Shown here in pieces: positions 1-64,000 of a stretch of DNA of 64,000 nt (positions within the stretch are counted from its first letter, which is position 1; every line of letters starts with the position of its first letter). The stretch spans positions 32,001 through 96,000 of the IMG/VR virus record IMGVR_UViG_3300045988_175722; one strand, given 5' to 3'. Source of the DNA: a virus. The translations under genes were made by a program, and so were the position numbers. The notes under the pieces are model-generated. The model ran no database searches, was not told where the DNA came from, and saw only the letters and a program-made list of their open reading frames with translations.

Positions 1-383
1 TTGCCGAGCGTGGCGACAGCAATGTGAGTGTGCCTACCCACGAAATGCAGCTCTCGTTCTCCGCCGAGTACGTCAAGGCGGTAGCCAAGGCGTTCCCCAA
101 GCTTGTAGAGCAGGTGAAGGAAGCCAACAAGGAAAGAGACCCAGAAATCGTAAATCAGGATTTCAATGATGAGAATACTCATCTCTTCAAGGCAATCCGC
201 ACCCGCATGAATAAACGCATTGCGCAGCTCTATCAACCACAAGTCACCCCTCAGCAGACGTATCCACAGCAAGCCTACGGCACGGCTGGCAACGCCACCG
301 CATACGTGCCACCAGCAGATGGAGCAAATGATTATACCTCAATGCCAGGTTACAATGACCCGAACAGCGACCTGCCATTCTAA
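1..383 (+). CDS. C-terminal part of a protein with an SSB-like acidic tail (partial, runs off the window start)
   Basis: The frame is open from base 3. A Q/P/Y/G-rich linker precedes the terminal ...NDPNSDLPF, which resembles the D-(I/L)-P-F tip of SSB proteins. It lies directly upstream of the clamp gene. Confidence 0.45.
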   Translation, partial: AERGDSNVSVPTHEMQLSFSAEYVKAVAKAFPKLVEQVKEANKERDPEIVNQDFNDENTHLFKAIRTRMNKRIAQLYQPQVTPQQTYPQQAYGTAGNATAYVPPADGANDYTSMPGYNDPNSDLPF

Positions 384-405
384 TTAATAATTAATCATTG
401 GCTAT

Positions 406-439
406 GCGCCCCAGTTCCCAGCGATTCTATCGCCGGTCC
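406..439 (+). repeat. 32-nt hairpin motif, copy 1
   Basis: GCGCCCCAGTTCCCAGCGATTCTATCGCCGGTCC. It starts 22 nt after the previous stop and ends 26 nt before the dnaN ATG. Confidence 0.9.
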
Positions 440-465
440 ATCATCATCAACAAAAAAGCAGAAAA

Positions 466-1662
466 ATGAAAATACAAGCACAATCATCATTGACACTTCG
501 CAAAGCCCTACAGAAAGCCGCGAAGTGCATTGATAGTAAGAGTGCCATCGTCATCATGACCCAGGTGCTTCTTACCCAACGCAAATCAGATGGAAAGTTC
601 TTTTTTGTATCAGCCACCACTGATTCAGAACTTACCATCCCTGCCCCTCTCAGCATCGTAGAGGGCAGTTTCAAGGAAGATGCAGTTTTACCGATAGGCA
701 ATTTGCTCTCCCTTCTTTCCACCCTTCCTGCCGACTGTGTAGTCACCATGGAGCTATCTCAGGACAAGGAGCACAACATGAACATCGAGTACTGTACCCA
801 AAACGGTGACAACGTGAAGAAAGGAACCGTAAGCCTGGTTTATTTCAGCGCCGAGGATTTCACCCGTGCCGTGCAGCCCGAGAATATCAGTCTCCATATA
901 TCTTTGCCAATGGCAACCTTTGGCAATGTGCTCGCTCATGCAGGAAAATTCGTTGGAGACTCAGAGCTTAGACCTATCATGAACTGCCTCTGTATCGATG
1001 TATCAGAGGATAGGAGCGACGTTAAGTTCGTCGCATCAAATGGGCATGTCCTTATCAAGCTCACCCATACCAACGACCCTGAGACAGGAGGCAGCGATTT
1101 CTTCCGTGAGGGAACACCAGGCAAAATCCTGGTTCATAGCAGTTATTTCAAGACCTTGGCAATTTTTGATGATTGTGAGGATGTTGATATTGAGTGCAAC
1201 GAGAACATGGTGCGCTTTACATCGGGTGATATTACCTTCGTATGCAAGAAGGTAGAAGGTAAATATCCTAATTACGATTCTGTTATCCCTAAAAATAACC
1301 CTCATACGGTTATCTTGGATAAGCGAGAGTTGGCAAGCGTCGTAAAACGTGTAGCTCTCTTTTCTTCCGAAAGTAGTAATCTTATCGTGTTGAAGAAGAA
1401 CGGCATGTTCCTGGATATTACTGCCCAGGATCAGGACTTCAATATGTCGGCAACCGACCAGGTGCTTATCAATGACGGAACGTGCCCGGAAGGGTACCGA
1501 ATCGGTTTCAAGGCAAGCAGCTTGCTTGATTCTCTTGCACCTATCCCAAGCAATGAAGTCTGCCTGCATCTGGGCGACGTTAGTCGTGCGGGTACGATTA
1601 CCGCCAATGAGTCTTCGCCACTTGCATTGGCCCTGCTCATGCCGATGATTATGAATGATTAA
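466..1662 (+). CDS. dnaN: DNA polymerase III beta subunit (sliding clamp)
   Basis: 398 aa, the length of a three-domain clamp. It has EGKYPNYDSVIP and a C-terminal ...LLMPM, both typical of DnaN. Confidence 0.85.
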   Translation: MKIQAQSSLTLRKALQKAAKCIDSKSAIVIMTQVLLTQRKSDGKFFFVSATTDSELTIPAPLSIVEGSFKEDAVLPIGNLLSLLSTLPADCVVTMELSQDKEHNMNIEYCTQNGDNVKKGTVSLVYFSAEDFTRAVQPENISLHISLPMATFGNVLAHAGKFVGDSELRPIMNCLCIDVSEDRSDVKFVASNGHVLIKLTHTNDPETGGSDFFREGTPGKILVHSSYFKTLAIFDDCEDVDIECNENMVRFTSGDITFVCKKVEGKYPNYDSVIPKNNPHTVILDKRELASVVKRVALFSSESSNLIVLKKNGMFLDITAQDQDFNMSATDQVLINDGTCPEGYRIGFKASSLLDSLAPIPSNEVCLHLGDVSRAGTITANESSPLALALLMPMIMND

Positions 1663-1694
1663 CTTACATCAACTGATAAGATTAAGATAAGAAT

Positions 1695-2411
1695 ATGGAC
1701 GATACCTTACTCTTTATTCCGCCCTGCTGTGTAGATAAAAAACTGCCCAAGGCTGTAATGCAGGCACCACGGCGGGCGTTGAGCTTCTATACTCAGGGCG
1801 ATGTGAAGATAGACCAATTCTTCCATGCCATCGGATATTTAGCCGACCCTGCCCTCAGCCGAGCAACAAAGAACCATTTCAGTGTCATGGTGCTAGCCAT
1901 GACCGTGAGCCGAACTTCAGCCACCGGGTACATCACTCACTACCTTCAACTTTGTTTTGAGCGTGGATGGATCACTCACCTGGTACTATCTACCGATAGA
2001 AATGTAGAGGATTGGCTGAACGTTCATCTTCGGGAATACAAGGATAGAATCCTTTACGTACATCACAAAGACGTAACTGCCCAGACTTCACACATGGTTC
2101 TCTATAACGAGGAGAAGGCTTTCACCTTGGCAGGGCCGATGCTCGACACATCTACAAGTAAGCTGTCACATTATTCGATGGTGTTCTACCCTGACTATGC
2201 TGCCTGGGACCATTCGTCCGATTGGTCTAACCCGCTAAGGAATATCTGCTTTCCTGATATATTGCGGCACAGACAAAAAGTAGTCAAAGAGAAGCGAAAG
2301 ATAAAGAGTATCATCCTCGACCGCTTCTTGCAAGCGTCTCTGCCTCCTTATGCAGAGGATATGGAGCCGGATAACCGTCATGATTATCATGATTTCGGTA
2401 ATGTAATGTAG
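1695..2411 (+). CDS. hypothetical protein
   Basis: 238-aa co-oriented ORF tightly spaced after dnaN. A weak HxK-like stretch (LYVHHKDVTAQTSH) is not enough to call a PLD-family nuclease. Confidence 0.6.
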   Translation: MDDTLLFIPPCCVDKKLPKAVMQAPRRALSFYTQGDVKIDQFFHAIGYLADPALSRATKNHFSVMVLAMTVSRTSATGYITHYLQLCFERGWITHLVLSTDRNVEDWLNVHLREYKDRILYVHHKDVTAQTSHMVLYNEEKAFTLAGPMLDTSTSKLSHYSMVFYPDYAAWDHSSDWSNPLRNICFPDILRHRQKVVKEKRKIKSIILDRFLQASLPPYAEDMEPDNRHDYHDFGNVM

Positions 2412-2441
2412 GCAGGCATGAACCAATAAATATATATCACC

Positions 2442-2753
2442 ATGGCAAGATATACCCAATCTTATCAAAGTCTTCGCCAGTTCTGCGAGAAGTGGCAATG
2501 GATAGACCCACGCAGCGGGCAGCAGGTAACTGGCTATGTGCATCCGCAGACGGCGAGGAAGGTAGAACGCAAGCCGTTCTACATCAAGTTCCTCACCAAG
2601 ACGGGGCATGTAGATGAAGGCGAATGCGTCTGCCTGAAGGTAGATGTGCTGCGCCACCAGCGAAAAGTGCAGTTCGTCAACAGTAAGCAGATAAGAGTGG
2701 TGAATGACATCCTGGTATTAGAAGTAGATGGCACTAGGTTCATCACCCATTGA
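2442..2753 (+). CDS. hypothetical protein
   Basis: 103-aa co-oriented ORF with no recognisable family. Confidence 0.55.
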   Translation: MARYTQSYQSLRQFCEKWQWIDPRSGQQVTGYVHPQTARKVERKPFYIKFLTKTGHVDEGECVCLKVDVLRHQRKVQFVNSKQIRVVNDILVLEVDGTRFITH

Positions 2754-3012
2754 CAAGTCTTCATGTTTTTAGATTTAAATAAATTTTGTTTTTAAACTCT
2801 AAGTTGTTCATCTTTTAGGTGATCTTTTTAGGTGAATCAAAACTATTTCATAATGGTTATTACGATAGGCTTTCAGTGGAAAGCAAAAACGTGATAATAG
2901 TGTGTTGTTAAAGCAATGTGGGGGCATTTTACTCATTTCCCCTACACCTCCCCGGTGCGTGAGCATAGGGCGTTTTTTGATTAGAATATTCATTTAAAAC
3001 AAGATATTTATT

Positions 3013-3633
3013 ATGGTAGAAATTCCATTATTAATAAAAGGCCTCGCTCTCATCCTGGTGGTAGCAGGCATCGCAGTCCTTATCTTCAAGAGGCTTAAGA
3101 AGAGAAAGACGGGGAATGCGTTAAAAAACATAAGCTCCATCGCCGCTTTAATTGCGAAGTGGGAGCGTTCGGGCTTGCTTCATTGGCAGGTAAAAGGCAA
3201 GACTCTTTTGCTGGAACAGAGCCTCGCGGTCTCTGTGATGTCGCTGGGAGAAGAACTTTTCAAGAAGTTTCTCAATCTTCTGGCGCAGTTTAAGAATGCT
3301 GAACTGGTAGGTAATGCCTACGAGCAGCAGCGTCTAGACCTGGAGACGACAGCCGTGCGCAAGGCACAGGAACAGACCCAGGCCAAACTCACCGATATTG
3401 ATATTCAGCGCATTCGTCAGGATGCACGCAAGGATATGCAGCACATCGACATGAAGAGCATCATGGATGCCATTCATGAATTTGATATAATGATTATCCG
3501 CAGTAACGCCATCTCATCTGCCGATGCCACCCAGGAAGGTGGGCAGTTAGTAGCCATCGGTCATTTCGACGGCAAGAAGGTGGAAATGGCAATGTGGGAT
3601 GAAATCAAGCACGATTTAAATACAGAAAAATAA
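3013..3633 (+). CDS. membrane-anchored coiled-coil protein (hypothetical)
   Basis: N-terminal hydrophobic helix LLIKGLALILVVAGIAVLIF followed by a charged helical region. Confidence 0.6.
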   Translation: MVEIPLLIKGLALILVVAGIAVLIFKRLKKRKTGNALKNISSIAALIAKWERSGLLHWQVKGKTLLLEQSLAVSVMSLGEELFKKFLNLLAQFKNAELVGNAYEQQRLDLETTAVRKAQEQTQAKLTDIDIQRIRQDARKDMQHIDMKSIMDAIHEFDIMIIRSNAISSADATQEGGQLVAIGHFDGKKVEMAMWDEIKHDLNTEK

Positions 3634-3644
3634 AGTCCTCGCTT

Positions 3645-4013
3645 ATGAAAGCAATCGTGATAGCCAAAGAGTCTTGGCTGTGCAGTCAACTGAGCATAGC
3701 CAAGTATTCTGGAGGTATTGATATATCAGATCAGGAAAATGGTACACGCCATTTCCTGGTAGTAGATGGAAAAGGTAAGCCTTACCAAGGCAAACTACTC
3801 CCTAGTGTACCTGCCGATTTGATAGATAAGGAGTTTATTCCTCTCTATCGAAAATTGGGCAGAGAAAAGTTTATATCCCTCGTATCAGGGAATCCTCTAG
3901 CCTCCCGCAAGGAGTTAAAACAGATACTGTCTGATGCAGTTCTGTCAGAGAAAGCGGAAAAGGCGGCAAGAGAAGAGAAACTGAAAGCACAGAATCCTTC
4001 CCTTTTCGATTAG
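3645..4013 (+). CDS. hypothetical protein
   Basis: 122-aa ORF starting 11 nt after the previous stop. Confidence 0.55.
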   Translation: MKAIVIAKESWLCSQLSIAKYSGGIDISDQENGTRHFLVVDGKGKPYQGKLLPSVPADLIDKEFIPLYRKLGREKFISLVSGNPLASRKELKQILSDAVLSEKAEKAAREEKLKAQNPSLFD

Positions 4014-4052
4014 ATAAAATACTTTTTAATACAATTAAAGATTTATAGAGAA

Positions 4053-4538
4053 ATGAGAACATTAGAAGAATTTCAGAAAGAAGTCCTTGCGCCATTGCGT
4101 AAGGAGAGAGATGACAAGCATGCAGCAGCTTTGAAGATCAAGACCGATGCCGGTGCTGCGTTTGCAAAGCGCAAGAAGGAAATCGTAGAGAAGGAAGGGG
4201 AGTACAAGGAGTATCAGAAACTTTGTCTGAAAGAATTTCTTAGCAAGCAGGCCTTAGAGAAGAAATCTTTCTTCGTCTTGCAAGATGCCGAGCGTACCGA
4301 TGCTCACGCCCAGTATTTAAAAGCGAATCAAGAATACAAGGCAGCTAAACGCCGTGCCAACGAGGAGTATATGGATAAGTTAGCCGTAGCCTTCGCTGAG
4401 TACAACAAGGACAGGGTAGCAGCAGGTGAACAGCCTGTATCTTACGACAACTGCCGCGAGAAATCACCCGAGGGTTGTAAGGCAGTTTATAGCGAAAATG
4501 GGTGGCCAGCAGACCCGGCACAGGAGGCAGAAGCATGA
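4053..4538 (+). CDS. hypothetical K/E-rich protein
   Basis: 161-aa ORF preceded by the AAAGATTTATAGAG leader motif. Confidence 0.55.
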   Translation: MRTLEEFQKEVLAPLRKERDDKHAAALKIKTDAGAAFAKRKKEIVEKEGEYKEYQKLCLKEFLSKQALEKKSFFVLQDAERTDAHAQYLKANQEYKAAKRRANEEYMDKLAVAFAEYNKDRVAAGEQPVSYDNCREKSPEGCKAVYSENGWPADPAQEAEA

Positions 4539-4632
4539 GTTTCCGGAACACGAAAACCCCGTTTAAACCTACCGGCAAGGCGAAGTACCAGGCTGTGGTA
4601 AGTAACGACAAACAATAAACAACAATAAAAAC

Positions 4633-5727
4633 ATGAACACAAGACAACAAAATATACTTCGCTCTCTCTTGAAGAAGTACAAATATAAGAGCGTAAGCAA
4701 CGTGGTTCGTCAGGCACTTGAAATCAACTTCGAGAATTTCCTGCAGAAGACGGAACCCCTCTACGTTATCCCTCGCATCGCTTCCTGCTACGCCGATGAG
4801 CAGGATAAGCAAAAACTGAATGGCATCATTTATAAGGAGTGGCTTAAAGACGTGGTGGAGAAAGCCTGGGTAGCGCCACTTAATGCCTACACCGAGGAAT
4901 ACGGCGAGCGCATCGTACTCTCAGCCATCTACTACCTCATCGACAATGGCCTATGGGAGTCCTACGAGGGTCGCCTGGCCCTCGATGTCCAGGAAGATAA
5001 TTACTACGACAAACTGGGAGATATGCCTTCCGCCATCGCCATGGTCCAGGAGCAGCAAGCCGAGGAGAAAAAGGCAGAAGAAAAGAAAGCCGCCGAGCAA
5101 GCCGCCACCCAGCAGCGAGCCGATGCCTCGTCACGTCCCCCTCTCGCATCCGTCCCCAGCGATTCCATCGCTGGTCAAAAAGAAGCCGCTCCCGGCTATA
5201 CCCTAACTGCCGAAGAAGCCGCAACCCTCATCGCTACCACTTCCGATACCTGCTCTCAGCTAAAGCAGAATATTGAGCGCTTGTTTGATTTCATCCATAC
5301 CGCCACTGATGCCGATACCTTGCGTCAGAAGCTTGCCACTCTTCAGCATCAGCTAGAAGATCAGAAAGCCGAGCATCAGAAAGAAGTTACCGCCATGCAG
5401 CAGAAAATCGATGATGCCTATACTACAGCGAATAAGGCAAGCGATTATATCTCAACTCTGCGCCAGAAAGCCCAGGAAGCCCAGAAGCAATACGATGAGC
5501 TGAATGCCAAATACAAGAAAGCCCTGGACGAGCGTGATGATGCTGACAAGGAGTTGGAAACCTGCAAGAAGCTCCTCGAAGAGGAAGCCAATCGTGAGCA
5601 GCTTCCCAAGAAGAAAATCATCCCTTACAGCGTATTGGATGCTGTTCCTCTTTTGGGCAAGGGAGTAATGACGGGCTTGGTACCCGTCCTCGCTAAGTAC
5701 AACATCGTGATAGATTACAACAAGTAG
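4633..5727 (+). CDS. hypothetical protein with acidic/coiled-coil C-terminal half
   Basis: 364-aa ORF carrying an in-frame copy of the 32-nt hairpin motif (reads ...ASVPSDSIAGQ...). Confidence 0.6.
   Translation: MNTRQQNILRSLLKKYKYKSVSNVVRQALEINFENFLQKTEPLYVIPRIASCYADEQDKQKLNGIIYKEWLKDVVEKAWVAPLNAYTEEYGERIVLSAIYYLIDNGLWESYEGRLALDVQEDNYYDKLGDMPSAIAMVQEQQAEEKKAEEKKAAEQAATQQRADASSRPPLASVPSDSIAGQKEAAPGYTLTAEEAATLIATTSDTCSQLKQNIERLFDFIHTATDADTLRQKLATLQHQLEDQKAEHQKEVTAMQQKIDDAYTTANKASDYISTLRQKAQEAQKQYDELNAKYKKALDERDDADKELETCKKLLEEEANREQLPKKKIIPYSVLDAVPLLGKGVMTGLVPVLAKYNIVIDYNK
5141..5176 (+). repeat. 32-nt hairpin motif, copy 2 (intragenic)
   Basis: ...CGTCCCCAGCGATTCCATCGCTGGTC inside ORF 4633-5727, in frame. 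Confidence 0.85.
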
Positions 5728-5739
5728 AAGGTATAGCGT

Positions 5740-6441
5740 ATGGATCAAGGAGTAATCAATTTTGATAAGATATTCCCAAAGAATGATAGCGATGAACCTA
5801 TTGTAGTAGTTTCTACCTTTTATGGTGATGAATACACCGATAGGTCAGCCTACCTAAAGTTCAATAATGCCATCATGCGTATGGGTGAACCCAGGGATGT
5901 GGATCATACAGAAACAGATGTGGAGTTCGTTACTCGTAATGAGGCGGGTAGTCTTTATGCCGTGGTATATCATTATCGGGATGGTAGTGTAGATTCCGAT
6001 ATGTTGGTTAAGGCGAAAATTGGAGGTTGGATGTTCCATCGTTTCAAGTTGCGCTTCCATCCTAATTTCGTGAGTGCCTATATCCCGTCGATATACGGTT
6101 ACAAGCGACTCACAGAACCGCAGATAGCACAAGAGTTGGCTCAGGTTCCTGCGTTTCCAACCAAGATGGCAACGATAGAAGATTATGTTTTTGCACTGTT
6201 CCCTGGAGGTATAATGATTGCGAAGTGTGCCATCAATAATGAGAATGAAGCAACTTCCATTGAAGCGATAGATTTTGTTCCTTACGAATCTTTTGCGCGA
6301 GATGAAATCAGGTATTTTTATCAGCGATTACTCCATCGCTATATATCAATCGGAGACTTGAATGTCGATGATTTCCCCGAAGACTTGATAAGGAAAGTTC
6401 TGGAGAATAGTCTTAAAAAAAATGAAAAAGAAATATGGTAA
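5740..6441 (+). CDS. hypothetical protein
   Basis: 233-aa ORF with start context TAGCGTATG. Confidence 0.6.
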   Translation: MDQGVINFDKIFPKNDSDEPIVVVSTFYGDEYTDRSAYLKFNNAIMRMGEPRDVDHTETDVEFVTRNEAGSLYAVVYHYRDGSVDSDMLVKAKIGGWMFHRFKLRFHPNFVSAYIPSIYGYKRLTEPQIAQELAQVPAFPTKMATIEDYVFALFPGGIMIAKCAINNENEATSIEAIDFVPYESFARDEIRYFYQRLLHRYISIGDLNVDDFPEDLIRKVLENSLKKNEKEIW

Positions 6442-6458
6442 ATAAGTAAAACAAAGTT

Positions 6459-6839
6459 ATGAAAGAAGAAAATAATAATAATGTAAACGAGCAGCAGGCT
6501 AAAATCGAAGAAAGACGTAAAGTTATGACTATCTACAATAAGATAATAGCCATTGCTGATAAAATCACCGATGATTATAACGATGATTTTGATACAACTC
6601 CAAATCACGAATTGTTAGCTATCGGAGTCTTCCTGCGCCGTATGGAGTCTTCACTGATAGATAAAGATGCAATACGCAAGGATGGCAAGCCTTGGGGCGA
6701 TCAGACTCCCGGCTCAAACGAGGAGCCTACCTACGCCAGTATGCTGGATGTTATCGAGAAAGGCTACGAGATAGGACAAATGACCGAATGTAAAACTTCG
6801 GAAGAACCGGACCAAACATCTGAAGACAATGGCAAATAA
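6459..6839 (+). CDS. hypothetical acidic protein
   Basis: 126-aa co-oriented ORF. Confidence 0.5.
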   Translation: MKEENNNNVNEQQAKIEERRKVMTIYNKIIAIADKITDDYNDDFDTTPNHELLAIGVFLRRMESSLIDKDAIRKDGKPWGDQTPGSNEEPTYASMLDVIEKGYEIGQMTECKTSEEPDQTSEDNGK

Positions 6840-7434
6840 AATAAAGATAAGCGGTTCCACTCCTGTTAAGTATGGACCGCACGATTTTCAGTTGGGCGAT
6901 TACGTTTATGCTCCCGTATCTCTCAATGATCCGTCACAGGGGAATCAGTTGGCTTATATCACCCAGCAGGATGATGAGTTTTGTCTTATCATCTTTGCAC
7001 AGACAGGCTGCATGGCTAGCAGAGAGTATGAAGACCTTTACCTTGTGCCGATAACGGAGGAATGGTTGAAGGAGAATCCGCAGGTATTTACATCTGCAGG
7101 TTATGTAGCTCAGCCGGGTAATGGTTTTCGTTTCGCATTTCAATATATGTTCTCTGCCAAGCGCTTTAACAGTGATTACTATATCTTGGCCTACGAACTG
7201 CATTACGAAAATGAAGAAGAATACCAGCGTTTGGTAGGAGAGGGTTTGAATTATTTCACCTGTCTCAAAGAGTCGCAGGGTAAGATTACGGTTGCACAGA
7301 TTGCTCGCAGTTCTAATACCGCGAAGTTGGTAATCGGAGTCGCGCAGGCAATAAGCATTCACGACCTGCAGCATTTCCTCCGTTTTTGCGGTTGCGGGGA
7401 GTTAAAGATTCCCCAGTCTTTACTTGAAGATTAA
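6829..7434 (+). CDS. hypothetical protein, paralog family B
   Basis: Its C-terminal IHDLQHFLRFCG matches IHELQHFLFGLG of ORF 11071-11652. Confidence 0.6.
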   Translation: MANKIKISGSTPVKYGPHDFQLGDYVYAPVSLNDPSQGNQLAYITQQDDEFCLIIFAQTGCMASREYEDLYLVPITEEWLKENPQVFTSAGYVAQPGNGFRFAFQYMFSAKRFNSDYYILAYELHYENEEEYQRLVGEGLNYFTCLKESQGKITVAQIARSSNTAKLVIGVAQAISIHDLQHFLRFCGCGELKIPQSLLED

Positions 7435-7465
7435 GAATTGAAGAATAAGATAAAATAATAAGTAT

Positions 7466-8035
7466 ATGAAGATATTCAAACTAAAAGAAGGCACCAAGTC
7501 CTACGATTGGGTAAAAGACGTGATGGCAAAAGAACTCGAAGAAAAGAATGCGTATGGCAGACGAGTTCAGGAGGCGATGGGCATTCCTCTAGGTAATTGT
7601 ATCTATCGTCACGCCAATTTTTCCTATGCCCGAAAAACGATTATCCACAAGTTTGAGTTTACTCTCGAAGAGTATGCTAAAATGGATAAAGACGTATGGA
7701 AGAAACTCGGTGGCGGTGAATCTGTCGTATATGTGGTCCCTAACCCGATAAACGAGCAGGGCAAACGTATCAGAGAGGCAATGCAATCGTACAATCCTGC
7801 AACCTGCCATGCCGAAATTTTGAAAAAGCTAGGCTTAAAGTCCATGGTTCGGGAAATTGATACCACTCCCGTTAGTCTTTTCACTCACGAGAGTAAATAT
7901 TACTTCGTCCTTGCAGATGACAACATCATTCTCGCCGATGATAATAACGATGAGATAGAGCTGATAACTGAGGACGATGCCAAACGCCTAACCGGTTTCA
8001 AAGATGAGCGGATAGATTATAGCAAGAAGCAGTAA
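7466..8035 (+). CDS. hypothetical protein, paralog family A
   Basis: The N-terminus (KLKEGTKSYDWVK) and central region (VPNPINEQGKRI...ILKKLGL) align with ORFs 10516-11037 and 11994-12542. Confidence 0.6.
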   Translation: MKIFKLKEGTKSYDWVKDVMAKELEEKNAYGRRVQEAMGIPLGNCIYRHANFSYARKTIIHKFEFTLEEYAKMDKDVWKKLGGGESVVYVVPNPINEQGKRIREAMQSYNPATCHAEILKKLGLKSMVREIDTTPVSLFTHESKYYFVLADDNIILADDNNDEIELITEDDAKRLTGFKDERIDYSKKQ

Positions 8036-8036
8036 T

Positions 8037-8156
8037 ATGGTTATGACACTTGGACAATGTTTAGATTTACGGCTTATACTTCTTGTAGTATTCGTAATAT
8101 CCCTTATCGTGTTGATGGAGCAGATAGCAGAGTATTTTTATTTTAAAAAAAGATAA
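8037..8156 (+). CDS. small membrane protein (39 aa, hypothetical)
   Basis: The hand translation MVMTLGQCLDLRLILLVVFVISLIVLMEQIAEYFYFKKR contains one hydrophobic helix and fills an otherwise empty gap. Confidence 0.35.
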   Translation: MVMTLGQCLDLRLILLVVFVISLIVLMEQIAEYFYFKKR

Positions 8157-8163
8157 TAGTGGT

Positions 8164-8385
8164 ATGAAGATAAAAATTGTTTCGGAATGCCTTCCTGGAT
8201 TCTTTGATGGGGATAGACTTCCAGCTTTTGCGGATAAAATGAAGTATTTCATCATGTACAAAAAACATTGGTGGCAGAGGTATAGATACTTTAATGATTA
8301 TTTCGGCCGCCCCATGAAGTTTGGCAGCCAAGAGGAAGCCGAAGAGTATCTGGAAAGGAAAGGTATAAATTATAAGGGAAAATAA
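8164..8385 (+). CDS. hypothetical protein
   Basis: 73-aa co-oriented ORF. Confidence 0.45.
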   Translation: MKIKIVSECLPGFFDGDRLPAFADKMKYFIMYKKHWWQRYRYFNDYFGRPMKFGSQEEAEEYLERKGINYKGK

Positions 8386-8387
8386 CT

Positions 8388-8843
8388 ATGGCAAAGAAAG
8401 AAGATCCAAAGAAAGAACCGGCAGAAGAATATGCAGGTTTAGGTAAGGAAGTCTTCATCTGTAAGAGAAAAGACTTCGGCAATCCTTCCCTGTGGCACAA
8501 AGTTTCTCTTGCCGATAATGGCACAGTTGCTATCTTCAGCGATTCTGCCACAGGTAAGCAAACGAGCAAGAAAAAGCCCCGTAGTTTCACCGGCACTTTC
8601 ATACTGGTAGATGATAAGAAAGCACGATATGAAGCTCAGATGTTGGCAGTAACGGTCTTGCCAGTATTCAGCAAGTCTATACTATCCATCACCATGCCTC
8701 ATGTGCCATTCCAGATGCGGGACGAGTTTACGAAGTTATATCGCAACCCTATCAATTTCTTCTATAATGAATTGGATGACCGCTTATCTTACTCTATCCG
8801 GAAGTCGAAGTGGTTTCCATCGTTGGTAAAAAAAAGTAGGTAA
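8388..8843 (+). CDS. hypothetical protein
   Basis: 151-aa ORF starting 2 nt after the previous stop. Confidence 0.55.
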   Translation: MAKKEDPKKEPAEEYAGLGKEVFICKRKDFGNPSLWHKVSLADNGTVAIFSDSATGKQTSKKKPRSFTGTFILVDDKKARYEAQMLAVTVLPVFSKSILSITMPHVPFQMRDEFTKLYRNPINFFYNELDDRLSYSIRKSKWFPSLVKKSR

Positions 8844-8844
8844 T

Positions 8845-9600
8845 ATGGCAGAAGAAAGTTTTTCAAAGCAGATCTATACCCTCGAAGACTTGGCAAATGA
8901 TATGTTCTGGCGAGACTCGAAAGAATTCCCGGCAGACCAGGTTTATTGGAACCACGGTCTTTGGGCAGAACAGGAGCGTTTACGCAAAGCTCTCGATAAA
9001 GGTATAGTGATTGACAATGAATGGTGCAATGAGAACTTCTGCATTCCGAGAACCCTGCATCATGGAATGTATGAATACTTAAAAGGTGCCGACGAGTTTC
9101 GTCACAGAGTAGGAGTTGTCTTGAACTATGGCGATAAATTTACGCAAGATGGTGCGTGCTCGTCCTTCTATTCAGGAGATACGAAATACCAGCAGCGTCC
9201 TGCACCCGATTACGTCGCTCGTTATTTTGCTAAAAGAAGACAGACTATGACAGAGAAAAAAGTGTTATCCCTCGTCCTGGAAAAGAAATGGTTCAAGAAA
9301 ATCGTTTCGGGCGAGAAGACGGAAGAATATCGGGAAATCAAACCCTATTGGGCTTCCCGACTGGTAAATCAGCAAGCCGAAAGTGGCGAGGTATTGTTTG
9401 ATGAGTTTGGCGGCTATTGCCGTGTACTAGGCGAGCCGGAATACAAACCCTTTACCCACGTCCTCCTCTATGGCGGTTACGCCAAGGGGCGCCAGGTAGT
9501 AGAGAAGAAAATCGAAAGCATCTCCATCGGCAAACCGCAGAAGGGTATGTGTCCCGAAGAGTGGTTAAATAAAGATGTTTTCATCATCAAATTCAAGTAG
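8845..9600 (+). CDS. hypothetical protein with ASCH-like C-terminal domain
   Basis: KVLSLVLEKKWFKKIVSGEKTEEYREIKPYW resembles the ASCH/PUA-like fold signature. This is a pattern match only. Confidence 0.55.
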   Translation: MAEESFSKQIYTLEDLANDMFWRDSKEFPADQVYWNHGLWAEQERLRKALDKGIVIDNEWCNENFCIPRTLHHGMYEYLKGADEFRHRVGVVLNYGDKFTQDGACSSFYSGDTKYQQRPAPDYVARYFAKRRQTMTEKKVLSLVLEKKWFKKIVSGEKTEEYREIKPYWASRLVNQQAESGEVLFDEFGGYCRVLGEPEYKPFTHVLLYGGYAKGRQVVEKKIESISIGKPQKGMCPEEWLNKDVFIIKFK

Positions 9601-9602
9601 CA

Positions 9603-9740
9603 ATGGTAAAGAGAGAAGAGAAATGTTGTGGTAACTGCTTCTGGTTTGACAACGAGGATGCTTATGGACAAGGCTGGTGTATTGATGAGCAGTGCGAAGT
9701 ATCCTGCGGCAGCATTTGTGGTAATCATTTAAACAGATAA
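9603..9740 (+). CDS. small Cys-rich protein (45 aa, hypothetical)
   Basis: Hand translation MVKREEKCCGNCFWFDNEDAYGQGWCIDEQCEVSCGSICGNHLNR. It fills the gap between flanking genes. Confidence 0.4.
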   Translation: MVKREEKCCGNCFWFDNEDAYGQGWCIDEQCEVSCGSICGNHLNR

Positions 9741-9744
9741 GCGT

Positions 9745-10167
9745 ATGACACAAGAAGAATATATTAAATCATATCCTACTATACCCTGTACTGAGAGTGT
9801 AGATGCTGATGAGCTGGCAGAAGGTAGAATATATGCCGCAGAAACAATAGAAGCGGATTCGATATTAAAAAGGTCGTTTCTTTGCGTGAAGCAGGTATAT
9901 CCTCAAGGCCTTGGAGTCTCACTTTATTTCGGAGTATATTTTGAAATAAATGGTACACTGGTTCATATATTGGATTCTCAAGCAGAACATTACCAGAGTG
10001 TGGCTTCTTCGCAATATGCCAATTTTATATATAAGAATATAGGCATACGACGAATTGACAATTACCATTTCTTTATCCCTGGCCAAGGGCAGGTAAAGAA
10101 CGCCTTAAATATTCTCAGCAGTTTGGGGTATGAGTTTGTGGACGGTGAGATAAGAAAAAAGAAGTAG
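9745..10167 (+). CDS. hypothetical protein, paralog family C
   Basis: The C-terminal ...LSSLGYEFVDGEIRKKK resembles ...LREIGYELKNGEMIKIDE of ORF 15263-15880. Confidence 0.55.
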   Translation: MTQEEYIKSYPTIPCTESVDADELAEGRIYAAETIEADSILKRSFLCVKQVYPQGLGVSLYFGVYFEINGTLVHILDSQAEHYQSVASSQYANFIYKNIGIRRIDNYHFFIPGQGQVKNALNILSSLGYEFVDGEIRKKK

Positions 10168-10170
10168 CGT

Positions 10171-10308
10171 ATGAAAGAAAGTCTTAGAGATTATTATTAT
10201 CACCCGGAATTTACAATGATGGACAAGTCCTTTATGATAGTTCCTACCCCGAAAGATTTCGGGCAGTATTTACAACAGAAGAAACGTAATAGGAGAAGAA
10301 AGAAATGA
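10171..10308 (+). CDS. small basic protein (45 aa, hypothetical)
   Basis: Start context TAGCGTATG. Its stop overlaps the next ATG (ATGA). Confidence 0.35.
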   Translation: MKESLRDYYYHPEFTMMDKSFMIVPTPKDFGQYLQQKKRNRRRKK

Positions 10309-10562
10309 CGTTAGAGTTATCGACGGAGGAAAAGATAATCGTAACTATTCTTTGGGTATTTACGATATTCTTCCTGGTGTTGGTTTCCGGAATATTGGAA
10401 GGTAGGCATGAGCCTATAAAGCCGCCGAATATTCCGCCACCGCCGCCTCCATCTCGCCCTCGCCCTCTGCCATTCCGTCGCAGATCAAGAGTAAGAACTA
10501 ACAAAAGAAGAAAATATGTTATACGAAGCAAAACAAGGATCAAAGGCTTACGAATATATTAA
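10305..10562 (+). CDS. small membrane protein with Pro-rich tail (hypothetical)
   Basis: One hydrophobic helix (IIVTILWVFTIFFLVLVSGIL) followed by PPNIPPPPPPSRPRP. It overlaps the next gene by 47 nt. Confidence 0.4.
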   Translation: MTLELSTEEKIIVTILWVFTIFFLVLVSGILEGRHEPIKPPNIPPPPPPSRPRPLPFRRRSRVRTNKRRKYVIRSKTRIKGLRIY

Positions 10563-11037
10563 GAGTATTCTTGATGCGGAGAAAAGAGAGCGTCAGGCTT
10601 ATATGGAGAGAGTAAAAGAAGCTGCGGGCTTCGAGTTCGATGATTACCTATGTTGTCTAGCTAACGACAGCAATGATCGAAAAATCGAAATATCCTATAT
10701 CTGGGTGTCTTTTAAACGATACGAAACACTAGATAACAAGGCATGGCGAGTAATGAATTGGGATAAACGAGAGGATGGCCGATATGTAGCTATAGTGCCC
10801 AATAAGCGCTATAAGCAAGGAAGGCTATTAGCTGGCGTATTCGACTCCTATAAACCTGTCATCGGAAAAGATGAGATACTCAAGGAATTGGGAATAGATG
10901 TGTCTCATGTTAGCCCTTTTGGTAATAAAATTATGCTCTTTCGTCGTAAGGACTGCATTTTCGTTTCTTTTAATGACCGTGCCCGAGTCGAAGAGTGTAA
11001 TCTTGATTTCAATAAAGTCGAGATAGAAGGATATTAG
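10516..11037 (+). CDS. hypothetical protein, paralog family A
   Basis: MLYEAKQGSKAYEYIK... is nearly identical at the N-terminus to ORF 11994-12542. Both share the PNKRYKQG motif. Confidence 0.6.
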   Translation: MLYEAKQGSKAYEYIKSILDAEKRERQAYMERVKEAAGFEFDDYLCCLANDSNDRKIEISYIWVSFKRYETLDNKAWRVMNWDKREDGRYVAIVPNKRYKQGRLLAGVFDSYKPVIGKDEILKELGIDVSHVSPFGNKIMLFRRKDCIFVSFNDRARVEECNLDFNKVEIEGY

Positions 11038-11070
11038 AATTTTATTAATAGTGATAAAAGAAAATAGCGT

Positions 11071-11652
11071 ATGATTGCAGTAACATCTCCTCTCTTGGTA
11101 ATTCTGTTTATGCTCTTAGTAATGCTTATATTTGTAATATGTGACAAGGTAAAAACAGAAAGATCTTATAGATTAAGTCATAGACTTTGGACAGGAGAGG
11201 AGAAATGCCAATGGGATATAGAGTCTCAGTTCATCACTGGAGATTTGGTGTCAATAGATTCACATCTTGTATATGAAGTCTTGGGGCGTATTTCGGAAAC
11301 GGAATATCTAGTCACTTATAATCGACTTTTGAAAAAGGGACACCTAGTCGTGCATGTATCTAACATGAATGGTATCAGAATTACACCTGAAAGATTGATA
11401 CGTGCAGGTTTTTCCTGTCCGGACTATGATCCGGAAGATATACGTTTCGATGTGCCTTATAAAAAGGTGTTCAAAAAGGATGGAACTGAAGTTATGATAA
11501 CTCATAGCGCCAAGAGCACTATACTAAGAGACTATTGGAATGTTCATTTAGAACATTACGATTTTGTTACCCCGTCCAAAAAAGATATTGTTTACATCCA
11601 CGAGTTGCAGCATTTTCTTTTTGGTCTAGGTCTTAATTATCGAGATGAATAA
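11071..11652 (+). CDS. hypothetical membrane-anchored protein, paralog family B
   Basis: N-terminal hydrophobic helix, and a C-terminal IHELQHFLFGLG shared with ORF 6829-7434. Confidence 0.6.
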   Translation: MIAVTSPLLVILFMLLVMLIFVICDKVKTERSYRLSHRLWTGEEKCQWDIESQFITGDLVSIDSHLVYEVLGRISETEYLVTYNRLLKKGHLVVHVSNMNGIRITPERLIRAGFSCPDYDPEDIRFDVPYKKVFKKDGTEVMITHSAKSTILRDYWNVHLEHYDFVTPSKKDIVYIHELQHFLFGLGLNYRDE

Positions 11653-11726
11653 TTTTTAAAGCGTATAAAAGAAGGAGAACGTGCAGCCTTGGCTGCGAGA
11701 TTAAAGTAATAAAAACATTAAAGATT

Positions 11727-11990
11727 ATGGCATGTGATTGTATTAGCAGAGTTGAAAAACTTATCAAGGCGCAGACCAACGAGAGTGGTTGTCTTGACAC
11801 AAGTATCGGTGTTCCATCGGGCATTGTGATGGTAAACATTTATGGTCTGTTCCATAAGCAGAAGAAGGATGGTTCCTTCTGCGAGAAGTGGAACAAGGTA
11901 AATATCCTCCCAGAGTATTGTCCTTTCTGCGGCAAGAAGTATGTGGATGATAAGAAAGAAGATGTTCAACAGAAAGAAAAGGAGAAATAG
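11727..11990 (+). CDS. zinc-ribbon-like small protein (hypothetical)
   Basis: A CDC pair near the N-terminus and a CPFC pair near the C-terminus. Confidence 0.5.
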   Translation: MACDCISRVEKLIKAQTNESGCLDTSIGVPSGIVMVNIYGLFHKQKKDGSFCEKWNKVNILPEYCPFCGKKYVDDKKEDVQQKEKEK

Positions 11991-11993
11991 TGT

Positions 11994-12542
11994 ATGTTAT
12001 ACGAAGCTAAACAAGGTTCAAAGGCCTACGAATACATTAAGGGTATTCTCGAAGCTGAAGAAAAAGAGTATCAAGCCTACATGAAAAGAGTAGATGAAGC
12101 CGTTGGCTTCGAGTTTGAGAAGTGGCAAGGTTATCAGCCTAACCGCAGTCTGCTGCGAGAGTATGAGATAACCGCTATCTGGGTACCGTCCGAGCGATAT
12201 GAAACGCTGGATAAGAAGGTATGGCGAGAGGTAGGTAGCCAGTTGTTTAATGATGGCCGTTACGTTTGCGTAGCGCCTAACAAGCGATACAAGCAAGGTA
12301 AGGCTATCGCCGCTGTACTTGCCTCCTATAAAGCTACCACCAATCATTTCAAGATATTGAAGGAGTTAGACATAGGGGGTTCTCAAGGTAACTCTATCTC
12401 CATCACTCAGCTTCTCCGTTGCAAGGACCGCATCTTCGCTTTCTTTGATGATAGCATTCGAGCCGAGAAGCGCAATCCTGATTTCACGGAAATCACGATA
12501 GGAGAGTATGAGGATCTTATTAATAGTGATAAAGAAGGATAG
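11994..12542 (+). CDS. hypothetical protein, paralog family A
   Basis: Duplicate of ORF 10516-11037, including the 3' flank (TTATTAATAGTGATAAAGAAGGATAGCGTATG). Confidence 0.6.
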   Translation: MLYEAKQGSKAYEYIKGILEAEEKEYQAYMKRVDEAVGFEFEKWQGYQPNRSLLREYEITAIWVPSERYETLDKKVWREVGSQLFNDGRYVCVAPNKRYKQGKAIAAVLASYKATTNHFKILKELDIGGSQGNSISITQLLRCKDRIFAFFDDSIRAEKRNPDFTEITIGEYEDLINSDKEG

Positions 12543-12545
12543 CGT

Positions 12546-13010
12546 ATGAAGATAAATATGAATCATGTAAAGGAGAAGATAGCAGGCATTATCTTTGACC
12601 TTATCATAGAATCGGGCAGTAAGTCTAAATTCTTCCGTAAGTACACCAACCATCGCTTCCGTAAGCAGTACGAACGATTGAAGGATGATTCCTATTTTCA
12701 TCAGTATAAACGCAACAACGCTTTAGAAAAAGCAAATAGTAAGCTGCATGAAAGGATCAGCGCTTTAAATTACAGACTTCACTCTATTTATGATGCGGTG
12801 AAAGTCGTAGCTACGGAGTACCCTAAGAACATCCCGTGCCCTCACGGAGAAAAAGATGAAGAAAACGATTGCCCCGTCAGAACAGATTCCACTGAATGCT
12901 GGTGCTGCCCAGGTTTCGTATGTAGAATACCTGAAAAAGGTACCATTATCTGTTGGAACGAGAACTTTGAACAGAGTGAGGATTTAGAAAATAAAGAAAA
13001 AGAAGAGTAA
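12546..13010 (+). CDS. hypothetical protein with Cys-rich C-terminal region
   Basis: 154-aa ORF with start context TAGCGTATG. Confidence 0.55.
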   Translation: MKINMNHVKEKIAGIIFDLIIESGSKSKFFRKYTNHRFRKQYERLKDDSYFHQYKRNNALEKANSKLHERISALNYRLHSIYDAVKVVATEYPKNIPCPHGEKDEENDCPVRTDSTECWCCPGFVCRIPEKGTIICWNENFEQSEDLENKEKEE

Positions 13011-13043
13011 TAATCAGTAACAAAGAAATTAATAGAAAAAGAT

Positions 13044-13868
13044 ATGGCAAAGAATAACGATTATCTTGTAAAAGCAAAAGAGTACCTAGCCGCAATGAAG
13101 ACTATGTACAACCTAGAGCAGTTGGCAGATGGGGTCCGCCCTGATAAATACAAGTACATCTGTCAAAAGTATGGTATTGATGAGGGCGAAGCCATGAACA
13201 TGTACTCTGTTCTTCAGAAGATGAAGAAGGAGTATTACATGGTGAACTATAAGGACTCGGCAGCCTTGGAGCGCGTCCTGTCTATCGCTGAGGAAGCCTA
13301 TGTTACCTACAAGCATGATCGTGTTGATTTTTATGTAGAGCTACACTCCCCTGAAACAAGATACAAGTATATTCTTGTAAGTTTCCACAAACCAGGCGAA
13401 AAGTTGGTTCAACAGGAATTCAATATAACAGACCCGAAAACCTTTCCGGCTGTTACCGACATGATGAATAACGGCTTCGAGATTGTCGGAATGTCACGAC
13501 AGGCAGACGAGATAGAAAGTACAAAGTACGATGGAGTCGATGACAATAGAAGGATTTACATCCCTATCTATGATGGCGACGTGCTCCTCTGCTACTTAGA
13601 GAATCCTGACAGTATTTTCTCTCATCATAAAGAATGTGGTCTCTATCTCTGCCATGCTGGTGTTTATCATCGCCTCGTCTATACTCCTGGCAAGGGGTAC
13701 GTAAGACATCATGAGCCAGATGAGGATGAAGATTTCGAGTTGGATATTAGCGAAGAGCCTTTCAGCCAGTACGTCTTGACATTATCTAAGAGATTTCGTA
13801 AGTTGGGTAATATTCATTCCGGCATCGGGTTCCTCATGGAAGAAGATAACAAGAAAGAAGAGAAATAG
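13044..13868 (+). CDS. hypothetical protein
   Basis: 274-aa co-oriented ORF. Confidence 0.6.
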   Translation: MAKNNDYLVKAKEYLAAMKTMYNLEQLADGVRPDKYKYICQKYGIDEGEAMNMYSVLQKMKKEYYMVNYKDSAALERVLSIAEEAYVTYKHDRVDFYVELHSPETRYKYILVSFHKPGEKLVQQEFNITDPKTFPAVTDMMNNGFEIVGMSRQADEIESTKYDGVDDNRRIYIPIYDGDVLLCYLENPDSIFSHHKECGLYLCHAGVYHRLVYTPGKGYVRHHEPDEDEDFELDISEEPFSQYVLTLSKRFRKLGNIHSGIGFLMEEDNKKEEK

Positions 13869-13871
13869 CCT

Positions 13872-14213
13872 ATGACAAAGCAAGAGTTGTTATCTAGCCC
13901 TGCCTTTCAGACGGCGGGGGATGATGCTATTATCTATCTCGTAGCATGGTTCGATGGTGGTCCATGGATAAGATATGTTACAGCTCCTAAGAAAGAGGAT
14001 CAAACTAGAGATTGCATTCGTTTCCGCTCATTTGAACCGCTGATTAGCAAGATACGTCTGTTGACAAATCTTTCTTTTCTCCATTCAAGGGGAGGTAAAG
14101 TTTTGACCTTCCAGTATCCAAATGGCTGGCATAAAACGGGAGAATGCAGCGTTGATATTGACTCAGACGAAAATATCGTAATTAGAGAAAAAAATAAAAG
14201 AAGAAGATTATGA
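13872..14213 (+). CDS. hypothetical protein
   Basis: 113-aa ORF starting 3 nt after the previous stop. Confidence 0.55.
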   Translation: MTKQELLSSPAFQTAGDDAIIYLVAWFDGGPWIRYVTAPKKEDQTRDCIRFRSFEPLISKIRLLTNLSFLHSRGGKVLTFQYPNGWHKTGECSVDIDSDENIVIREKNKRRRL

Positions 14214-14917
14214 AAAGTAAATTAAAGTATTACACCCAGGTTATAGGTGTTAATTTGTTGGCGGCATTGGTACCGATCCTTGCCGTTATCCTTATCTATG
14301 GTCTCGGCAAGCTGAAGAATATCTATACACACCCTTGCGTTTTATCGCAGGAGATATACGATTGCTGCCTAGAGGCAACCATTGTAGTATTGGCTGGGTT
14401 CTCCGTAGGTCTCTTGTTTGTCGGTTGGGCTGATAAGTGGCGAAAGACAAAACTCAGTGTTCTAAAAATCAAAAGAGAGCGTGAGGAAGAAAAAAGAGCT
14501 GCCAAAATCTGTCTTGCTATGGGAGTAGATCCTACTATAGATAGAGTAGAGCCTGAAGTGAATACGGCAGAGCAGGAGAATGCGCCTGTACCTGGTGATT
14601 CCGAGTTCGAGGATATTTCCGGATTGACAGTTAAGGAGATTTGGGAACTCTATAAGGGGCGTGAGATAGATCTTTTAGGTGGTAATGTTTTTATTGCTGG
14701 TTACGACGAGGCGCCTAACTTCGTTGTTGTCGGCACTAAATTAGCTCAACCTAGTATAAGTTATGACGAGATGGTAGAAAGGATGGCTAGTAAAGACCCC
14801 GATAAGTGGCATGTAGAAAAAGGCTATGCGGATTACGGAACACTTTCTACCGAATACGTCCACGTTTACAAAAAAGAAGCAATAATTAGATGCAGAAGCT
14901 TATGGCAGCACGCCTAA
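14210..14917 (+). CDS. hypothetical membrane protein
   Basis: ATGA overlap with the previous gene and two N-terminal hydrophobic helices. Confidence 0.6.
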   Translation: MKSKLKYYTQVIGVNLLAALVPILAVILIYGLGKLKNIYTHPCVLSQEIYDCCLEATIVVLAGFSVGLLFVGWADKWRKTKLSVLKIKREREEEKRAAKICLAMGVDPTIDRVEPEVNTAEQENAPVPGDSEFEDISGLTVKEIWELYKGREIDLLGGNVFIAGYDEAPNFVVVGTKLAQPSISYDEMVERMASKDPDKWHVEKGYADYGTLSTEYVHVYKKEAIIRCRSLWQHA

Positions 14918-15234
14918 GTGATTACAAGACGTATTACGCCAATCTTTATTATACAAACCCATCGGCATGTGAAGGTAAGGCATTCTTTATGCGTCCTATC
15001 CCGGAACACATGAAGCAGTTCTTACCTGTTGCCGATGCGGATGCAGCTATAGCGCAAGCTCTATCTTTTGCGAAAGCTCATCCCGATTTCTGCATGAAAA
15101 GGTTATGTGTAGTAACGTCTTTCTATACAAAGAAAGACAATTATAATTACCGTACAGATTACCAGTGGTACAGATGGGATAAAACTTTGCATAATTTTGA
15201 GCGAGACGAATATCAGAAAGATGTGCATTGGTAA
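14890..15234 (+). CDS. hypothetical protein
   Basis: 114-aa co-oriented ORF. Confidence 0.5.
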   Translation: MQKLMAARLSDYKTYYANLYYTNPSACEGKAFFMRPIPEHMKQFLPVADADAAIAQALSFAKAHPDFCMKRLCVVTSFYTKKDNYNYRTDYQWYRWDKTLHNFERDEYQKDVHW

Positions 15235-15262
15235 TATAGAAAGAATAATAAAAAGAATTGTT

Positions 15263-15880
15263 ATGAAGAAGAATTATTTGTTTGATGTTGGCGGCTTGCT
15301 ACAGGTGCTGCAAGCCATCCAGGAGGGAAAGCCCGTGGAGTATCGTCCATTAGAGGAACCTAATTGGCGAGAGTTCAACCCAGAGGATTGCGGTATTGAT
15401 ACTGAGAACTGTAAATATCGCGTTAAGCCTTGCGAGTATGGAGACAGCTCGGGTATAGAACCTATCCGTCCGGAAGATTTAGAGGAAGACAGAATCTATC
15501 TTTTGAGAAGCCGAGATTACGGTAATGATAAGGGATTTCTTTGCGTAAAAAGTAATATGTGGAAATGGAATAAGTTAATGTCTTTGCATTTTTCTTATAT
15601 TATTGAGAATGACAGTAGCGCTGTGTTGAGTATATGCGATCCTAATACCTGGAAATGTAGTCATAGCGAGTACTCGGAAAGTTTTGCCAACAGCATTTCC
15701 TCTAATCTCGCAGTTTGTAACTTTGATGATGTAGTGTGCTATGAGCCATCTTTAGCACAAGTTCAGATGCTGGAGTCTAAGCTGCGCGAAATAGGTTATG
15801 AGCTCAAAAACGGAGAAATGATAAAGATAGATGAAAACGAAGAACAAACAACAAGGCATGAATGCAGAACAGCAAAATGA
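15263..15880 (+). CDS. hypothetical protein, paralog family C
   Basis: An internal ATG (MKKNYLFD) was chosen to avoid overlap with the previous gene. The track ORF starts at 15197. Confidence 0.55.
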   Translation: MKKNYLFDVGGLLQVLQAIQEGKPVEYRPLEEPNWREFNPEDCGIDTENCKYRVKPCEYGDSSGIEPIRPEDLEEDRIYLLRSRDYGNDKGFLCVKSNMWKWNKLMSLHFSYIIENDSSAVLSICDPNTWKCSHSEYSESFANSISSNLAVCNFDDVVCYEPSLAQVQMLESKLREIGYELKNGEMIKIDENEEQTTRHECRTAK

Positions 15881-16205
15881 TACGGCGAGTTTCTTGCGTA
15901 TACCCGTTCCTTGCTTCATGCTTCCTTTGTATAAGGAAAGAAAAATAAACATAGCATTCGTACCTTTTTACTCAGAGTGGAAGAAAGAATTGCTTTTGTC
16001 AGAAAAGCCTACAGGTGATGGAGGCATGGAATACATTTTTAAGCAATATGATTTCGTGCAGATATACAATGAAGATGATCCATCCATGCAGGTAACGAGA
16101 ATGTTTCAGGGATTTGCCCTGGATAGTTGCGGAACTCCCGAGGAGAAGAAGAAAACTCCATCGGTAGGCATTAACTTTAATCAGGTTGTTATCTATTTCA
16201 GATAG
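15831..16205 (+). CDS. hypothetical protein
   Basis: 124-aa ORF overlapping the previous gene by 50 nt. The start is uncertain. Confidence 0.4.
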   Translation: MKTKNKQQGMNAEQQNDTASFLRIPVPCFMLPLYKERKINIAFVPFYSEWKKELLLSEKPTGDGGMEYIFKQYDFVQIYNEDDPSMQVTRMFQGFALDSCGTPEEKKKTPSVGINFNQVVIYFR

Positions 16206-16257
16206 ATAAAGTAATTTGCCCGTAGGTAAGTCAAGAAAATAAAAAGATTTATAGATT

Positions 16258-16911
16258 ATGGAAAAGATTGAATTTACGAAGGAACAGATAGAAAAGATAG
16301 CTGAAGACATCAGCGTAATCTGCTTCCGCTCTAACTCGGAGGCAAAGAAGTTTTTGCTTATGGAATATCCGAAGGTTAAAGATGTGTTTGGTAACTCTTG
16401 TATCTGGGATGATCCTATCTATAATAAGGAACACCCCCAGGAAGTGAAAAGCGTGCTGCCTAGTTTTGAGGCAGTGCATACTTTTGGCTCACCGGCTTTA
16501 TTCAAACCAACTCTTGCTGAGATTATCCAGGCTTGCCCTATCAACCTTCTTGGGAACTTTAACGCTGTCACTATCCATTATAATGGTTTTGCAGAGAATG
16601 CTTCCAAGCATCAGAGTATCGTGACTCCTTACGTGATTTGTGAGAAGAAGAAGCCATTCGTTCCTTGTTTCAGTGATGAAGAGGAGAAGAAGCTGCATCC
16701 TTCGCCATTGAAGATAGGCGACCTTGTAGGTACTATCATTGACGAGTTCTGCCAGGTAAGCATTGATACTATCCAGCCTGATACCCGCAACCTTCAGACC
16801 TTATTTGAGGGTCCGATGAATGAAGTCCCCGAGAAGTACCTGGATAAGCATTTCCGTCCGATAGAGATTATTAAGGACTACGGAGATGAGATACATTTAA
16901 TCATTAACTAA
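16258..16911 (+). CDS. hypothetical protein
   Basis: 217-aa ORF preceded by the AAAGATTTATAGATT leader motif. Confidence 0.6.
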   Translation: MEKIEFTKEQIEKIAEDISVICFRSNSEAKKFLLMEYPKVKDVFGNSCIWDDPIYNKEHPQEVKSVLPSFEAVHTFGSPALFKPTLAEIIQACPINLLGNFNAVTIHYNGFAENASKHQSIVTPYVICEKKKPFVPCFSDEEEKKLHPSPLKIGDLVGTIIDEFCQVSIDTIQPDTRNLQTLFEGPMNEVPEKYLDKHFRPIEIIKDYGDEIHLIIN

Positions 16912-16919
16912 GCTTTATC

Positions 16920-17501
16920 ATGTTTGAGATATACGTTAAAATGAAGAGAAAGAAGTGCTGGAAACTCGCTATAGAGGTTCCCAACGCTTGGGGTGGAATG
17001 CCTCACCTTTGGATGTATTTAGAAAAGAAATACCTTCCATCTTACGTACCGGTAGGAGTTGATGGGAAACCGCTGGATATGGAATGGGTGAAGGAAAAAC
17101 AGGCAAAAGGTGAATATGCAAGCCGTTGGGTCTATGCTTCATCCAAAAAGGAGATTGAGGACCTACAGAAAGATTTCCGCCTAACTTATGAGGAAATGAT
17201 GGTATTCAGATCTACTTTTGATTTTGCAAAGGTTCTAGGCGAAGATATACCAGTTTACCTTGAATGCTTGAAGGTTGTCGCTGATGAATGTGGAGGCATA
17301 TATCCACAACAATACGAAAAGCTGAGAGCCTTTATTAAGGTTCATAGCATAAATGACATAGAGGCAATCGCCTTCAACCAGACAAGCGTAAACTGTGCCT
17401 ATGATTTCTTTGGCAACAGATATAATGCGCCAGTAGATAACTTTTGGGACTGTATGTGTCCAAAGGATTTTTACAACAACCTCAGAAAAGAAACGAAATG
17501 A
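16920..17501 (+). CDS. hypothetical protein
   Basis: 193-aa co-oriented ORF. Confidence 0.6.
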   Translation: MFEIYVKMKRKKCWKLAIEVPNAWGGMPHLWMYLEKKYLPSYVPVGVDGKPLDMEWVKEKQAKGEYASRWVYASSKKEIEDLQKDFRLTYEEMMVFRSTFDFAKVLGEDIPVYLECLKVVADECGGIYPQQYEKLRAFIKVHSINDIEAIAFNQTSVNCAYDFFGNRYNAPVDNFWDCMCPKDFYNNLRKETK

Positions 17502-18004
17502 ATGCAAGAGCGTTTTTCGATCTGGTGACTAATATAAATAGTAAGATTATGAAAAGAAATTTTAAGTATATGATTAAAAAAGCTGTCGTTAAGCTGAATG
17601 ACGCATTAGAACTTCTCTTGTCGGCCACCCTAATCTATGCTTTAGAAAAACTGGCGATTATCGTTCTCTCTCCTAACCCACCAACGCAAGAGGTGCAAGC
17701 CCGCTTCATTTTTGCTCTAATAGTAGTCTTTCTCGACATCATTTATTATTTCATTATCGATTTCTTCACGATAAACTGGAGAAGATGGAGAAGAAGAAGG
17801 CTTGCGAAGTTAAAGGCGCAGAAAGATACAGAAAAGTCTCGAACAGCAGCAGAGAATAGTAAGCTAGCGGCTGCGATTATCCAGGCAGAAATAGAGAAGG
17901 GCATGGCGGGTTTTTGGGGAGGTATAGAAATTCCGCAAAGGCGGATGAGTAAGGAAGGTATCAATAAGACTGAAACGTTAAAAGATAAAAAGAAAAAACA
18001 ATAA
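17498..18004 (+). CDS. hypothetical membrane protein
   Basis: ATGA overlap with the previous stop. It has hydrophobic helices followed by a basic RRWRRRR segment. Confidence 0.5.
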   Translation: MNARAFFDLVTNINSKIMKRNFKYMIKKAVVKLNDALELLLSATLIYALEKLAIIVLSPNPPTQEVQARFIFALIVVFLDIIYYFIIDFFTINWRRWRRRRLAKLKAQKDTEKSRTAAENSKLAAAIIQAEIEKGMAGFWGGIEIPQRRMSKEGINKTETLKDKKKKQ

Positions 18005-18012
18005 GATTACTA

Positions 18013-18043
18013 GCCCCCGTTCCCAGCGATTCCATCGCTGGTC
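18013..18043 (+). repeat. 32-nt hairpin motif, copy 3
   Basis: GCCCCCGTTCCCAGCGATTCCATCGCTGGTC, 8 nt after the stop at 18004 and upstream of the promoter at 18075. Confidence 0.9.
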
Positions 18044-18074
18044 AGCAGGCAAAAGCAGCGGCGGGCAATACCCT

Positions 18075-18111
18075 TTTGTCCCCGCCATCCAAAAATTAAG
18101 TATTAACTTTG
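18075..18111 (+). promoter_or_regulatory. Bacteroidota-type promoter (-33 TTTGTCCCC, 25-nt spacer, -7 TAACTTTG)
   Basis: TTTG at 18075-18078 and TAACTTTG at 18104-18111. About 30 nt upstream of the ATG at 18142. Confidence 0.7.
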
Positions 18112-18141
18112 CAAATAGAAAAATAAAGATTTATAGAGAAT

Positions 18142-18612
18142 ATGACAGAATTGGAACAATATGAACTCCTGGGGGAGTTGAAAGACCTTGCAGAATGGAT
18201 GCAAAATAGCGCACCTGGTTTCGATGTAGAGGAGTATAGATCGCTCGAAGAGCAGATAAAGAGTCTGAATCAGGATTCGGGTGATTTCTATGAGGTCATT
18301 ATTGAAATCCATTTTAATAATGGCAGATACATCATTCTCCACAATCAAGCCTTTGAGGCTTTGGTGCAGGATTCATATATAGGTGATGAGATTGATGCTA
18401 CGTCGAAGGATACGGTGATAGGAGTTACATACACAGACCCAGAGACAGACTATACGCAGATGGTGATTCCTATCAGTTCCATCTGCTACATTTCTGCCTA
18501 CACCCAAGAAATCAAGTGGCAGGAGCGATGGGATGCACTGAGCAGAGATAAGAAAGATGACTGCATTGCAGCCTTCGACAAATGGTATTCCAAGAGCCAG
18601 CAAGAGAAATAA
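18142..18612 (+). CDS. hypothetical acidic protein
   Basis: 156-aa ORF downstream of a consensus promoter and the AAAGATTTATAGAG leader. Confidence 0.6.
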   Translation: MTELEQYELLGELKDLAEWMQNSAPGFDVEEYRSLEEQIKSLNQDSGDFYEVIIEIHFNNGRYIILHNQAFEALVQDSYIGDEIDATSKDTVIGVTYTDPETDYTQMVIPISSICYISAYTQEIKWQERWDALSRDKKDDCIAAFDKWYSKSQQEK

Positions 18613-18807
18613 GAATTTTTCATTCTTCTAAATAATATATATAATAGTTTTCAATCTTGTTTTATAAGATAGTTTTTATTTATAATGTATTTAGATTACC
18701 TAAGCCCTCCTTCGTTGTGATAACGCGGGAGGCTTCTTTAGTCAAGGTCAAACGTGTAATAATGTAGTTTTTGTATTCTTACAAATAATTGGTTTTGTAT
18801 AAAGAAG

Positions 18808-18845
18808 AGGGGCGATTGTCGTGATGACAGTCGCCCCTTTGTTCT
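18808..18845 (+). terminator. intrinsic terminator at the convergent junction of the plus-strand block and terL
   Basis: AGGGGCGATTGTC-GTGA-TGACAGTCGCCCCT followed by TTTGTTCTTT. Confidence 0.65.
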
Positions 18846-18852
18846 TTACTTG

Positions 18853-20856
18853 CTATACGTTCCTTCCGTCCGGCAATACGAACCAGCCGATATTGCCTCG
18901 CCAGAACTTGCAGCCAAGATATAAGGAGTCGAAGGCATCAGTGAAGTCTGTTCTCTGCTGCAACGGCAGGTTGTCTTCCGTCTCCGCTTTCTTCTCCTGA
19001 CTTTTATCCTTTCGGAATCCCTGGTAGCCGATGCTCACTTCACAGAGCTGCATGGCGATAATCAAATCGGGGTTCTGAGTCTGATTGATACGGATGGCAG
19101 GATATTCTATGCCGGCAAGAGAATTATTGATAATGCGATGTTTCACCTCGTGCTTCTCCGGCACACCCATATCTATCGCCGTCACATTCCATCCATTACG
19201 CTCCAATTCTTTAATTACAGCCTGATAGAATCTCTCATCAGTCAGTGCATACGATGCACCCTGCTTGGCGGTGGCATCGTAGAAGTAAACCACGTCTCTG
19301 TTGATGGCTCTCTTCGGAGCATAGTAATGCGAGAAATCATCTACCAACTCCCTCAGTTTGCGCTCGTTCTTCACATAAAAACTCTTGATAACATTCACTG
19401 CCTCTACTCCGTCACGCTGATATACCTGGCCTACCACCAGGGTATTGATGTTGGCATTATAGTCAAATGCGAGATAGAGAGGAAGGTCGTTCACGCAGTC
19501 AGCATCCATACGGCAATCGTTTCTCTCGGACAGTTCCTTCAAGTTCGGCTGATAACTTTCCGAAGTAATCTTCTTGCCGCCGATGATACCCATAGCCTTC
19601 TGGGTGCTCCAGTTGGCTTGACTCAGAGGGTCTATTCCCTCGTCAGGAATATAACCGTGAACATGATCTATATCCAGATTAGAATAGAAACCATCGTTCG
19701 ATTTCTTGATTTTTACGTTCAAAATACTGACCATGAAGGTGTAATTAGGCAAATCTCGCTTCATGGTGCGGATGTAGTCTTCACTCAATAAGTCCACATT
19801 GTCGAGGGTAGAAGCACGCCTAACGAGAAATGCCGAGCGGCGAAGCTCTCTCAGTTCGTCTTCCCGAAACTCTTTTGATTTGTCGAACTTTTGCATCTCC
19901 CACCATTCTTCATCAGTTACCAGATATTCGTAATCATAGATGAGTTCTGCATCCGCTGCATCCACCAGCTTGTAGTTTACCGCCATATCCACCATGTTCT
20001 TGGTGAGCTGGTTGCCGTGGTTAGGCAGAATCTTAAACTGCCCCTCGTGCTTAATCATCTTGAGGGCGATGGCACGTATCATCAATCTCAAATCGGGTGG
20101 CACGGCATGAGGGGTATGCCCGGTCTTTTTGGCATTATAGATAAGGTCGTTGTAACGGATAATCTTGTTTGCATAGTCTTCCAACTGCTCCTGCACCCAT
20201 CGGTAAGTCTTGCCTTGAAATTTACCTGATTCTATCGTAAGGTCAAGTTTCTCCTCCTCGCGCTCCAGCCAACTGCCCTTGGTAGTAAGCGAAGCATCAG
20301 ATAGGAATCTTGTCGATTTATAGAGTGGGTTGTAATCAGTAAAGTTGATGTTGCCCAAGGGGTGAGTCTGGCCTGATAATGCCGGCATCAACTCATCGGT
20401 TACTTTCTTGTAAGGGAAGAACCTGGCTTCGTCACCTACCATCGCGGAAAAAGTGTAACTGTTGGCACTTGCGGTCTGCGAGAGGGAGATGAGCACCCAC
20501 TGGGCACCATTCGCAAACCAAATAATATTGTCATAGCTTTTCGGCTTAAAGATAGCCTCACGGGCGTGCTTCGGTGGTCGTCCCCAACCGAAATGAATGC
20601 CCTGCGTAAAGCCGAACATTCTCTCCATGGCAGCCATGGTACCAGGAATAGTTTTGCCGAATCCCTGCTGCCGTGATACGGCTACCCAGGCTCCCAGCAT
20701 ACCGGGCATAGAGTTAGAAGCCATCCAGACGTAAGGAGCCACAAGACCGTCGGTTTTACCCACACGTCTTGCGGCAATCACCCTTTCATCCTTCGCAGCC
20801 ATATATAATGACTGCTGCTGGAATTTGGTTAGGTATATCAAATGTGGTTGTTGCAT
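18853..20856 (-). CDS. terL: terminase large subunit
   Basis: 667 aa. Walker A-like ARRVGKTDG and Walker B-like MVGDEARFF in the N-terminal half, and Asp-containing nuclease-like segments in the C-terminal half. Confidence 0.75.
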   Translation of the reverse strand: MQQPHLIYLTKFQQQSLYMAAKDERVIAARRVGKTDGLVAPYVWMASNSMPGMLGAWVAVSRQQGFGKTIPGTMAAMERMFGFTQGIHFGWGRPPKHAREAIFKPKSYDNIIWFANGAQWVLISLSQTASANSYTFSAMVGDEARFFPYKKVTDELMPALSGQTHPLGNINFTDYNPLYKSTRFLSDASLTTKGSWLEREEEKLDLTIESGKFQGKTYRWVQEQLEDYANKIIRYNDLIYNAKKTGHTPHAVPPDLRLMIRAIALKMIKHEGQFKILPNHGNQLTKNMVDMAVNYKLVDAADAELIYDYEYLVTDEEWWEMQKFDKSKEFREDELRELRRSAFLVRRASTLDNVDLLSEDYIRTMKRDLPNYTFMVSILNVKIKKSNDGFYSNLDIDHVHGYIPDEGIDPLSQANWSTQKAMGIIGGKKITSESYQPNLKELSERNDCRMDADCVNDLPLYLAFDYNANINTLVVGQVYQRDGVEAVNVIKSFYVKNERKLRELVDDFSHYYAPKRAINRDVVYFYDATAKQGASYALTDERFYQAVIKELERNGWNVTAIDMGVPEKHEVKHRIINNSLAGIEYPAIRINQTQNPDLIIAMQLCEVSIGYQGFRKDKSQEKKAETEDNLPLQQRTDFTDAFDSLYLGCKFWRGNIGWFVLPDGRNV

Positions 20857-20908
20857 ATTTTAAAATTTTGTTATCCTGAATGTATGTTGATTTAGCCGCG
20901 TCCTTGCG

Positions 20909-20950
20909 CCCGTTAGGCGTTCCTGCGGATTTGAAATCCGCAGACATGCC
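20909..20950. repeat. single iteron + palindrome unit (cluster Z)
   Basis: CCCGTTAGGCGTTCC-TGCGGATTTGAAATCCGCA, the same unit as in clusters X and Y. It lies between terL and the upstream minus-strand gene. Confidence 0.8.
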
Positions 20951-20964
20951 AGTTTTTTACAGTC

Positions 20965-21246
20965 TTAGAGAAATTTTGCGGGCTGGCAATCATCGATTAG
21001 CTTGCGTGTTTCTTTGGCACACTCAGCCACGCATCTCTCGACTGCCTCGGTGATGTCTTGAATTTGATTCTCACGCATATTGCCGTATTTATCGCAAGTA
21101 TCGTTTATTATTTTGTAGAGAACCTGATTTTGTAAAGCCTCCATATAATCTACGTACTCCTTGCAAGTACTGCGCCGAGGTGCTTGCACCCATTTAAGGA
21201 AGTCCTGTTTCCAGTCTTTCCATGTTTTTATTTTTATTACTATCAT
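20965..21246 (-). CDS. hypothetical protein
   Basis: 93-aa ORF co-oriented with terL. Confidence 0.5.
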   Translation of the reverse strand: MIVIKIKTWKDWKQDFLKWVQAPRRSTCKEYVDYMEALQNQVLYKIINDTCDKYGNMRENQIQDITEAVERCVAECAKETRKLIDDCQPAKFL

Positions 21247-21252
21247 TGTTGC

Positions 21253-21576
21253 TTACATTTTAAATTGTCGTTTCAAAAACTGGTTGCTCTTTATGAGTTC
21301 TATCATTTCTTCTTCTGAGTGTACTCCCTCCCAGAAGAGTTCGGTATGGTCTCCGACCCTATCTTCATCTACAGAGAAAGGCACGCCATAGTTAGTATAG
21401 GTTTCGCCGTGGTGTTGAATCAGGTGACGACCTGGATTTTTCCGGATGTTTTCTATCCAGACTTCATTATCACACTCGCACCATTTATTATACTCCTCTC
21501 CTGTCAGTGTCATATCAATACCGATAGGGTAGTGCCCGGAGCACCCATTGGTTCCGAAGTAAATAATCTTTGCCAT
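21253..21576 (-). CDS. hypothetical protein
   Basis: 107-aa ORF tightly packed in the minus-strand operon. Confidence 0.55.
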   Translation of the reverse strand: MAKIIYFGTNGCSGHYPIGIDMTLTGEEYNKWCECDNEVWIENIRKNPGRHLIQHHGETYTNYGVPFSVDEDRVGDHTELFWEGVHSEEEMIELIKSNQFLKRQFKM

Positions 21577-21588
21577 AATTTCGCAGAT

Positions 21589-22359
21589 TTAAAATAGGCT
21601 AGGCTGCGCCATTTCGAGCTGAATACGCTTGCAAGCCTTGTCGTAATATTCTTTGTTCAGCTCAAAGCCGATGAAGTTCCTCTTTTCTCTGATGCAGGCG
21701 ATTGCGGTAGTTCCGCTGCCCATGCAATTATCGAGAACGCACCCCCCCACATTAGTATAAGTACATATAAGATACTGGATAAGAGCTACTGGCTTTTGCG
21801 TAGGGTGGAAGGTATCGGCAGAATGTTCTTTATCAAAGCAGATAATGCTCTTTGGGAATTTTTCATCTGATACGATAGTAGGCACTTCTTTATGGTCTCC
21901 ATAACAGCCTCGCTTCAAACTATGCGAGCCATCTCCCCTTCGATGATTCCTTTGATGTGGCGCACATTTTACCATTTGAGGATTGTAGACAGGTTGTTTT
22001 CGATAAAATACAGCAATATCCTCATGTGAGCGCAGAGGCATCTTGTTGGCATTCAGAAAGCCTGTTACCCGTTGTTTGCTCCAAATAAGATTATATTTCC
22101 AGAGTTTCGGCTGCGACATCATAAGTTGTGCGGTAAACATACCTTGGCAGAAAAGGATAATGGCTGCATTGGGTTTGGTTATGCGCAGATATTCCTTCCA
22201 TAATGGCTCAAGCGGGATAATGCTATCCCAGCCACCGCCCTCACTCTTTTTATTGAGAACGCCATACGGCAAATCGCAGATAATGCAATCCACGCTTGCG
22301 TCCGGAATCTTTTTCATTCCTACCAGGCAATCCTCATTATAAATCTTATTTAATTCCAT
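21589..22359 (-). CDS. DNA methyltransferase, beta class (N6-adenine or N4-cytosine)
   Basis: Motif IV-like VDCIICDLPYG near the N-terminus. HPTQKP and motif I VLDNCMGSGTTAIA near the C-terminus. It contains an in-frame G7 tract (coding GG). Confidence 0.9.
   Translation of the reverse strand: MELNKIYNEDCLVGMKKIPDASVDCIICDLPYGVLNKKSEGGGWDSIIPLEPLWKEYLRITKPNAAIILFCQGMFTAQLMMSQPKLWKYNLIWSKQRVTGFLNANKMPLRSHEDIAVFYRKQPVYNPQMVKCAPHQRNHRRGDGSHSLKRGCYGDHKEVPTIVSDEKFPKSIICFDKEHSADTFHPTQKPVALIQYLICTYTNVGGCVLDNCMGSGTTAIACIREKRNFIGFELNKEYYDKACKRIQLEMAQPSLF
21742..21748. repeat. C7 homopolymer (G7 on the coding strand), in frame
   Basis: Inside beta-class MTase ORF 21589-22359, coding the GG just before motif I. 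Confidence 0.95.
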
Positions 22360-22379
22360 CCTCTATAAAACTGTTTTTA

Positions 22380-22977
22380 TCAATTAAACCATTTTAGAAT
22401 AGTTTCTCCTTTATATCCTTTTTCCCAGATAAACCAGGCATAGGCTTGAGCGCTACCAGCCATTGCATCGAAATCGCCATTGGCAGCACATTTCAGTCGT
22501 GAACTGCTTACCCATACTCTGCATGGAGGCTGTGTTCTAAACAGATGCCTTCTTCCTTTCCCTTCAAGAAAAGTAAGTTTTAGAAACATAGCAACCTTTC
22601 TTCCTTTCGGAATAATCTGCAAAGCCTTTTCCACGAACTCTAACGCAAATCGGTATGGTGGATTGGTAACAATATCTCCATTCCATTCTATGTTGTCGAT
22701 GGAAAGAAAATCTGCAACATCACCATAACCTCTATCTATCAAGTCACGGCTGACTACATCGTAGCCATGAGCCTTTAACACTTTGCTAATATGTCCTTCG
22801 CCGCAGGAAGGTTCCAAAATTACCCCCCCCCGTAAAATGCTCTATCTTACAGAGCCATTCGGTAGCTGCGGGTTCTGTGGCATAGTAGTCTTCTTTTTGG
22901 CGCTCACCATTTTTGTGATTGCTAGCGCCCAAAGTCTTAAACACGGCAGCCTTGCCGCCTACCCAGTCTTTTGCCAT
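22380..22977 (-). CDS. N6-adenine DNA methyltransferase, reading frame broken at a G9 tract (C9 on the plus strand)
   Basis: The two track ORFs (22786-22977 and 22380-22817) join as ...KIEHFTGGVILEPSCGEGHISK...DIVTNPPY... if the tract at 22823-22831 is 8 nt. Motif I (ILEPSCGEG) and motif IV (NPPY) are present. Confidence 0.8.
22823..22831. repeat. C9 homopolymer (G9 on the coding strand), breaks the frame
   Basis: Separates the two halves of the NPPY MTase. In frame at 8 nt. Confidence 0.95.
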
Positions 22978-23010
22978 AAAGTCTATAAACTATTAACTAT
23001 AAATTATTAA

Positions 23011-23238
23011 CTATCTTAACTTTCCAATGTGCCATTTCGAGCACACCTTGCACTGATAAGCCGTATATCCTGCAGCCATGATTTTTTGGTGCAGCTTCAG
23101 AAACTCGCAGGCTTCATCTTCACTCTCGTAGGCAACCTTGGCTTTCCAGCCGTGACTGCTTTTCCTCGTCCAGTGTTCCGGATCAGGACGGAAGGGAGGT
23201 ATCTTGTTGGGATGATGATTTCCGTATCGCTTACTCAT
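23011..23238 (-). CDS. small protein with possible zinc-binding C-terminus (hypothetical)
   Basis: 75-aa ORF with CKVCSKWH near the C-terminus. Confidence 0.5.
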   Translation of the reverse strand: MSKRYGNHHPNKIPPFRPDPEHWTRKSSHGWKAKVAYESEDEACEFLKLHQKIMAAGYTAYQCKVCSKWHIGKLR

Positions 23239-24016
23239 CGGCTGGTTCCTCCTTCATTTCTTTAGCCTGCTGACCAGCCTCCTTCTCTTCCATCACCTCT
23301 TCCATATAGTCGAAGTAATCAGGAGCTTTTTCCGGAGTAGCATTCAGACTCTCCTCATCGGCTATCTGCTGCATATCCTTCACCGTAAGACCGTACTTGC
23401 GAGCCATCTTGCGCTTATACTCATCGGTATAGTTGATGCGGTCGTGCTTCACGATGCTAACATCCTGCGTAATGGCAATGCGGCTCATATCCGGCATCTC
23501 ATCCGTAGCATCCTTATCCTCCACGAAGTTGCCATATACATTAGCCAGGGCTTGCATACCCTTATCCACCGCTCGGTCGTTGTTCTGCTGTTTGCCGGTA
23601 CGAATCAGCCATTCAGCGCTGCTCAGATACATCGCCTTGTGACGAGGGCTTTCATCGGTCTGGAAGAAACGGATGATGTGGTTGCATACCGCCACATCAT
23701 TATTCAGTTCCGTAACCGTTCGGGGTTTGATATTTCCTTCCTCGTCAATATCAATATGCAGCGCCATCACCATCTCCTGCGCCTCTTTGTTGCCCTGTCC
23801 TGCCTGGTTCACGAAGAGCGTATAATCGCGCCGTGCGATATTGCGGCAGGTGGTACGCGGGTCTATATCGTTGTTCTGCACCCATCGCTTGTAGAACTCG
23901 GCACAAATCTGCATGCGGTACCGCTGTTCCAGTTTGGGGAACATCGTCTCCATGCTGAGACCATTGGATAGCCACTTATCTATCCTCTGCAGGGTGTTTT
24001 GCGTTAATTGGCTCAT
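23231..24016 (-). CDS. hypothetical protein (possible small terminase or DNA-binding protein, by position only)
   Basis: First gene of the minus-strand operon that ends with terL. 261 aa with an acidic C-terminus. No motif recognised. Confidence 0.55.
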   Translation of the reverse strand: MSQLTQNTLQRIDKWLSNGLSMETMFPKLEQRYRMQICAEFYKRWVQNNDIDPRTTCRNIARRDYTLFVNQAGQGNKEAQEMVMALHIDIDEEGNIKPRTVTELNNDVAVCNHIIRFFQTDESPRHKAMYLSSAEWLIRTGKQQNNDRAVDKGMQALANVYGNFVEDKDATDEMPDMSRIAITQDVSIVKHDRINYTDEYKRKMARKYGLTVKDMQQIADEESLNATPEKAPDYFDYMEEVMEEKEAGQQAKEMKEEPADE

Positions 24017-24056
24017 TTTGCTTTGCAGTGTTTAATGTTATTTTTATATCTGCCCA

Positions 24057-24093
24057 CAAAATTACGAAATCACCCCTAAATGATTGGGACAAG
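24057..24093 (-). promoter_or_regulatory. Bacteroidota-type promoter, minus strand (-33 CTTGTCCC, -7 TAATTTTG)
   Basis: On the minus strand: CTTGTCCC, then a 25-nt spacer, then TAATTTTG. It drives the 24016-18853 operon. Confidence 0.6.
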
Positions 24094-24101
24094 GGGGATG
24101 C

Positions 24102-24188
24102 AGTTGATAGTTGATAGTTTATAGTTAACAGCATCCTTGCTCAAAGGCGCTAGCTTCTATAAACTATAAACTGTAAACTATCAACTAT
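24102..24188. promoter_or_regulatory. operator-like repeat set between divergent promoters
   Basis: The left arm AGTTGATAGTTGATAGTTTATAGTT faces the right arm CTATAAACTATAAACTGTAAACTATCAACTAT, giving repeated GATAGTT / AACTATC half-sites in inverted orientation. Confidence 0.5.
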
Positions 24189-24191
24189 ATT

Positions 24192-24228
24192 TTTGTCCCC
24201 GTCTTAGGGCAAAAATATTCTACCTTTG
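24192..24228 (+). promoter_or_regulatory. Bacteroidota-type promoter (-33 TTTGTCCCC, -7 TACCTTTG)
   Basis: TTTG at 24192-24195 and TACCTTTG at 24221-24228. Upstream of the holin-like gene. Confidence 0.7.
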
Positions 24229-24274
24229 TATCGTATTAAAGACAACATAGGATAACATTAAAAAGAAAAAAGAA

Positions 24275-24901
24275 ATGCAAAGTTTAATTCCAACCCTTAC
24301 CAGGTTTCTTGCAGCCATCATTGGCTTGTTGTGGTGTACACTGGAACCATCCCTTAACTACATCGCCGTATGCTTCTTCGCCCTTATCTGCGACTGCTAC
24401 ACGGCTTGGCGGTGCAACTGCCGCATCTATTCCCGCTATCGGGAGGCTATCAAGAAAGACCCTCGATGCAAAATCGACGGGAAACTGAAATCTAAGAAAA
24501 TGGCAAAGATGGTGAAAGATTTCTCCGTCCTCATCCTTGCGATATTCTTGGCCACGATGGTAGATACCGTGATACTCGATTTTCAGAACCCTTTCCATCT
24601 CGCCAACTATCTTGCTGCTATCTATTGTGGTGTGCAGCTCGTAAGTATTCTCGAAAACGAGAGTACCTGTAATGGGGCACCCTGGGCAAGAGTGATGCAG
24701 AAGATTGTGGCCGATAAAACCGAAAGGCACTTCAACGTGAAGCTGAAAGACTTGATGAAGGAAGAAGAGGAGGACAGCGAGAAAGAAGAGGTAAAGGATA
24801 AAGGTAAGGCAGATACAGATAATGCAGCCAAGCCGGATAATGGTGCAGATAAAGATGAGTGGATTCCGTCGAAATTAGGTGGAGATGCTTATGATATATA
24901 G
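24275..24901 (+). CDS. holin-like membrane protein
   Basis: Multiple hydrophobic helices and the segment VQLVSILENESTCNGAPW, resembling the SILEN...P signature of the phage holin 4_1 family. Long charged C-terminal tail. Confidence 0.55.
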   Translation: MQSLIPTLTRFLAAIIGLLWCTLEPSLNYIAVCFFALICDCYTAWRCNCRIYSRYREAIKKDPRCKIDGKLKSKKMAKMVKDFSVLILAIFLATMVDTVILDFQNPFHLANYLAAIYCGVQLVSILENESTCNGAPWARVMQKIVADKTERHFNVKLKDLMKEEEEDSEKEEVKDKGKADTDNAAKPDNGADKDEWIPSKLGGDAYDI

Positions 24902-24963
24902 TGCCAACAACTCTTAATTTCTGTACGCCATCAGTTAATAATGTGTTAAAATCCTTTTGAATT

Positions 24964-25566
24964 ATGACAATATCAAATGTTTTGGAACACTGGGCTACGA
25001 TATACAAGCCCTTATCCCATGACCCGACAAGCAAGAAGCTGGAGGATCAGAGTTTCTTTCGCATTCGTGATATTGATGAGGAAAATATCTTTTCCCGAAA
25101 CGCCAATATCATTCACTCTCCCTGTATGCTCTATCGTGTAGTTAACTCCGGAGAGCTAAAATCGGATAAGCAAGCCCTGATTACCTATCAGGTCTGCTTC
25201 CTTACCCGACTGAAAGATTCCTCTGCTACGTTGGGCAGATATGATGGCAGCAAATTGCAGGCTGCATCGGATGATCTGATGGAGTATTGCGAAGACCTCG
25301 CCTCTTATCTCACTCAGCTTCGCCGCACGGGTATCTGTCCTATCACTGGCAGAAACTTCAAGACGGAAGAGCCTAAGTTGGGCATAGAGTTATCATCCGT
25401 CGATATAGAGAGTTTTGCCTATGGTGTAAACCCTCTTTTCCGTGGTCCGAGCTGGCTCCTCGCTGATTGCTATTGGCAGACCATCCGTCCGCTCTATAAC
25501 TTCCAATGCGGGAAGGAGCAGAAATATATCATTCCTGCATCAACAGAAGACGGAAAGGAGGGATAA
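24964..25566 (+). CDS. hypothetical protein (virion/tail module by position)
   Basis: 200-aa ORF upstream of the tape measure gene. Confidence 0.6.
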   Translation: MTISNVLEHWATIYKPLSHDPTSKKLEDQSFFRIRDIDEENIFSRNANIIHSPCMLYRVVNSGELKSDKQALITYQVCFLTRLKDSSATLGRYDGSKLQAASDDLMEYCEDLASYLTQLRRTGICPITGRNFKTEEPKLGIELSSVDIESFAYGVNPLFRGPSWLLADCYWQTIRPLYNFQCGKEQKYIIPASTEDGKEG

Positions 25567-25569
25567 GCT

Positions 25570-26124
25570 ATGCCTATCAGAACCCAACCCATCAAGTCGC
25601 CTTTTGCCCCCTTAAAAGAGGTGGCAGGTGTATATCTGAAGCAAGCCCTTCTTGATATAGAAGTTAACTTCAATACCCAGAAGATTTATCCGGTAGAGGT
25701 ATATCGTGGCTACGAGAAGGTGAATAAATATCGTGAGGAACACGGCATGTGGTACTCTACGGGTGAAGGCAAGAAATCCTTTGAGGGTACGGTATATCAG
25801 GCTGATGAAAAGACGGGTAATCTGATGGTAGGAATCCGTTATAACGATTATCTCCGCTATGTGGATATTGGTGTAGGTTTGACGGGTGATCCTCGTGACC
25901 CTGCAGCCCATATCACTGCCGATAAGGTGGACCGCTCGAAAAAAGCCAAGTTCAAAACCCGCTATATCGGCAAGTGGGATAGAAGGGCAGGTAAATCTCA
26001 CCGTCCTGCCATCATGCGAACCGTCCGCAGGTTGAAAACGAGATACGAAAACCATCTTGCCGATTACTACGGCTATCAAGGCTTGTTACAGATAATGAAC
26101 GCCCTGGAAGACAAAGGCGATTAA
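25570..26124 (+). CDS. hypothetical protein (virion/tail module by position)
   Basis: 184-aa ORF immediately upstream of the tape measure gene. Confidence 0.6.
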   Translation: MPIRTQPIKSPFAPLKEVAGVYLKQALLDIEVNFNTQKIYPVEVYRGYEKVNKYREEHGMWYSTGEGKKSFEGTVYQADEKTGNLMVGIRYNDYLRYVDIGVGLTGDPRDPAAHITADKVDRSKKAKFKTRYIGKWDRRAGKSHRPAIMRTVRRLKTRYENHLADYYGYQGLLQIMNALEDKGD

Positions 26125-26132
26125 CCCATCTC

Positions 26133-26163
26133 GCCCCCGTTCCCGGTGATTCCATCGCCGGTC
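26133..26163 (+). repeat. 32-nt hairpin motif, copy 4 (compensatory stem variant)
   Basis: GCCCCCGTTCCCGGTGATTCCATCGCCGGTC. The stem CCGGTGAT/ATCGCCGG keeps pairing (A-T changed to G-C, plus one T-G). Confidence 0.9.
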
Positions 26164-26201
26164 TCATATCCCCCAAAAATAAACATTAAAAATAAAAAGC
26201 A

Positions 26202-29200
26202 ATGGCAAAGAATAAAACAGAGGCTATCATCACGCTCAATGGCCAGCAACCGCTCCAGGTACTGAAGCAGTTGCAGGAGGCTGCAGCGGGTATATCCGAG
26301 CAGATAGATGCGGCTCAGGCGAAGCTGAAAAACCTGAAGCCGAACACTGATCCATATAAAACGCTCGATGCCACCATCAAGGATTTGAAGAAGCAGTATG
26401 ATTTGCTGGCTTCTGCACAGATTAAGGATATAGCTGCCAATGAACGTTTGCAGAGTGTAGTGGACCAGCTTAGTAATACTTCTCTCCGCAATCTGCGCCG
26501 TGCATTGGGCGATGGCAAGCGTCAGCTCGAAGGTTTGTCGGAGGCAGAGCTGGAGCAGGCTAATTCCATCCGTGCGATGATGAAGGAAGTAGGCGATGAG
26601 ATACGTCTGCTCGAAGGTAAGTATGTGAAGATTAAAGAAGGATTGAAGGATGTTGATGAGCAATCCGACCAATGGCTCAGTAAGGCTCTTACTCAGCAGA
26701 GAGAACTCGTTTCCTCTTTAAAAAAAACCGATGCCAGCTATCAGTCTAATCTTGACACATTGAAACAACTGGAGGCGGAGGAGGATAGGCGCAAAGGCAA
26801 GATGAGTGTTTGGGAGGCTACTGGCATCGTTAACAGAAAGCACGCATCTGCATCTGATTTGCGCAGGGCAAAGACAACCCTCACGGAAGCTAGGGATAAT
26901 ACTGATTTATCTGATGAGAATAAGATTAATTCTTATAACGAAAGCCTTGCTACCATCGAAAAGCGTCTGGAGGCGGTTTCCGGTAAAGCTCAGAAGGCTT
27001 CTATGGATTCTATTACGCTCTTAAAAATTCTGAGTAACCCTAACGGACATCCTGCAGAAGATATTAAGGCGGCAATGGATGCTATTCAAAAGCAGATTCA
27101 AAAGTTGCCTGTAGGCTCACAGGAGGTGGCAAAACTCCGTCAGCAGTATGCTATGTTGGAGAAAGCCCTGAAAGGTACCTATCTTTCGCATAGTCAGCTT
27201 AATGATGTTATCGAGAGAGGAAGAAGGGGGAAAGCTTCTATCAATGAGTTGAAACAGGCTTACAATCAGCTTTCCGAAGAGTTGAATCAGTTAAACACCA
27301 AAAGCAAGGAGTTTAACGAGAAACAAAAAGAGCTGAAGGATTTAAAAAAGAATATCGATAATGCTACCGGGTCAATAAGCCAGCAAAGTAAATCCTGGCA
27401 GACGGCAGTGAAGAACCTTACGGCATACGTGGGTCTCTTCCAGGTCTTCAATGCTATCAAAGATACAGTTACTTCTGCTATCAAGAAAAACTTTGAATAT
27501 TCTTCGTCTTTGACGGATATTCGCAAGGTGTCCGGACTCACGATGCAGGATGTCAATAAACTGTCTGAGGAATTGGCTAAGATTGATACTCGTACTTCTG
27601 TTGATGGTTTGGCTCAACTTGCCTACCAGGGTGCAAAACTTGGTATGGGTAAGTATGGCGTGGAAGGTATGAAGCAGTTCGTAGCTGCTGCAGACCAAAT
27701 CAATGTAGCAATCGGTGAGGAGATGGGAGAGGAAGCGCTGCCGGCTCTGTCTAAGATGGTGGAGACGATGGGGCTTATCCCGAAGATGGGTATTGAAAAA
27801 GCGATGCTTGCTACGGGTTCGGCTATGTTCAAACTGTCTTCTACCTCTACATCTACATCTACTAATATCGTAGAGTTTGCCAAGCGATTAACCGGTGTGA
27901 GCCGTACTGCAGGTATCACTACCGACCAGTTGTTGGCTCTCGGTTCTGCATCCGATTCTCTCTTCCTGATGCCGGAGGTGAGTGCCACGGCGATGTCTAA
28001 GTTCATCGTAGCTTTGCAGAAGAATCATAACCTTATCGAGAAGGATTTGGGCATTCAGCAGGGTACTATCAAGAATATGTATGCCGCTGGCCATGCCATG
28101 GATGCCATCGTTCTTGTATTGGAGAAGATGCGTGACAAGGGCAACATGAATGCTCTTGGTGAAATCTTTAAAGACCTTGGTTCTGACGGACAAAGACTTA
28201 TTACTTCTATGGTAACTATGTCTAAGAACGTGGACGTACTGAAGGATCATCTCTATGAGTCTAAGGAGGCATTCGAGGAGGCAAGCGCTGTAACCAATGA
28301 GTACAAAATGCAGCAGCAGTCTGCTGCAGGTATATTGGATAGAGCCAACAACCTTTGGGAGAAGGCATTTGTCAACCCTGATGGCGTGGAGAGTGTAAAG
28401 GCTATGGCACAGGCTTGGTACGATATGTCGCAGATGATCTTGCAAAGTCCGGTGTTCAAGAATACGCTTCAGGCAGCCCTGTGGAGCGTGATAACTGCTT
28501 GCAAGGTATTTATAACCCTTCTTCCTCTTATCGCCAACTATTTCGCTGCTCTGGGTATTTACAAAACCGTTTCGTTTCTTTGGGAATTAGGCAAGGCTTT
28601 AAAAGCTGCAGCAGCTGCGCAAACGTTGTTTAATTCAGCAGCCAAGGTAAATCCTTATGTAGCTATTGCAAGTGCGATTCTTACCGCCGTAGGAGTGGTA
28701 TGGTCTTTTGCGGAAGCGAATAGAGAAGCTGCTGCTGCGGAAGCAGAGGCAACACGTAAAGCTAATTCCTGGAAAAAAACACTTAACGAGGCGGCAGTAG
28801 AAACGAGTAACCTTAACAAGAAACTCGATAATTATAAGCGAATGATGAATGAGGCGAACCTTTCGCAAAAGGAACGCCAAGGTCTCGTATCCAGATTCAA
28901 TCGGGATTTCCGCTCTTATATTGCTAATCTCGGTATAGAGATAAAGAATGTAAAAGACCTTCGTGACCATTATTCAGAGTTGGCACAGGAAGCGCAGAGG
29001 GCAACTTATTACCGTATGCGTGAGAAAGCCAAACAGCAGGCTTTGCCGAAATTTGATTCCGACAGAAACGCAGCTTCAAACGTTTTGATGGAAAAGGTTC
29101 GTGGTTTAGGTCTTGATAAGCTTGGAGTGTCTTTTCAGGATATAGACCGATGGGTCAGCAAGGGTGCAAGCGGTACCTCCGTGTTCTGGTACTTAGCTAA

Positions 29201-32200
29201 AAAACTGCCGAAAAATAAATCAGGCTTGATTAGCGGTGAAAATTGGAAAGTTGATAATAAGGGTTTCGTTTACCGCCAGGGTTATGACGGCAGAAAGATT
29301 TCTCCCTCTTCCAGTGACCCGCAAATGGTATTCAAACTTCGTGATTTGCTTTCTGCGTCTCGCTGGTACACAAACGCTACGCATCGTAGAGGCAATAAAG
29401 AAAAGGAAATTGAGAAGGCTTATGCGAATTGGGTTCCAGAAGGATATACTGATTATCCGGAAGAAAGTCCTGGCACTCTTGATAATAATGCACCCGATCC
29501 TGATGCTATCGCTGCTGCGAAGCGGGAGGCACGTGAACAGAAGCAGGCGTTGCGTGACCAGCAGCGTTCCTGGCGTGATGAGCTGAAGCAGAAGCAGGAC
29601 GAGGCGAGTGCTATCATGGATAACGTTCGCAACTTCTATGAGCGACAAATTAACGAGAAGCTATCCCAGGCAGTAAGCCTCGGAAGGGATGAGACAGAGC
29701 AGAAATTCTATATAGAACCGATAAAGAGACGTATGAATGAAGCTCTTGCTCAGGTGCGCCTTGCTATCGCTGGTCAGGCTAACACCTGGGAGGAGTTCAA
29801 GAAGACGATGGATAATGATCTTGTTGAGAAGACCGATGAGACTGGCGTGAATCTTTCTCAAAATCTCCTCGCTTCCATCCAAAAGAATAACGTCGATGCC
29901 CTGCGTGAGAAGATGGCTCAGTTGGGTAATAGTCTGAACCGCTCGATGAACTCCATCACGTCTGAAATCTTTGCCAAGGCTACCAAGAATCAGCAGAATA
30001 ATATAACGCTGGAGGCTCAACAGGCAGAAGCTCGGCGAAAGATAGCCCGAGAGCACAACTATACTGGAGCCGTGCAGCAGAGCATGTACGATGATTTCAA
30101 TCAGATGGGCTTCGCTAACCCAACCGGTTTTGAGCTAGCGGATGAGGAACGCGCAGAAAAACGCAAGGAGCATATCATCGCCATGTACGAGCAGGCAAGA
30201 AAGCAAATTGCCAACCTTTATACAGTTGATGTCAGCAGTAAAGAGGGTAGGGGATTGTTGATGCAGATGCTCTTTGGTGATGATCCTTATGCACTGGGTG
30301 CCCGTATTCAGAATATGTTGGGCGATAATGCGGAGGACTGGCATGTGTTCTATAATAAACTCATTCAGTATTCTGATGAATATACCGAAGCTCAGAAGAA
30401 GACCTTCGACCAGGCAAAGAAGATTGCCGAGCAGATGTGGAAGGTGAACCAGCGCAATCTTGCCAATCAGGAAGCCCTTCGCAAGATGCAGCAGGAAAGT
30501 GCGCTCTTCGGCAAGCGAACTAATATGTGGTCGAACCTTGGACTGGGTAATCTCACCGCTGACCCAGAGGTGGAGCTGATGAAGATGAAGATGCAGATGG
30601 CAGAAGATTACTATGCCTTTGTATTCAAGAACTCAAAGAACAAGCAGCTCCTCGATGAAGCTGACAAGGCTCGTCAGGAGGCAGAACTCGCCTACGTCAA
30701 CCAAATGGCTACGGCGATGAGGAACCGCCTTTCTCAGATGCAGCAGCTCGTGCAGCCTATCGAAACCTTCGGTGCAGAAGTAGGCAAGGCATTTGCCGAA
30801 ATGCGCAACGATGCAAAAAGCGCACAGGAGAGCATCAAGAACGCCCTGAAGTCTATGCTCGAATCGTGGGGTAACATGGCACTCAACGACGTGAATACGC
30901 AGATGTGGAAGGCTATCAATGATGCTGGCGCCAAGCGAGCCAAGAAGAAAGCACAACCTGGTATTGATGCAGCGAGAGCCAACGCTGATGCCAATGCCGT
31001 GAAGGAAGATTTCTCTCATCTCGGCACAAAGGCGAATCCGATGTATGTGCGACTGGTAGATGAGGGTGCATCTTATCTTACTCAGCAGCCGCAGTCTAGT
31101 TTCGAGAATATGAGTTCACGGCAGCAGCCTATCGGTTGGAATCCTGATGGCTCGCCTATCATGCCTGGCAAATCTCCTGTTGCGCCTGATAACACTCCCG
31201 TCGTGCCTTATGCGCCTACCGATACCAAGCAGCAGGGCACGCAAGAGCAGCAAAACGGTGCTCCTCATGCGTGGGCACATCGCAACCGAGACAATGCTAA
31301 TGCGTTCTACCAGGATGCAGCCACGCAAACGGGTGCAGCCGCAGCCGATGTTATCTCGGGCGGTAGCTCTTTCAATGATGCCGCAGCCGGTATCGCTGGT
31401 TCCTCCGTTGGAGGAATGATGAACACCGAGTTCAAAACTGGCGGCAAATCCAAGGAGGATAAGGAAAAAGCCGAGCAGTTGAAGAAGGAAAAGAAGCACC
31501 AGAAGGAGCTGAGTAAAGAGGTAAAGAAGGGCAACAAGGAACGTGAAAAGGTAACTACCCAGGGTGTTAAGAACATCACAGATGTAACCGCTGCCGGAAA
31601 CAAGGAGCAGAACGAGGGTACTAAGGTGACTTTGAATGCAGGTATGCAGATGACGGAAACGGCCCTTAATACCAACCTTGCAAAGACAAAGGAGAACAAC
31701 CAGGAAGTAACCGAGTCAGATGCCAGCCGCACGCAGGCTGAAATGACCTTCTCTATCGCTGGTGCGATGGCGAAGTGTTTCGAGTTCCTGGGTCCTATCG
31801 CTGGTCCTATTGCAGCCGCAGGCGTAATGGCCACCCTTATGGGCTTACTCCAGTGGGCACTCAACTCTGCCTTCAGCAGTGGCAAGAAAAAGAACACATC
31901 TTCTTCCACCAATACCAAGCTCACCTCCGGCATGCTTACCTACGATAGTGGTAACGTGCAGGATTTGAAGCCTTTCGTGGCCGATAATGGCGAGGTGTAT
32001 TGGGCAAAAGAGGATGATGGAAAGCAGATGCAGGGCGTGAAGATGCTTACCACTCCTACCGCCACCACCGTAAACGGGCAGCCGTCTTTGGTAGCCGAGA
32101 AGGGACCGGAAATCGTCATTGGTAGAGAAACTACCCATGCCATGATGATGAATAACCCTGGTTTGCTGAAAGCCCTTGTGAATTTCGACCGTAACTACTC

Positions 32201-32477
32201 AGGCAGAAACTCAGCAAGAAGGGCATTTGATAATGGCAACGTGGGTGATGTTCTTGCAGCAGGCACGCAAGCAGGCAATGGTAATCTTTCGTCTGGCGCG
32301 TCAGCGACAGGCGACCTGGTTACCGCAAGCATTGCAAGCAATGCGGCGCTTCTGCAAGCCGTGAATGCGCTCATTCAGCGTTTGAACGAACCTATCAATG
32401 CCAAGATTAATATGTATGGTCGTGACGGACTGCATGATAGCCTGAATAAGGCTAATCAGTTTATGAAGAATAAATAG
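26202..32477 (+). CDS. tail tape measure protein
   Basis: 2091-aa uninterrupted ORF. It is largely alpha-helical/coiled-coil in composition, with central hydrophobic segments and a Gly/Ala-rich C-terminal region. Confidence 0.85.
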   Translation: MAKNKTEAIITLNGQQPLQVLKQLQEAAAGISEQIDAAQAKLKNLKPNTDPYKTLDATIKDLKKQYDLLASAQIKDIAANERLQSVVDQLSNTSLRNLRRALGDGKRQLEGLSEAELEQANSIRAMMKEVGDEIRLLEGKYVKIKEGLKDVDEQSDQWLSKALTQQRELVSSLKKTDASYQSNLDTLKQLEAEEDRRKGKMSVWEATGIVNRKHASASDLRRAKTTLTEARDNTDLSDENKINSYNESLATIEKRLEAVSGKAQKASMDSITLLKILSNPNGHPAEDIKAAMDAIQKQIQKLPVGSQEVAKLRQQYAMLEKALKGTYLSHSQLNDVIERGRRGKASINELKQAYNQLSEELNQLNTKSKEFNEKQKELKDLKKNIDNATGSISQQSKSWQTAVKNLTAYVGLFQVFNAIKDTVTSAIKKNFEYSSSLTDIRKVSGLTMQDVNKLSEELAKIDTRTSVDGLAQLAYQGAKLGMGKYGVEGMKQFVAAADQINVAIGEEMGEEALPALSKMVETMGLIPKMGIEKAMLATGSAMFKLSSTSTSTSTNIVEFAKRLTGVSRTAGITTDQLLALGSASDSLFLMPEVSATAMSKFIVALQKNHNLIEKDLGIQQGTIKNMYAAGHAMDAIVLVLEKMRDKGNMNALGEIFKDLGSDGQRLITSMVTMSKNVDVLKDHLYESKEAFEEASAVTNEYKMQQQSAAGILDRANNLWEKAFVNPDGVESVKAMAQAWYDMSQMILQSPVFKNTLQAALWSVITACKVFITLLPLIANYFAALGIYKTVSFLWELGKALKAAAAAQTLFNSAAKVNPYVAIASAILTAVGVVWSFAEANREAAAAEAEATRKANSWKKTLNEAAVETSNLNKKLDNYKRMMNEANLSQKERQGLVSRFNRDFRSYIANLGIEIKNVKDLRDHYSELAQEAQRATYYRMREKAKQQALPKFDSDRNAASNVLMEKVRGLGLDKLGVSFQDIDRWVSKGASGTSVFWYLAKKLPKNKSGLISGENWKVDNKGFVYRQGYDGRKISPSSSDPQMVFKLRDLLSASRWYTNATHRRGNKEKEIEKAYANWVPEGYTDYPEESPGTLDNNAPDPDAIAAAKREAREQKQALRDQQRSWRDELKQKQDEASAIMDNVRNFYERQINEKLSQAVSLGRDETEQKFYIEPIKRRMNEALAQVRLAIAGQANTWEEFKKTMDNDLVEKTDETGVNLSQNLLASIQKNNVDALREKMAQLGNSLNRSMNSITSEIFAKATKNQQNNITLEAQQAEARRKIAREHNYTGAVQQSMYDDFNQMGFANPTGFELADEERAEKRKEHIIAMYEQARKQIANLYTVDVSSKEGRGLLMQMLFGDDPYALGARIQNMLGDNAEDWHVFYNKLIQYSDEYTEAQKKTFDQAKKIAEQMWKVNQRNLANQEALRKMQQESALFGKRTNMWSNLGLGNLTADPEVELMKMKMQMAEDYYAFVFKNSKNKQLLDEADKARQEAELAYVNQMATAMRNRLSQMQQLVQPIETFGAEVGKAFAEMRNDAKSAQESIKNALKSMLESWGNMALNDVNTQMWKAINDAGAKRAKKKAQPGIDAARANADANAVKEDFSHLGTKANPMYVRLVDEGASYLTQQPQSSFENMSSRQQPIGWNPDGSPIMPGKSPVAPDNTPVVPYAPTDTKQQGTQEQQNGAPHAWAHRNRDNANAFYQDAATQTGAAAADVISGGSSFNDAAAGIAGSSVGGMMNTEFKTGGKSKEDKEKAEQLKKEKKHQKELSKEVKKGNKEREKVTTQGVKNITDVTAAGNKEQNEGTKVTLNAGMQMTETALNTNLAKTKENNQEVTESDASRTQAEMTFSIAGAMAKCFEFLGPIAGPIAAAGVMATLMGLLQWALNSAFSSGKKKNTSSSTNTKLTSGMLTYDSGNVQDLKPFVADNGEVYWAKEDDGKQMQGVKMLTTPTATTVNGQPSLVAEKGPEIVIGRETTHAMMMNNPGLLKALVNFDRNYSGRNSARRAFDNGNVGDVLAAGTQAGNGNLSSGASATGDLVTASIASNAALLQAVNALIQRLNEPINAKINMYGRDGLHDSLNKANQFMKNK

Positions 32478-32582
32478 AAAATATGAAGAACGAGTAAAAA
32501 GAATAAATAGAAAACGATTTTTTGTTGATTGTTAGTTGTTAGTTTTAAGTTTTTATTAGGTTTTTATTAGGTTTTTAGTAAG

Positions 32583-32614
32583 GCTGCTCCGCTGTGAAGC
32601 GTGGCAGCTTTTTT
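32583..32614 (+). terminator. intrinsic terminator after the tape measure gene
   Basis: GCTGC...CGC-loop-GCG...GCAGC hairpin followed by TTTTTT. Confidence 0.6.
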
Positions 32615-33204
32615 ATTTGAATTTCTTCCTGGTCCCATTTTGCGACCAAGGGGAGAAATTAGTGGGCTTTTGATAACTCGCTGATTTTGTGGGCTTTTTG
32701 GTCTCAAAATCATATCTTGGTCTCATTTTTCCCCGAAATTCACTACTATATATAAAATTTTCCGTGTATTTTTTCTTCTTCCCAAAAACAAAATCCCCTA
32801 ACCTCAAACTAGAAGTTAGTAGCATTAACGGCTTTGCCGTAAACATCAGACAATAAGGTGGTTATGGGGATATAAGAGGATGGCAACTAGCGAGGGAAAT
32901 GCAGGATTTTCTACATATTTTCTACATATTTCAAATATATTTTTGCATTCCTGCGTACATTAGTTTATAGAAATTAATTAAAAAATGAGACCAAAAATAA
33001 GAAAATCGCTGAAAAACAAGCAGATAGCAAAAAATCGTAGTGGGCTAGCAGGGGGACAATGGTGGGTCAGCAGGGGGACAAAATACCCCATTTTTGCAAT
33101 TAATGGGCTTTAACATTTCTGCTAATAAAATTAAAATGGGACCAGAATGGGCAAAATGAGACCAGATTTCGCATCCTGGTCCCATTTTTGAAAAAATATC
33201 CTCT

Positions 33205-33238
33205 GCGCCCCCGTTCCCAGCGATTCCATCACTGGTTC
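33205..33238 (+). repeat. 32-nt hairpin motif, copy 5
   Basis: GCGCCCCCGTTCCCAGCGATTCCATCACTGGTTC, between the putative origin and the primase-like gene. Confidence 0.9.
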
Positions 33239-33325
33239 ACCCTCTCAAACCTATATTAAATGTTAAAAATATAACTTGTTTCAAATATTATATAGCTTAC
33301 CTATACTGTTTCCGATTTATTTTTG

Positions 33326-33333
33326 TATCTTTG
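33326..33333 (+). promoter_or_regulatory. possible -7 box TATCTTTG upstream of the primase-like gene
   Basis: A -7 consensus is present, but there is no TTTG at the 25-nt spacing used by the other promoters. Confidence 0.3.
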
Positions 33334-33366
33334 CAGCAGTTTTAGTACAATTAATATATATAAGGT

Positions 33367-34485
33367 ATGTTTGAGGAGATATGTTCCGTCTATCGGGATG
33401 CGAAGGATGCACTCGGAAGATATGTCGATATGGAGACGGGCGAGTGCATCACGCAGATGTCTATCCGTGAGTTCTGCCTGACGGACAGATGGAAGCCGTA
33501 TGTAGAGAAGCTGAGAGCCATGAGGCAACAGTATGGCAGTGCAGCTAAGAAGATGCCGGAATACGTAGATACCAAGAAGATGCTTCCTGGTGCCACGCTG
33601 AGCGGTCTCTTCGCTACCTACGAGGACAATAGTCTTACTCATCCAGGCCAGCGGGTGATGGTTTCCCGAAGAGAAAGCCACCTTCAACGGCATACAGGAT
33701 GGTTGGCAATAGATATTGACCTGCAAGACAACCAAGGTATAGCCGATTTCGAGAATATCCGCAGGGTATTGGCATTTCGCCCCGAGGTAGCCCTGCTGAT
33801 GCGTTCCTGTTCCGGAACGGGATTGTTCGGATTGGTTCGCTTGGCTTACCCTGACCATCACAAAGAGCAGTTCAAGGCATTACTGCAGGAGTATGCTGCC
33901 CTGGGCATTATGCTTGATGGCTCTTGTGGAAATATCGGTCGTGTGCGCTTCGCCTCATGGGATGATCCGCAGCATATATATATTAATGAACGTGCGATAC
34001 CATACACCAGACTACCCGATAATGTGCCTACGCCGATGCCCGTGATGCAGTATGGCAACACGTTTTTCAGTGGCAGCCATCCGACAGGTGCCCGCTTTGG
34101 CGGAAACTATTCGCATGGTGGATATAGGTGTGACACTCCCGAGATCACCTATCACAAAGCGCTGCGCCTTGTTGAGAAGATAGAGGCACAAGGCATTGAT
34201 ATTTGCGCAGGCAAGGATGCTAATAGTGGCTATCTGGGTTGGGTGAAATGCGGCATGTCGCTCTATCACGTGGATCGCGTGGCAGGCTATGACCTGTGGC
34301 GAAGAGTTTCCCGCTTCCGTCCTGCTGATTCCACCTGCGGCCACAACGAGATGGATTTTCGCAAGCGATGGAATCAGTTTGCTAATTACAACAAAATCTC
34401 TGAGGCAACTTTCTTCGACTACTGCAAGCGGTCGGGCATCATCCTCACCAAGGAAGACTGGAAAGAGATATACCAGAATACATAA
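33367..34485 (+). CDS. primase-like protein (BT4734/VirE-type N-terminal domain with PriCT-like C-terminal region)
   Basis: WLAIDIDL...LLMRSCSGTGLFGLVRL...GNIGRVRFASWD resembles the Bacteroides-type primase/VirE N-terminal domain. It is adjacent to the iteron-rich region. Confidence 0.6.
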   Translation: MFEEICSVYRDAKDALGRYVDMETGECITQMSIREFCLTDRWKPYVEKLRAMRQQYGSAAKKMPEYVDTKKMLPGATLSGLFATYEDNSLTHPGQRVMVSRRESHLQRHTGWLAIDIDLQDNQGIADFENIRRVLAFRPEVALLMRSCSGTGLFGLVRLAYPDHHKEQFKALLQEYAALGIMLDGSCGNIGRVRFASWDDPQHIYINERAIPYTRLPDNVPTPMPVMQYGNTFFSGSHPTGARFGGNYSHGGYRCDTPEITYHKALRLVEKIEAQGIDICAGKDANSGYLGWVKCGMSLYHVDRVAGYDLWRRVSRFRPADSTCGHNEMDFRKRWNQFANYNKISEATFFDYCKRSGIILTKEDWKEIYQNT

Positions 34486-34488
34486 AAA

Positions 34489-34521
34489 GCGCCCCGTCCC
34501 CAGCGATTCTATCGCCGGTCC
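34489..34521 (+). repeat. 32-nt hairpin motif, copy 6
   Basis: GCGCCCCGTCCCCAGCGATTCTATCGCCGGTCC, 3 nt after the primase-like gene stop. Confidence 0.9.
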
Positions 34522-34562
34522 ACAAGCAAAAAAGTTTTTAATACATTTAAAGATTATAGATT

Positions 34563-34849
34563 ATGGCAAAAAGAAAAGTAGAAATCCCTAAAGGGTCATG
34601 GCTTGACCAGAAAGGTCAACGTTGGGTAAAAGTAGTGTTCGATGTAATGTCCGGATTCGGGGGGGCAAAAAGTTCCTTCGTCAAATCACAATGACGTTCC
34701 CGGCAAATCTCGATATGGCTTTAGGCAAATACTTAATAGATATGGGCGATATGGATGATTTCAGAGACAGAATAAATCATCAATACCCATCATTGGAACA
34801 CCTTAAAAATCTCACCTTTATCCCTACGGGAGACAAGGTTTTGAGATAG
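34563..34849 (+). CDS. hypothetical protein, reading frame broken at a G7 tract
   Basis: The ATG at 34563 reads MAKRKVEIPKGSWLDQKGQRWVKVVFDVMSGFGG and then stops. With 8 G at 34659-34665 it continues as ...GKKFLRQITMTFPANLDM... (track ORF 34622-34849), giving 95 aa. Confidence 0.5.
34659..34665. repeat. G7 homopolymer, breaks the frame
   Basis: Inside ORF 34563-34849. In frame at 8 nt. Confidence 0.95.
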
Positions 34850-35006
34850 TAAAAGTAAATGACAGGTAGCTTCGGCTAAATTCATGGAACAGCCATTGGG
34901 CAATCACTGAATATCCATTGAACATTCACTGAATATTCAGTGGTTGCCCCGTGATAGTTCTATTACGTGGATTTTATATATAGCATATTTTACAAAATAA
35001 AAAGAT

Positions 35007-35616
35007 ATGAAACAGAAGATTATCGCAATTATGGGTCCATCTGGAGCAGGCAAGGACACGGTGGCAAATATCCTTTCCGTCGCCCTGAACATTCCCTTGC
35101 TTTGTTCCTTCACCACCCGTCCCATGAGGGATGGCGAGGTAAATGGCAAGGAGCATTTTTTCGTGAGGGAGTGTAAGACTCCCAAGGAGGATATGCTTGC
35201 CTACACCGAATATGGTGGCTACGAGTATTGGACGGAACTCGCCCAGGTAAAAGATACAGCCATCTATGTGATTGACGAAAGAGGATTTTCTGGGCATCTG
35301 CGAGCATTTTCCGGATATTGAACTGATGAGCATTTATGTGGCTGCCAAGCCCGAAACGCTGAAGGCTCGCGGTATTGCTCCTGAAAGAACCAACCGTGAT
35401 GAATATCGTGTATCGCTGGATATTAACTCCTTCGATTACGTTATCAGCAATAATTCGTCACTCTATCGTTTGCTGACCACTACGCTGAATGTAAAAAAGT
35501 GCATTCAAGCTGCCAACGAAGAAACGTCGAAGTATGAAGCAGAGGTGGAAGAGAGACTGAAAAAAGGAGGATTGGTAGCAAAAAACTTAATCCGCATTCT
35601 CAGCTCCTTCCTTTAA
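35007..35616 (+). CDS. guanylate kinase-like nucleotide kinase, frameshifted
   Basis: P-loop IMGPSGAGKDT and TTRPMRDGEVNGKEHFFV. The two track ORFs join as ...VIDERGFLGICEHFPD... if the T4 run at 35286-35289 were T3. Confidence 0.7.
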
Positions 35617-35685
35617 AAGAAACCATCTGTTCCGTGAAAACGAAAAGCAGATTTTTAATATATAAAATATCAAATAAGAAACAAT

Positions 35686-36582
35686 ATGAAAATGATAATT
35701 CCTGGTGTTGAGTGGTGGCCTCAGAAGACCGCTGCCCAGCAAATAGCCCGTGTGGGCAGGATTTGCTATAAGAGCAAAGTCAAGCAGCCTGATGAGAATC
35801 TTTCTGAAGACAAGAAAGATGAGTTTTTTGAGGAGCAGGCAGTAAAGTTGGCCAACCGATTCTGGGAGAGCGGGCACCGCTCCATGTATCGCCATGGCAC
35901 CCTCTATTTCTTCGTCAAGAACGACTCAAAGCTGCCAAAGCATCTTTGGTCGTTCCTCGTTGCGTCGCCATATATCAGCTATGCGGTGCAGGAAAAGAAG
36001 GTATGGATCAGCAGCAATATGCAGTTCCTCTGCGAGCATGGTAACTTACTTGAAATCCTGTCTCCATTCAATGTAAAGGAAGCCGAGTTTATCGAGAAAG
36101 CACAGAAATATGATTTCACGGATGCACTCTATATTCTCCGTATGACACTGGTCGTTACCACGCAGATCAGTACCAGCCGTGAGCTGAACCGCACGTCGCC
36201 AAATTGCATCAGCGAGCAGAGCACCCGTTACGTGAATATGGAGAAGAAGGGTGGCGTGCAGATTGCCCGTCCGCATTGGCTGCATGAGGGTACGAGATGG
36301 CAGAAGTTCCTCTATCTCACTGGCTGCAAGATTTCCGACTGGCTCTATCGCCGATTGCTGAAATCGGGCATGAAGCCGCAGGATGCAAGAGGCATTCTCC
36401 CTCTCGATACCTATACGGTGGTAGCCTACACTTACACCATCAGCGAGTGGAAGCATATCCTCGACCTCCGCTTCCGTGAAATTACCGGCAAGGCGCATCC
36501 TAACGCCAAGGAGATAGGCTATCTGATTCACCGTATCATAACCGAAAGAATGAAGGCTTATGATGAAGATTTTGCAATATAA
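35686..36582 (+). CDS. thyX: flavin-dependent thymidylate synthase (ThyX-like)
   Basis: GHRSMYRHGTLYF, the ThyX-motif-like SRELNRTSPNCISEQSTRYV, and ARGILPLDTYT...EWKHILDLR follow the ThyX pattern. Confidence 0.75.
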   Translation: MKMIIPGVEWWPQKTAAQQIARVGRICYKSKVKQPDENLSEDKKDEFFEEQAVKLANRFWESGHRSMYRHGTLYFFVKNDSKLPKHLWSFLVASPYISYAVQEKKVWISSNMQFLCEHGNLLEILSPFNVKEAEFIEKAQKYDFTDALYILRMTLVVTTQISTSRELNRTSPNCISEQSTRYVNMEKKGGVQIARPHWLHEGTRWQKFLYLTGCKISDWLYRRLLKSGMKPQDARGILPLDTYTVVAYTYTISEWKHILDLRFREITGKAHPNAKEIGYLIHRIITERMKAYDEDFAI

Positions 36583-36685
36583 TTCAGATGTGATAGCATT
36601 AGCCGTTAAGGGCGATTATGATTAATAGAACTTCTTATGTCTCTATTTTACGACGGTTTCCAAAATTGCAACTGTCGTAGATGGA

Positions 36686-36717
36686 GCCCCCGTTCCCAGC
36701 GATTCCATCGCTGGTCC
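36686..36717 (+). repeat. 32-nt hairpin motif, copy 7
   Basis: GCCCCCGTTCCCAGCGATTCCATCGCTGGTCC, 38 nt before the ATG at 36756. Confidence 0.9.
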
Positions 36718-36755
36718 GCAAAGAAAAAAAAGCAAAAAGGCAAAAACAAAAAACA

Positions 36756-37730
36756 ATGGGAACAAAAAACAAAAAACAGCAGCAGCAGGCTCTAGCCAAG
36801 CGTGAGCAGCAGATAAGAAACACGCCAACAATTTACACCTTTAATTTCAAAGATGTGTCTGCTGAGAAATATACCGCAGCCCTGGAAGCCCTCTTCTCTC
36901 ACCCCGATTTTGCAGCAGCCCTGCAACACCGCAACGAACTCGTGCGTGCTGCGAACCGCGTGCCTTCCAGCTCCCCACAGATGGGTGCCCTTATCAAGGC
37001 GATTCAGGAGAGAGATGCCAAACTCGCCAAACAGATGTATGGCTTGCTTGTACAGGTAAACCTGCGCAGCGAAGTGAGTTACGATTTCCTGAACTTCGGC
37101 CATCTGCTTCGCTACTACGTAGATTATTCTCAGCCCGATATGCAGCAGAAGGTAACGAGACTTTCCGACAACCTCAACAAAGTGGCGTTCCTCGCCGATG
37201 CACTGGAAAGCATCGTAAGACAGATTCAGGCTGATATGATGGAAATCTTCAATGGCAGCGTAGAGTTCAACCAATTTGATGCCGTGACCCAGGTACTGAA
37301 GCAGTTGGATGTCTTCTTCAACTTCTCCCGAACCAAGGACATCAACTCCAAGGATAATAGCCTCTATTGCGAGTATTCTGATAGCATCAACGCCTACGTA
37401 GATAAGCGCATGAAGACTTATTCCGAGAAATACCGCAAACTGCACCCTTCCCTTCCTGGCTTCACCCAGGAGCAGATGGTGGAAGCCATCAATCTCTTCT
37501 TCGGAGAAGACAAGAAGTTCAATGAGAGTTTCATCGCCAAAACCGAGTCAGGCGGCTGCTACATCGACGGTATGAAGCTCTTCATGAACCTTAATGAGGA
37601 GCAAACTACCAAGCTCGATAAGCTGGTACCTCGCCCGAAGGAAGGCAATAGCATGCAGAAATACTTCCTCAACGTCACCGATGCCATCATGCTCTACTAT
37701 GCCCAGCAAAAAGGCATCGCTCTGAAGTAG
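36756..37730 (+). CDS. hypothetical protein
   Basis: Start placed at MGTKNKKQQQQ, downstream of hairpin motif copy 7. The track ORF starts inside the motif. Confidence 0.6.
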   Translation: MGTKNKKQQQQALAKREQQIRNTPTIYTFNFKDVSAEKYTAALEALFSHPDFAAALQHRNELVRAANRVPSSSPQMGALIKAIQERDAKLAKQMYGLLVQVNLRSEVSYDFLNFGHLLRYYVDYSQPDMQQKVTRLSDNLNKVAFLADALESIVRQIQADMMEIFNGSVEFNQFDAVTQVLKQLDVFFNFSRTKDINSKDNSLYCEYSDSINAYVDKRMKTYSEKYRKLHPSLPGFTQEQMVEAINLFFGEDKKFNESFIAKTESGGCYIDGMKLFMNLNEEQTTKLDKLVPRPKEGNSMQKYFLNVTDAIMLYYAQQKGIALK

Positions 37731-37764
37731 AAAGCAAAAAGGTAAAAAGCCCCTTAACCCCTTT

Positions 37765-37798
37765 GCGCCCCCGTTCCCAGCGATTCTATCGCTGGTCC
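37765..37798 (+). repeat. 32-nt hairpin motif, copy 8
   Basis: GCGCCCCCGTTCCCAGCGATTCTATCGCTGGTCC, between the stop at 37730 and the ATG at 37822. Confidence 0.9.
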
Positions 37799-37821
37799 CT
37801 CATTCACAAACAAAGAAAAGT

Positions 37822-38553
37822 ATGCCAAATATATACCTCCGCCTTCCCACTTCCCGCTGTCAGTTCTTCCGGCACCGCGATCCCAAGCTCGTCCTATCCA
37901 AGGATGATCCGATAGTGTTCAGCAACTTCTCGCACGAGTACTTCATTATGAGAAATTCGCTCATCAATGCCCCAGCCCGCAGCAACCGCATCGACCTTTC
38001 CTGCTTTTCTCAGCAGCAATGGTGCAATATGCTCGCGGGCAGGCATCCAGCCGGAGGCAAGGTGATGATGCGCCGTGATGCCGGAAGCTGGCTCACCTTC
38101 CAGGAAGTTCAGCAGCTTAACGGTCGCCTTACCGATGGCAAGGGTACCAATGATGATTACCTCTGTATCCGCCTGCCCAGCGAAGTGGAGCTTGTCGATA
38201 CCGTTTATCCGGTAAAGCCTACCTTTACGCTCGATACCTATGGTGTCCGCGCATTGGTAGTATCGCTCAACAATGATTTCAAGCGCAGTCTCGTGGAATG
38301 GGCACTATCCACCTTCGATTTCTGCACTTCCAAGGGCAGGGTCATCGCCCGCTCCCATAACGCCATGCTGGAGCGCTATCTGATGCGTTACGGCATAGAA
38401 GTCAACGAGGAAGAGAAAGATGTATTGCGTCGCATCGTCGGCAGGTGGTTCCGCACGGAACACTGTTTCTTCAAGTCCTATTCCTGCATGGATATGCGGT
38501 TCAAGGATAGCCGTGATAAGCCAAACCGCATCGACGAAGTGCAGTGGATGTGA
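37822..38553 (+). CDS. hypothetical protein
   Basis: 243-aa ORF starting 24 nt after hairpin motif copy 8. Confidence 0.6.
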   Translation: MPNIYLRLPTSRCQFFRHRDPKLVLSKDDPIVFSNFSHEYFIMRNSLINAPARSNRIDLSCFSQQQWCNMLAGRHPAGGKVMMRRDAGSWLTFQEVQQLNGRLTDGKGTNDDYLCIRLPSEVELVDTVYPVKPTFTLDTYGVRALVVSLNNDFKRSLVEWALSTFDFCTSKGRVIARSHNAMLERYLMRYGIEVNEEEKDVLRRIVGRWFRTEHCFFKSYSCMDMRFKDSRDKPNRIDEVQWM

Positions 38554-38627
38554 TTTTATATCTTATATAATAGGTGTTAATTTACAAGATAATAAACGTT
38601 AAATAATTAATAAATCAAGGAAACAAT

Positions 38628-39116
38628 ATGAAATCAGCCGATAATTGCAGAGAGTTATTTCTTGATGGAGTAACCGATGCTTATTTTTACGCCGCAAAGG
38701 AAAGCACCCTTCCTATCCCGTTCATTGTGCAGCGGGTATTGCAGATGAATGGCTGCAAGTTTGCTGGTGAAGCGCTCCATGTTGCCACCAGCGAAGGCGA
38801 TAATTACGTGGTAACAGATGCTATCACCGCCAAGCAGACCTCTCAGGAAGGTGGCAATGGCACCGCATTCAGCTTCGAGATTACTGCCAATATCGAAGCC
38901 GGAAAGGAGAATATACCCGAAATCATCAAGAATATGCACGGAAACGACTATTATATAGTCTTGCGCAAGCAGGATGACTCACTCCATCTCTGTTATACGC
39001 TGCCCGATACCTTCCGTATCACCGATTCCGTAACCAGTCAGAGCAGTGCAGAGACCCGTAGCGTTACGGCAACTTGCATGGCGATGTCTGAGTTTATTCC
39101 GATTACACTTTCATAG
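38628..39116 (+). CDS. hypothetical protein (virion module by position)
   Basis: 162-aa ORF followed by an intrinsic terminator. Confidence 0.6.
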   Translation: MKSADNCRELFLDGVTDAYFYAAKESTLPIPFIVQRVLQMNGCKFAGEALHVATSEGDNYVVTDAITAKQTSQEGGNGTAFSFEITANIEAGKENIPEIIKNMHGNDYYIVLRKQDDSLHLCYTLPDTFRITDSVTSQSSAETRSVTATCMAMSEFIPITLS

Positions 39117-39198
39117 TCAGTTAAAAATAAAATGCCGGTTCTTAATTATTATAGATTCAAAGTATAAAATTGTTTTAGTTTAAGATTTGTGTATATAG

Positions 39199-39231
39199 CC
39201 CTGCCGTCCGTGAGGATAGCAGGGTTTTTTG
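39199..39231 (+). terminator. intrinsic terminator
   Basis: CCCTGC-CGTCCGTGAGGATA-GCAGGG followed by TTTTTTG. Confidence 0.7.
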
Positions 39232-39272
39232 TTTTCCCCTAAATCATAGCAAATTCCACGCATAGGCTCATT

Positions 39273-39309
39273 TTTGTCCCTATTTACCCACGTTTTCCCA
39301 TTACCTTTG
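39273..39309 (+). promoter_or_regulatory. Bacteroidota-type promoter (-33 TTTGTCCC, -7 TACCTTTG)
   Basis: TTTG at 39273-39276 and TACCTTTG at 39302-39309. Upstream of the protease/capsid operon and just after a terminator. Confidence 0.7.
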
Positions 39310-39413
39310 CCGTCAGAAAATATATAAGAGTCTTCTTTTGCAATCAAGGTAAGGAGATTTGTATTTCAGGATAACGATAACATACATTAATTTTTAAAAT
39401 TCTATTACCCACA

Positions 39414-41078
39414 ATGAAAGGTCTATACGAAATTCTGACCGAGAAAAAGTGGATGATTTCGCCTGACTTTGTTCACGGAATCCGTAAGGCATTGGAGCAG
39501 AATCTGAATGCACATGCCATATACGAACGCCCTGCACCTACCTGCGGCTTCGTAACCGTGAGGGCAGCCGATGGCTCAATCTATTACCCAGAGGAATATC
39601 AGATTTCCGAGGATGGTAAGAAGGTGAGAGGTCAGTGGGCGTTGGAGGATGAGAACGAGCAGACCTTTCCGTTTGTTTCTGTGCTCACCGTCGATGGTCC
39701 TATCACCCGAAATGGTGGCGGTTGTTCGTATGGTTCTATCGACCATCGCAACATGATGATCAATGCGGCCAATCATCCCCTCTGTCGAGGTCACATCTTC
39801 ATCATCAACACTCCTGGTGGCTCCGCTTGGGCAAAGAACGATTATGAACAGGCTATCAACTATGCCCGTTCGCAAGGTCAGCCAGTCATTGCCTTCATCG
39901 ACGGTATGTGCGCATCGGCAGGTATGTATCTCGCTTCTCTCTGTGATGAGCGTTACTACATGCACCCGAAAGATCAAATCGGTTGTATCGGTGTGATGGC
40001 ATCTTTCTACACGCAGGCTGATGGCAGTAAAAACCAGTTTACCGATGAAACTTATCACGAGTTGTACGACCCTGAGAGCTTCGACAAGAACCGAGAGTTT
40101 CGCGATATTGCCAACGATGGTGATAGCGAAAAGCTGGTAAAAGAGCTTGCCGAGTTGGGCGTGGAGTTCAGAGCCGACGTAAAGAAAGCCTGCCCTGCTG
40201 CAAAGGATGAACATCTTCATGGTAAGGTATTCGATGCCGAGGAAGTAAAGGGTATTCTAATGGATGCCCAAAGTGACTTCTTCTCTTGCGTAAAGCGTTG
40301 CTTCGACCTTTACAATGGTGTAGCTCAGCCTATCATCAGAAAGCCATCTGATGATGATGACGAAACCAAAAGCAGTTTGAACGAGCCATCCGACCATCCG
40401 GCACACGACCCTCAGTTGGAGCCAGACAAGGATTCTTCGGCAAAGAAAGGAAATCATCAACATACAAATAATCAAAATTTCATCAATATGGCAAATTATC
40501 CAAAAATCAATGCCGCTTGCGGTATGCAGGATGGTCAGCAGATTGAGGTGAAGGAGGAAGGCGCATTCATGAATGCGCCATTACTCGACACCCTCGAAGC
40601 TCATCTCGCATCGCAGGAGCAGGCAGTGGCTGATGCCAAGCAGAAAGCCACCACAGCAGAGCAGAGTCTTGCCGATCTCCAGGCAAAGCACGATGCACTC
40701 GCTGAGACCATCGCCCAGAAGGACGAGGAAATCAAGAACCTGAAAGAGGCAAAGGCTAAGGCTGATGAGGACATCAAAGCCCTCAACGACGCAAAGGCAA
40801 AGGCTGATGAGGAGAAGGCAAAGACAGGTGAGGAGTTGAAGACTGCCCAGGCTTCACTTGCTACTGCCCAGCAGACCATCGCTGACAAGGACGCTCAGAT
40901 TGCTGAGTTGAACGAGAACCCAGGCGAGGAGCCGGCACAGGGTGCCGCACCTCAGAACAACGGCGAGGGTGCAAAAGTAGAAACTGCAAAGACAGGCTAC
41001 CCAACTTGGAATCCAGCCGATCCAGTAGGTTCTAAGAAAGCTATCGAGGAGTACAAGAGAGAAAACGGCCTCCTCTAG
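39414..41078 (+). CDS. prohead serine protease (S49/SppA-like) fused to a coiled-coil scaffold-like C-terminal region
   Basis: INTPGGSAWA...GQPVIAFIDGMCASAGMYLASLCD matches the S49 peptidase pattern. The C-terminal half is an A/K/E/D-rich coiled coil. It lies immediately upstream of the capsid gene. Confidence 0.8.
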   Translation: MKGLYEILTEKKWMISPDFVHGIRKALEQNLNAHAIYERPAPTCGFVTVRAADGSIYYPEEYQISEDGKKVRGQWALEDENEQTFPFVSVLTVDGPITRNGGGCSYGSIDHRNMMINAANHPLCRGHIFIINTPGGSAWAKNDYEQAINYARSQGQPVIAFIDGMCASAGMYLASLCDERYYMHPKDQIGCIGVMASFYTQADGSKNQFTDETYHELYDPESFDKNREFRDIANDGDSEKLVKELAELGVEFRADVKKACPAAKDEHLHGKVFDAEEVKGILMDAQSDFFSCVKRCFDLYNGVAQPIIRKPSDDDDETKSSLNEPSDHPAHDPQLEPDKDSSAKKGNHQHTNNQNFINMANYPKINAACGMQDGQQIEVKEEGAFMNAPLLDTLEAHLASQEQAVADAKQKATTAEQSLADLQAKHDALAETIAQKDEEIKNLKEAKAKADEDIKALNDAKAKADEEKAKTGEELKTAQASLATAQQTIADKDAQIAELNENPGEEPAQGAAPQNNGEGAKVETAKTGYPTWNPADPVGSKKAIEEYKRENGLL

Positions 41079-41129
41079 TTTTTGAAATTTAAATCACATA
41101 CATAAACAAGCAAAATTTGTATTCTAATT

Positions 41130-42419
41130 ATGGCAGCACCAAACAACTTTATTGGTATCAGCGCCCTCGAGGAGGTCGCTAACCAGGTATTCAAGAGCGT
41201 TGTGCAGGGTCCGGCTTATGCTAACCCCGAAGAGATGAAGCGTCTTGGTATCAAGATTATCAGCGGCGTCCAGTTCCAGCGCACTATCAATGTATTCATC
41301 CGTAAGGGTGGTACTACTCGCCGTAAGGATGTAAATCCTAAGTTGAACAGTGAAATCGGTTTCCTCAAGGAGCGTAAGTTGACAGCCAAGCTTGCTTGGT
41401 TCCACGGTACCGATAACATGGATCGCTATTGTGAGACAAACCTTGGTACAGGCTCACATGGCGCTTATCCTCTTTCTACCGTAGCTATTGAGGCGGTATT
41501 GAAGACTTATGCTGACGACCTTTACAACAACCTCTGGTGGGGTGACATTGACAGAGACGTTCCTGGCGCTTCAAATCTGGAGAAGTCTATGGCTCTCTAT
41601 GATGGCTTCCTCACCGGTCTCAAGCACGATATTGAGGATGGCCTTATCAGCGAGGCTAACCACAACCTCATCCACACCGAAGCTATCACTGCACCAGCCA
41701 ATGCGACGGATAGCTCTGCATACAAGATCTTCCGTGGGGCTTACATGAAGCTGGACCCACGTATGCGCCGTCAGAATGTTTTCGCTTACATGACTCCTGA
41801 GACAGCCATCGCTATTTCTGATGCTTACGCACTCCAGTCATACGGTACTCATAAGCTCAATGTGGTAGATGGCGGTAACTACGTTATCCCAGAGCTTCCT
41901 AAGTGTACCATCGTTCCAGTTGAGGGCTTGGGTATCGGTGATCGCGTTCTCTTCTCTATCAAAGACAACCTCGTTTATGCAGTAGATTCTGAGGGTAACG
42001 ACACTAAGGTTATGATTGGTAAAGGCAGTCCAGACGACCTGAGAGACATCACTATCCAGGCACAAAGTATTCAGGGCTGTTATGTGGAAAATCCATTCTC
42101 TTGGGCGTTCGCAATGACAGACGGAAACCTCGAAGCCGCAGAGTTCGTTTCAGGCGACTACACCGAGTCTAACATTACCGTTTCTCTTGCTAAGACCGTA
42201 TCTACCGCAGAGGGCGAGATCGATGGTAAGGTAAAGGTAAACGATGTTGAGTACACTAAGCCAGTGGAGACAACTCCTAACGCTATTGTTACTCTTGAGG
42301 CAGTGGATGGCACCAACTACGTCTTCGATCACTGGAACACCGGTGGCAAGGAGAAGAAGATCCAGTTCGCTGCAACAGGCATGAGCCAGGGCTTCACCGC
42401 CTTCTTCAAGAAGGGTTAA
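41130..42419 (+). CDS. major capsid protein
   Basis: 429 aa, directly after the protease/scaffold gene. It is followed by a hairpin motif and a strong terminator, consistent with a highly expressed unit. Confidence 0.7.
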   Translation: MAAPNNFIGISALEEVANQVFKSVVQGPAYANPEEMKRLGIKIISGVQFQRTINVFIRKGGTTRRKDVNPKLNSEIGFLKERKLTAKLAWFHGTDNMDRYCETNLGTGSHGAYPLSTVAIEAVLKTYADDLYNNLWWGDIDRDVPGASNLEKSMALYDGFLTGLKHDIEDGLISEANHNLIHTEAITAPANATDSSAYKIFRGAYMKLDPRMRRQNVFAYMTPETAIAISDAYALQSYGTHKLNVVDGGNYVIPELPKCTIVPVEGLGIGDRVLFSIKDNLVYAVDSEGNDTKVMIGKGSPDDLRDITIQAQSIQGCYVENPFSWAFAMTDGNLEAAEFVSGDYTESNITVSLAKTVSTAEGEIDGKVKVNDVEYTKPVETTPNAIVTLEAVDGTNYVFDHWNTGGKEKKIQFAATGMSQGFTAFFKKG

Positions 42420-42428
42420 CCCCCTCTC

Positions 42429-42460
42429 GCCCCCGTCCCCAGCGATTCCATCGCTGGTCC
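42429..42460 (+). repeat. 32-nt hairpin motif, copy 9
   Basis: GCCCCCGTCCCCAGCGATTCCATCGCTGGTCC, 9 nt after the capsid gene stop and preceded by CCCCTCTC. Confidence 0.9.
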
Positions 42461-42492
42461 AACAGTCAAAAGGCAATCCTCTATAAATCCTC

Positions 42493-42549
42493 GGCGGCGG
42501 TCGCTTGACCTGGCGGAAAATGGCTTCCGCCGCCATTTCTTTTCATTTT
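42493..42549 (+). terminator. intrinsic terminator after the capsid gene
   Basis: GGCGGCGG ... CCGCCGCC (8-bp GC stem) followed by ATTTCTTTTCATTTT. Confidence 0.65.
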
Positions 42550-42566
42550 AAAAATAAGATATAATT

Positions 42567-43136
42567 ATGGCAGATAACGTAACATGTCCACAGCTTGCGG
42601 ACGTATTGAACGAGAACGAGTGCCTGGAGAACCGTGCAGGTGTAGGTGTCACTGTCTATCTCGGTTTGAAGAGTGAGCTTGCAGCCCCTCTTACTGCTAC
42701 CGAGAATATGTACTCCACTCCTGCCTTCCAGACCGGCAAGGGTCTCTACAAAGTAGAGTGCAAAGACGATACCAACCAGGTTCAGGGTTCATCCCTCGGC
42801 TATCGCAAGGGTTTTGAGTTGACCTTCAACTTCGGTATCGACTCTGTAAATCCTGCAGCGGGTAAGTTGGCGCGCGCCATCAACAACCGCGACATCTTTA
42901 TCATCGTCAAGGACAATGATAAGTCTCAGATTATGTACGACCCAGACCGCAAGGTTAAGTTTGACTCAGGTGGCATTAAAACGGACACGGGAGCCAAAAG
43001 CGACGATGAACGCAGCACCACCTTCGAGGCAAAGTTGTCAAGCGTAAATTATCCAAACCTTTACGTAACAGAGCCTACAGAGAAGGGTTGGGATTCCCTT
43101 CTCGCTTCTGCGGCAACAAAGAAGCCGGGGGAATAA
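42567..43136 (+). CDS. hypothetical structural protein
   Basis: 189-aa ORF after the capsid gene. See the possible -1 frameshift extension. Confidence 0.6.
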   Translation: MADNVTCPQLADVLNENECLENRAGVGVTVYLGLKSELAAPLTATENMYSTPAFQTGKGLYKVECKDDTNQVQGSSLGYRKGFELTFNFGIDSVNPAAGKLARAINNRDIFIIVKDNDKSQIMYDPDRKVKFDSGGIKTDTGAKSDDERSTTFEAKLSSVNYPNLYVTEPTEKGWDSLLASAATKKPGE

Positions 43137-43351
43137 CAGGCGGAACAGATCAGAGCGAAACCGCTTCCGCCTCTGAGCAGCCATCTGAGCCAAGCGAGCA
43201 GGTAACTCCCACCCAGGAGTCTCCTGCCGCTATCAGCAAAGAAGATCAGACTCCTCCCGAGAATCAGCCTTCTGATGAAGAGCAGCCTTCTACTGAAGAG
43301 GAAGTCGCCCCTATCAAAAAGGTGGCTTCCTCTAGCAAAGGTGGTAAGTAA
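43088..43351 (+). CDS. possible -1 frameshift extension of ORF 42567-43136
   Basis: The -1 frame is open across the G5 run at 43127-43131 and encodes an acidic P/S/T/E/Q-rich tail. The terminator lies after this ORF, not after 43136. Confidence 0.3.
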   Translation: MGFPSRFCGNKEAGGITGGTDQSETASASEQPSEPSEQVTPTQESPAAISKEDQTPPENQPSDEEQPSTEEEVAPIKKVASSSKGGK

Positions 43352-43408
43352 TCGCTCCCCCATCAAACTCCAATGCGTTTCCATTGGCAATTTACTCTAT
43401 AGATCAAG

Positions 43409-43446
43409 AGCCTGGCAGAAAGAAATTTCCTCGCCAGGCTTTTTCG
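43409..43446 (+). terminator. intrinsic terminator
   Basis: AGCCTGGC, a 16-nt loop, GCCAGGCT, then TTTTC. Confidence 0.7.
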
Positions 43447-43481
43447 CTTTGTTATCTTAAAAGAACCTCACCCCCTCTCTA

Positions 43482-43513
43482 GCCCCTGTACCCAGCGATT
43501 CCATCGCTGGTCC
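43482..43513 (+). repeat. 32-nt hairpin motif, copy 10
   Basis: GCCCCTGTACCCAGCGATTCCATCGCTGGTCC, upstream of the endolysin promoter. Confidence 0.9.
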
Positions 43514-43556
43514 CCATTCCCCTTTCTGCTAGGCACTAGAGTCCGCTAGGTATCTC

Positions 43557-43593
43557 TTTGTCCCCATCATCTTCTTAGCATTTGCTATCTTTG
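43557..43593 (+). promoter_or_regulatory. Bacteroidota-type promoter (-33 TTTGTCCCC, -7 TATCTTTG)
   Basis: TTTG at 43557-43560 and TATCTTTG at 43586-43593. Upstream of the endolysin. Confidence 0.7.
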
Positions 43594-43630
43594 CCCTCAG
43601 AAGAAATAAAAACGATAAAACAGAAAAGAT

Positions 43631-44185
43631 ATGGCAAAGATTCAACCTCTTGCAGATTTTATCCTCTCCTTCGAGGGAGGCTATGCGAACCACCCCAACG
43701 ACAAGGGTGGTCCTACCAACATGGGTGTAACCCTCAAAACCTGGCAAACCCAGGGCTACGATAAAAACCATGATGGCCGCATAGACGCAAAGGATGTAAA
43801 GCTCATCACAAAAAATGATGCCGTCTCCATCCTTCGCCGTTGCTATTGGAACCGCTGGAAAGCCGATGGCATCAAAGACCAGAGCATCGCCAACATCCTG
43901 GTAGATTGGGTATGGATCAGCGGCACCCCAGGCGTAACCCTGGTGCAAGCCATGCTAGGCGTAAAAGCCGATGGCATTGTAGGCAGCAAAACTCTCAAGG
44001 CGCTCAATAACCAGAACCCTAAGCGGTTTTTCGAGCGCATCAAGGCACGCCGCAAGCAATACATCGCTAGAGTCATTGCCCAGTGCCCTAGTCAGAAGGG
44101 CTTCGAGGCAGGCTGGCTCCGTCGCCTCAATGCCATCAGTTACGGCAGTCTAATCGCCAACAATGGCAAAGAAATAAAGTGGTAA
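43631..44185 (+). CDS. endolysin, glycoside hydrolase family 108 with peptidoglycan-binding domain
   Basis: FEGGYANHPNDKGGPTNMGVT is the GH108 N-terminal signature. The C-terminal LGVKADGIVGSKTL resembles a PG-binding repeat. Confidence 0.85.
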   Translation: MAKIQPLADFILSFEGGYANHPNDKGGPTNMGVTLKTWQTQGYDKNHDGRIDAKDVKLITKNDAVSILRRCYWNRWKADGIKDQSIANILVDWVWISGTPGVTLVQAMLGVKADGIVGSKTLKALNNQNPKRFFERIKARRKQYIARVIAQCPSQKGFEAGWLRRLNAISYGSLIANNGKEIKW

Positions 44186-44186
44186 T

Positions 44187-45293
44187 ATGGAAGCAAAGAT
44201 AAACCTCACCATCCCGAAAAGCTGGAATCAATGCACCCCCACCCAGCTAGAGCAGATTGCCCTCATCATGCTAGAGCAGATAGAGAAATCCAAGGTAGAC
44301 CGCTATCACCCCTTCGATATGCAGAAGGTGAAGATAGCTGTCTTCTTTCTCTTTGCCGGGATAAGCATCAACGCCTATCCCGACCCTCGCCAGCCTATCA
44401 ATGAGCAGCACTACCTGGTAAGCATAGAGCCGCAGAAGAAGAGCCTCCTAAAGAAGCTCTTCTCCCTCTGCGCCTCCGTTCCCAGCGATTCCATCGCTGG
44501 TCCCCAGTCTTGCAGCCACTTCCCTCTCTATCTTTGGCAGCTCAACTATTGGCTTTCCCCGAAAGCCAAAACCAACGATAAAACCTCCCCCGAGTATATC
44601 TCCCAAGGCGCAGGTCTCCTCGATTGGCTGGATGCGGATAGCGGCAATTTTCTCACCCTTTTTCCCTATCCATCCATCAAGCAGAAATCCAAGTGGTACC
44701 ATCGCAGCAAAGCCTTCCAGGGTCCGCACCCAGACCTCGATGGTTTCTCCTGGCAGCAGTACCGCTTCGCCAGCGATATGATGCAAACCTACACCAAGTT
44801 AAACAATAACCTGGTTAAGATGAAGAAGATGGATAAATTCACCGAGGCGCAGTTGCATCAGCAAGCCGAGAGTGTGCGTAGTGCAAAAAGCATGTTCTTA
44901 GCCGTCATCTTTAACACCACTACGAATTACATCGACTCTACCACTGGCATAAAGAAATACGATTTCCACTATGAGGCAAAACAGCTCACTGCCCATGCCA
45001 AGTATTTCGTCGATTTCTCCGAAGCCCAGTGGCAAGTAGTTTTATTCTGGTGGACGGGCATCATGCACACCCTGGCTCATCGCTACCCTCATGTGTTCAA
45101 GGTGCAGAAGGTAAACAACAGTAAGCCACAAACTCCGATGGAAATCTACACCGCTACCACCGCCACGATGCAGAAGTATGCCGGCTTAACAGAAGATCAG
45201 ATCAACACCCAATCCTATTCCTTGGTTCTAGAACACTTAGAAAGGTTATCGAAAGAGAATGAGGAAATGGAAAAGATGAGGAGAAGCAAATGA
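44187..45293 (+). CDS. hypothetical protein
   Basis: 368-aa ORF starting 1 nt after the endolysin stop. It carries an in-frame hairpin motif copy (...ASVPSDSIAGP...). Confidence 0.6.
   Translation: MEAKINLTIPKSWNQCTPTQLEQIALIMLEQIEKSKVDRYHPFDMQKVKIAVFFLFAGISINAYPDPRQPINEQHYLVSIEPQKKSLLKKLFSLCASVPSDSIAGPQSCSHFPLYLWQLNYWLSPKAKTNDKTSPEYISQGAGLLDWLDADSGNFLTLFPYPSIKQKSKWYHRSKAFQGPHPDLDGFSWQQYRFASDMMQTYTKLNNNLVKMKKMDKFTEAQLHQQAESVRSAKSMFLAVIFNTTTNYIDSTTGIKKYDFHYEAKQLTAHAKYFVDFSEAQWQVVLFWWTGIMHTLAHRYPHVFKVQKVNNSKPQTPMEIYTATTATMQKYAGLTEDQINTQSYSLVLEHLERLSKENEEMEKMRRSK
44470..44503 (+). repeat. 32-nt hairpin motif, copy 11 (intragenic)
   Basis: GCGCCTCCGTTCCCAGCGATTCCATCGCTGGTCC inside ORF 44187-45293, in frame. 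Confidence 0.85.
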
Positions 45294-45436
45294 TAAAGAT
45301 AGATTATCATTTTCCGAATACGGGGGGGGTATTCACTCAATGTACAAAGGATTTCAATAATGGCCCCTTATGGAATTTGAGCCGTTGCGTCAAGGCAAGC
45401 GTTCTCGATACAGGCGTAATGCTAGAATATGAATAA
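45290..45436 (+). CDS. TRD-like minigene M0 (48 aa)
   Basis: ATGA overlap with the previous stop. MIKIDYHFPNTGGVFTQC...VLDTGVMLEYE, with a G8 tract in frame and the LEYE-stop tail shared with the downstream array. Confidence 0.45.
   Translation: MIKIDYHFPNTGGVFTQCTKDFNNGPLWNLSRCVKASVLDTGVMLEYE
45322..45329. repeat. G8 homopolymer, in frame
   Basis: In minigene M0, context AATAC-G8. Confidence 0.95.
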
Positions 45437-45557
45437 CCATCGCTTTTACCAATACCCACGAGGCGAGAATATGGGCGGTATTCTAGATACATCACTCTGC
45501 CTTACCATCACTATTAATTCGTAGGAACAGAATGTGTTTCTAATAGAGGAATTATAA
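45429..45557 (+). pseudogene. TRD-like minigene M0b, interrupted by an in-frame TAG
   Basis: MNNHRFYQYPRGENMGGILDTSLCLTITINS-TAG-EQNVFLIEEL. The ATG is embedded in the EYE-stop of M0. Confidence 0.3.
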
Positions 45558-45563
45558 AGATTT

Positions 45564-45872
45564 ATGAGTTATAGTACATTAAAAATAGAGAAGAATAAAT
45601 TCAGAGAACACTCTGTATTTTTATCCCGTTCAACCGTAAGTGATACGGTTGTAATCAAGTGTGGTTCAGAAAGCGTGTGTCTTGAGCAAGACGAATTTAA
45701 AGCGCTGGCACATCTCATGTGCTATGATTTCTATACACGAGGTATGATCGAGAAAGCTCAAGAACATAGCCGGAATGATGTTCGTCCATACGATATATAT
45801 TCTACTACCGATATAGAAGGTTACGACGAGAAGATTAATTGGGATTTGGATGTAGAAAATAACAACAAATAG
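45564..45872 (+). CDS. hypothetical protein
   Basis: 102-aa ORF between the minigenes and the MTase core. Confidence 0.5.
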   Translation: MSYSTLKIEKNKFREHSVFLSRSTVSDTVVIKCGSESVCLEQDEFKALAHLMCYDFYTRGMIEKAQEHSRNDVRPYDIYSTTDIEGYDEKINWDLDVENNNK

Positions 45873-45932
45873 CATTTCCAAAGAACAAGAGAATTCATTG
45901 AGTATGATTAAAGATTTATAGAGCAAAACAAA

Positions 45933-47234
45933 ATGATAACAAAATTCAATTTTAAGGATAAGACCATCAAGTCTTATGCCATCCGAAAGCTGACACCTTT
46001 CGAGTGTTTCCGACTGATGGGTGTTCGTGATAATGTGATACAAACCATGCAGAGCACCAATGCCCAGGCAGCCGAACGCATCGCCAACTACAAGGGCAAG
46101 GGCAAACCTGAAGATATGGCAGTATCAGCCAGTCAGCAATACAAGCAGGCGGGTAACTCCATCGTGGTAGATGTGCTTGCAGCCATCTATCAGCAACTCT
46201 GGTACCAGAAAGAACCAAAGCGTGAGGCACAGACCTCCCTCTTTGCCGATTTCTTCCCAGAAGACCAACTCCCTACCTATCCGGTAGATAAGAACGATGA
46301 TGAGAAACTTATTCTTACCACCTTCTCCGGTTACGACTCGCAGTTGATGGCAGCCGATGTGCTCGCCCAGCAGCATCCTGATTTCCGCTGGACGTGCGTA
46401 GGCTGGAGCGATATAGATAAGTATGCCTGTCAGATGCACGACCTTATCTTTCCGCAGTTTTCCGACAAAGCCTTGGGCGATATAACCAAAATCGACTGGC
46501 AACAGGTAAAATCTAATACGGGGGGGCAAGAAATTGACCTCTTTACCTATTCTTCACCTTGTCAGGATATATCGCAAGCCGGCAAGCAGATGGGTCTGAA
46601 GGAAGGTTCCGATACCCGCTCTGCATTATTGTGGCGAGTAGTCGATGCCGTAGAGGTATTGCGGCCTAAATACCTGCTCCAAGAGAACGTAGCAGCCCTG
46701 GTAAGCAAGAAGTTTATGCCCGATTTTCAGAAGTGGCTTGATAAGCTCTCTTCTCTTGGCTACGTAAGCCGATGGGCACGCCTCAATGCCAAAGACTATG
46801 GTGTTCCGCAGAACCGCGACCGAGTTTTCTGCCTCTCAATGAGAAAAGATGTAGCCTTCGATTACCAGTTTCCCGACCCTATTCCGCTGAAGAGAAAGTT
46901 GGAAGATGTGTTGCAGGAAGAAGTAGATACAAGGTTCTTCTTGAAAGATGAATCCGTCAGCAAGTTCCTCCAGGCAAACGATAAAGACACCTGTGTCTTC
47001 CATCAGTTTGAGATAGAGCCGAGCCACGAGAATGCCATGGCATTGAAAGCCATCCTTACCCTTTTCGTAGAGCAGTATGATTGCTGGAACCGCAAGCCTA
47101 AGAGAATGCAGGAGCTACTTGTTTCTTCTCACGAGGATATTATCATGCCATTATTCAATGATTGGAAAGAGAACGGCAAGTTCCAAAATCCAAAGTTAGA
47201 TAGTTTGTACCATCAGTTTTTGGAGAAGAAATGA
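45933..47234 (+). CDS. DNA (cytosine-5) methyltransferase core, circularly permuted (motifs IX-X precede I-VIII), with no recognisable TRD
   Basis: Motif order is IRKLTPFECFRLMG (IX), YKQAGNSIVVDV (X), TFSGYDS (I), YSSPCQDIS (IV), LLQENV (VI), GVPQNRDRVF (VIII). A G7 tract at 46520-46526 is in frame. Confidence 0.9.
   Translation: MITKFNFKDKTIKSYAIRKLTPFECFRLMGVRDNVIQTMQSTNAQAAERIANYKGKGKPEDMAVSASQQYKQAGNSIVVDVLAAIYQQLWYQKEPKREAQTSLFADFFPEDQLPTYPVDKNDDEKLILTTFSGYDSQLMAADVLAQQHPDFRWTCVGWSDIDKYACQMHDLIFPQFSDKALGDITKIDWQQVKSNTGGQEIDLFTYSSPCQDISQAGKQMGLKEGSDTRSALLWRVVDAVEVLRPKYLLQENVAALVSKKFMPDFQKWLDKLSSLGYVSRWARLNAKDYGVPQNRDRVFCLSMRKDVAFDYQFPDPIPLKRKLEDVLQEEVDTRFFLKDESVSKFLQANDKDTCVFHQFEIEPSHENAMALKAILTLFVEQYDCWNRKPKRMQELLVSSHEDIIMPLFNDWKENGKFQNPKLDSLYHQFLEKK
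46520..46526. repeat. G7 homopolymer, in frame
   Basis: In the C5-MTase core just before motif IV, context AATAC-G7. Confidence 0.95.
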
Positions 47235-47420
47235 TTTGCAGTTTAACCCATGTTGCGAAGCCTTCGCCTATGATTAGGGGGGGGGTATCAGCAGGTAGTA
47301 AACGTAACAGACGGAGAAAGCGCAGCCACCTTAACAACTCGCTATGAGTCGATAGGTCCTACCAACATTTTAACGCTTGCGCATTACCCTATGACAGTAG
47401 TGTTATATGAATACGAATAA
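47231..47420 (+). CDS. TRD-like minigene T1 (frame broken at G9; intact at G8)
   Basis: ATGA overlap with the core stop. With 8 G it reads MICSLTHVAKPSPMIRGGYQQVVNVTDGESAATLTTRYESIGPTNILTLAHYPMTVVLYEYE. Confidence 0.45.
47277..47285. repeat. G9 homopolymer, breaks the frame
   Basis: In minigene T1. In frame at 8 nt. Confidence 0.95.
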
Positions 47421-47558
47421 TACGATAGACAAAATAGGCAACATTTACTTTAATGAATGGAAGCCCGGTTTTGATGGTAATATCTGTGGCGTGAAAGGTA
47501 TATACCCTACCATTACTCTATCCAACAATACGGGGGGGTACTGTTAGAGTATGCTTAA
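47407..47558 (+). CDS. TRD-like minigene T2 (frame broken at G7; intact at G8)
   Basis: ...GVKGIYPTITLSNNTGG followed by VLLEYA-stop if the tract has 8 G. As sequenced it stops after GGYC. Confidence 0.45.
47532..47538. repeat. G7 homopolymer, breaks the frame
   Basis: In minigene T2, context AATAC-G7. In frame at 8 nt. Confidence 0.95.
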
Positions 47559-47718
47559 AAAGAACGCACGTCTGGAGCGTATGTATCAGCGCGGTTTCCG
47601 TCCACATCACGCCATGTGGATCGATACCTATAATAAGCAATATGGCAAAGATATTATCTATACTGTTTTAGCTGGTATCAGTAGTAGAAACCATTATTAC
47701 GTAGCAGTAGAACTATGA
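47551..47718 (+). CDS. TRD-like minigene T3 (55 aa, intact)
   Basis: MLKKNARLERMYQRGF...IIYTVLAGISSRNHYYVAVEL. Start and stop overlap the neighbouring minigenes. Confidence 0.4.
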   Translation: MLKKNARLERMYQRGFRPHHAMWIDTYNKQYGKDIIYTVLAGISSRNHYYVAVEL

Positions 47719-47863
47719 ATAGTAATCGCCCGATCATCCTCGGCTCTTATAGCCCATCCCAAAACGGCATTATCGTTCACCCTAAAGGTATCGCCCTATG
47801 CCTTTGTGGGGGGGCAAAGGGCATGATGTAGATAAACCGAAAATATTATTAGAGTATGAATAA
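47715..47863 (+). CDS. TRD-like minigene T4 (frame broken at G7; intact at G8)
   Basis: ...IVHPKGIALCLCGGGKGHDVDKPKILLEYE with 8 G. Confidence 0.45.
47808..47814. repeat. G7 homopolymer, breaks the frame
   Basis: In minigene T4. In frame at 8 nt. Confidence 0.95.
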
Positions 47864-48007
47864 GGTTATTCCTTTCGTAAAACGATTTAAGGAGCTATGC
47901 CCACGATTAGATGGTTACTCTACAGCCTTGTCATCAAGGTACGATGGATGGGGGGGCTGTACGACAACCACGGGCAGCATACTATGTTATTGTTAGTATA
48001 TGATTAA
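47856..48007 (+). CDS. TRD-like minigene T5 (frame broken at G7; intact at G8)
   Basis: MNKVIPFVKRFKELCPRLDGYSTALSSRYDGWGGLYDNHGQHTMLLLVYD with 8 G. Confidence 0.4.
47950..47956. repeat. G7 homopolymer, breaks the frame
   Basis: In minigene T5. In frame at 8 nt. Confidence 0.95.
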
Positions 48008-48144
48008 ATTGATAACAATCAATACCCCCCCCCATAATCTGTGGTGCTATCACTGCTCATTATTTTAAGGATGGGGTATCGAATATCCTTCCAAATACAA
48101 ACTCGCAGATAAAGGCTGCGGCAATATTAGCAGAGTATGAATAA
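48000..48144 (+). CDS. TRD-like minigene T6 (frame broken at C9; intact at C8)
   Basis: MIKLITINTPPIICGAITAHYFKDGVSNILPNTNSQIKAAAILAEYE with 8 C. Confidence 0.4.
48025..48033. repeat. C9 homopolymer, breaks the frame
   Basis: In minigene T6, context AATAC-C9. In frame at 8 nt. Confidence 0.95.
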
Positions 48145-48238
48145 GGTTATAATAGATAAAGGTAGCATTCCTCCTTCTGAAGAGAAAGAGGATGATTCTA
48201 ATGATATGCCGCCATTCGTATTGATAGAATATGATTAA
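48137..48238 (+). CDS. minigene T7 (33 aa, intact; tail motif only)
   Basis: MNKVIIDKGSIPPSEEKEDDSNDMPPFVLIEYD. It shares its first 20 nt with T5 and has the xLIEYD tail but no TRD-like core. Confidence 0.35.
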   Translation: MNKVIIDKGSIPPSEEKEDDSNDMPPFVLIEYD

Positions 48239-48407
48239 GATATTAGCCATTCACGAGGCAAGAACAGAGCACGCCAAGGAAGTACGCAAGCAGACTGGTA
48301 CCAACGATTATCGGGATAAAGCCGTCTTCTTCCGTGATAGTCCTTTGATGCAGTGCATCGGTACTTTCTCCACAAAGGATAATCTTCTTGCCTTCAGATA
48401 TGAATAA
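48231..48407 (+). CDS. TRD-like minigene T8 (58 aa, intact)
   Basis: IHEARTEHAKEVRKQTGTNDYRDKAVFFRDSPLMQCIGTFSTKDNLLAFRYE, of the RTExAK...TKDNLL flavour seen in many C5-MTase variable regions. Confidence 0.5.
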   Translation: MIKILAIHEARTEHAKEVRKQTGTNDYRDKAVFFRDSPLMQCIGTFSTKDNLLAFRYE

Positions 48408-48416
48408 AGAAAAGTT

Positions 48417-48581
48417 ATGAACGAAATACATCCGATAGTAGTAGGCTTGCTGAATACGCCTCCCTTTGACAAGCGCTTCGCCCAGATAAGGCGAGTGTTC
48501 GCTATCCAAGGTCTAGCGCCTACTTGCGATACTTGTGGGGGGGGCGGTACTCAGCCCAAGATACTGGTGGAGTATGATTAG
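48417..48581 (+). CDS. TRD-like minigene T9 (54 aa, intact, G8 in frame)
   Basis: ...RRVFAIQGLAPTCDTCGGGGTQPKILVEYD, a close match to the RxY..G..PTL....GGG...I pattern found before motif IX in C5-MTases. Confidence 0.5.
   Translation: MNEIHPIVVGLLNTPPFDKRFAQIRRVFAIQGLAPTCDTCGGGGTQPKILVEYD
48537..48544. repeat. G8 homopolymer, in frame
   Basis: In minigene T9, coding GGGG. Confidence 0.95.
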
Positions 48582-48756
48582 GCAAGCCATCATTACCCAC
48601 TATCGAACCGAAGAAGCGAAGGCATATCGCAAGATACACGGCGACAGAGGCGGTTGCCGTTATCAGGATAAGTATCATCGCCCAAGTCCCTACCCCTGGA
48701 GTAACTGCATTTCCACCGTAACAAAAGATAATCTTTTATGGCAACAATACGAATAA
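48574..48756 (+). CDS. TRD-like minigene T10 (60 aa, intact)
   Basis: MIRQAIITHYRTEEAKAYRKIHGDRGGCRYQDKYHRPSPYPWSNCISTVTKDNLLWQQYE (C-terminal part of track ORF 48535-48756). Confidence 0.5.
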   Translation: MIRQAIITHYRTEEAKAYRKIHGDRGGCRYQDKYHRPSPYPWSNCISTVTKDNLLWQQYE

Positions 48757-48896
48757 GAACCTGCGCAAGCAGAGGCAGAGCCGATGGTGATTGGTACTAC
48801 AACCCTCACTCCCAAAGGTTAGAAATTGGGGGAAGCATCAGTAATGCCATCTCCTCCATCGCTAAGGATTTTATGATTATCATTGAACACCGCTAG
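48738..48896 (+). CDS. TRD-like minigene T11 (52 aa, intact)
   Basis: MATIRIRTCASRGRADGDWYYNPHSQRLEIGGSISNAISSIAKDFMIIIEHR. It overlaps T10 by 19 nt, and its stop lies in the first iteron of palindrome cluster X. Confidence 0.4.
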   Translation: MATIRIRTCASRGRADGDWYYNPHSQRLEIGGSISNAISSIAKDFMIIIEHR

Positions 48897-49085
48897 GCGC
48901 TCGGCGGATTTGAAATCCGCCGTTAAAAAATGTCCTAACCTTTTTAGGCTCTGCGGATTTGAAATCCGCAGCAAGCAAGATTGTATCAAAGAATAGGGGG
49001 ATTACAGATCCCCCAGTTTAATAGGTCGAACCTTTTTTGACGGTGGATTTCAAATCCGCCGGAACGCCTAACGGAAGACTTTGTC
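48891..49085. repeat. composite palindrome cluster X (four GC-stem palindromes flanked by one iteron on each side)
   Basis: CGCTAGGCGCTC, GGCGGATTTGAAATCCGCC, TGCGGATTTGAAATCCGCA, GGGGGATTACAGATCCCCC, GGTGGATTTCAAATCCGCC, GGAACGCCTAACGGAAGAC. It is the reverse complement of the core of cluster Y. Confidence 0.85.
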
Positions 49086-49116
49086 CCCATCAAAACCACA
49101 AAAAGCCCTAACTTTA
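49080..49116 (+). promoter_or_regulatory. Bacteroidota-type promoter, imperfect (-33 TTTGTCCCC, -7 TAACTTTA)
   Basis: It has the same 25-nt spacing, and the -7 box differs from consensus at its last base. It abuts cluster X, upstream of the portal gene. Confidence 0.55.
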
Positions 49117-49207
49117 CACTCAGAAACAAGAGAAAAGCGGGCGTGCGTATATCGCCGCCCTTCTCTCTTCCATCACATTCAGGATAACATAAAAAAGAAA
49201 CGCAAAA

Positions 49208-51049
49208 ATGGCAAGCAAAAACAAAAACAGAGTAACCAACTTGCAGCAGTTCCAAAATCGTAGTGAGGAACTGAAAGATGCAGGCTACGTAGCCGTTCGC
49301 CCAGATGCCTTTACGTCGCCAAAGAACGGCGGCAATAAGGTCTTTTCCTGGAACGGCTACGTTCACAGCATGCTCCTAACCACAGCCGGTATGTCGGCAA
49401 GCGGTGGCGATGCAAGCGGTTCTGCAGCACGTCAGCAAGTCTCAACTATCTTTGCATCGAGTGGCGGCGAGAACCTGGGCAAACCGAAAGGCGTAGGTAC
49501 CGAAGGCTTAGGCTTTATGGAATGGGGTATGGCAAACCGACTGCCAAACCTTATCTGGATGCTCTCTCGCATGTCGCCTTTCACCGCAGCAGGAGTAGAT
49601 TACATCAAGAAAATATTGGTAGGTCGCGGTCCCGCAGCCAAGTATCACTACACCCAGTACGTAGGCGGTAACATCACAGAAAAATATATCCCCTACGAGA
49701 GTGCCGGAGTTTTGCTCCGTGGGCAGATAGCCGACCTGAAAGCCCAGGAAGAGGCAGCCGCCGAAGCCAAGCGCCAAAGAGAAGAGCAGCAGAACCGAAA
49801 CAACCAGCAGAACCCCAATGAGCAATCTCAGCAGTCAGAGCCACCGTTCCATGCGATTCCATCGCAGGTCTCCTCATCCCCCGAAGAAGAGGAAAGCGAG
49901 GAGATGAAATCCCTAAAAGAAGCTCTCCAAAAATGGGAAGAAACCAATGCCCAGCTTCGTGATTTCCTAGAAAACAACGACCTGATGCAGACCTTCCTCG
50001 ACCTGGCAGGCGATATGGCTTTGATGTCACAATGCTTTGTAGAACTTCAGCTCAACCAGCGTTCCCTCGACGAGAGCGGCAAAGCCGTTCCCACCGCTCA
50101 ATGGACTCCGAAGGTGATCGGCCTAAAGCACCGTAGTATCTTCACCACTCGCCTGGAGCGCATGGATGAGAACTACCGCATCAACTATGCCTACGTGAGC
50201 AATCAATGGCTCGACCCTACCCAATACGTCGGCGTACAGAAAGAGGAAGACCGCAAGATAGCTGCTATTCCTTATCTCCCTACCACATCGGCAGTAAAGG
50301 ATTTGCAGCGCAATATCCGTGAGGCACGTCAGAAGCAGGTAAGCCGCAAGAAACGCCCTACCCGCTTCATTATGTCGCCAAGAGATTTTGGCGGTCCCTA
50401 TTATGCCGATGCCCTTTGGCATTCAATCTTTGCCGGTAGCATTTTTGAGTATGCCTTTACTATCGTGGATGACCGCCTTACCCGAAAGCGCAACAGCAAT
50501 ATCATCGGTAGAGTTATCTATATCCATCAGGACTACATCAATAAGCTCTATCAGCAGCAGGGCGAACAGAAGAAGAAAACCATCGGTGAGATTCAGATCG
50601 AAATCTTCACCTCTATCAATACCTGGCTCGCCAATCCCGATAATGCAGGTCAGGCGCTCATCTCCTCTGCCTTCACGGGCAGCGACGGAAAGGAGCACAA
50701 GGCTTGGGAAATCGTGGAAATCGAAACCAAGGCAAACGATCAGGCAAATGCCGATAAAACCGAGTTGCAGGAAATAAGCAGCATTATCTTCTTTGCCATG
50801 GGTCTTGATGCAAAGCTCATCGGTAATACTCCTGGCGATACGGCATCATCGGGCGGTACCGACCTGAGAGAACGTTTCCTAGTCAAGCAAATCCAGTTTG
50901 CTCCATTGCAGCAATTAATGATACGTCCTCTGGAAGTTTTGAGCCGTTTTAACGATTGGGATGAGCACCTGGTATGGCAGATAGATCGAGAGGTATTGAC
51001 CACCCTCGACAACTCAAAAACCGGAGTTGCAAAGCAGGGGCAGGAATAG
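49208..51049 (+). CDS. portal protein (putative)
   Basis: 613 aa, first gene after a consensus promoter. The N-terminal WGMANRLPNLIWMLSRMSPFTAAGVDYIKKILVGRG resembles a pattern I associate with portal proteins of Bacteroidota phages. It contains an acidic insertion carrying a divergent hairpin motif copy. Confidence 0.6.
   Translation: MASKNKNRVTNLQQFQNRSEELKDAGYVAVRPDAFTSPKNGGNKVFSWNGYVHSMLLTTAGMSASGGDASGSAARQQVSTIFASSGGENLGKPKGVGTEGLGFMEWGMANRLPNLIWMLSRMSPFTAAGVDYIKKILVGRGPAAKYHYTQYVGGNITEKYIPYESAGVLLRGQIADLKAQEEAAAEAKRQREEQQNRNNQQNPNEQSQQSEPPFHAIPSQVSSSPEEEESEEMKSLKEALQKWEETNAQLRDFLENNDLMQTFLDLAGDMALMSQCFVELQLNQRSLDESGKAVPTAQWTPKVIGLKHRSIFTTRLERMDENYRINYAYVSNQWLDPTQYVGVQKEEDRKIAAIPYLPTTSAVKDLQRNIREARQKQVSRKKRPTRFIMSPRDFGGPYYADALWHSIFAGSIFEYAFTIVDDRLTRKRNSNIIGRVIYIHQDYINKLYQQQGEQKKKTIGEIQIEIFTSINTWLANPDNAGQALISSAFTGSDGKEHKAWEIVEIETKANDQANADKTELQEISSIIFFAMGLDAKLIGNTPGDTASSGGTDLRERFLVKQIQFAPLQQLMIRPLEVLSRFNDWDEHLVWQIDREVLTTLDNSKTGVAKQGQE
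49840..49870 (+). repeat. 32-nt hairpin motif, copy 12 (intragenic, divergent)
   Basis: CCACCGTTCCATGCGATTCCATCGCAGGTC inside the putative portal ORF. The stem TGCGAT/ATCGCA shows an A-T to T-A swap. Confidence 0.7.
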
Positions 51050-51086
51050 CCACTATGGTGCGATAACCGCTCCATAGCCCCCTCTC

Positions 51087-51118
51087 GCCCCCGTCCCCAG
51101 CGATTCCATCGCTGGTCC
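51087..51118 (+). repeat. 32-nt hairpin motif, copy 13
   Basis: GCCCCCGTCCCCAGCGATTCCATCGCTGGTCC, between the portal stop and the ATG at 51150. Confidence 0.9.
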
Positions 51119-51149
51119 CATATTATAATAACGTAAAAGCAAAAAGAAA

Positions 51150-52391
51150 ATGATAATCTCTACGAACCAAGAATTGCGTCTTCACGTTCCTAGCAACGCA
51201 ATCGACGATATAGCCACTATCCAGGGCATACTGGATAACAGCGAAAAAGATGTACTGAAGGATAAGCTCGGCGCATCACTCTATAACCGCCTGTGTGAGG
51301 AATACAAGAAGCTCGACCCGCTCGATTTCTACAACCACGTGCAGGATGGTACCTACATTCAATACCCTTGGGAAGAACTTCTGCTGAACGCCCAGCGTGT
51401 AGTAGCTAACGAGGCGATGGCTCGCTTTGCCTATCAGCAGGTTATTTCTATCAATGGCGCAGGAGTCAACATCGCTTCCAGCAACGACTACGATGCAGCC
51501 AGTGAAAAGCTGCTGGATAAGGGTGTAGCCGGATATAAGAAGGAAGCCATGGTTTCCCTCAATAACCTTCTGCTCATGCTCGAAAATATGGCGAAGATGG
51601 TGAAGACTTCGGCGAAAATTGCAGGCACGAATAATACGGAACATGCAGATTCAGAAAGTTCTGAAACACCAAAGAACGAGAGTTCCGAAGTGCAAAAGGA
51701 CGATAGTACTAACGTACCAAAGAACAATAATACTAATGTACCAAAGAGTGACAGTACGAAAGGCGATGATACGAAAGGCGATGGTGACACAGAAGGAACA
51801 CCCTCTCAGCCTACCAAGGACGAAATTCACGCCGCTCTAGAAGATATTATTCTCTTGTGGCAAGAAAGCCGATATTACTATCTGCATCATGATCTCCTCA
51901 TCCCAACCTGCGAAATCATGCAGCAGTATCTCGACATCTACGATAGCCGGGATAAGTTCATTCGTCTCATCCCAGATATGCTTTTTATTCAGAGCGAGTA
52001 TCTGGAAGAAGCTTTTGGCGAAGATTTCATTCCTCGCCTCTTGCAGGCCGATGAAAACGACAAGATGCTGAAGAAGGCACGCCAACTTGTAGTGGCTTAT
52101 CTCAAAGAGCGTACATCAGTCATTAATTTCGATAAGCTAGCCCGCTCCACAGCTCATAACGATGCCGTCACCGTAAGAGAAAGCATCCATCGGTTGCTGA
52201 AGAAAGAGGAAGCCGAGGCACAAGCCAAACTCGATGCAGCCAAAGCTGATAGTGCCACAGAAGGCGGCAATTCTTCCTCATCTACGAGTAACGCCTCCGG
52301 CGTTTCCCCATCGGGCAGCAAGGATAGCAATGAAGGTTACGAGAACAATCAAAAAGGTTCTCGCATCTTCGTAACCCCTATCCTGTGCTAA
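51150..52391 (+). CDS. hypothetical virion-associated protein
   Basis: 413-aa ORF after the portal gene, with a low-complexity acidic S/T/N-rich middle region. Confidence 0.6.
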   Translation: MIISTNQELRLHVPSNAIDDIATIQGILDNSEKDVLKDKLGASLYNRLCEEYKKLDPLDFYNHVQDGTYIQYPWEELLLNAQRVVANEAMARFAYQQVISINGAGVNIASSNDYDAASEKLLDKGVAGYKKEAMVSLNNLLLMLENMAKMVKTSAKIAGTNNTEHADSESSETPKNESSEVQKDDSTNVPKNNNTNVPKSDSTKGDDTKGDGDTEGTPSQPTKDEIHAALEDIILLWQESRYYYLHHDLLIPTCEIMQQYLDIYDSRDKFIRLIPDMLFIQSEYLEEAFGEDFIPRLLQADENDKMLKKARQLVVAYLKERTSVINFDKLARSTAHNDAVTVRESIHRLLKKEEAEAQAKLDAAKADSATEGGNSSSSTSNASGVSPSGSKDSNEGYENNQKGSRIFVTPILC

Positions 52392-52526
52392 AAAAAAGCT
52401 TATTTTCGCTTTTGTGTCGCATCAAGCGCTTTCAAAACCGCTTAATTTGACGTTTAATCGGGAATCAAGCTAAAAATAGGCAAAAAATATTCTTAATTTT
52501 CAAATAAGCAACAAAAAAAAGGATTT

Positions 52527-53618
52527 ATGGAAAATTTATCTAAAGAACAGATTGTTCAGATTCTTGCCCCTGTCATTGGAGCCAGAATGCTTACCGCCGA
52601 TCAGCGAGATGCTTTCGAGCAGGGTCTTTCCATTTTGGAAAGTACCACCAAGGCAAAATCATTTGTAAAAGACTCACGCCGATTTAAAGACTACCATCGC
52701 CGTGTGCGTCAGATGATAACTTATCTGCAAACCCTCGATGCCAGCAGCGCAGTTTCTGCCACCGATAAGCGACGTGTGGGCAGACCGACAAAAGAGGAAC
52801 AGGCAGCCTATGCCGAGCTCCAAAAGCAGAAAGCCCTGGAAGAGGCAAAGCAATCCCTCTTCCCTAACATGAAGCCCGACACCACCGTGCAGCCGCTTAC
52901 TTACAATGGTATCGTAGCCAATCCAAACGGCGAGAGCATCGCAGCCACCATGCCAAACCTGATGCAGTTGCGTCCGTTCCTCTCTACCGCTCTTCAAGAG
53001 CAGGTGAACAACGTGCGTGATCTCCGCAGCGAAATGGCGAGCAAAGCAGAGCAGGCTAAGACGATGGCAGAAGCCAACGAGAAAGCTATCTCACAAGGTA
53101 AGAGCGCCATCTACACCGAGGATGAGATTGCCGCTCTCGCCACAAGAGCCGTAGAAATCGAGAGCGATATTCTCCCCGAAATCTTCAAGGCAGTAGATAG
53201 AGAGATGGGTGAGTGCTACCTGCGACTGAGCGAGAAGACCGGAGACCCTGAGTATATCGCCTATGCAAAGAAGGCCTTCACCATCGACCCTCAGACCCTC
53301 CGCACCCAGTTTAAGCCATTCTACGAGAAAGCGCAGTCTCGTGACCCTCGTTTCGCCGAGCAGGTAGCCGAGAAGATTGCCAGCGACCGCCCCGAAGTAA
53401 AGGCAGCCCGTGATGCAGCCGCCAAGCACAAGGCAGAAGCCGATGCCCTTATCAAGTACATCATCCGCAAGGATAAACCATCTACCAAGACAAGAGTAAA
53501 AGGCATCAAGGGCCGTATCGACGATCTCCGCAACAAATACTCCGACGTAGTAACCGAGGAGGAACTAAAAGGCTATGAAGCCATCCTCGCCAAAACAGAA
53601 GAGGAAAGTGCGTCTTAG
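52527..53618 (+). CDS. hypothetical protein (helical, A/K/E-rich)
   Basis: 363-aa co-oriented ORF. Confidence 0.6.
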   Translation: MENLSKEQIVQILAPVIGARMLTADQRDAFEQGLSILESTTKAKSFVKDSRRFKDYHRRVRQMITYLQTLDASSAVSATDKRRVGRPTKEEQAAYAELQKQKALEEAKQSLFPNMKPDTTVQPLTYNGIVANPNGESIAATMPNLMQLRPFLSTALQEQVNNVRDLRSEMASKAEQAKTMAEANEKAISQGKSAIYTEDEIAALATRAVEIESDILPEIFKAVDREMGECYLRLSEKTGDPEYIAYAKKAFTIDPQTLRTQFKPFYEKAQSRDPRFAEQVAEKIASDRPEVKAARDAAAKHKAEADALIKYIIRKDKPSTKTRVKGIKGRIDDLRNKYSDVVTEEELKGYEAILAKTEEESAS

Positions 53619-53651
53619 AAATACAAAAGGCAAGAAGCGTCTTGCTAGCTT

Positions 53652-53683
53652 GCACCACCGTTCCCAGCGATTCCATCGCTGGG
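53652..53683 (+). repeat. 32-nt hairpin motif, copy 14
   Basis: GCACCACCGTTCCCAGCGATTCCATCGCTGGG followed by TTCTTTTTT and the promoter -33 box. Confidence 0.9.
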
Positions 53684-53689
53684 TTCTTT

Positions 53690-53726
53690 TTTGTCCCCCC
53701 TAATAAGAAAAAATCTCCTATCTTTG
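53690..53726 (+). promoter_or_regulatory. Bacteroidota-type promoter (-33 TTTGTCCCCCC, -7 TATCTTTG)
   Basis: TTTG at 53690-53693 and TATCTTTG at 53719-53726. Directly after hairpin motif copy 14. Confidence 0.7.
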
Positions 53727-53750
53727 CCTTATAAATAAAAAGAAAAAGCA

Positions 53751-54428
53751 ATGGCAAAAAATAAAGAAACCCCCGAACAGCGCACCCAGCGGTTCAAATC
53801 CCTCTGCATCGGCATCCTTGCCCAGAGCGGCAACTGCCAGGAATCGCAGTCAGCTTTCCATCGGGCAGAATCCATCCCCGATATGTGCGAGGCGTGGCGC
53901 AAGTACTGGCACGGTTTAATCACTGAGGTGCCGCAGCAGGTAATAGATGCTTTCAAGGCGGTTTATCCTGAATTTAAGGCAGATATAAACCGAGGCGGTA
54001 TCTTTTACAACGAAGACTCGCCCACCGGAAACGTTCTTGTGGGCGATACCGATGAAATTATCCATCTCTACTCCTCCCGAAAGATATACATCCTCGGTAA
54101 GGCGCACGTGGTGCTCCATAATGCCGCCACTGCCATCGCCATGAACCCCCACTGCAAGGTAGAACTCTACGATGGCAGCAAGGCAACGCTGAAGGCAGGT
54201 TACGGCATAGCCCACAACTATGCCCACCTGGTAACTTGCGGCGAAGCCGAGTGTTACGACCAGAGTGTGGTTTTCATTACCGATGGCACCCTTCACGACT
54301 ACGGGCACAAGAAAATCAACGCCTTCGGTAATGCCCTGGTGGACACCTTTACCCATCGTCTGATTGACACCTACGATAGGGCGAGAATTGAAGTAAGGAA
54401 GCAGCCATCAGAACCATTCATCGTATGA
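53751..54428 (+). CDS. hypothetical protein
   Basis: 225-aa ORF downstream of a consensus promoter. Confidence 0.6.
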   Translation: MAKNKETPEQRTQRFKSLCIGILAQSGNCQESQSAFHRAESIPDMCEAWRKYWHGLITEVPQQVIDAFKAVYPEFKADINRGGIFYNEDSPTGNVLVGDTDEIIHLYSSRKIYILGKAHVVLHNAATAIAMNPHCKVELYDGSKATLKAGYGIAHNYAHLVTCGEAECYDQSVVFITDGTLHDYGHKKINAFGNALVDTFTHRLIDTYDRARIEVRKQPSEPFIV

Positions 54429-54471
54429 TGAAGCATTCACAGATAAACATCAAAGAAATAAACACCAGAAA

Positions 54472-57366
54472 ATGAACTCACATCTCGCAATATTAATCAA
54501 CGACAAGCCGGTAGCCCTGCCCGATGATTTCTCCATCGATATAGAGGATCAGAACCCCGTGTTCAACGATACGGAGATGTTCTCCTATCCTTTCTCTATT
54601 CCCCTGGATGGCAATCGCTGGCTTGTCAAGAACATAGAAGACGTGCATGCTGCCGTGAGAGCCGTGAACATGGAGCATTTGCCTACCCGAATCCATGCCG
54701 ACGGACTTCCCTTCCGCAGCGGTACCCTGGTGATGCAGGACGATGAGGAGATAACCAACTCGCTTTCGATGAATATCGATGCCAGCACGCAGAGTTTCAG
54801 CGACCTGATCAGCAACCTGCAATGCCGGGATATTCCGGTCAAAGACCAGCTTATCATCGGCGAGAAGATAGGCAATGTAAGGGTGGATATTTGGAGCAAT
54901 CCGACCATCCAGGTGCATCTTCACAGCGACGGCAAGAAGGGCGGCAAGAATGCCACCGCTACCGTGAAAGCCACTCCTCTCAGGGCAAGTAAAGTGCTTG
55001 AACCGCAGGCACTCGGTTTCTCCTATCCTGGCTCTTGCAGGGAATACACATATAATACAAGTGACCACCATATCGGCGATGCCTACAACAAAGGCACGAA
55101 GTCATACGCTGCCAGCAAGGTGAACGTCAATATTCCGCAGGAAATTTCGCAGGGAAGCTATATCAATACCTCGGCCGCCTATGGCGAAACCGATAACGCA
55201 GGCAGGGCTACCGCATATTGCAATGCCCGCATTTGCTACAGACATCATGCGCTGGAAGATGATGGCAGTACGTCGAGCGACACCATCAAGATGGATAAGT
55301 GTACATGGATAGATGAGGATCTTTATCCTTACTGGGTATTGGATGCCAAGCGTCCGCAATCGGGTATCTGCTTCTACGTGCTCTATTTCCTGGATTGCCT
55401 CTTCGCTCATCTGGGCGTAAGTTTCGACAAAAGAGCTTTGCTAAAGATAGAAGACTTGAAGCATCTCTGTTTCTTCACCACTGTTTGCGGCTACGATACC
55501 ATCGAACACCCACATCACGGCGATTATTACGAAGCGAAGGAAATTCAGGATGCCAAGGATATTGTCAACGACAAAAAGTACAAAAAAGGCAGCAATCCAG
55601 AGGCGGAGATTATCGCCGAAAAATCGGTAGGAGAAATCAAGACGGGTTTTTTCTCCTCTCAGGAACACATCAATTCCTGGCTCGAAAGCCGCGGTTGCGG
55701 CGGTCAGATTGAGATAACCAAAGCCGAGGATAAGGAGGTGCAGGAACTCGACCTTGCCGTAACGGAAAATGGCGTGACGACTACCCGTCATATTCAGGTG
55801 GGAGAGGTGGTTACTTTTCCTCCTGGCAAGGGAATGAAGGTAACGGGTATTACCATTGAATCGAATATTGAGAAATTCGAGGTACAGGGCAATGTGCTCT
55901 ATATGGTAGCCAATAGCGACAACTTCCCCGACGAGAGTGTAAGTACCGTTATTTCTTCGCTCGAGAATGCGTTTGGTATCAAGTTCTCTTACGATTACGA
56001 ACAGAAGAAAGTAACCGCTTATCTCACTCGTGATATTCTCCGCAGAAGCGGTGATACGCCAAGAAATTTCCACGCCAACATCCACTCGATGGTGCCCATG
56101 AGCGAGAAGATTACGGGTGTGCGTATGCGATATTCTGCCGAAGCCGACAAAAAAGAGCAGCAGGGCTACACCAAGCGCAACGCCCAGGGAGATTATCTTG
56201 ATTCCGGCTACGACACCGATTATAACTATACGGAATACCCTCTGCCCGATGGCGACTCGAGCAAATCGGGTAGAACCATTACCAACATGAAATACGTAGA
56301 ATTTTTCCACAACATCAGTAACCCTGGTGATAGAAATTGCTACATCGACCGCGCCACTGGCAATGCTTATCGCGTAAAGGTAAACAAGGAAGCAAGGACT
56401 TCCAATGAGCTGAAACCTGTATTGTTCGAGGTGGGTCAGTTCAAGGGTGTTGAGTATGGGGATTGCCGTGAAGAGAATGAGGATTTCATCCACGACATCA
56501 GTATAGATTTCACGCCAGTACCCTTCAATGACGTAAACTACTTCAAGGAGGTGGAAGCCGCTTATGGTATTCACTCCGCAAAGGGCGATAACGGCGAAGA
56601 TTATCTTGCCAATATCAGGGGGGTGCAGCAGCCTATTCTCTGCGCTTATGTAGATGAGGATATGGAGCACGAGTTTGTAGAGCAGGAAATCAACCAGGTT
56701 ATCTCTTCTGCCTTCTGCAATTACTATATGAAGCAGAAACTGAAGCTCGTGGAAAGCTATGACCCGTCGGGTACCGATGATGGCAATTCTCCTTTGCAGG
56801 ATAAATCCCGTTGGGGCTTTGCGGTAGCCTTGATGCGAGGCGGTGGCAGCGATGCCACCCTGCAACCTTACGATTACAACTACGACCATTTTGGTACATC
56901 CAAATGGCGCACCAATGCCGGTGAGTATGCCCTAGCCTGCGATTCACTGGACATGATGGGCAATGTGTTTGATTATAACGGTGTGCAGGAAGGTGTAGGC
57001 ACTGGAGAGCGTTTCTCGCTAAAAATACGAGCTTTCAAGGAGCCATCGTGGATGAATGATCCGAAATACAAGGATATAGTGGTCTGCAATGAAGATGAGA
57101 TAGATGAGAACGGGGAGGTAGTAACTAAAATCCGCTCCCGTGGTCTCTTTGATACCTTCATTCTCCCCTACGCCTATTTCCTCTTGAATAGGAAGAAATT
57201 CAAAATAAGATGCACCACCACGGTAGCCCAGGTTGCTGATATACCAAACCACTGGCAGGAATGGTGGAACATAGGCGGCATGAAGTGCCTCATTGACAAG
57301 GTAAACACCACCATCGATGCCAAGACGGGCATGGGCGAAGTAGAGCTAACGGTATATGCCCTCTAA
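54472..57366 (+). CDS. large structural protein (baseplate or tail-associated, putative)
   Basis: 964-aa uninterrupted ORF in the late block. The long antisense ORF 55441-56889 is judged spurious. Confidence 0.65.
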   Translation: MNSHLAILINDKPVALPDDFSIDIEDQNPVFNDTEMFSYPFSIPLDGNRWLVKNIEDVHAAVRAVNMEHLPTRIHADGLPFRSGTLVMQDDEEITNSLSMNIDASTQSFSDLISNLQCRDIPVKDQLIIGEKIGNVRVDIWSNPTIQVHLHSDGKKGGKNATATVKATPLRASKVLEPQALGFSYPGSCREYTYNTSDHHIGDAYNKGTKSYAASKVNVNIPQEISQGSYINTSAAYGETDNAGRATAYCNARICYRHHALEDDGSTSSDTIKMDKCTWIDEDLYPYWVLDAKRPQSGICFYVLYFLDCLFAHLGVSFDKRALLKIEDLKHLCFFTTVCGYDTIEHPHHGDYYEAKEIQDAKDIVNDKKYKKGSNPEAEIIAEKSVGEIKTGFFSSQEHINSWLESRGCGGQIEITKAEDKEVQELDLAVTENGVTTTRHIQVGEVVTFPPGKGMKVTGITIESNIEKFEVQGNVLYMVANSDNFPDESVSTVISSLENAFGIKFSYDYEQKKVTAYLTRDILRRSGDTPRNFHANIHSMVPMSEKITGVRMRYSAEADKKEQQGYTKRNAQGDYLDSGYDTDYNYTEYPLPDGDSSKSGRTITNMKYVEFFHNISNPGDRNCYIDRATGNAYRVKVNKEARTSNELKPVLFEVGQFKGVEYGDCREENEDFIHDISIDFTPVPFNDVNYFKEVEAAYGIHSAKGDNGEDYLANIRGVQQPILCAYVDEDMEHEFVEQEINQVISSAFCNYYMKQKLKLVESYDPSGTDDGNSPLQDKSRWGFAVALMRGGGSDATLQPYDYNYDHFGTSKWRTNAGEYALACDSLDMMGNVFDYNGVQEGVGTGERFSLKIRAFKEPSWMNDPKYKDIVVCNEDEIDENGEVVTKIRSRGLFDTFILPYAYFLLNRKKFKIRCTTTVAQVADIPNHWQEWWNIGGMKCLIDKVNTTIDAKTGMGEVELTVYAL

Positions 57367-57375
57367 CTCCCTCTC

Positions 57376-57407
57376 GCCCCCGTTCCCAGCGATTCCACCG
57401 CTGGTCC
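57376..57407 (+). repeat. 32-nt hairpin motif, copy 15
   Basis: GCCCCCGTTCCCAGCGATTCCACCGCTGGTCC, 9 nt after the stop at 57366 and 30 nt before the KS ATG. Confidence 0.9.
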
Positions 57408-57437
57408 CATAACAAGAAACATAAAAACGAAATAAAA

Positions 57438-58646
57438 ATGGATAGAAAAATAATAATCACCGGAACCGGCATCCTTTCCGCTATGGGCAGGAATACAAAG
57501 GAAGTAGCCATGAATCTTTATCATGGCAAATGCGGCTTGCATCATGATGAATGCCGTGATAACTACATCTCCGATTTATGCGGCGACGTGTGTAGCTACG
57601 AAAAAGATTACCATGATATTCTTACTCATGCACAATGCGAATGTATGCCTGTACACGGTTTCGACGTGCTCGATGCAGTATTCGAGGCGCTGAAGGAAGC
57701 AAAGGTTAGTAAAGAGTTCTTGGAAAACCATAACGTTTCCATCGTCGTAAGCAACGATTCTGAATGCTACGAGAGTAGGTGTGTAGTGAATCATGTAGAT
57801 GAGGACAACTTCAATAATTCCTTGCCGGTAAGTACCCTCTTCCGCTCACTTAATTCCACCATCAGCATGAACCTGGCTACCATCCTCGGTATTCATGGCT
57901 TATCACTTACTGTAAGCGCAGCTTGTGCAGGAGGTGGCCACGCCATTGGTTTGGCGAAGATGCTTCTCGATAGCAAACAGACCGAAATGGTAATTGTGGT
58001 TGGCGCGCAGGAATACGAGTCTCAATATTGCATGGAAGCTTTCGATGCCCTGGGTGTCTTCTCACCCGATAAAGTGCAGCCATTTGGTAAAGGCAGAAAT
58101 GGACTCGCACCATCGGGCGGTGCAGCCTGCATCATCCTCGAACCATCGGATAGCCTTCGCCTGAAAGAAGAGAAAGTGCATTCCTTCGCTTCTCTTTCCG
58201 GCTATAGCTTTTCAACAACCGGAAAAGCTATCACTACTCCTGATGCCTATCAGGAAGAAGTATCTATGGTCAATGCCATCGAGAACGCGGGTCTGGATGA
58301 AGGCATGATAGATGTGGTTCTCGCCCACGCCACGGGTACCCCAATGGGTGATGCAGCGGAAGCGGAAGCCATCGGAAAGATTTTCTCTATCTGTCCGAAT
58401 GTGGTAGCCACGAAGGGCATGACAGGCCACGAGTGCTGGATGGCAGGCGTATCGCAAGCCGTGCAAGCCGTAATCATGTTCACCTATGGCCGTCTGTTTC
58501 ATGCAGCCACTACCGAGGAGAATGCCTTCCCGGAATTGAACCTGGTGATGCGCCCTAAGTATTACTCACCTCATCATATCCTCTGCAATGCCTTCGGTTT
58601 TGGTGGTACCAACGCATCCTTTGTCGTCTCAAAGGTTCCTCGTTAG
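57438..58646 (+). CDS. beta-ketoacyl-ACP synthase (KAS I/II-like condensing enzyme)
   Basis: Active-site pattern SAACAGG (Cys), HATGTPMGD (His), KGMTGHECWMAG (His) and C-terminal NAFGFGGTNASFVV. Confidence 0.85.
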   Translation: MDRKIIITGTGILSAMGRNTKEVAMNLYHGKCGLHHDECRDNYISDLCGDVCSYEKDYHDILTHAQCECMPVHGFDVLDAVFEALKEAKVSKEFLENHNVSIVVSNDSECYESRCVVNHVDEDNFNNSLPVSTLFRSLNSTISMNLATILGIHGLSLTVSAACAGGGHAIGLAKMLLDSKQTEMVIVVGAQEYESQYCMEAFDALGVFSPDKVQPFGKGRNGLAPSGGAACIILEPSDSLRLKEEKVHSFASLSGYSFSTTGKAITTPDAYQEEVSMVNAIENAGLDEGMIDVVLAHATGTPMGDAAEAEAIGKIFSICPNVVATKGMTGHECWMAGVSQAVQAVIMFTYGRLFHAATTEENAFPELNLVMRPKYYSPHHILCNAFGFGGTNASFVVSKVPR

Positions 58647-58656
58647 TCTTTCCCGC

Positions 58657-58975
58657 AAAGTCTTCCGTTAGGCGTTCCAACAAAGTCTTCCGTTAGGCGT
58701 TCCAACAAAGTCTTCCGTTAGGCGTTCCGGCGGATTTGAAATCCGCCGTCAAAAAAGGTCCCAACCTATAAAACCGGGGGATTTGCAATCCCCCAATCAT
58801 TATCAGCACCCTTGCTTGCTGCGGATTTCAAATCCGCAGGGCATAAAAAGGTTGGGTCATTTCTTAACGGCGGATTTCAAATCCGCCGAGCGCCTAGCGG
58901 GATAAAGCGCCTAGCAGGATAAAGCGCCTAGCGGGATCGAGCACCTAGCGGAAGATAAGGATTTGCAATCCGCAC
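58657..58975. repeat. composite palindrome cluster Y (3 left iterons, four palindromes, 4 right iterons)
   Basis: 3x CAAAGTCTTCCGTTAGGCGTTCC (period about 25 nt), then four palindromes (GGCGGATTTGAAATCCGCC, GGGGGATTTGCAATCCCCC, TGCGGATTTCAAATCCGCA, GGCGGATTTCAAATCCGCC), then 4x GCGCCTAGCGGGATAAA-like units (period 17 nt). Confidence 0.85.
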
Positions 58976-59009
58976 AATCAAAATTCAAACAATATTTCAG
59001 CAAAAAGCA

Positions 59010-59261
59010 ATGAAGCAAGAAGAAATAACCCCTCGCATCATCGGCATCGTGAATAGTTTAAAAACCTCGTGGGTCAACCACGAGGTTACGCCTTCTTCTA
59101 ATCTCCGAGACGAAATCCAGCTTGAATCCATCGATATGCTCGATATGATTCAGCAGGTGGAAATGATGTTCCATATCAGAATCACACCCGAGGAAGCCGC
59201 GAAATGTAAGCTCGTCTCCGATGTAATCAACCTGGTTTCTATTAAACAAAAGCAAAAGTAA
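59010..59261 (+). CDS. acyl carrier protein-like
   Basis: 83 aa. The LESIDMLDMIQQVEMMF segment matches the DS(L/I)D phosphopantetheine-attachment helix pattern. Confidence 0.7.
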   Translation: MKQEEITPRIIGIVNSLKTSWVNHEVTPSSNLRDEIQLESIDMLDMIQQVEMMFHIRITPEEAAKCKLVSDVINLVSIKQKQK

Positions 59262-59262
59262 T

Positions 59263-60330
59263 ATGGCAAAGAAAATCACCCTTACATCGGGTTCCATCCT
59301 CGCCGGAAACCCGATAACGCTCTCTATTCAGCCCGAGGTACTGAAATCTCCCACCTTTCATCGTGTCATTGTGGAAGTAACCTTTTCCAATCTTCAGGAT
59401 GATTACGAAACCGTGGCACTCTCGGTTCCCGTGACCCAGGAAAAAGAAGGTGCAGAGGTGTCTCTCGATATCTCTTCCGCCATCCGCATTCCGCTGGATA
59501 GCTACACCTACTCGCCGCTACCTGCCACCTATCCCAAGGTAAGCTGGTACGTAAGAGCCTACGATGAGTACATGGATAACAACGGCAGACTGCATACGGG
59601 CGCAGACACGGGTGCGGTTTATTTTCCGCAAGCACCGCTAAACGGCATCAACACCAACCTGCGCTGCATAGCGGGTGCCTTCAACGATATGGAACGATTA
59701 AAAGCTGGTGTAACGAAAGCCGTGACGAATCTTTCCGCCAAGCCTACATCAAGTCCGGAACCATTCGTAGTAGGCGAATCCTTCATCTACCCAGTTCCTT
59801 ATGCAGAGCCGCAGACGTTAGCCGCTAGTGCTACCCTGGCCGCGCCCTCGTCTTCTGGAACCATCATCTTTCAAGAAGGCATGCAGACCATCAATGACCA
59901 CCACCCTATCTACGCCCTACCCGATACGGAAGCAGAAAACCGCACCACCTTCCGCTTCATCAACCGTTTCGGTTGCCTGGAAAGCGTAAATGTGCCGAAA
60001 AGCTACAGCCAGAAGATGAGTGCGGACAGCGCATCCTATACCATCGCCAAGCAGGAAACCTTCAATGAGTTTTCTCACTTCGTCATTCACAAGCAGAATG
60101 ACCGGGAATCCTGGCTTTTCCAAACCGACCCGTTAGATAAAGAGTGGCTGCAATGGTACTATCACGAGTTTCTGATGGCAAAGCATGTATGGCTGAAAAT
60201 CTCCGATACCTGGGTTCCATGCACCATTGCCCTGGAGGATGAAATCACCATCAAGGACGATACCGCGCATACGTATCACGCCGTAAGCTTCACGGCAACG
60301 CTGGGTATCAACGGAAGCCCACTAGTGTAG
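59263..60330 (+). CDS. hypothetical structural protein
   Basis: 355-aa ORF starting 1 nt after the ACP stop. Confidence 0.6.
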   Translation: MAKKITLTSGSILAGNPITLSIQPEVLKSPTFHRVIVEVTFSNLQDDYETVALSVPVTQEKEGAEVSLDISSAIRIPLDSYTYSPLPATYPKVSWYVRAYDEYMDNNGRLHTGADTGAVYFPQAPLNGINTNLRCIAGAFNDMERLKAGVTKAVTNLSAKPTSSPEPFVVGESFIYPVPYAEPQTLAASATLAAPSSSGTIIFQEGMQTINDHHPIYALPDTEAENRTTFRFINRFGCLESVNVPKSYSQKMSADSASYTIAKQETFNEFSHFVIHKQNDRESWLFQTDPLDKEWLQWYYHEFLMAKHVWLKISDTWVPCTIALEDEITIKDDTAHTYHAVSFTATLGINGSPLV

Positions 60331-60345
60331 CTAATAGTCAGTCCT

Positions 60346-60375
60346 GCCCCCGTTCCCAGCGATTCCATCGCTGGG
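60346..60375 (+). repeat. 32-nt hairpin motif, copy 16
   Basis: GCCCCCGTTCCCAGCGATTCCATCGCTGGG followed by TTCTTTTTTTT and the promoter -33 box. Confidence 0.9.
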
Positions 60376-60383
60376 TTCTTTTT

Positions 60384-60420
60384 TTTGTCCCACCCATTTC
60401 CTCCTTTTCTCGTACCTTTG
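60384..60420 (+). promoter_or_regulatory. Bacteroidota-type promoter (-33 TTTGTCCCACCC, -7 TACCTTTG)
   Basis: TTTG at 60384-60387 and TACCTTTG at 60413-60420. Directly after hairpin motif copy 16. Confidence 0.7.
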
Positions 60421-60488
60421 CATTATCACATTCAAAGAAGAAGTATCGCATACACAAACATCAAAAAATAATAATAAAGGAAAGATAA

Positions 60489-62645
60489 ATGGCAACAGAA
60501 GCAAAAACCACCAACTATTGGATTTCGAGCAATGCACTCTATATCCAGCTCAACGCCATGGGTGAACCCGACTACACGCAATGCAGTGTGGCCACGGGTG
60601 CATCCATCCTCTGCTATATGCAGGGCGTAAAAGGCTTGGAGTATGATGCAGGGCACAACTACCAGCGGTGGCCTCTTGCTGCATACCCTTCCATCTTCCC
60701 CGATAGCGAAAAGAAATATGTGTATGCTGCCATCCCCCGTACCCGTCTCTCGGAAGGCGACCAGGCTACTATCGTGTTCCCTGGGCAGCGTATCGACCTC
60801 TATGGCAAGGCGATCATCTCAACCAAAAACGAAGATGGTACCACATCCGAAACCGAGGGCGAACAGATAGGTAACGAGGGCTTTTATTACATCTTCCTGC
60901 AAGGTATCATATCGGAAGTAAAGACTGATACCGACGGCGTGACCCGCAAGCGTGAGTGGAGCCAGCAGATGAACTTCGGTTCCCTGGCCACCGATGAAGC
61001 CTTGGCTTCGGGCGGTGAAGGCGCATGGTGGAAATATAACTCTGCCTCTGATACCGTCACCTTCTTAAAAACCATTCAGAAGGCGAATTTCGAGGAACTG
61101 GCTGCGAAATCAGCCACCCTCACTAAGCTCATCCTCGGCAATAGCCCACTCACGGGCATTGCCAATGCTGAAACTCTGGATGATAACAACGAGCGCATCG
61201 TAACGCCGCTCTATCTGGGTTTGTTCGGCGAGAAGCATTTTCTGGCCAAAGACAAGGATGATACCGCCCATGGCACCATCACCTTTGAGAAGGTGCAGAA
61301 GTTTCTCAGCGGTTTGGTAGCCCAGAAGGAATCGAGTTTTAAAGGTGGTGCAACCTTCGGCGATTTCGTCAAGGGCATCTTAATCGGCAGCGGTGCCAAT
61401 ATTGATGCCCTGGGCAATGCTGAGTTTCAGAGTATCACGGCACGCAGTTCGATTATCGCCAAGGAACTCATCGTAAACCGCCAGACCGCCATGGAAAGCA
61501 ACTTTGTCTTCACAGAAAGCGGATTGGTGGAAAAAGTGATTGAGCATGCTCCGGAAGCGGAAGGCGGAAATCCTACCTACACCCTGCAGCTTCAGAAACG
61601 ATGGGAGAATGATTTCACGGCATTCAAGGAAAATGACGTGGTGCTCGCCTCCGTCAACACCCTGATGCAGGACGGCAAATACTACGATATCTGGTTCCGC
61701 ATCCTCGATGTAAACACGGTGAAGAATACCATCGATGTGGTGTGCTATCCAGATAATGAGGTGCCGAGCCAGAAGAACTATCCGCCCTGCGAACTGGCAC
61801 GACTGATACGATGGGGTAACGCCACTGATACTGCCAGACAAAGTTGCTGGTATATTTCATCGGAAAACGGCGTATTGGTATGGCTCGATCACGTAACCAA
61901 GCCTATCATTGATATATCGAATTACTCCGTGGCTATCGGTAGAATGCCTGACGAACTGCGGAATTTCGTGTTCAAGGACTATCCTATCAACGATAGAGAC
62001 AGCGCCTTCTACGCCAAATACCTTGCCGTGCAGAAGCAGGTGCAGGTGGATTTCCAGGGCAACGTGATACAGAAGGTGGTAGATAGAGGTATCTGGTCGC
62101 TCACCGTAGCCGAGAGCAGCAACCCCTACCGCTGTACTAATATCGAGGTACACGATGTGTGGCACAATGGCTGCAAATGGCGCTGCCTGAAGGATAAGAC
62201 GGCAAACAAGCCACAATATGCCAGTACTGACTGGGCGTTTGTGGAAGGCAACCCTGAGTTTACCTGCAAGATTTTTGGTGCTGAAGATATTTTCGATGGC
62301 GATTATATCTCGCAGCCCGATGCCAACGGCAAATATCCGGTGTTTACCACACTGAGTGTAAAAGGTTATCTTTACAACGAGGACGTGACTGCCCACATCA
62401 AGGAACGCCATGTAACATGGACCCGTGACAGCGGCAATGTGGCAGAGGATAACACCTGGGCAGCCATACATGCCAACTCCGGCTTTTCGGTGCCGCTCAC
62501 CTGGGAAGACCTGGGCAAGAACGCATCCGAACGCTTCAGCTGTAAGTTTAAGGTAACGGTAATCATCATCGATGAGACCACTGAAACCAACGCCACGGAC
62601 ACCAACCGCACCAAGCAGGCAAGCGATGAACTGACATTTAATTAA
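60489..62645 (+). CDS. tail fibre or receptor-binding-like protein (putative)
   Basis: 718-aa ORF downstream of a consensus promoter. Assigned by size and position only. Confidence 0.55.
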   Translation: MATEAKTTNYWISSNALYIQLNAMGEPDYTQCSVATGASILCYMQGVKGLEYDAGHNYQRWPLAAYPSIFPDSEKKYVYAAIPRTRLSEGDQATIVFPGQRIDLYGKAIISTKNEDGTTSETEGEQIGNEGFYYIFLQGIISEVKTDTDGVTRKREWSQQMNFGSLATDEALASGGEGAWWKYNSASDTVTFLKTIQKANFEELAAKSATLTKLILGNSPLTGIANAETLDDNNERIVTPLYLGLFGEKHFLAKDKDDTAHGTITFEKVQKFLSGLVAQKESSFKGGATFGDFVKGILIGSGANIDALGNAEFQSITARSSIIAKELIVNRQTAMESNFVFTESGLVEKVIEHAPEAEGGNPTYTLQLQKRWENDFTAFKENDVVLASVNTLMQDGKYYDIWFRILDVNTVKNTIDVVCYPDNEVPSQKNYPPCELARLIRWGNATDTARQSCWYISSENGVLVWLDHVTKPIIDISNYSVAIGRMPDELRNFVFKDYPINDRDSAFYAKYLAVQKQVQVDFQGNVIQKVVDRGIWSLTVAESSNPYRCTNIEVHDVWHNGCKWRCLKDKTANKPQYASTDWAFVEGNPEFTCKIFGAEDIFDGDYISQPDANGKYPVFTTLSVKGYLYNEDVTAHIKERHVTWTRDSGNVAEDNTWAAIHANSGFSVPLTWEDLGKNASERFSCKFKVTVIIIDETTETNATDTNRTKQASDELTFN

Positions 62646-62663
62646 AAATAAAAAGTAAGAATC

Positions 62664-63890
62664 ATGATTATTTCAAAGACAACCAAACTCGACATCCAGC
62701 ATGAACCGCTAGACGTGAGTTGCAACATCGTCGCCCACGGCGGTATTCCCGACCGGCAGGTGTTTGATAGTGCCAGCGGCGGTTATACTCCCGACTATTC
62801 GGTAGATGCTCCGCTCTGTCTCTATCCGCAGTGCCGAGCCTTCGGTTCCAACGAGAGTACGCCGGATGGCGGTATCGTTAACAGTGACGCAAAGAACTTT
62901 TCTTTTGCCTGGTATGAGCTTGTGTTCGATAAGGCGAAAAATAAGTACGTGCGTGGCGAAGCCCTTAAAAGCAGTGCTTCCTACACTGTGGTAGAAACAT
63001 CAGCCGATGGACTGATTCGAGGCATGCTGCTGGTACGCAAGAATGCCCAGCCGAACAATCCGATCCGTCTGGAGTTTGAAGCCAATTACACCGACAAGGC
63101 AAACCGCGTACTCCACTATCTGGGGCAGAAGAACGTAACCTGCGATGATATGGAGGCTGCCACTCCAGTGATGCACCTTACGCCTACATCGTCTATCTTC
63201 AATCCTCTGAAGGAAAATTCAAAGGTGACTTTTGATGTATTGATTACCGACGGCAACAGCAATATCACTAACAATAAAAATGTGCTTATCAAGTGGTACC
63301 GCAAGGTGAACGTGAACGGCACATCTTACGATTTGCAGGAGGTGAAGGCTAGCGGCATTGACGATGTAGAAGTTCTTGAACTCTCTACCAAAACCGTTAC
63401 CATCGACGGCAAGGACGTAAGTTCGCCGGGCAGCAAGCTCACCATCGACCGCAGTCTGATAGGCGAGGAGATACAGTATGTGTGCAAGGCAATACGCCGT
63501 CCTACCCTGTCAAAATCAGATGATTTCACCGATCGAGATCCATCGCAGACCGTGGGTGTGCGCTGGCAACTTCCAGCCATCAAGGTGACAACCTACGGCA
63601 TGATGGACACCGCCGACGAGCAGCAGGAGACTATCAATCCTAGCTTCGATATTCGTGACGTGCAGACGCAGGAAGTATATGAAAACTGGGCTGACTTCTA
63701 CAACATCTCCTGGCAGGTGAAGAATCCGGGCGAAATCGCCTTCAAGGAAGTTTCTACCGAAGCCAACCCTTCTATTCCGTTTATAGCGGGCATGGGGGTG
63801 CAGCTGGGCGTAGAGCCAAAGGGACCGAAGAAACTGGTTACTGCAGGCGGCAAGCAAATGACGATAGACGGCAAGTTCCTGGTAGTATAA
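62664..63890 (+). CDS. hypothetical structural protein (tail fibre module by position)
   Basis: 408-aa co-oriented ORF. Confidence 0.55.
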   Translation: MIISKTTKLDIQHEPLDVSCNIVAHGGIPDRQVFDSASGGYTPDYSVDAPLCLYPQCRAFGSNESTPDGGIVNSDAKNFSFAWYELVFDKAKNKYVRGEALKSSASYTVVETSADGLIRGMLLVRKNAQPNNPIRLEFEANYTDKANRVLHYLGQKNVTCDDMEAATPVMHLTPTSSIFNPLKENSKVTFDVLITDGNSNITNNKNVLIKWYRKVNVNGTSYDLQEVKASGIDDVEVLELSTKTVTIDGKDVSSPGSKLTIDRSLIGEEIQYVCKAIRRPTLSKSDDFTDRDPSQTVGVRWQLPAIKVTTYGMMDTADEQQETINPSFDIRDVQTQEVYENWADFYNISWQVKNPGEIAFKEVSTEANPSIPFIAGMGVQLGVEPKGPKKLVTAGGKQMTIDGKFLVV

Positions 63891-63891
63891 A

Positions 63892-63923
63892 GCCCCCGTC
63901 CCCAGCGATTCTATCGCTGGTCC
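63892..63923 (+). repeat. 32-nt hairpin motif, copy 17
   Basis: GCCCCCGTCCCCAGCGATTCTATCGCTGGTCC, 1 nt after the stop at 63890. Confidence 0.9.
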
Positions 63924-63973
63924 AATAACAAATAAGAAAAATAAATTATTAACAAAAAAAAATAAAAGAAATT

Positions 63974-64000
63974 ATGGGTACAGATTTTCCTAGAATCAAG
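63974..64000 (+). CDS. start of a further ORF (partial, runs off the window end)
   Basis: The ATG lies 51 nt after hairpin motif copy 17, and the frame stays open to the window end. Confidence 0.3.

Follow-up and report, generated by a model that had tools for sequence, protein, structure and literature searches.

A phage cytosine-5 methyltransferase locus combining a circularly permuted core with an array of candidate, individually switchable recognition minigenes

We analyzed a window of 64,000 nucleotides from a gut phage with a genome of ~104 kb (positions 32,001 to 96,000 of record IMGVR_UViG_3300045988_175722), in which very small genes form an array on both sides of a rearranged cytosine-methylase core. 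Thirteen ATG-to-stop minigenes surround the core, two upstream (45290-45557) and eleven downstream (47231-48896). This layout had been noticed in a first-pass annotation, and it was confirmed here and found conserved across ~90 independent assemblies. Our preferred reading, held with moderate confidence from sequence comparisons, is that the locus encodes a multispecific methylase composed of a catalytic subunit and trans-acting target-recognition domain (TRD) subunits, each phase-varying individually. If this is true, the viral DNA marks that protect against host restriction could be varied through the length of G runs, and recognition modules kept as separate switchable genes would be a new viral route to varied anti-restriction DNA marks. 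From the interpretation given in the annotation, the core, the TRD modules and the separate cistrons stood, and the EY(E/D) tail as a special docking element did not. The contingency tracts, which it missed, would turn its "variable specificity" into a concrete mechanism.

The permuted core and its surroundings

The features of the locus are as follows (window coordinates, strand, description).
45290..45436, +: unit M0a, 48 aa, intact; G8 tract at 45322-45329 in frame
45429..45557, +: unit M0b, inactivated by TAG at 45522-45524 (TGG in relatives); degenerate tail IEEL
45564..45872, +: ORF X, 102 aa, conserved accessory gene, not TRD-like
45873..45921, +: vestigial F12/T1-type unit tail, HFQRTREFIEYD-stop, containing an ATG mini-ORF, MIKDL-stop
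45933..47234, +: circularly permuted C5-MTase core lacking a TRD, 433 aa (from Pfam, NCBIfam and motif order)
47231..47420, +: unit T1, 62 aa when ON; OFF in the window, G9 at 47277-47285
47407..47558, +: unit T2, ~50 aa when ON; OFF in the window, G7 at 47532-47538
47551..47718, +: unit T3, 55 aa, intact; tail VAVEL; dN/dS 0.135
47715..47863, +: unit T4, 49 aa when ON; OFF in the window, G7 at 47808-47814; dN/dS 0.088
47856..48007, +: unit T5, 50 aa when ON; OFF in the window, G7 at 47950-47956; dN/dS 0.12
48000..48144, +: unit T6, 48 aa when ON; OFF in the window, C9 at 48025-48033
48137..48238, +: unit T7, 33 aa, intact; acidic body without TRD features, canonical FVLIEYD tail; dN/dS 0.17
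48231..48407, +: unit T8, 58 aa, intact; RTExAK...TKDNLL flavour
48417..48581, +: unit T9, 54 aa, intact; G8 at 48537-48544 in frame
48574..48756, +: unit T10, 60 aa, intact; RTEEAK...TVTKDNLL flavour; dN/dS 0.118
48738..48896, +: unit T11, 52 aa, intact; atypical tail IIIEHR; dN/dS 0.06
48899..49061, no strand: three copies of the palindrome GCGGATTTGAAATCCGC, hairpins at the array end

The motifs of the core run in the order IRKLTPFECFRLMG, YKQAGNSIVVDV, TFSGYDS, SSPCQDIS, LLQENV and GVPQNRDRVF (IX, X, I, IV, VI and VIII), and the Pfam profile PF00145 matched it in two permuted stretches, residues 8-89 corresponding to profile positions 269-322 and residues 154-350 to positions 23-217. Both results bear out the original assignment of a C5-MTase with IX-X ahead of I-VIII, and the NCBIfam model dcm (TIGR00675) also matched the protein, at 3.6e-47. 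Since motif I reads FSGYDS rather than FxGxG, the activity of the core can only be presumed. The C-terminus contains the first part of the variable region after motif VIII, followed by ~80 unmatched residues, ~75 of them variable among relatives; residues 351-433 matched no profile, in agreement with the earlier remark that this stretch is not TRD-like. In 75 of 80 relatives the core is 432-442 aa long and terminates short of the array, and it stops ahead of any TRD in almost all of the ~90 independent assemblies. Its stop codon overlaps the start of T1 (ATGA), and the ATG of M0a overlaps the stop of an upstream 368-aa ORF with the same ATGA arrangement.

ORF X gave no match in Pfam, PHROG or NCBIfam, and was found in many relatives, either before or after the core, with a dN/dS of 0.12. 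Relatives carry ...AHFPRTGVMIEYK-stop immediately 5' of the core, comparable to HFQRTREFIEYD-stop in the window, and the vestigial junction annotated at this place was thus recognized as the remnant of an F12/T1-type unit tail. At the other end, a 6-codon mini-ORF (48400-48420) precedes T9, and the palindrome hairpins probably mark the end of the transcript; a consensus scan found no excess of promoters or terminators within the array.

Units as recognition modules and separate cistrons

Eight of the thirteen units (M0a, M0b, T2, T4 and T8-T11) were homologous to TRD modules fused in tandem in multispecific C5-MTases. The proposal that the minigenes are isolated TRDs held by homology for these eight, and was not supported in this way for T1, T3, T5, T6 and T7, whose homology to MTases was absent or marginal in profile searches. 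T9 was 41.7% identical over 48 aa to residues 310-353 of the Bacillus phage H2 MTase, and 40-42% identical to a TRD from the middle of the H2 and rho11s proteins, PKI-VEY end included; the phi3T and SPbeta MTases were also related. The T9 profile retrieved 1574 proteins at E<=1e-3, many with two to six tandem matches plus PF00145, and hhalign related T2 and T4 to T9 (78% and 85% probability) and T8 to T10 (93.6%). The T8 HMM matched the PF00145 protein P0485, the T10 HMM matched 13 multi-TRD proteins (e.g., P0397 residues 428-482, E 7.9e-9), and that of T11 matched 27 (best E 3.7e-13). M0b matched P0397 residues 357-388 (E 1.9e-8), a protein that carries modules of the T9, M0b, T11 and T10 types between motifs VIII and IX, and in tblastn M0b matched 17 records, the majority within an annotated C5-MTase gene. 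In the PF00145 enzymes P0389 (residues 319-351, E 1e-12) and P0495, the M0a/F10 HMM matched a module that adjoins T9-type TRDs. The T3 HMM gave a single weak match, P0402, the HMM search with T5 found no MTase homology, and neither did profile searches with T1 or T6, the latter belonging to a superfamily with T1, F4, F12, F48 and F96. Placing a unit before motif IX added no Pfam profile score, and PDB profile searches found no MTase. The exact T10 protein was present in 346 blocks of the sequence collection.

The window translations contained both of the peptide flavours described before, together with the ...EY(E/D)-stop tails. The fused tandem TRDs of H2 end alike (...GGGHREPKIAVEY), and this removes the tail as a special docking element; judged by this comparison, it is the ancestral last strand of the TRD module, which is also found in fused tandem TRDs.

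The comparison set comprised 81 related loci with 672 unit copies, among ~90 independent assemblies in all from many studies. Units adjoined a permuted core in 81 of 81 loci, and in three places from one further unit look-up (P0286). The loci held ~25 unit families, with a median of 11 units per locus in 71 different orders, and the mosaic arrays occurred on both sides of the core; gain, loss and shuffling of cassettes at the junctions, which the annotation had proposed to look for among relatives, were pervasive. The dN/dS was 0.04-0.27 in most families against 0.9-3.1 in shifted frames and, by this measure, every unit family is under purifying selection. This selection, seen across ~90 assemblies, indicates that the stops are not artefacts and that the units are separate cistrons, as initially suggested. 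In addition, gene callers treated the units as stand-alone proteins of 49-63 aa in hundreds of clusters.

The same data bear on a different role for small proteins that are made from the array, for example as decoys for, or inhibitors of, the methylases or restriction enzymes of the host, or as regulators of the core. Separate cistrons under purifying selection would suit such a role, as would T7, found in 18 loci, which has the conserved tail without a TRD body, and the failure of AlphaFold to predict an autonomous fold for T9 (AlphaFold2 models of T9 alone and of a natural core-T4 fusion, P0211, had mean pLDDT of 54-57). However, the core lacks exactly the part that the unit peptides resemble, the units lie beside a permuted core in every place examined, and functional TRDs in multispecific enzymes are homologues of the modules, so that we regard this role as improbable.

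The junctions were stereotyped, with the next ATG inside the preceding unit, as first described: TATGAWTAR occurred 10 times in the locus versus twice in the remaining 60 kb, and an 8-nt overlap was the most common junction type, at 216 junctions of the 81 loci. Other spacings were -19, -14, -4 and gaps of +1 to +20, and all three stop codons were used. The ATG was kept in 661 of the 672 unit copies (98%). These features were also considered under recoding, whereby frameshifting, hopping or transcriptional slippage would bridge the junctions or poly-G runs to yield a long SPR-like multi-TRD enzyme or fusions. The 8-nt overlap places the next unit at a fixed +1 offset in most junctions, the downstream frame stays open in OFF units, and G/C runs of 7-9 nt are able to support transcriptional slippage. 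Nevertheless, there are at least six kinds of overlap with all three stop codons, GAGTATGAWTAA has neither a slippery heptamer nor matched take-off and landing codons, the stop of the core itself lies in a different context, GAGAAGAAATGA, no Rfam element was found, and a conserved ATG per unit would be superfluous; we consider recoding unlikely. The slippage mechanism is reviewed in PMC5009743.

The units could also form a silent store, being untranslated cassettes from which recombination or gene conversion would move a TRD into an expression site fused to the catalytic gene. This would fit the 71 unit orders, the stereotyped junctions that could act as microhomology, and P0211, the one natural core-T4 fusion known. 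That fusion, however, reflects read-through after a frameshift, has 22 residues out of frame and was seen in a single cluster, and ten further genomes (L095-L104) showed none. Moreover, no expression site was found, the 75 relatives noted above have a core that ends before any TRD, inverted repeats around the units were not found, and cassettes would need neither an ATG nor an in-frame stop at each boundary. Thus, we give little credence to a silent store.

Homopolymer tracts

Eight of the 12 G/C runs of at least 7 nt in the window fall in the methylase locus, and across the 81 loci the run density was 0.546 per kb inside the locus versus 0.020 outside. Outside the locus, GGG accounted for 4.9% of the Gly codons and GGG-GGG for none of 51 Gly-Gly pairs, and inside it GGG-GGG made up six of nine pairs. 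Five downstream units (T1, T2, T4, T5 and T6) were frameshifted by 1 nt at a homopolymer, and a run of 8 would restore each intact frame. As a correction to the original description, several of its ORFs of 33-62 codons are halves of frameshifted units; the intact units in the window are only M0a, T3, T7, T8, T9, T10 and T11. Frame-split unit copies broke at a run in 41 of 52 cases. The ON length was 8 in the units and 7 in the core; interrupted tracts were 8 nt in every case, pure runs ranged from 6 to 10 nt, the M0a tract was 6-9 nt among relatives, and T4 relatives with an interrupted 8-nt tract were in frame without exception. The core tract (46520-46526) was an in-frame G7 in the window, and among the ten related genomes L095-L104 it was G7 with an intact gene in five, G6 in one and G8 in four, the gene being broken in the last five.

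A second sample of the same strain had no substitutions in ~13 kb, yet it showed four tract-length changes (T1 9->8, T2 7->8, T4 7->8 and T9 8->9) that flip all four units, although these lengths come from short-read assemblies, where homopolymers are prone to miscalls. Sister sample L092 carried G8 in T1 (an intact 62-aa ORF), in T2 (plus a 17-nt deletion at 47457-47473) and in T4 (ON), and in sister sample L094 T9 was G9 and OFF. The M0a G8 and core G7 were unchanged between the samples. At the level of sequence, these data showed that tract slippage is much faster than point mutation and switches single units and the whole core gene ON and OFF. In an OFF unit the shifted frame terminates tens of nt ahead of the next ATG, so that strict termination-reinitiation cannot be the sole route of downstream starts.

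The frameshifts might instead be the damage of a former multi-TRD gene that is falling apart. Five frameshifted units and one with a nonsense codon in the window, the vestigial unit tail at 45873-45921, and a core broken in half of the ten related genomes would agree with decay. Against this, dN/dS values were low in most families across cores differing by 30%, the frameshifts cluster at runs whose codon usage is selected and revert between samples of one strain, and the architecture is stable in the ~90 assemblies; the selection and reversal data largely refute decay, which is very improbable. Even less probable is that the stops or tract lengths are sequencing or assembly errors. Homopolymers are error-prone and a break interrupts the array in one sister assembly; however, the junction stops reappeared in ~90 independent assemblies, interrupted tracts are invariant, variants of +-2 nt exist, and M0a G8 and core G7 were identical in the assemblies of both samples.

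Proposed mechanism and related systems

We propose that the locus is a multispecific C5-MTase dismantled into subunits. One gene would encode the permuted core, whose N-terminus (motif IX) and C-terminus (a short helical extension past VIII) would both lie at the usual TRD position, and each minigene would contribute a single TRD module (33-63 aa), translated from a polycistronic mRNA in which stop and start codons overlap. A TRD peptide would dock between the two ends of the core via its first (...IVVG...) and last (...PKILVEY) beta-strands and set one methylation target, the peptide set thereby defining the m5C sites of the phage, and tract slippage would toggle the specificities one by one as well as the enzyme as a whole. 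Were the TRDs fused in one enzyme, a frameshift in any of them would also wreck motifs IX-X; splitting may thus turn each specificity into an independent contingency gene, and into a cassette free to recombine at the stereotyped junctions. The benefit could be bet-hedging across hosts between protection from Type II restriction and exposure to Type IV, methylation-dependent restriction. The locus may have arisen by tandem duplication of a multi-TRD gene with subsequent loss of the outer parts, which would leave TRDs, IX-X-I-VIII and TRDs, as observed.

The MTases of Bacillus phages SPR, phi3T, rho11s, H2 and SPbeta (Trautner laboratory) likewise serve several tandem TRDs of ~40-60 aa with one framework, are phage-borne and have a presumed anti-restriction role. 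Their TRDs are fused between VIII and IX in one polypeptide, whereas here there is one cistron per module, a permuted core and frameshift-prone homopolymers in the modules. M.BssHII is a naturally circularly permuted C5-MTase with IX-X ahead of I-VIII in a single chain, like the window core, but it keeps its TRD at the C-terminus of that chain, and the window core stops short of any TRD. The C5-MTase M.EcoHK31I has a small chain of ~60 aa. Permutants of C5-MTases have also been engineered (PMC5944983), and M.AquI and M.EcoHK31I are built of separately translated polypeptides, M.AquI being cut inside the variable region, a multi-chain assembly as proposed here (PMC3404938). The small chain of M.AquI carries IX-X and that of M.EcoHK31I carries IX, whereas those of the window would carry only a TRD; each of these enzymes has one fixed specificity, in contrast to up to 18 alternatives per genome here.

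In phasevarions (phase-variable Mod and Type I genes), intragenic G/C homopolymers switch a methyltransferase, as proposed here. Campylobacter phages have poly-G tracts (Sorensen et al. 2021, as cited in PMC12823448); there, too, reading frames are switched on and off as the tracts change in length, which makes the population heterogeneous. The known contingency loci switch a whole enzyme or receptor-binding protein; the present locus would switch single specificities plus the enzyme itself, with up to seven tracts per operon for specificities (seven in the window), in a phage of gut bacteria. The HsdS subunit of Type I R-M systems, with its shufflons and invertons (PMC4948785, PMC7672463), is a functional analogy only: recognition also resides in a separate, exchangeable and variable subunit, but the proteins and the methylase class are unrelated, and the variation arises by site-specific inversion instead of homopolymer slippage.

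Core chain and target recognition modules

Motif strings read directly from the core ORF came in the order IX, X, I, IV (PCQ), VI (ENV) and VIII (QxRxR), with FSGYDS as a variant motif I. The chain matched PF00145 (1.7e-50) in two stretches whose order was permuted, residues 8-89 on profile positions 269-322 and residues 154-350 on positions 23-217, and TIGR00675 (3.6e-47) agreed. The circularly permuted C5-methyltransferase (C5-MTase) with motifs IX-X first, as described in the first-pass annotation, was thus confirmed. The parts of the locus are as follows.

45290-48896: locus, about 3.6 kb
45564-45872: ORF X, an accessory ORF of 102 aa
45933-47234: core, 433 aa
N-terminus of the core, ahead of motif IX: MITKFNFKDKTIKSY
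46520-46526: homopolymer tract of the core, G7
47232-47234: stop codon of the core, ahead of T1 and sharing bases with its ATG; T1 opens the series of eleven downstream units

The annotation had also held that the core tail after motif VIII does not resemble a target recognition domain (TRD), and this proved correct: about 80 residues after profile position 217 matched nothing, no region of any unit-family HMM was found inside the core, and a TRD was absent between motifs VIII and IX of the chain. Like enzymes of the M.BssHII type, the core has motifs IX-X N-terminal to I-VIII; however, the TRD stands at the C-terminus of the permuted chain in those enzymes, whereas this core ends before any TRD. 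Of 80 relatives in IMG/VR, whose cores were 67-94% identical, 75 had a core of 432-442 aa that likewise ended before the array. Chimeras of a unit with motifs IX/X scored 33-34 bits in Pfam, against 33.2 when the unit was left out and 32.5 with a shuffled unit; the unit gave no gain, and TRDs are not modelled by the profile.

The window holds 13 short ORFs (units), eleven downstream of the core (T1-T11) and two upstream (M0a, M0b), the latter together with ORF X and a vestigial unit tail; in relatives, units were also found on both flanks. When T9 was searched by tblastn, 82 phage records were detected, nearly all matches lying inside annotated C5-MTase genes, including the classical multispecific enzymes of the Bacillus phages H2, rho11s, phi3T, and SPbeta. 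T9 was 41.7% identical over 48 residues to residues 310-353 of the H2 enzyme, the middle of three tandem TRDs, whose PKI-VEY end strand is the same as that of the units; the rho11s TRD was homologous to T9 as well. A T9-family profile run against 1.84 billion representatives retrieved 1574 proteins at E<=1e-3, many of them of 400-1176 aa with 2-6 tandem matches, and six of those tested were PF00145-positive. In these long proteins, unit HMMs also detected M0a, M0b, T2, T4, T8, T10, and T11 as modules, and the unit families F2, F69, and F70 of relatives were likewise modules of long multi-TRD enzymes. In P0397, a conventional 627-aa C5-MTase, T9-, M0b-, T11-, and T10-type modules are adjacent, between motifs VIII and IX. 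Modules that are parts of a single chain in ordinary multispecific enzymes are therefore encoded here by separate cistrons. The multispecific phage enzymes (SPR/phi3T/rho11s/H2), which modify several unrelated target sites, share with the locus several homologous TRD modules in tandem, but their TRDs and catalytic motifs form one chain, whereas here a stop and an ATG are found at every boundary.

The proposal that the peptides are TRDs held for the units homologous to modules of fused enzymes (M0a, M0b, T2, T4, T8-T11). By unit HMMs and tblastn, T1, T5, T6, and T7 had no methylase match and T3 had one weak match; these five count as units only by their location and size together with their tail and junction grammar. 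Similarity emerged from direct comparison and unit HMMs, whereas Pfam and PDB searches told little about the units: profile searches of T8/T10, T4/T9, and a 108-aa unit against PDB sequences found no methylase. Among phage or plasmid records, tblastn with T1, T6, T8, and T10 as queries also hit no methylase. The EY(E/D) tail, suggested earlier as a docking element, is the ancestral last strand of the TRD module, which also ends the H2 TRD, and not a new docking tag; it may still mediate binding to the core.

A natural variant, P0211 (482 aa), carries a frameshift near the core end, after which 22 residues are read out of frame before T4 is reached, so that core and TRD are fused; it forms a single cluster, seen on four contigs. 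AlphaFold2 models of this fusion with 18 close homologues and of T9 with 99 homologues had mean pLDDT values of 53.8 and 56.8, too low for a fold search. An alignment mixing in non-permuted methylases was dropped, as MAFFT put their motif X on the T4 segment, and short T4 homologues were misaligned onto motif IV.

Units as separate genes

For the annotation of 81 loci, a library of unit families from coverage-filtered clustering was used instead of single-linkage clustering of frame segments, which merged unrelated units. Among these loci, the units stood in 71 distinct orders; a locus carried 11 units in the median and at most 18, in line with gain and loss of cassettes among relatives. The ATG was at the expected place in 661 of 672 near-full unit copies, and junction overlaps were of exactly 8 nt (ATGAWTAA type) in 216 cases, of 19 nt in 29, and of 4 nt in 22, which bears out the earlier description of tandem minigenes with the next ATG embedded. 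In the window, TATGAWTAR occurs 10 times in the 3.6-kb locus vs. twice in the other 60 kb. Selection in the units' own frame was purifying in every family (dN/dS 0.04-0.27 for most), and the other frames of the same DNA gave 0.9-3.1. In independent gene predictions, the units appear as separate 49-63-aa proteins; these already amount to hundreds of clusters, all nameless and lacking a Pfam domain, which calls for caution in annotation, and NCBIfam and PHROGs held no family for any unit.

The split recurs in 75 of the 80 relatives; it is conserved, and the possibility that the stops are artefacts interrupting one continuous ORF is contradicted by this recurrence across assemblies. Recoding of the units into a fusion is unlikely, since the junctions vary in overlap and in stop codon and the units keep their ATGs. 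A store of silent cassettes is also unlikely: no expression site was found in about 90 assemblies, and each cassette retains a start and a stop codon of its own. The units are all encoded on the same strand, strong inverted repeats are confined to the terminal hairpins, and inverted repeats of the shufflon/inverton type flanking the cassettes were not found. A sigma-70 promoter and terminator scan of the array gave no excess over shuffles, and Rfam had no match at E<=0.1. Stop-codon reassignment was discarded, since code 11 suffices to read every large ORF and M0b is broken by a TAG in place of a conserved TGG.

Poly-G tracts and a proposed switchable methylome

Eight of the 12 G/C runs of at least 7 nt in the window are inside the locus, and across the 81 loci such runs occurred at 0.546/kb inside vs. 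0.020/kb outside. T1, T2, T4, T5, and T6 each have a 1-nt frameshift exactly at such a run, and a run of 8 would restore the full unit with its canonical tail. Elsewhere in the window GGG makes up 4.9% of Gly codons, and Gly-Gly pairs are written GGG-GGG in 0 of 51 cases vs. 6 of 9 in the locus; therefore, the runs are built by codon choice. Interrupted orthologous tracts (GGAGGGGG, GGTGGGGG) were always of 8 nt and in frame, pure runs ranged from 6 to 10, and 41 of 52 frame-split unit copies broke at a run. The G7 tract of the core is in frame; among ten related genomes of other studies, five had G7 and an intact gene, one had G6 and four had G8, and the core genes of these last five genomes were truncated at 221 or 269 aa.

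The sister sample SAMEA4545384, of the same study and strain as SAMEA4545385, overlaps the window by about 13 kb, its assembly breaking inside the array. Along this overlap there were 0 substitutions, and the tract lengths changed from window to sister sample in T1 (9 to 8), T2 (7 to 8), T4 (7 to 8), and T9 (8 to 9); therefore, these tracts are in opposite ON/OFF states (unit frame intact or broken) in the two samples. T2, whose tract is G8 in the sister sample, is still disrupted there because a 17-nt deletion between short direct repeats (AATGG...GATGG; window 47457-47473 vs. L092, a sister contig) also shifts the frame. As in contingency loci, the length of a coding-region homopolymer sets the frame and varies among otherwise identical genomes, and the tracts setting unit frames, with lengths read from consensus assemblies, are to all appearances hypermutable. 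Decay of the locus is contradicted by the selection data and by the reversal of tract states between samples.

At the sequence level, these comparisons establish a core lacking a TRD, TRD cistrons that are conserved and selected, and frame-setting tracts with the marks of hypermutability. From the TRD-less core and the conserved TRD cistrons, we infer that activity would need at least two separately translated chains. Such an assembly is feasible, given the two-polypeptide C5-MTases M.AquI and M.EcoHK31I and fragment complementation (PMC3404938). In those enzymes the small chain carries motif IX (and X), whereas here IX and X are in the core and none is in the units. The TRD peptides would dock between the two ends of the core, at the usual position of a TRD, and give the enzyme its specificity; tract slippage would generate phasotypes, and splitting would allow one specificity to be switched without destroying motifs IX-X. 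The phage could benefit by hedging its bets between protection from Type II systems and sensitivity to Type IV systems. The arrangement might have originated from a multi-TRD gene that was tandemly duplicated and lost its outer parts, leaving TRDs, IX-X-I-VIII, and TRDs.

We give an even chance to the full reading, a combinatorial, heritable but reversible methylome made by one catalytic subunit and a library of free TRD subunits of about 50 aa, each gated by poly-G, with a master switch in the core and specificities swapped with relatives by cassette exchange. Per-unit switches plus the core master switch would therefore yield 2^n methylation phasotypes from one genome. A role for the units other than supplying specificity to the core seems to us quite improbable.

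Each element is known on its own: TRD arrays in multispecific enzymes, C5-MTases that are permuted or split, and contingency tracts of poly-G, which also occur in Campylobacter phages. The combination of TRD array, permuted/split core, and poly-G tracts is new, and literature searches turned up neither TRD subunits detached from their enzyme nor a phage C5-MTase subject to phase variation. If the proposal is true, the locus would be the first case both of a C5-methyltransferase whose specificity subunits can be detached and of a methyltransferase phasevarion carried by a phage, and it would represent a new counter-defence strategy, a stochastic and reversible choice among many methylation specificities in human-gut phages. 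To our knowledge, how one catalytic framework accepts many unrelated TRDs has been a puzzle since the domain swaps of the Trautner era. Nature may have made TRDs as independent peptides of about 50 aa, and the framework question would then be directly testable by mixing the core with single peptides. Small exchangeable specificity modules are also a possible tool for targeted m5C.

Carrier phages, other tract-bearing genes and array ends

A human-gut metagenome scaffold of 104,194 bp (ENA ERZ28576153, sample SAMEA4545385) contains a stretch identical to the window; it comes from a tailed phage that encodes, among other products, an endolysin, a head protease, and a tape-measure protein of 2091 aa. 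INPHARED held no near relative, and megablast of the locus gave no match. IMG/VR contained at least 133 methylase relatives, mainly on contigs of 50-110 kb. MAG labels named Prevotella twice and Firmicutes bins too; inconsistent among themselves, they suggest Prevotella as the host. One unit protein was found in 346 blocks of the assembly collection, its exact sequence on contigs of several different studies, and the distribution of the carrier phages in the human gut is very wide.

Further features of the window are listed here.

22380-22977 (-): NPPY-type methylase-like gene of about 200 aa, in two ORFs (22786-22977 and 22380-22817)
21589-22359 (-): N6/N4 DNA methylase (PF01555, 4.3e-31) with an in-frame G7 coding NVGGC (C7 run 21742-21748)
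34563-34849: ORF of about 95 aa of unknown function, split by frameshift at a G7 run (34659-34665)
48137-48238: T7, a 33-aa acidic unit, MNKVIIDKGSIPPSEEKEDDSNDMPPFVLIEYD, with canonical start and tail and no TRD-like body
48400-48420: 6-codon mini-ORF (MNKEKL-stop) between T8 and T9, starting at the usual junction ATG
48899-49061: perfect palindrome GCGGATTTGAAATCCGC, three copies in 160 nt, closing the array

The NPPY-type gene is split exactly at G9 on the coding strand (C9 run 22823-22831), and an intact homologue of 198 aa was found in L090 (rabbit-gut MAG; 2619-3215). It is a second methylase gene that a poly-G tract throws out of frame. In total, 11 of the 12 G/C runs of at least 7 nt are in methyltransferase-related genes, the locus included. 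Upstream of the ORF at 34563-34849 is a primase-like gene (33367-34485, PF08800/PF08707).

Among non-permuted relatives, the closest one found (L090, 4905-6061; 44% identity, rabbit-gut MAG) is divided over two successive ORFs, one of 247 aa with motifs I-VIII and one of 130 aa with TRD+IX-X, which is either an AquI-like split or a frameshift. In metagenomes elsewhere, six proteins (P0372, P0376, P0403, P0433, P0378, and P0366) consist of nothing but 2-6 tandem TRD modules; P0372 has motifs IX-X and no catalytic motifs I-VIII, and P0376, P0403, and P0433 have no methylase motif. Detached TRD arrays may therefore extend beyond this phage group, though some of these proteins could be fragments. 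F2, the largest unit family, is a 105-109-aa unit (...RIRQATEQGYTDCP...RRSRTVGGGKLVNALTAAS...FVFVEL) located upstream of the core in relatives (e.g., L002 to L023) and not in the window; a G-run splits it in several loci. Its HMM matched modules in six multi-TRD proteins (best E 1e-15), and the two scanned, P0412 and P0474, were PF00145-positive.

T7 is kept in 18 loci with a dN/dS of 0.17, and might act as a blank in the docking site. The TGA of the MNKEKL mini-ORF shares bases with the ATG of T9; the mini-ORF resembles what would be left if all of a unit but its start had been deleted. At the array end, the outer copies of GCGGATTTGAAATCCGC additionally form a 32-nt inverted repeat, and the triplet resembles a compound terminator or the binding site of a protein.

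Follow-up and report, generated by a model that had tools for sequence, protein, structure and literature searches.

Homopolymer tracts and the putative switching of recognition-domain minigenes around a split C5-cytosine methyltransferase in a gut phage

The window analysed here, a stretch of 64,000 nucleotides from an uncultured gut tailed phage (~104 kb), contains a modular C5-cytosine DNA methyltransferase made up of one core gene and approximately 13 surrounding minigenes. The catalytic core (45933..47234, + strand; 433 aa) matches Pfam PF00145 in two stretches (E=1.7e-50) and is circularly permuted: motifs IX-X (RKLTPFECFRLMGV...YKQAGNSIVV) come before motifs I-VIII (LTTFSGYDS, SSPCQD, ENV, QNRDR), an order (IX-X-I-VIII) that can be read directly from the sequence, and no recognition domain is present. 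Both circular permutation in naturally occurring C5 methyltransferases and complementation between their fragments have been established (PMC5944983). The best Foldseek match to the AlphaFold model of the core is M.HhaI, and its C-terminus is a helical extension of ~80 aa (pLDDT 82-95). Full-length cores are kept in 133 viral contigs. The core carries a G7 tract (46520..46526, +) that is in frame (NTGGQ), making 7 its ON length.

The minigenes, all on the + strand, encode 33-62 aa, are translationally coupled, have start/stop codon overlaps of 4, 8 or 19 nt, belong to ~20 families across related phages and end in a common tail, hydrophobic-EY(D/E) or VEL. Each appears to be one detached recognition domain, and in many a run of G (rarely C) occupies the Gly-Gly position of that domain. 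Upstream of the core, M0 (45290..45436; 48 aa, tail MLEYE; family 10, 33 members) is ON, with G8 at 45322-45329 in frame, and M1 (45429..45524) has been killed by an ordinary nonsense change (TGG to TAG) with no tract involved, reading ...TITINS(stop)EQNVFLIEEL(stop) where relatives have MNNHRFYQYPRGENKGGILNTDLCPTITINAWESNVFLIKKYE (family 3, 56 members). Five downstream minigenes are OFF, with the tract as the sole lesion in each: T1 (47231..47420; 62 aa if in frame) has G9 at 47277-47285, T2 (47407..47558; 50 aa) G7 at 47532-47538, T4 (47715..47863; 49 aa) G7 at 47808-47814, T5 (47856..48007; 50 aa) G7 at 47950-47956, and T6 (48000..48144; 47 aa) C9 at 48025-48033. A shift of -1 in T1 and T6, or +1 in T2, T4 and T5, brings every tract to 8 and restores peptides ending, from T1 to T6, in ...LYEYE, ...LLEYA, ...ILLEYE, ...LLLVYD and ...ILAEYE. 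T9 (48417..48581; 54 aa) is ON, with G8 at 48537-48544 in frame. Two further cassettes are locked alleles of families that have G7-9 in relatives: T3 (47551..47718; 55 aa, tail VAVEL) is locked on, with TATGGCAAAGAT in place of a tract, and T11 (48738..48896; 52 aa) has G5 where relatives carry the longer run at ...LEIGGG.... The remaining three have no tract: T7 (48137..48238; 33 aa, tail LIEYD; family 16, 18 members), which is too short for a complete recognition domain, T8 (48231..48407; 58 aa, RTEHAK...TKDNLL type; family 2) and T10 (48574..48756; 60 aa, RTEEAK...SNCISTVTKDNLL type). Junctions between cassettes were shown to bear three-frame stops beside the following ATG, as in the conserved example AATATTATTAGAGTATGAATAA (47842..47863, +; repeat families D1 and D2), and stops in all three frames occur at 49% of 721 minigene ends versus 10.5% of long-ORF ends. 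Thus, the frame state of one cassette would leave translation of the next undisturbed, from which we infer that the switches are independent.

Support for the minigenes as detached target-recognition domains comes from the absence of any such domain in the core and from homology to relatives in which the enzyme is a single chain. These permuted proteins possess an N-terminal domain of 63-75 aa homologous to T3 and T10: T3 shares 35% identity over 48 aa with the recognition domain at the N-terminus of the fused methyltransferase P0274 (E=2e-6), and T10 shares 75% identity over 16 aa with the N-terminal domain of P0164, likewise fused and permuted (SNAITTVTKDNLLMQE; E=6e-6). The phage core begins MITKFN...IRKLTP, and the counterpart segment in the single-chain relatives is MIAQIN...IRKLTP. 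Local alignment of T9 to the recognition-domain motif gave z=4.3 and p=0.004 for M.HhaI and p=0.012 for M.MpeI; the best local match of T2 to M.MpeI falls within the recognition domain of that enzyme, and T4, in a fusion construct, aligns with recognition-domain residues 222-257 of M.HhaI. AlphaFold confidence was low (pLDDT <35) both for the domain and where it meets the core, profiles built from the recognition domains alone had no significant match in the PDB, a search of GenBank phages with T10 found no methyltransferase, and a Pfam score test was non-discriminating because reversed-sequence controls scored equally. Going from minigene state to methylation specificity is an inference that rests on this recognition-domain identity, and the identity is in turn supported by homology to the fused relatives.

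Across the window there are exactly 11 G/C runs of at least 7 nt (C7 at 21742, C9 at 22823, G7 at 34659, G8 at 45322, G7 at 46520, G9 at 47277, G7 at 47532, 47808 and 47950, C9 at 48025 and G8 at 48537) and only two of exactly 6. An initial annotation made from the sequence alone had described the locus in terms that survived recounting: eight runs between 45322 and 48544, seven of them in minigenes and the G7 at 46520 in frame in the core; G8 in frame in M0 and T9; five frames broken at their runs and mended at 8; and an AATAC context at four tracts (repeat family D3 plus 48020-48033). It also gave the correct window total, but placed nine of the 11 in methyltransferase-related ORFs where the number is ten, namely the eight of the locus and one each in a DPPY (21742) and an NPPY (22823) methyltransferase. 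The tracts are real and far above chance: GGGGGGG has 19 overlapping matches against 4.64 +/- 2.58 in dinucleotide shuffles, an approximately fourfold enrichment that none of 100 shuffles reached. In the 48 long ORFs GGG is the rarest glycine codon of the phage (5.2% of glycine codons), and only two of 62 Gly-Gly pairs are written GGG-GGG, both of them in-frame methyltransferase tracts. Over 80 related loci, runs of length 5 to 11 number 439, 76, 84, 73, 26, 3 and 2, a bimodal distribution with a peak at 7-8. Length change was shown to put minigenes into and out of frame, with 8 as the usual ON length. The earlier claim that this length is exactly 8 is borne out by all five broken minigenes of the window, but fails as a family-wide rule: 8 is the ON length in most orthologous groups, whatever their codon phase, and 7 in the core, the DPPY methyltransferase and ~five minigene families.

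Comparisons among assembled relatives show tract length shifting by one or more bases at a pace that far exceeds point substitution, and nearly identical contigs taken from separate samples differ mainly or wholly in their tracts. The window's contig (L081) and its counterpart from a sister sample (L082), both from one study and one pipeline, have 0 substitutions over 5.9 kb and differ only in the tracts of T1, T2 and T4, all G8 in the sister, and in one 17-bp deletion, which lies upstream of the tract inside T2; in the sister contig T1 is called as a 62-aa gene. Two tract changes accompany one substitution in the P0020 lineage and six in the P0088 lineage, and the P0039 lineage has three alleles at one tract with the core G7 constant. 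Orthologous minigene tracts span 6-12 among relatives; that of T4, with exact flanks, occurs in other contigs as G7, G8, G9 and the interrupted, in-frame GGGGGTGG, orthologues of the T5 tract have lengths of 6, 7 and 9, and T9-family products in public data include all three post-tract frames. Groups of G/C minigene tracts have a mean length heterozygosity of 0.66; the corresponding values are 0.40 in A/T runs and 0.09 at the core tract. Slipped-strand mispairing at replication is the likely mechanism of change.

The rival account that survives best, though we consider it unlikely, is that the locus is a graveyard of redundant cassettes undergoing neutral decay, in which G runs are mutational hot spots and states drift without adaptive switching. 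The in-frame share of tract-bearing minigenes (54/144, 37%) is indeed close to the one third expected without selection on state, ordinary lesions also kill cassettes (the nonsense codon of M1 and the T2 deletion of the sister contig), and cassette content is highly variable among relatives. Against this, OFF alleles remain open downstream of the tract and, as far as substitution patterns can tell, purifying selection still acts on them there: in the ON frame, OFF-OFF pairs give a pN/pS of 0.37 and ON-ON pairs one of 0.30, with values of 0.05-0.25 in families 1, 4, 5, 6, 8 and 13. Decay also fits poorly with a single lesion in each of the five broken cassettes, with convergence of the ON length on 8 despite different codon phases, with the emergence, in this phage group, of a new tract in the NPPY methyltransferase, and with over-represented runs of the rarest glycine codon, which require selection for the runs themselves.

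Still harder to sustain, and in our view very unlikely, is miscalling or assembly artefact, whereby every minigene tract would truly be 8, every cassette would read in frame, and calls of G7, G9 and C9 would be consensus errors. That a length of 8 repairs every broken frame of the window, and that all four minigene tracts seen in the sister contig are G8, is what such errors would produce; but the core G7 and the M0 G8 are identical between the two contigs, which share study and pipeline and yet differ in tract length at minigenes only. The core tract is G7 in 21 of 22 flank-matched genomes, and the lone G8 (L022) stems from a substitution in its flank, which leaves it in frame. Off-length tracts recur over many independent studies and assemblers (Hadza, PRJNA217052, IMG/VR, Logan), tract lengths of 10-12 occur, as do G5 alleles that are in frame, and in some families ON is 7. 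The initial annotation had offered A8 runs inside ORFs as controls, and none breaks a frame; those at 6415 and 8828 lie within 25 nt of ORF ends and are therefore weak, leaving only that at 26720 well inside a long ORF.

RNA polymerase slippage can arise at long homopolymers, and recoding, by programmed transcriptional slippage or ribosomal frameshifting that yields truncated and full-length peptides from a fixed DNA sequence with DNA variation secondary, would also predict purifying selection on OFF alleles expressed in this way; it seems no more credible than artefact, since different cassettes would need +1 and -1 alike, near-identical genomes directly display length polymorphism in their DNA, and neither the ~1/3 of alleles in frame at the DNA level nor the interrupted in-frame alleles would be needed were recoding obligatory.

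The best overall explanation, and one we hold to be likely, is a split methyltransferase with recognition minigenes switched by G runs and a specificity that is varied in the population; the slipped-strand contingency reading put forward at the outset was favoured over artefact and decay by all sequence-based tests, which drew on contigs and no read data. We infer that an in-frame domain peptide docks non-covalently on the common core as a separate protein, via its conserved tail and the N-terminal MITKFNFKDKTIKSY segment of the core, and that each docked domain would give the core one further sequence specificity. With insulated cassettes acting as independent ON/OFF switches, and if mixed tract lengths coexist in one population as inferred, state-dependent specificities would make a phage population a mixture of methylation patterns; the population thus probably varies which DNA sequences are methylated. 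If true, it would hedge between host restriction, which is blocked by methylation, and methylation-dependent restriction, which is provoked by it.

Outside the minigenes, G/C runs occur in two other methyltransferase genes of the same phage and in one small ORF. The latter (34563..34849, +), a non-methyltransferase of unknown function, is broken by G7 at 34659-34665; with the run at G8 it encodes 95 aa, and this repaired product matches nothing in Pfam or PHROG. The NPPY-type DNA methyltransferase (22380..22977, - strand) is split by G9 (C9 on the + strand, 22823-22831) and is in frame at G8, G5 and G11, the repaired protein matching the DNA methyltransferase family phrog_799 (E=2.8e-67). Its tract is G5, G6, G7, G8, G9, G11 or the interrupted, in-frame GGGGGAGG in relatives and is missing from distant homologues; by this comparison it is newly arisen in this phage group. 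The N4/N6 (DPPY) methyltransferase (21589..22359, - strand; PF01555, E=4.3e-31) contains a G7 that is in frame (21742-21748, where the + strand reads C7), and its tract in relatives is G7 in 21 cases, G8 in three, and G9 and G6 in one each.

Eleven G/C homopolymers of at least 7 nt, hereafter tracts, occur in the window, whose G+C content is 46% and in which runs of exactly 6 are found just twice. A run scan placed eight of them within 45322-48544, where the initial annotation had located them, in a locus built around a 433-aa C5-cytosine methyltransferase ORF (the core, 45933-47234, + strand) and its flanking minigenes, all on the + strand and 33-62 aa long: M0 and M1 upstream, T1-T11 downstream. 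All eleven tracts lie inside ORFs, and the seven frames that are broken as read can each be mended by a change of one base. Three-frame translation and tract editing bore out the frames first assigned to the locus: M0 (G8, 45322), T9 (G8, 48537) and the core (G7, 46520) are in frame, T1 (G9, 47277) and T6 (C9, 48025) are repaired by removing one base, and T2, T4 and T5 (G7, at 47532, 47808 and 47950) by adding one. In all five broken cassettes the tract is the single lesion and a length of 8 yields an open peptide, with tails LYEYE, LLEYA, LLEYE, LLVYD and LAEYE; the accompanying idea that length 8 is what restores a frame holds for these five cassettes but fails as a family-wide rule, as several genes are in frame (ON) at 7. 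The share of tracts in methyltransferase genes, originally put at nine of eleven, is ten of eleven, and of the three A8 runs offered as in-ORF controls two have little test value, sitting at the extreme ends of their ORFs. GGGGGGG has 19 overlapping matches in the window against 4.64 +/- 2.58 expected, a count reached by 0 of 100 dinucleotide-preserving shuffles, and the tract pattern is not due to chance. GGG is the phage's rarest glycine codon (48 of 929, or 5.2%), and across 48 long ORFs GGG-GGG encodes only 2 of 62 Gly-Gly pairs, namely the two in-frame methyltransferase tracts, so that over-representation relative to both base composition and codon usage is met for the tracts of the window.

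Tracts also gate genes outside the locus. In the window, G9 splits the gene of an NPPY methyltransferase (22380-22977, - strand); the mended product has a match in a phage DNA methyltransferase family (E=2.8e-67), and the tract reads G5, G6, G7, G8, G9, G11 or GGGGGAGG in relatives. Distant homologues have no tract at this place, and it is therefore an innovation of this phage group. The tract of a second, DPPY methyltransferase is mainly G7 in relatives, which is in frame, and now and then G6, G8 or G9. The one tract in a gene that is not a methyltransferase, G7 at 34659-34665, had been left unassigned and splits a small ORF (34563-34849); at G8 this would encode a 95-aa protein (MAKRKVEIPKGSWLDQKGQRWVKVVFDVMSGFGGGKKFLRQITMTF...) for which no match was found in Pfam or PHROG. 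The ORF lies directly 3' of a primase-like gene (33367-34485) with BT4734-like_N and PriCT_2 domains.

Across 80 related loci the spectrum of G/C run lengths is bimodal (439, 76, 84, 73, 26, 3 and 2 runs at lengths 5 to 11) and that of A/T runs decays smoothly. An all-against-all BLAST census of indels proved too noisy at 96-98% identity, and orthologous tracts were instead grouped by their 14+14-nt flanks and compared within lineages sharing an identical core. Flank-matched groups almost always contained several lengths, and mean length heterozygosity was 0.66 in G/C tract groups but 0.40 in A/T runs and 0.09 at the core G7. The strongest evidence of hypermutability comes from a contig of the sister sample SAMEA4545384 (L082), which encodes an identical core and differs from the window's own contig (L081) by no substitutions over 5.9 kb, while its tracts differ at T1 (G9 in L081, G8 in L082), T2 (G7, G8) and T4 (G7, G8) and agree at M0 (G8) and the core (G7). 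The sole other difference over this distance is a 17-bp deletion in L082 (ATGGAAGCCCGGTTTTG; around window positions 47457-47473) with ATGG microhomology at its flanks, which truncates T2. Among four further identical-core lineages examined, three showed tract changes: two in P0020 (one of them G12 against G7) alongside a single substitution, two in P0088 alongside six, and in P0039 three alleles of one tract (G8, G9 and G11) with a constant core G7 and about 98 substitutions, mostly in two blocks; the two contigs of P0048 differed neither in tracts nor by substitution. With exact flanks, the T4 tract is G7, G8 or G9 in other contigs, or an interrupted in-frame GGGGGTGG, and public data contain T9-family proteins in each of the three post-tract frames. 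Length polymorphism among near-identical genomes is thereby met. That lengths are reversible, or mixed within one clonal population, is merely suggested by the mixed T9 frames in public assemblies and the sister-sample difference, in the absence of read or passage data. The data show that the tracts are real and over-represented, that their lengths shift quickly and that reading frames depend on them. Programmed slippage at the RNA level cannot be excluded as a modifier of the system, but it is unnecessary and leaves the DNA polymorphism unexplained.

Neutral decay of the minigene array accords with the 37% of tract-bearing minigenes that are in frame, a fraction near one third and for that reason a sign that no one state is generally favoured. 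Ordinary decay is also present: relative to 56 intact relatives M1 (45429-45524) has a TGG to TAG nonsense codon and a changed tail, making it an ordinary pseudogene amid switchable cassettes, and the 17-bp deletion in T2 of L082 is a second case. Decay alone, however, does not account for tract enrichment, for the choice of a rare codon, for broken cassettes with a single lesion or for purifying selection. Downstream of the tract, pN/pS in the ON frame is 0.37 for OFF-OFF pairs and 0.30 for ON-ON pairs, falling to 0.05-0.25 in several families, and because it is low even between OFF alleles, those that are OFF in the consensus must still be kept intact by selection; OFF alleles without further lesions and under purifying selection, as a switch rather than a ruin would have, are what is found. 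Most orthologous groups are ON at length 8 (or 5 or 11) across codon phases, which at length 8 include AGG GGG GGG, ACG GGG GGG G and TGT GGG GGG GG, and the same ON length in different phases points to selection on run length itself. Length 7 is ON in about five families, in the core and in the DPPY methyltransferase; the core and the DPPY enzyme are nearly always in frame among relatives and have the shorter, less mutable run. T3 and T11 of the window are locked alleles without a run. An assembly artefact, in which lengths other than 8 would not be real, can call on one fact only, the G8 at all four minigene tracts seen in L082, and is opposed by the stable core G7, by the recurrence of off-lengths in unrelated studies and assemblers, by tracts of 10-12 and by the families that are ON at 7.

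The enzyme that these minigenes surround is a C5-cytosine methyltransferase (PF00145, E=1.7e-50) whose Pfam match is split into two stretches. Its motifs are permuted, with RKLTPFECFRLMGV and YKQAGNSIVV (IX, X) followed by LTTFSGYDS (I), SSPCQD (IV), ENV (VI) and QNRDR (VIII), and the two stretches merge into one once motif order is restored. The core thus has the order IX-X-I-VIII expected of a circularly permuted type-H enzyme such as M.BssHII, but not the recognition domain that in such enzymes precedes motif IX within one polypeptide; it starts at MITKFNFKDKTIKSYAIRKLTP. Nor are its catalytic motifs divided between two polypeptides in the manner of M.AquI or M.EcoHK31I: motifs I-X are all on the 433-aa core, which has a C-terminal helical extension of some 80 aa and lacks a target-recognition domain, so that the variable domain alone is separate. 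The decisive evidence on what the minigenes are comes from an exhaustive search with the core sequence, which recovered single-chain, circularly permuted relatives (P0164, P0175, P0189 and P0274) with 63-75 additional N-terminal residues. T3 is 35% identical to residues 8-54 of P0274 (E=2e-6) and T10 is 75% identical to residues 58-73 of P0164 (SNAITTVTKDNLLMQE; E=6e-6), and in these fused relatives the domain is followed by MIAQIN..K.K...FDIRKLTPRE, the same point at which the phage core starts, MITKFNFKDKTIKSYAIRKLTPFE. By alignment, then, the extra residues of the fused proteins are minigene-type domains, and the minigenes are homologous to the recognition domains of these relatives. As the fused proteins carry a T3/T10-like domain just before the core start, the phage system classifies by sequence as a type-H permuted methyltransferase (PMC5944983) in which the recognition domain became a separate unit and multiplied. 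In one public assembly a frameshift close to the core C-terminus joins the core to a T4-type recognition domain (P0091, 482 aa); this fusion is rare and covalent, and its domain order is the reverse of that in the natural fused relatives.

Minigenes are numerous and diverse. We catalogued 768 of them across 81 loci, in approximately 21 families with at least 8 members, which have little in common besides a short N-terminal strand and a hydrophobic-EY(D/E) or VEL tail. In local alignments with shuffling, T9 fell on the recognition-domain motifs of M.HhaI (QGERIYSTRGIAITLSAYGGG; z=4.3, p=0.004) and M.MpeI (VYNINGIGPTLTASGANSRIKI; p=0.012), T2 and T4 gave weaker local matches at the same places, and T4 in a fusion construct aligned to M.HhaI residues 222-257. 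Direct sequence tests were less informative than these alignments. Profiles of recognition domains alone returned no significant match in the PDB: the T4 family found nothing, the T8/T10 family only chance acetyltransferase matches, and the T9 family, as its best match, the M.MpeI recognition domain at E=0.54. A tblastn search of GenBank phages with T10 found no methyltransferase. Insertion of a minigene between motifs VIII and IX raised the Pfam score by 3-10 bits, but reversed minigenes gained equally, so the rise carries no information. AlphaFold models of a T9+core fusion reached a pLDDT of 37 from a single sequence and a mean of 59.8 from a 69-sequence alignment, in which the recognition domain and the core N-terminus remained below 35. 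The tandem arrangement of the SPR type, with recognition domains in one polypeptide between VIII and IX, is not met, every domain being its own ORF with an ATG and a stop.

How so many short frames might be read one after another is suggested by the junctions between them. A junction repeat, ...TATT(A/G)nTAGA(G/A)TATGA(A/T)TAA, supplies TAG, TGA and TAA, one per frame, together with the next ATG, as at window positions 47842-47863. Stops in all frames lie within 18 nt at 49% of the 721 minigene ends; for the ends of long ORFs the figure is 10.5%. The start of a minigene overlaps the previous stop by 4, 8 or 19 nt or trails it by a few bases, and the out-of-frame stops of T2 and T5 lie 3 nt upstream of the next ATG. 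We infer from this termination-reinitiation coupling whatever the frame of the upstream cassette; because such a restart would ignore that frame, the cassette switches would be independent of one another. A 368-aa ORF (44187-45293), M0 and M1 are linked by ATGA (45290-45293) or longer start/stop overlaps, as are the core and T1-T11 (47231-47234 at the core/T1 boundary), and the region, which lies between an endolysin gene and a 613-aa ORF, looks like one translationally coupled operon. Some 400 nt (45525-45932) separate the two overlapping series and contain a 102-aa ORF of unknown function (45564-45911) that ends in TAG, at a site that relatives fill with a family 4 recognition-domain minigene of 105 aa; 3' of this ORF come a minigene-tail remnant (HFQRTREFIEYD, then a stop) and, right before the core, a 5-codon ORF (MIKDL and a stop). 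The region at 45564-45911 looks like a cassette replacement. Read-through of TAG by stop reassignment, raised by K-stop-HFQRTREFIEYD-stop 5' of the core and by S-stop-EQNVFLIEEL-stop in M1, was rejected on two grounds: the M1 site is TGG in relatives, and TAA, TAG and TGA all serve as genuine stops at the junctions. Also rejected was site-specific recombination at the junction repeats as a cassette shuffler: direct repeats would give deletion only, and no recombinase gene was noticed beside the array, although without a dedicated search.

We propose that tract length would change through slipped-strand mispairing during phage replication, that the domain peptides may bind the core non-covalently via their conserved tail and the core N-terminal segment (where AlphaFold pLDDT is below 35), that every in-frame domain would give one more methylation specificity, and that the resulting mixed methylation patterns could hedge between classical and methylation-dependent restriction. 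Taken to its full extent, the system would possess a true specificity subunit, with free 45-60-aa recognition-domain peptides docking in HsdS-like fashion on one domain-less permuted core, each behind its own polyG switch and insulated by three-frame stop/restart junctions. Our confidence in this specificity-subunit reading is evenly poised; if true, some 2^7 methylation states could arise from one 3-kb operon.

Phase-variable methyltransferases are well known from bacteria, where slippage of repeats toggles methylation of a motif and leaves the population epigenetically mixed, as in the Type III mod phasevarions of Haemophilus, Neisseria, Helicobacter and Moraxella, and also in Type I hsdS/hsdM and Type IIG systems (PMC6902483, PMC4889913, PMC7383803). 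The likeness lies in a homopolymer or short repeat that changes length inside a methyltransferase or specificity gene; the differences are that the carrier here is a lytic-type phage genome, that the switched unit is a 45-62-aa recognition-domain minigene and not a whole enzyme, and that as many as seven switches share one 3-kb operon, with another three at other sites of the genome. The phage context suggests restriction evasion rather than control of a phasevarion regulon as the likely role, an inference without expression or methylome data. Hypermutable polyG tracts have reportedly been found in Campylobacter phages, likewise as G runs of variable length inside ORFs that generate phenotypic diversity. 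Those tracts lie chiefly in receptor-binding and other virion genes, unlike the ten of eleven in DNA methyltransferase genes here, and the host group also differs, being here gut anaerobes, possibly Prevotella. Multispecific C5 methyltransferases are said to be encoded by the Bacillus phages SPR, phi3T, rho11s and H2, and share with the present system one catalytic core serving several short recognition domains, one specificity per domain, and a presumed role in protection against several host restriction systems. Their domains stand in tandem in one polypeptide between VIII and IX and are always expressed, whereas here they are separate ORFs, many gated by G runs, and the core is circularly permuted.

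Natural permuted enzymes of this kind include M.BssHII, M.Alw26I, M2.Eco31I, M.Esp3I and M2.BsaI (type H; Albert et al. 2018, PMC5944983). The core shares their order and the break in the variable region, and P0164, P0189 and P0274 share their exact layout, but the core starts 17 residues before motif IX and takes its domain from separate genes. Fragment complementation has been engineered for M.SssI and M.MpeI (PMC5944983). Complemented and two-subunit enzymes alike show that pieces translated separately can reconstitute a C5 methyltransferase, with the split falling within or close to the variable region. M.AquI and M.EcoHK31I are two-subunit C5 methyltransferases, each type having one fixed partner that bears conserved catalytic motifs. 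The phage core, by contrast, has all ten motifs to itself, and what is encoded separately is an interchangeable specificity module that exists in many versions, a logic nearer to that of the HsdS subunit of Type I systems. PolyG switching and multispecific, permuted and two-piece C5 methyltransferases are thus known separately; their combination, a domain-less permuted core with free-standing domain minigenes, individual polyG gates and three-frame stop/restart junctions, was not found in our literature search.

Should the model hold, a widespread group of human-gut phages, with thousands of core-family members in public metagenomes, would carry a built-in generator of epigenetic diversity, and a single burst would release virions with differing combinations of m5C and m6A marks, which would help to explain phage persistence over host strains with different restriction or methylation-dependent defences. 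It would also be the first natural C5 methyltransferase with a separate, exchangeable small-protein specificity module, and a ready scaffold for programmable methylation. Annotation pipelines at present either label such cassettes as hypothetical proteins of 30-60 aa with no relation to one another or overlook them, and a frameshift in a methyltransferase gene of a phage assembly is no reason to throw that gene out as an error.

The window belongs to a 104,194-bp metagenomic scaffold (ENA ERZ28576153, sample SAMEA4545385) of a tailed phage, with a head maturation protease, an endolysin, a tail-fibre-like protein and a 2,091-aa ORF bearing a minor-tail/tape-measure-like domain. Its terminase is about 30% identical to that of the closest GenBank phage, megablast of the locus against GenBank phages gave no match, and by these two measures no cultured relative was found among GenBank phages. 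Gut metagenomes abound in relatives of the core (133 viral contigs; 7,934 proteins at E<=1e-20). Two related contigs were binned with Prevotella genomes and other bins disagree, and because of this conflict the host is uncertain, possibly the gut anaerobe Prevotella. Two further features of the sequence deserve mention. In the window and the 80 related loci TA directly follows the G run in 31 of the 53 groups of orthologous tracts (58%), whereas after G3-5 runs of the same loci its share is 10%; TAA or TAG after a tract would be an instant stop in one OFF frame, TAT and TAC are equally common, and the bias is without explanation. A perfect palindrome, GCGGATTT(G/C)AAATCCGC, occurs in three copies after the last minigene (48899-49061) and in a fourth on the opposite strand near the 5' end of the terminase gene (about 20925-20945), and these palindromes may be terminators or operator sites.

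Follow-up and report, generated by a model that had tools for sequence, protein, structure and literature searches.

The window analysed here, a 64,000-nt stretch of viral DNA (positions 32,001 to 96,000 of IMG/VR record IMGVR_UViG_3300045988_175722), contains on its plus strand a gene for a beta-ketoacyl-ACP synthase (KS) at 57438..58646 and, behind it, a gene for an acyl carrier protein (ACP) at 59010..59261. Both had been proposed in an initial annotation, and their coordinates and lengths (402 aa, by an ORF check, and 83 aa) as well as the LESID serine of the ACP were borne out. The assignment of the KS to the elongating KAS I/II type is evident from Pfam, NCBIfam and structure alignment. 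PF00109 matches residues 3-237 (1.7e-23, 83.9 bits) and PF02801 residues 251-353 (9.3e-18, 64.8 bits), both above the gathering cut-off of 20.8 bits that applies to each. The alignment with FabB/FabF structures runs from end to end, the top one being Brucella FabB 3u0f (E=2.8e-39). Cys163 lies in SAACAGG, His297 in HATGTP, and Lys326 and His331 in ATKGMTGH, while the gating loop, FGFGGTN, is intact; C163, H297, K326, H331 and F388 align with C163, H298, K328, H333 and F392 of FabB. The motifs quoted in the initial annotation are the catalytic ones, none of them misaligned, and neither the catalytic residues nor the gating loop varies among nine diverse phage homologues. By its domains and motifs, the protein is a full-length elongating beta-ketoacyl synthase of the thiolase superfamily, and the alignment shows it to be equipped with all residues required for decarboxylative Claisen condensation, its predicted activity.

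Among characterised KS homologues, E. coli FabB gave the best score (28% identity, 128 bits), the range for FabB and FabF being 23-28%. The phage KS shares with them the fold, the length, the Cys-His-His triad, the active-site Lys and the GFGG gating loop, whereas the motif following the Cys is CAGGGH instead of CATSAH/CTSGVH, and that following the second His is GHECWM instead of GHSLGA/GHLLGA; SAACAGGGH and TGHECWM are the signatures of its subfamily. Unlike FabB/FabF, it is also phage-encoded and adjoins a private ACP, without fabD, fabG, fabZ or fabI. Identification as a FabB or FabF orthologue was rejected, as the scores (160.8 vs 630 bits for NF005935; 154.6 vs 493.75 bits for TIGR03150) fall below the equivalog cut-offs. 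The label 'aryl-polyene KS' was rejected as well: ApeR and ApeO of E. coli CFT073, at 78 and 83 bits, score below FabB, so that a polyene product is not established and an ordinary fatty acyl product is just as possible.

In the ACP, Ser40 in LESID is followed by an acidic helix II. The protein exceeds the Pfam PF00550 cut-off (24.4 vs 20.8 bits; 3.6e-5), matches the NCBIfam ACP models (4.5e-11), and also matches phrog_5934 'acyl carrier protein', which belongs to the PHROG category 'moron, auxiliary metabolic gene and host takeover'. Ser40 aligns with Ser36 of E. coli AcpP and is invariant in the phage homologues; it is the predicted phosphopantetheine-attachment site, and conversion to the holo form by the host AcpS is presumed. 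When a profile of the phage ACPs was used, higher scores were recorded on KS-linked ACPs of Bacteroidota than on AcpP. In BLASTP, the phage ACP did not match the ACP of one such cluster (L064), the kinship to other Bacteroidota KS-linked ACPs being one that is seen by profile search only.

The upstream neighbour of the pair is g964 (54472..57366, plus strand; 964 aa), a highly conserved protein whose gene directly abuts g355 in relatives without the KS. Downstream, the ACP stop ends at 59261 and the ATG of g355 (59263..60330, plus strand) begins at 59263, confirming the spacing of 1 nt noted previously. The g355 family is present in Bacteroidota siphophages, and its predicted fold showed weak baseplate/tail-tube similarity with no match at E<1e-3. 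It is followed by g718 (60489..62645, plus strand), a fibre-like protein with homologues of 687 to >2,700 aa, which matches phrog_26822/17422 and, weakly, the tail-fibre family phrog_2929; further downstream, a 374-aa protein matches 'tail protein' and a 954-aa protein 'tail fiber'. Against PDB sequences, profiles of g225, g355 and g964 matched nothing below E=0.1; g964 had no matches of any kind, and its AlphaFold2 model from a shallow MSA reached only pLDDT 30. The earlier description of the pair as flanked by large structural ORFs is only moderately supported.

Only two terminator-like hairpins with a T-run, of the intrinsic type, are present in the region, at 53663..53683 and, as an identical copy, at 60355..60375 (both on the plus strand), and they form the two edges of an apparent transcription unit g225-g964-KS-ACP-g355. 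A variant copy of the punctuation hairpin of the lineage, CCAGCGATTCYAYCGCTGG, without a T-run, lies between the g964 stop and the KS start (57386..57404, plus strand). Co-expression with late or tail genes, as initially suggested, is plausible given these terminators and the mostly 2-nt or overlapping arrangement of KS and ACP in relatives; the same features make late transcription of the pair together with g225, g964 and g355 probable. A sigma-70 promoter scan returned 7 sites against 9.4 expected, with a tool that does not cover Bacteroidota promoters, and no tRNA genes were found in the window.

The 363-nt gap between KS and ACP (58647-59009) is a dense cluster of repeats and palindromes, in agreement with the initial annotation. 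It is occupied by a MITE-like repeat (58641..58975, plus strand) whose core of ~195 nt (58,705-58,900) has terminal inverted repeats and four hairpins of 21 nt; tandem amplification has multiplied the ends (3 x 25 nt and 4 x 17 nt). A second copy of the ~195-nt element, 89% identical and in opposite orientation (48890..49085, minus strand), lies upstream of the portal gene. The repeat between KS and ACP is absent from all 55 of the 55 relatives examined, and the hairpin-rich 363-nt element could attenuate ACP expression in this genome. It is of a repeat type found in Prevotella chromosomes, which suggests Prevotella as the host; a host-type MITE caught inside the KS-ACP cassette thereby provides a host lead for an uncultured phage group. 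KS clusters of the flexirubin/aryl-polyene type occur in this likely host genus, at loci L090 and L100. Named genome loci of 20 kb with the KS cluster do not contain the MITE hairpin, so no single contig links the repeat to the cluster of the host.

KS and ACP are retained in at least 60 related viral contigs of ~100 kb at 58-87% identity, always paired, and all 57 of the 57 full loci have the pair at the identical place. In these relatives the two genes are separated by between -4 and 83 nt, most often by 2 nt. In four distant relatives (L283, L291, L300 and L303), g355 starts 15 nt after g964 with neither KS nor ACP between them, and the order g964-g355-g718 is retained in distant relatives without the KS. 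The absence of the KS from these four and from L294 refers to the g964|g355 locus, and their contigs lie outside the best 80 of 186 viral matches. The close spacing of g964 and g355 in such relatives indicates that the pair is an insertion and not a part of the module. Among sister phages, every KS has an ACP adjoining it, and the pair occurs in the reverse order, ACP-KS, at TMP|primase, ACP-KS|TMP and methylase|primase junctions; in L061 and L372 its neighbours are replication genes (methylase|primase). One sister phage, L063, carries KR-KS-ACP elsewhere, keeping of the partner genes only the KR. A downstream walk with the reverse transcriptase of L060 gave no viral relatives.

Beyond these relatives, the KS matched none of the PHROG families, and megablast of the 54-62 kb region against 50,697 deposited phage genomes matched nothing. 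When the KS was searched by tblastn against INPHARED phage records, the closest match was 35.6% identical, and host-like FabB/FabF were also met in doubtful records.

Values of pN/pS are 0.17 for the KS (omega ~0.095 after Jukes-Cantor correction) and 0.165 for the ACP, to be compared with 0.23 for g964, 0.35 for g355 and 0.09 for the portal. Phage genes on both sides, presence or absence at one junction and purifying selection together give the pair the character of cargo, or moron, genes. Its conservation across a deep phage clade, with phage genes on either side, also means that contamination or wrongly set prophage borders are not an issue.

Pfam scans confirmed the earlier statement that partner enzymes are missing: no PPTase, AT, KR, DH, ER or TE was found in the window ORFs (10 + 10 + 56) or in the 45 ORFs that make up the rest of one relative's 104-kb genome. 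Over the same window and genome, a single ketoacyl-synt match was obtained, with no second, Cys-less KS-like chain-length factor; ApeI/ApeP dehydratases, MMPL/LolA export proteins, TAL and DarB were likewise not detected, nor was a protein acyltransferase or a lipoprotein-type signal. With no other lipid enzyme in these sequences, the KS-ACP pair would presumably have to rely on host functions.

The closest cellular KS proteins in a genome search are 33-39% identical and all from Bacteroidota, proteobacterial FabB forming the next tier at 24-29%. In Bacteroidota, the neighbours of these genes form KR-KS-ACP arrangements with ApeP/ApeI-like dehydratases, a 4HBT thioesterase, MMPL and LolA, and in Flavobacterium loci the KS clusters with a tyrosine ammonia-lyase and a DarB-like KAS III, which mark the flexirubin cluster. 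The subfamily is characterised by TGHE[CF]WM, and its cellular members closest to the phage KS lie in cores of the flexirubin/aryl-polyene type. In a bootstrapped distance tree, the GHExWM subfamily separates from FabB and FabF at 95%, and a FabB-like group without the KS is recovered at 100%, placing the phage KS outside the FabB clade; viral monophyly has 60% bootstrap, viral plus Bacteroidota sequences 10%, and Bacteroidota without viral sequences 100%, so that the tree supports no particular cellular group as sister to the viral clade.

The clusters of the flexirubin/aryl-polyene type in Flavobacterium, Chryseobacterium, Prevotella and B. fragilis share with the phage the TGHECWM motif and the KS-then-ACP order, whereas the phage is without their KR, ApeI/ApeP dehydratases, thioesterase, MMPL/LolA, TAL and DarB; the KS proteins of these clusters are known from sequence and are themselves uncharacterised. 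A further parallel is offered by E. coli ApeO/ApeR with the ApeE/ApeF ACPs, in which a KS of type II FAS-like character works with dedicated ACPs towards a membrane-anchored polyene. The KS of a gut Bacteroidales cluster is 35% identical to ApeR, and the phage KS is 23% identical to ApeR and 24% to ApeO; ApeO/ApeR do not have GHECWM, and the phage is without an ApeC chain-length factor partner. Rhizobial NodE and NodF, which are bacterial symbiosis genes, provide a dedicated KS and ACP that use the housekeeping FAS enzymes. The likeness of the phage pair to NodE/NodF is one of organisation, a stand-alone KS with a private ACP and no other pathway genes, and implies no sequence relationship. 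Cellular lipid-pathway genes are likewise carried by other phages, as in the ACPs of phrog_5934, in predicted Rhodobacteraceae prophages, where fabG-acpP-fabF were interpreted as AMGs (PMC8224337), and in 'Flandersviridae' phages, which have isoprenoid genes (PMC8008677).

These observations are best accounted for, with a probability of about 0.55, by a two-gene auxiliary (cargo or 'moron') cassette, as opposed to a structural component, that would draw on enzymes of the host to extend an acyl or polyenoyl chain carried by the phage ACP. An ancestor of the ~100-kb siphophage lineage of Bacteroidales, probably of Prevotella, would have gained a stand-alone elongating KS with a dedicated ACP, and the pair would have been inserted between two ancestrally adjoining tail-region genes and then kept by purifying selection. 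The phage ACP would be converted to the holo form by an AcpS-type PPTase of the host and malonate loaded by the host FabD, while a host ketoreductase and dehydratase, with or without an enoyl reductase, from FAS II or a host polyene cluster, would process the beta-keto product. By analogy with NodE/NodF, a private KS/ACP acting upon housekeeping enzymes may thus divert malonyl units to a specialised acyl or polyenoyl chain. The product would most likely be an envelope lipid of the infected cell, and the candidate benefits to the phage are a supply of membrane or pigment, protection against oxidation and remodelling of the surface. Of the three roles proposed in the initial annotation, the making of an acyl product in the course of infection agrees best with the evidence.

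A narrower version, in which the phage would make a specialised acyl or polyene lipid of its own for a phage-specific purpose, through tailoring enzymes of Prevotella of the flexirubin/aryl-polyene type or of FAS II, is regarded as quite unlikely. Such a lipid might serve, for instance, to decorate or prime the tail tip or baseplate that the same operon encodes, or to remodel the outer membrane of the infected cell, the latter possibly to exclude competitors or to give protection from oxidative stress.

An unspecialised role, in which an extra FabB/FabF and AcpP would sustain the acyl supply for phospholipid and LPS with no particular product, appears unlikely. FabB and FabF are indeed the top-scoring characterised homologues, and the fabG-acpP-fabF set of Rhodobacteraceae prophages, taken as AMGs (PMC8224337), is a precedent; but the KS lies far under the FabB/FabF equivalog cut-offs (160 vs 630; 154 vs 494) and in a 95%-supported subfamily apart from both, the cellular members of which occur in pigment or secondary-lipid clusters, and a private ACP would be unnecessary for a mere boost of FAS II. 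Acylation of a tail-fibre component, which the initial annotation had derived from the placement of the genes, would mean that the KS-ACP chain is put on a tail, baseplate or fibre protein, or held in the tail tip, aiding adsorption or penetration. The pair does share one terminator-enclosed unit with g964 and g355 upstream of fibre-like proteins, g355 has the weak tail-tube/baseplate similarity described above, and in sister lineages the pair often adjoins the tape-measure gene; this occurrence beside tail genes (TMP, g355, g718-like) in several lineages keeps a virion-related role under consideration. The proposal is nevertheless weakened, and now seems very unlikely: distant relatives keep g964-g355-g718 without the cassette; in sister phages the pair stands at other sites, reversed at TMP|primase or methylase|primase junctions (the latter in L061 and L372), and one has KR-KS-ACP; neither an acyltransferase nor a lipoprotein-type signal turned up in the window or the relative's genome; the insertion sites are module boundaries, which is typical for cargo genes; and the nearest cellular homologues belong to lipid-pigment clusters.

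The minimal composition of one KS and one ACP could also denote a self-contained route, in which the KS would iterate on the phage ACP without reduction to give a poly-beta-keto, pyrone or resorcinol-type signal or anti-defence metabolite. Distant similarity to KS models of the type II PKS/cispentacin type (NF005490, 1.9e-43; AmcF, 8e-34) is consistent with such chemistry, but there is only a single KS gene, and the scans of the window and the relative's genome revealed neither a chain-length factor nor a cyclase, thioesterase or loading enzyme; the KR kept in one sister lineage argues for reduced chains and against an unreduced small molecule, making this reading highly improbable. The least probable of the explanations considered is that the KS and/or ACP acts as a decoy, sequestering malonyl-ACP, AcpS, FabD or partner proteins of the host, so that lipid synthesis is stopped or re-routed without a useful product. 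ACPs are interaction hubs, and the presence of only two pathway components agrees with this role. Interference with host fatty-acid synthesis, the remaining option of the initial annotation, is however disfavoured by the strict conservation of every catalytic residue: those of the KS and the serine of the ACP do not vary over the range of 58-100% identity, with purifying selection acting, and a full Cys-His-His-Lys set would be needless in a pure binder.

The reading preferred here, a KS-ACP cassette that works through host enzymes, bears upon how lipid genes of phages are viewed. Such genes are usually reported as isolated 'AMG' finds that are hard to tell from host contamination, whereas in this lineage the condensing enzyme is intact, lies with its carrier protein between phage genes and stays paired with it over deep divergence. 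The clade of ~100-kb gut phages with the pair is seen in hundreds of metagenome contigs, and the pair recurs in sister clades elsewhere; the conserved pairing and the recurrence argue for a real, selected function when Bacteroidales, a dominant group of gut bacteria, are infected. That the private KS/ACP pair plugs into the FAS II or polyene-pigment enzymes of the host is a testable hypothesis. If the phage makes a lipid of its own, this would be the first phage-programmed lipid pathway of type II PKS-like character, in phages very abundant in human and animal guts, and should the product prove to be a virion modification or a specialised lipid of the envelope, this would represent a new category of metabolic manipulation of a host by its phage.

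The two genes were identified solidly as a β-ketoacyl synthase (KS; 57438-58646, + strand, 402 aa) and an acyl carrier protein (ACP; 59010-59261, + strand, 83 aa), both divergent, and the reading frames exist where the initial annotation had placed them. KS matches PF00109 (1.7e-23) and PF02801 (9.3e-18), both well above threshold, and solved FabB/FabF structures align with it over its full length, the top one being Brucella FabB (3u0f, E=2.8e-39); it reaches 160 bits against the 630 cut-off of the FabB equivalog and finds no match among the PHROG families. The motifs quoted in that annotation proved to be the catalytic ones, viz. SAACAGG (Cys163), HATGTP (His297), ATKGMTGH (Lys326, His331) and the gating loop FGFGGTN; they are unchanged in 9 of 9 homologues (58-87% identity). 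ACP matches PF00550 (3.6e-5), NCBIfam ACP models (4.5e-11) and phrog_5934, and its invariant Ser40 aligns with Ser36 of E. coli AcpP. Judged by these residues, KS is catalytically complete and ACP looks competent, and both assignments withstood the profile searches.

The best matches to KS among GTDB genomes (33-39%) are without exception Bacteroidota (Chryseobacterium, Flavobacterium, Alistipes, Prevotella, B. fragilis and Chitinophagaceae), and the next tier drops to proteobacterial FabB at 24-29%. These bacterial homologues lie in KR-KS-ACP cores with ApeP/ApeI-like dehydratases, 4HBT thioesterase, MMPL, LolA and FAD oxidoreductase; that of Flavobacterium has genes for tyrosine ammonia-lyase and DarB-like KAS III as neighbours, a pairing characteristic of the flexirubin cluster. 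Past the second catalytic His, the Bacteroidota cluster KS and the phage KS have TGHE[CF]WM in common, whereas FabB/FabF carry GHSLGA/GHLLGA. Bootstrapped NJ trees, a comparison with FabF/FabB suggested earlier, gave 100% support each to the window clade, the Bacteroidota cluster KS clade and the FabB-like clade, and 95% to the entire GHExWM subfamily, which comprises the enzymes with this type of signature. Monophyly of all viral sequences received 60% and the sister relationship of viral and Bacteroidota sequences 10%; these values therefore single out no donor, and the capture, or captures, are old. The phage KS is 23-24% identical to ApeR/ApeO, the aryl-polyene (APE) synthases of E. coli CFT073 (78 and 83 bits), and closer to FabB (28%, 128 bits), unlike the gut Bacteroidales cluster KS, to which ApeR is 35% identical. 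Since ApeR/ApeO score below FabB, an assignment as APE synthase was rejected. The phage KS probably works like an elongating KAS, its closest cellular cousins seemingly being polyene-pigment enzymes.

The window derives from a tailed phage of ~104 kb, with no close relative found among deposited phages; its portal (49208-51049) has a remote homologue in Polaribacter phage Leef_1. The window also encodes a tape-measure protein (TMP; 26202-32477, 2,091 aa), prohead protease, ThyX, BT4734-type primase and C5-methylase, and the phage a GH108 endolysin, a holin and a DNA pol III beta clamp. The same KS (58-88% identity) was encountered in hundreds of ENA/Logan contigs and, among IMG/VR contigs of 85-110 kb, in at least 60. 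The gene order is unusual, as TMP lies apart from the portal and fibre region (49,208-63,890), with genes for replication and nucleotide metabolism (primase, ThyX), for the head (protease, a probable capsid protein) and for lysis, as well as a methylase, in between. The relative IMGVR_UViG_3300045988_165550 (tiles L229, L218, L178) has a ParA-type ATPase (AAA_31/CbiA), a Rep3-like initiator domain and HTH regulators, with no integrase detected, and may thus be carried in a plasmid-like (phage-plasmid) state.

KS and ACP are strictly paired and under purifying selection. The order portal-g413-g363-g225-g964-KS-ACP-g355-g718 (window proteins named by aa length) is kept in 57 of 57 full-length related loci, a search for the pair in related phages having been suggested earlier. 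In 52 relatives KS and ACP are most often 2 nt apart, the extremes being -4 and 83 nt, and translational coupling is therefore the normal state; the start codon of g355 (59263-60330) lies 1 nt past the ACP stop codon, a spacing already noted. Uncorrected pN/pS is 0.17 for KS, 0.165 for ACP, 0.23 for g964, 0.35 for g355 and 0.09 for portal, and the omega of KS is ~0.095 after Jukes-Cantor correction.

Gene order in more distant relatives shows that KS-ACP is an insertion. In four loci with g964 at 36-47% (L283, L291, L300, L303), the g355 homologue begins 15 nt past g964, with neither KS nor ACP between them. Outside the clade, the KS most similar to that of the window (37-44%) are likewise on phage contigs, with ACP adjoining in each. 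In a sister group of ~100-kb phages having TMP (33-37%), primase (44-46%) and ThyX (~40%) in common with the window phage, ACP and then KS are placed between TMP and primase (L364-L375); ACP-KS lies upstream of TMP in L067, the pair sits between C5-methylase and primase in L061 and L372, and the phage-like contig L063 holds KR-KS-ACP at 9,318-11,423, matching the bacterial-cluster order. The pair is thus retained among changing neighbours, sits at module junctions and behaves as a cargo (moron/AMG) cassette, not as a structural-module component. Farther downstream in L372, ~5 kb from its ACP-KS pair, an apparent second ACP-like ORF was observed (13,996-14,211).

The interpretation of the pair as embedded in a tail-fibre module is only partly supported: fibre- and tail-type genes do follow downstream, but distant relatives lack the pair at this junction. 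The downstream evidence for tail genes is reasonable. Homologues of g718 (60489-62645) measure 687 to >2,700 aa, with a weak match to a tail-fibre PHROG; farther downstream a 374-aa protein matches 'tail protein' and a 954-aa protein 'tail fiber', and next comes a DGR comprising RT (two RVT_1 matches), bAvd and an Lcl_C/C-type-lectin-like target domain (L060, 11,645-12,883, ~7.7-8.9 kb past the window end). A DGR was also found downstream of fibre genes in the relative genome tiles L222/L229. The length variation of g718 among otherwise syntenic relatives (L001, L010, L026, positions ~12,700-21,000) and the poor conservation of g408 (24-27%) are hallmarks of host-range cassettes. The g355 model (pLDDT 69.5) gave no individually significant PDB match, its list being consistently enriched in baseplate/tail-tube-fold proteins, and its BFVD relatives belong to Flavobacterium, Polaribacter and Nonlabens siphophages. 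Upstream, the strongly conserved, Cys/His-rich g964 (54,472-57,366, 964 aa; mean column identity 82%) is a core protein of this phage group, with no match in Pfam, PHROG or PDB and an AlphaFold2 model of pLDDT 30.

A 19-nt lineage-specific hairpin, CCAGCGATTCYATCGCTGG, occurs in 15 window copies against 0.14 expected, all in one orientation and mostly 12-48 nt past stop codons (418, 5156, 18023, 33217, 34500, 36696, 37777, 42439, 43492, 44482, 51097, ~53,663, 57386, ~60,355 and 63902); it is found ~2.3 times per 20 kb in close relatives and is absent from sister phages. Only the copies at ~53,663 and ~60,355 are followed by a T-run, and these flank g225-g964-KS-ACP-g355 on either side. From this bracketing we infer that co-transcription of the pair with these genes is plausible, and the co-expression with structural genes proposed initially is tenable at that level. 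The T-less copies are possibly RNA processing or protein-binding sites.

In the window genome the normally coupled pair is split by the repeat previously named 'palindrome cluster Y', which is indeed dense and represents a MITE-like element of ~195 nt with four 21-nt hairpins (CGGCGGATTTSAAATCCGCCG) and terminal inverted repeats. One copy (58,641-58,975, + strand) lies within the 363-nt KS-ACP gap, its ends tandemly amplified (3 x 25 nt, 4 x 17 nt); another (48,890-49,085, - strand), 89% identical, is inverted upstream of portal. A solo hairpin stands at 20,927, at the edge of the window's sole minus-strand gene block (18,853-24,016), in which a 667-aa ORF has no Pfam or PHROG match. The motif is absent from 55 of 55 related loci and from the tiled relative genome, and the full element recurs (82-89% identity) on numerous gut metagenome contigs without phage genes, whose proteins belong to clusters named '30S ribosomal protein S1 [uncultured Prevotella sp.]', 'TlpA... 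[uncultured Prevotella sp.]' and 'SusC/RagA'. The element is therefore a Prevotella-type repeat that invaded this phage genome alone, and it points to Prevotella as the host.

Pfam scans of the 76 window ORFs and of 45 ORFs of one tiled relative (104,310 bp; L229, L218, L178, L014, L222), i.e. all those outside its window-equivalent region, revealed no PPTase, malonyl/acyl transferase, ketoreductase, dehydratase, enoyl reductase, thioesterase or second KS/CLF, in agreement with the initial annotation; KS and ACP are the sole lipid/polyketide genes across these ORFs. Stand-alone synthesis of a small molecule by the pair is considered highly improbable, and a role as decoy or in interference the least probable of all; lipidation of the virion is improbable, and generic boosting of FAS II is unlikely. 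Preferred to these, at a probability of about 0.55, is a host-dependent elongation, the proposed logic of which is like that of NodE/NodF. Host PPTase would activate the phage ACP and host FabD would load it, KS would catalyse the condensation of malonyl-ACP and a primer, either acyl or polyenoyl, and the host's KR and DH, optionally joined by ER, would process the chain. These host enzymes may belong to FAS II or else to a KR-KS-ACP/Ape-like cluster of the host itself, and such clusters are present in Prevotella (L090, L100).

The literature searched for a KS-ACP cassette yielded no description and loose precedents only, namely fabG-acpP-fabF carried by predicted Rhodobacteraceae prophages (PMC8224337) and the isoprenoid genes of 'Flandersviridae', reported as a way for gut phages to manipulate lipids that has no precedent (PMC8008677). 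The cassette belongs to a known kind, that of phage auxiliary lipid genes, and the Prevotella-type MITE inside the phage genome gives a lead to the host.
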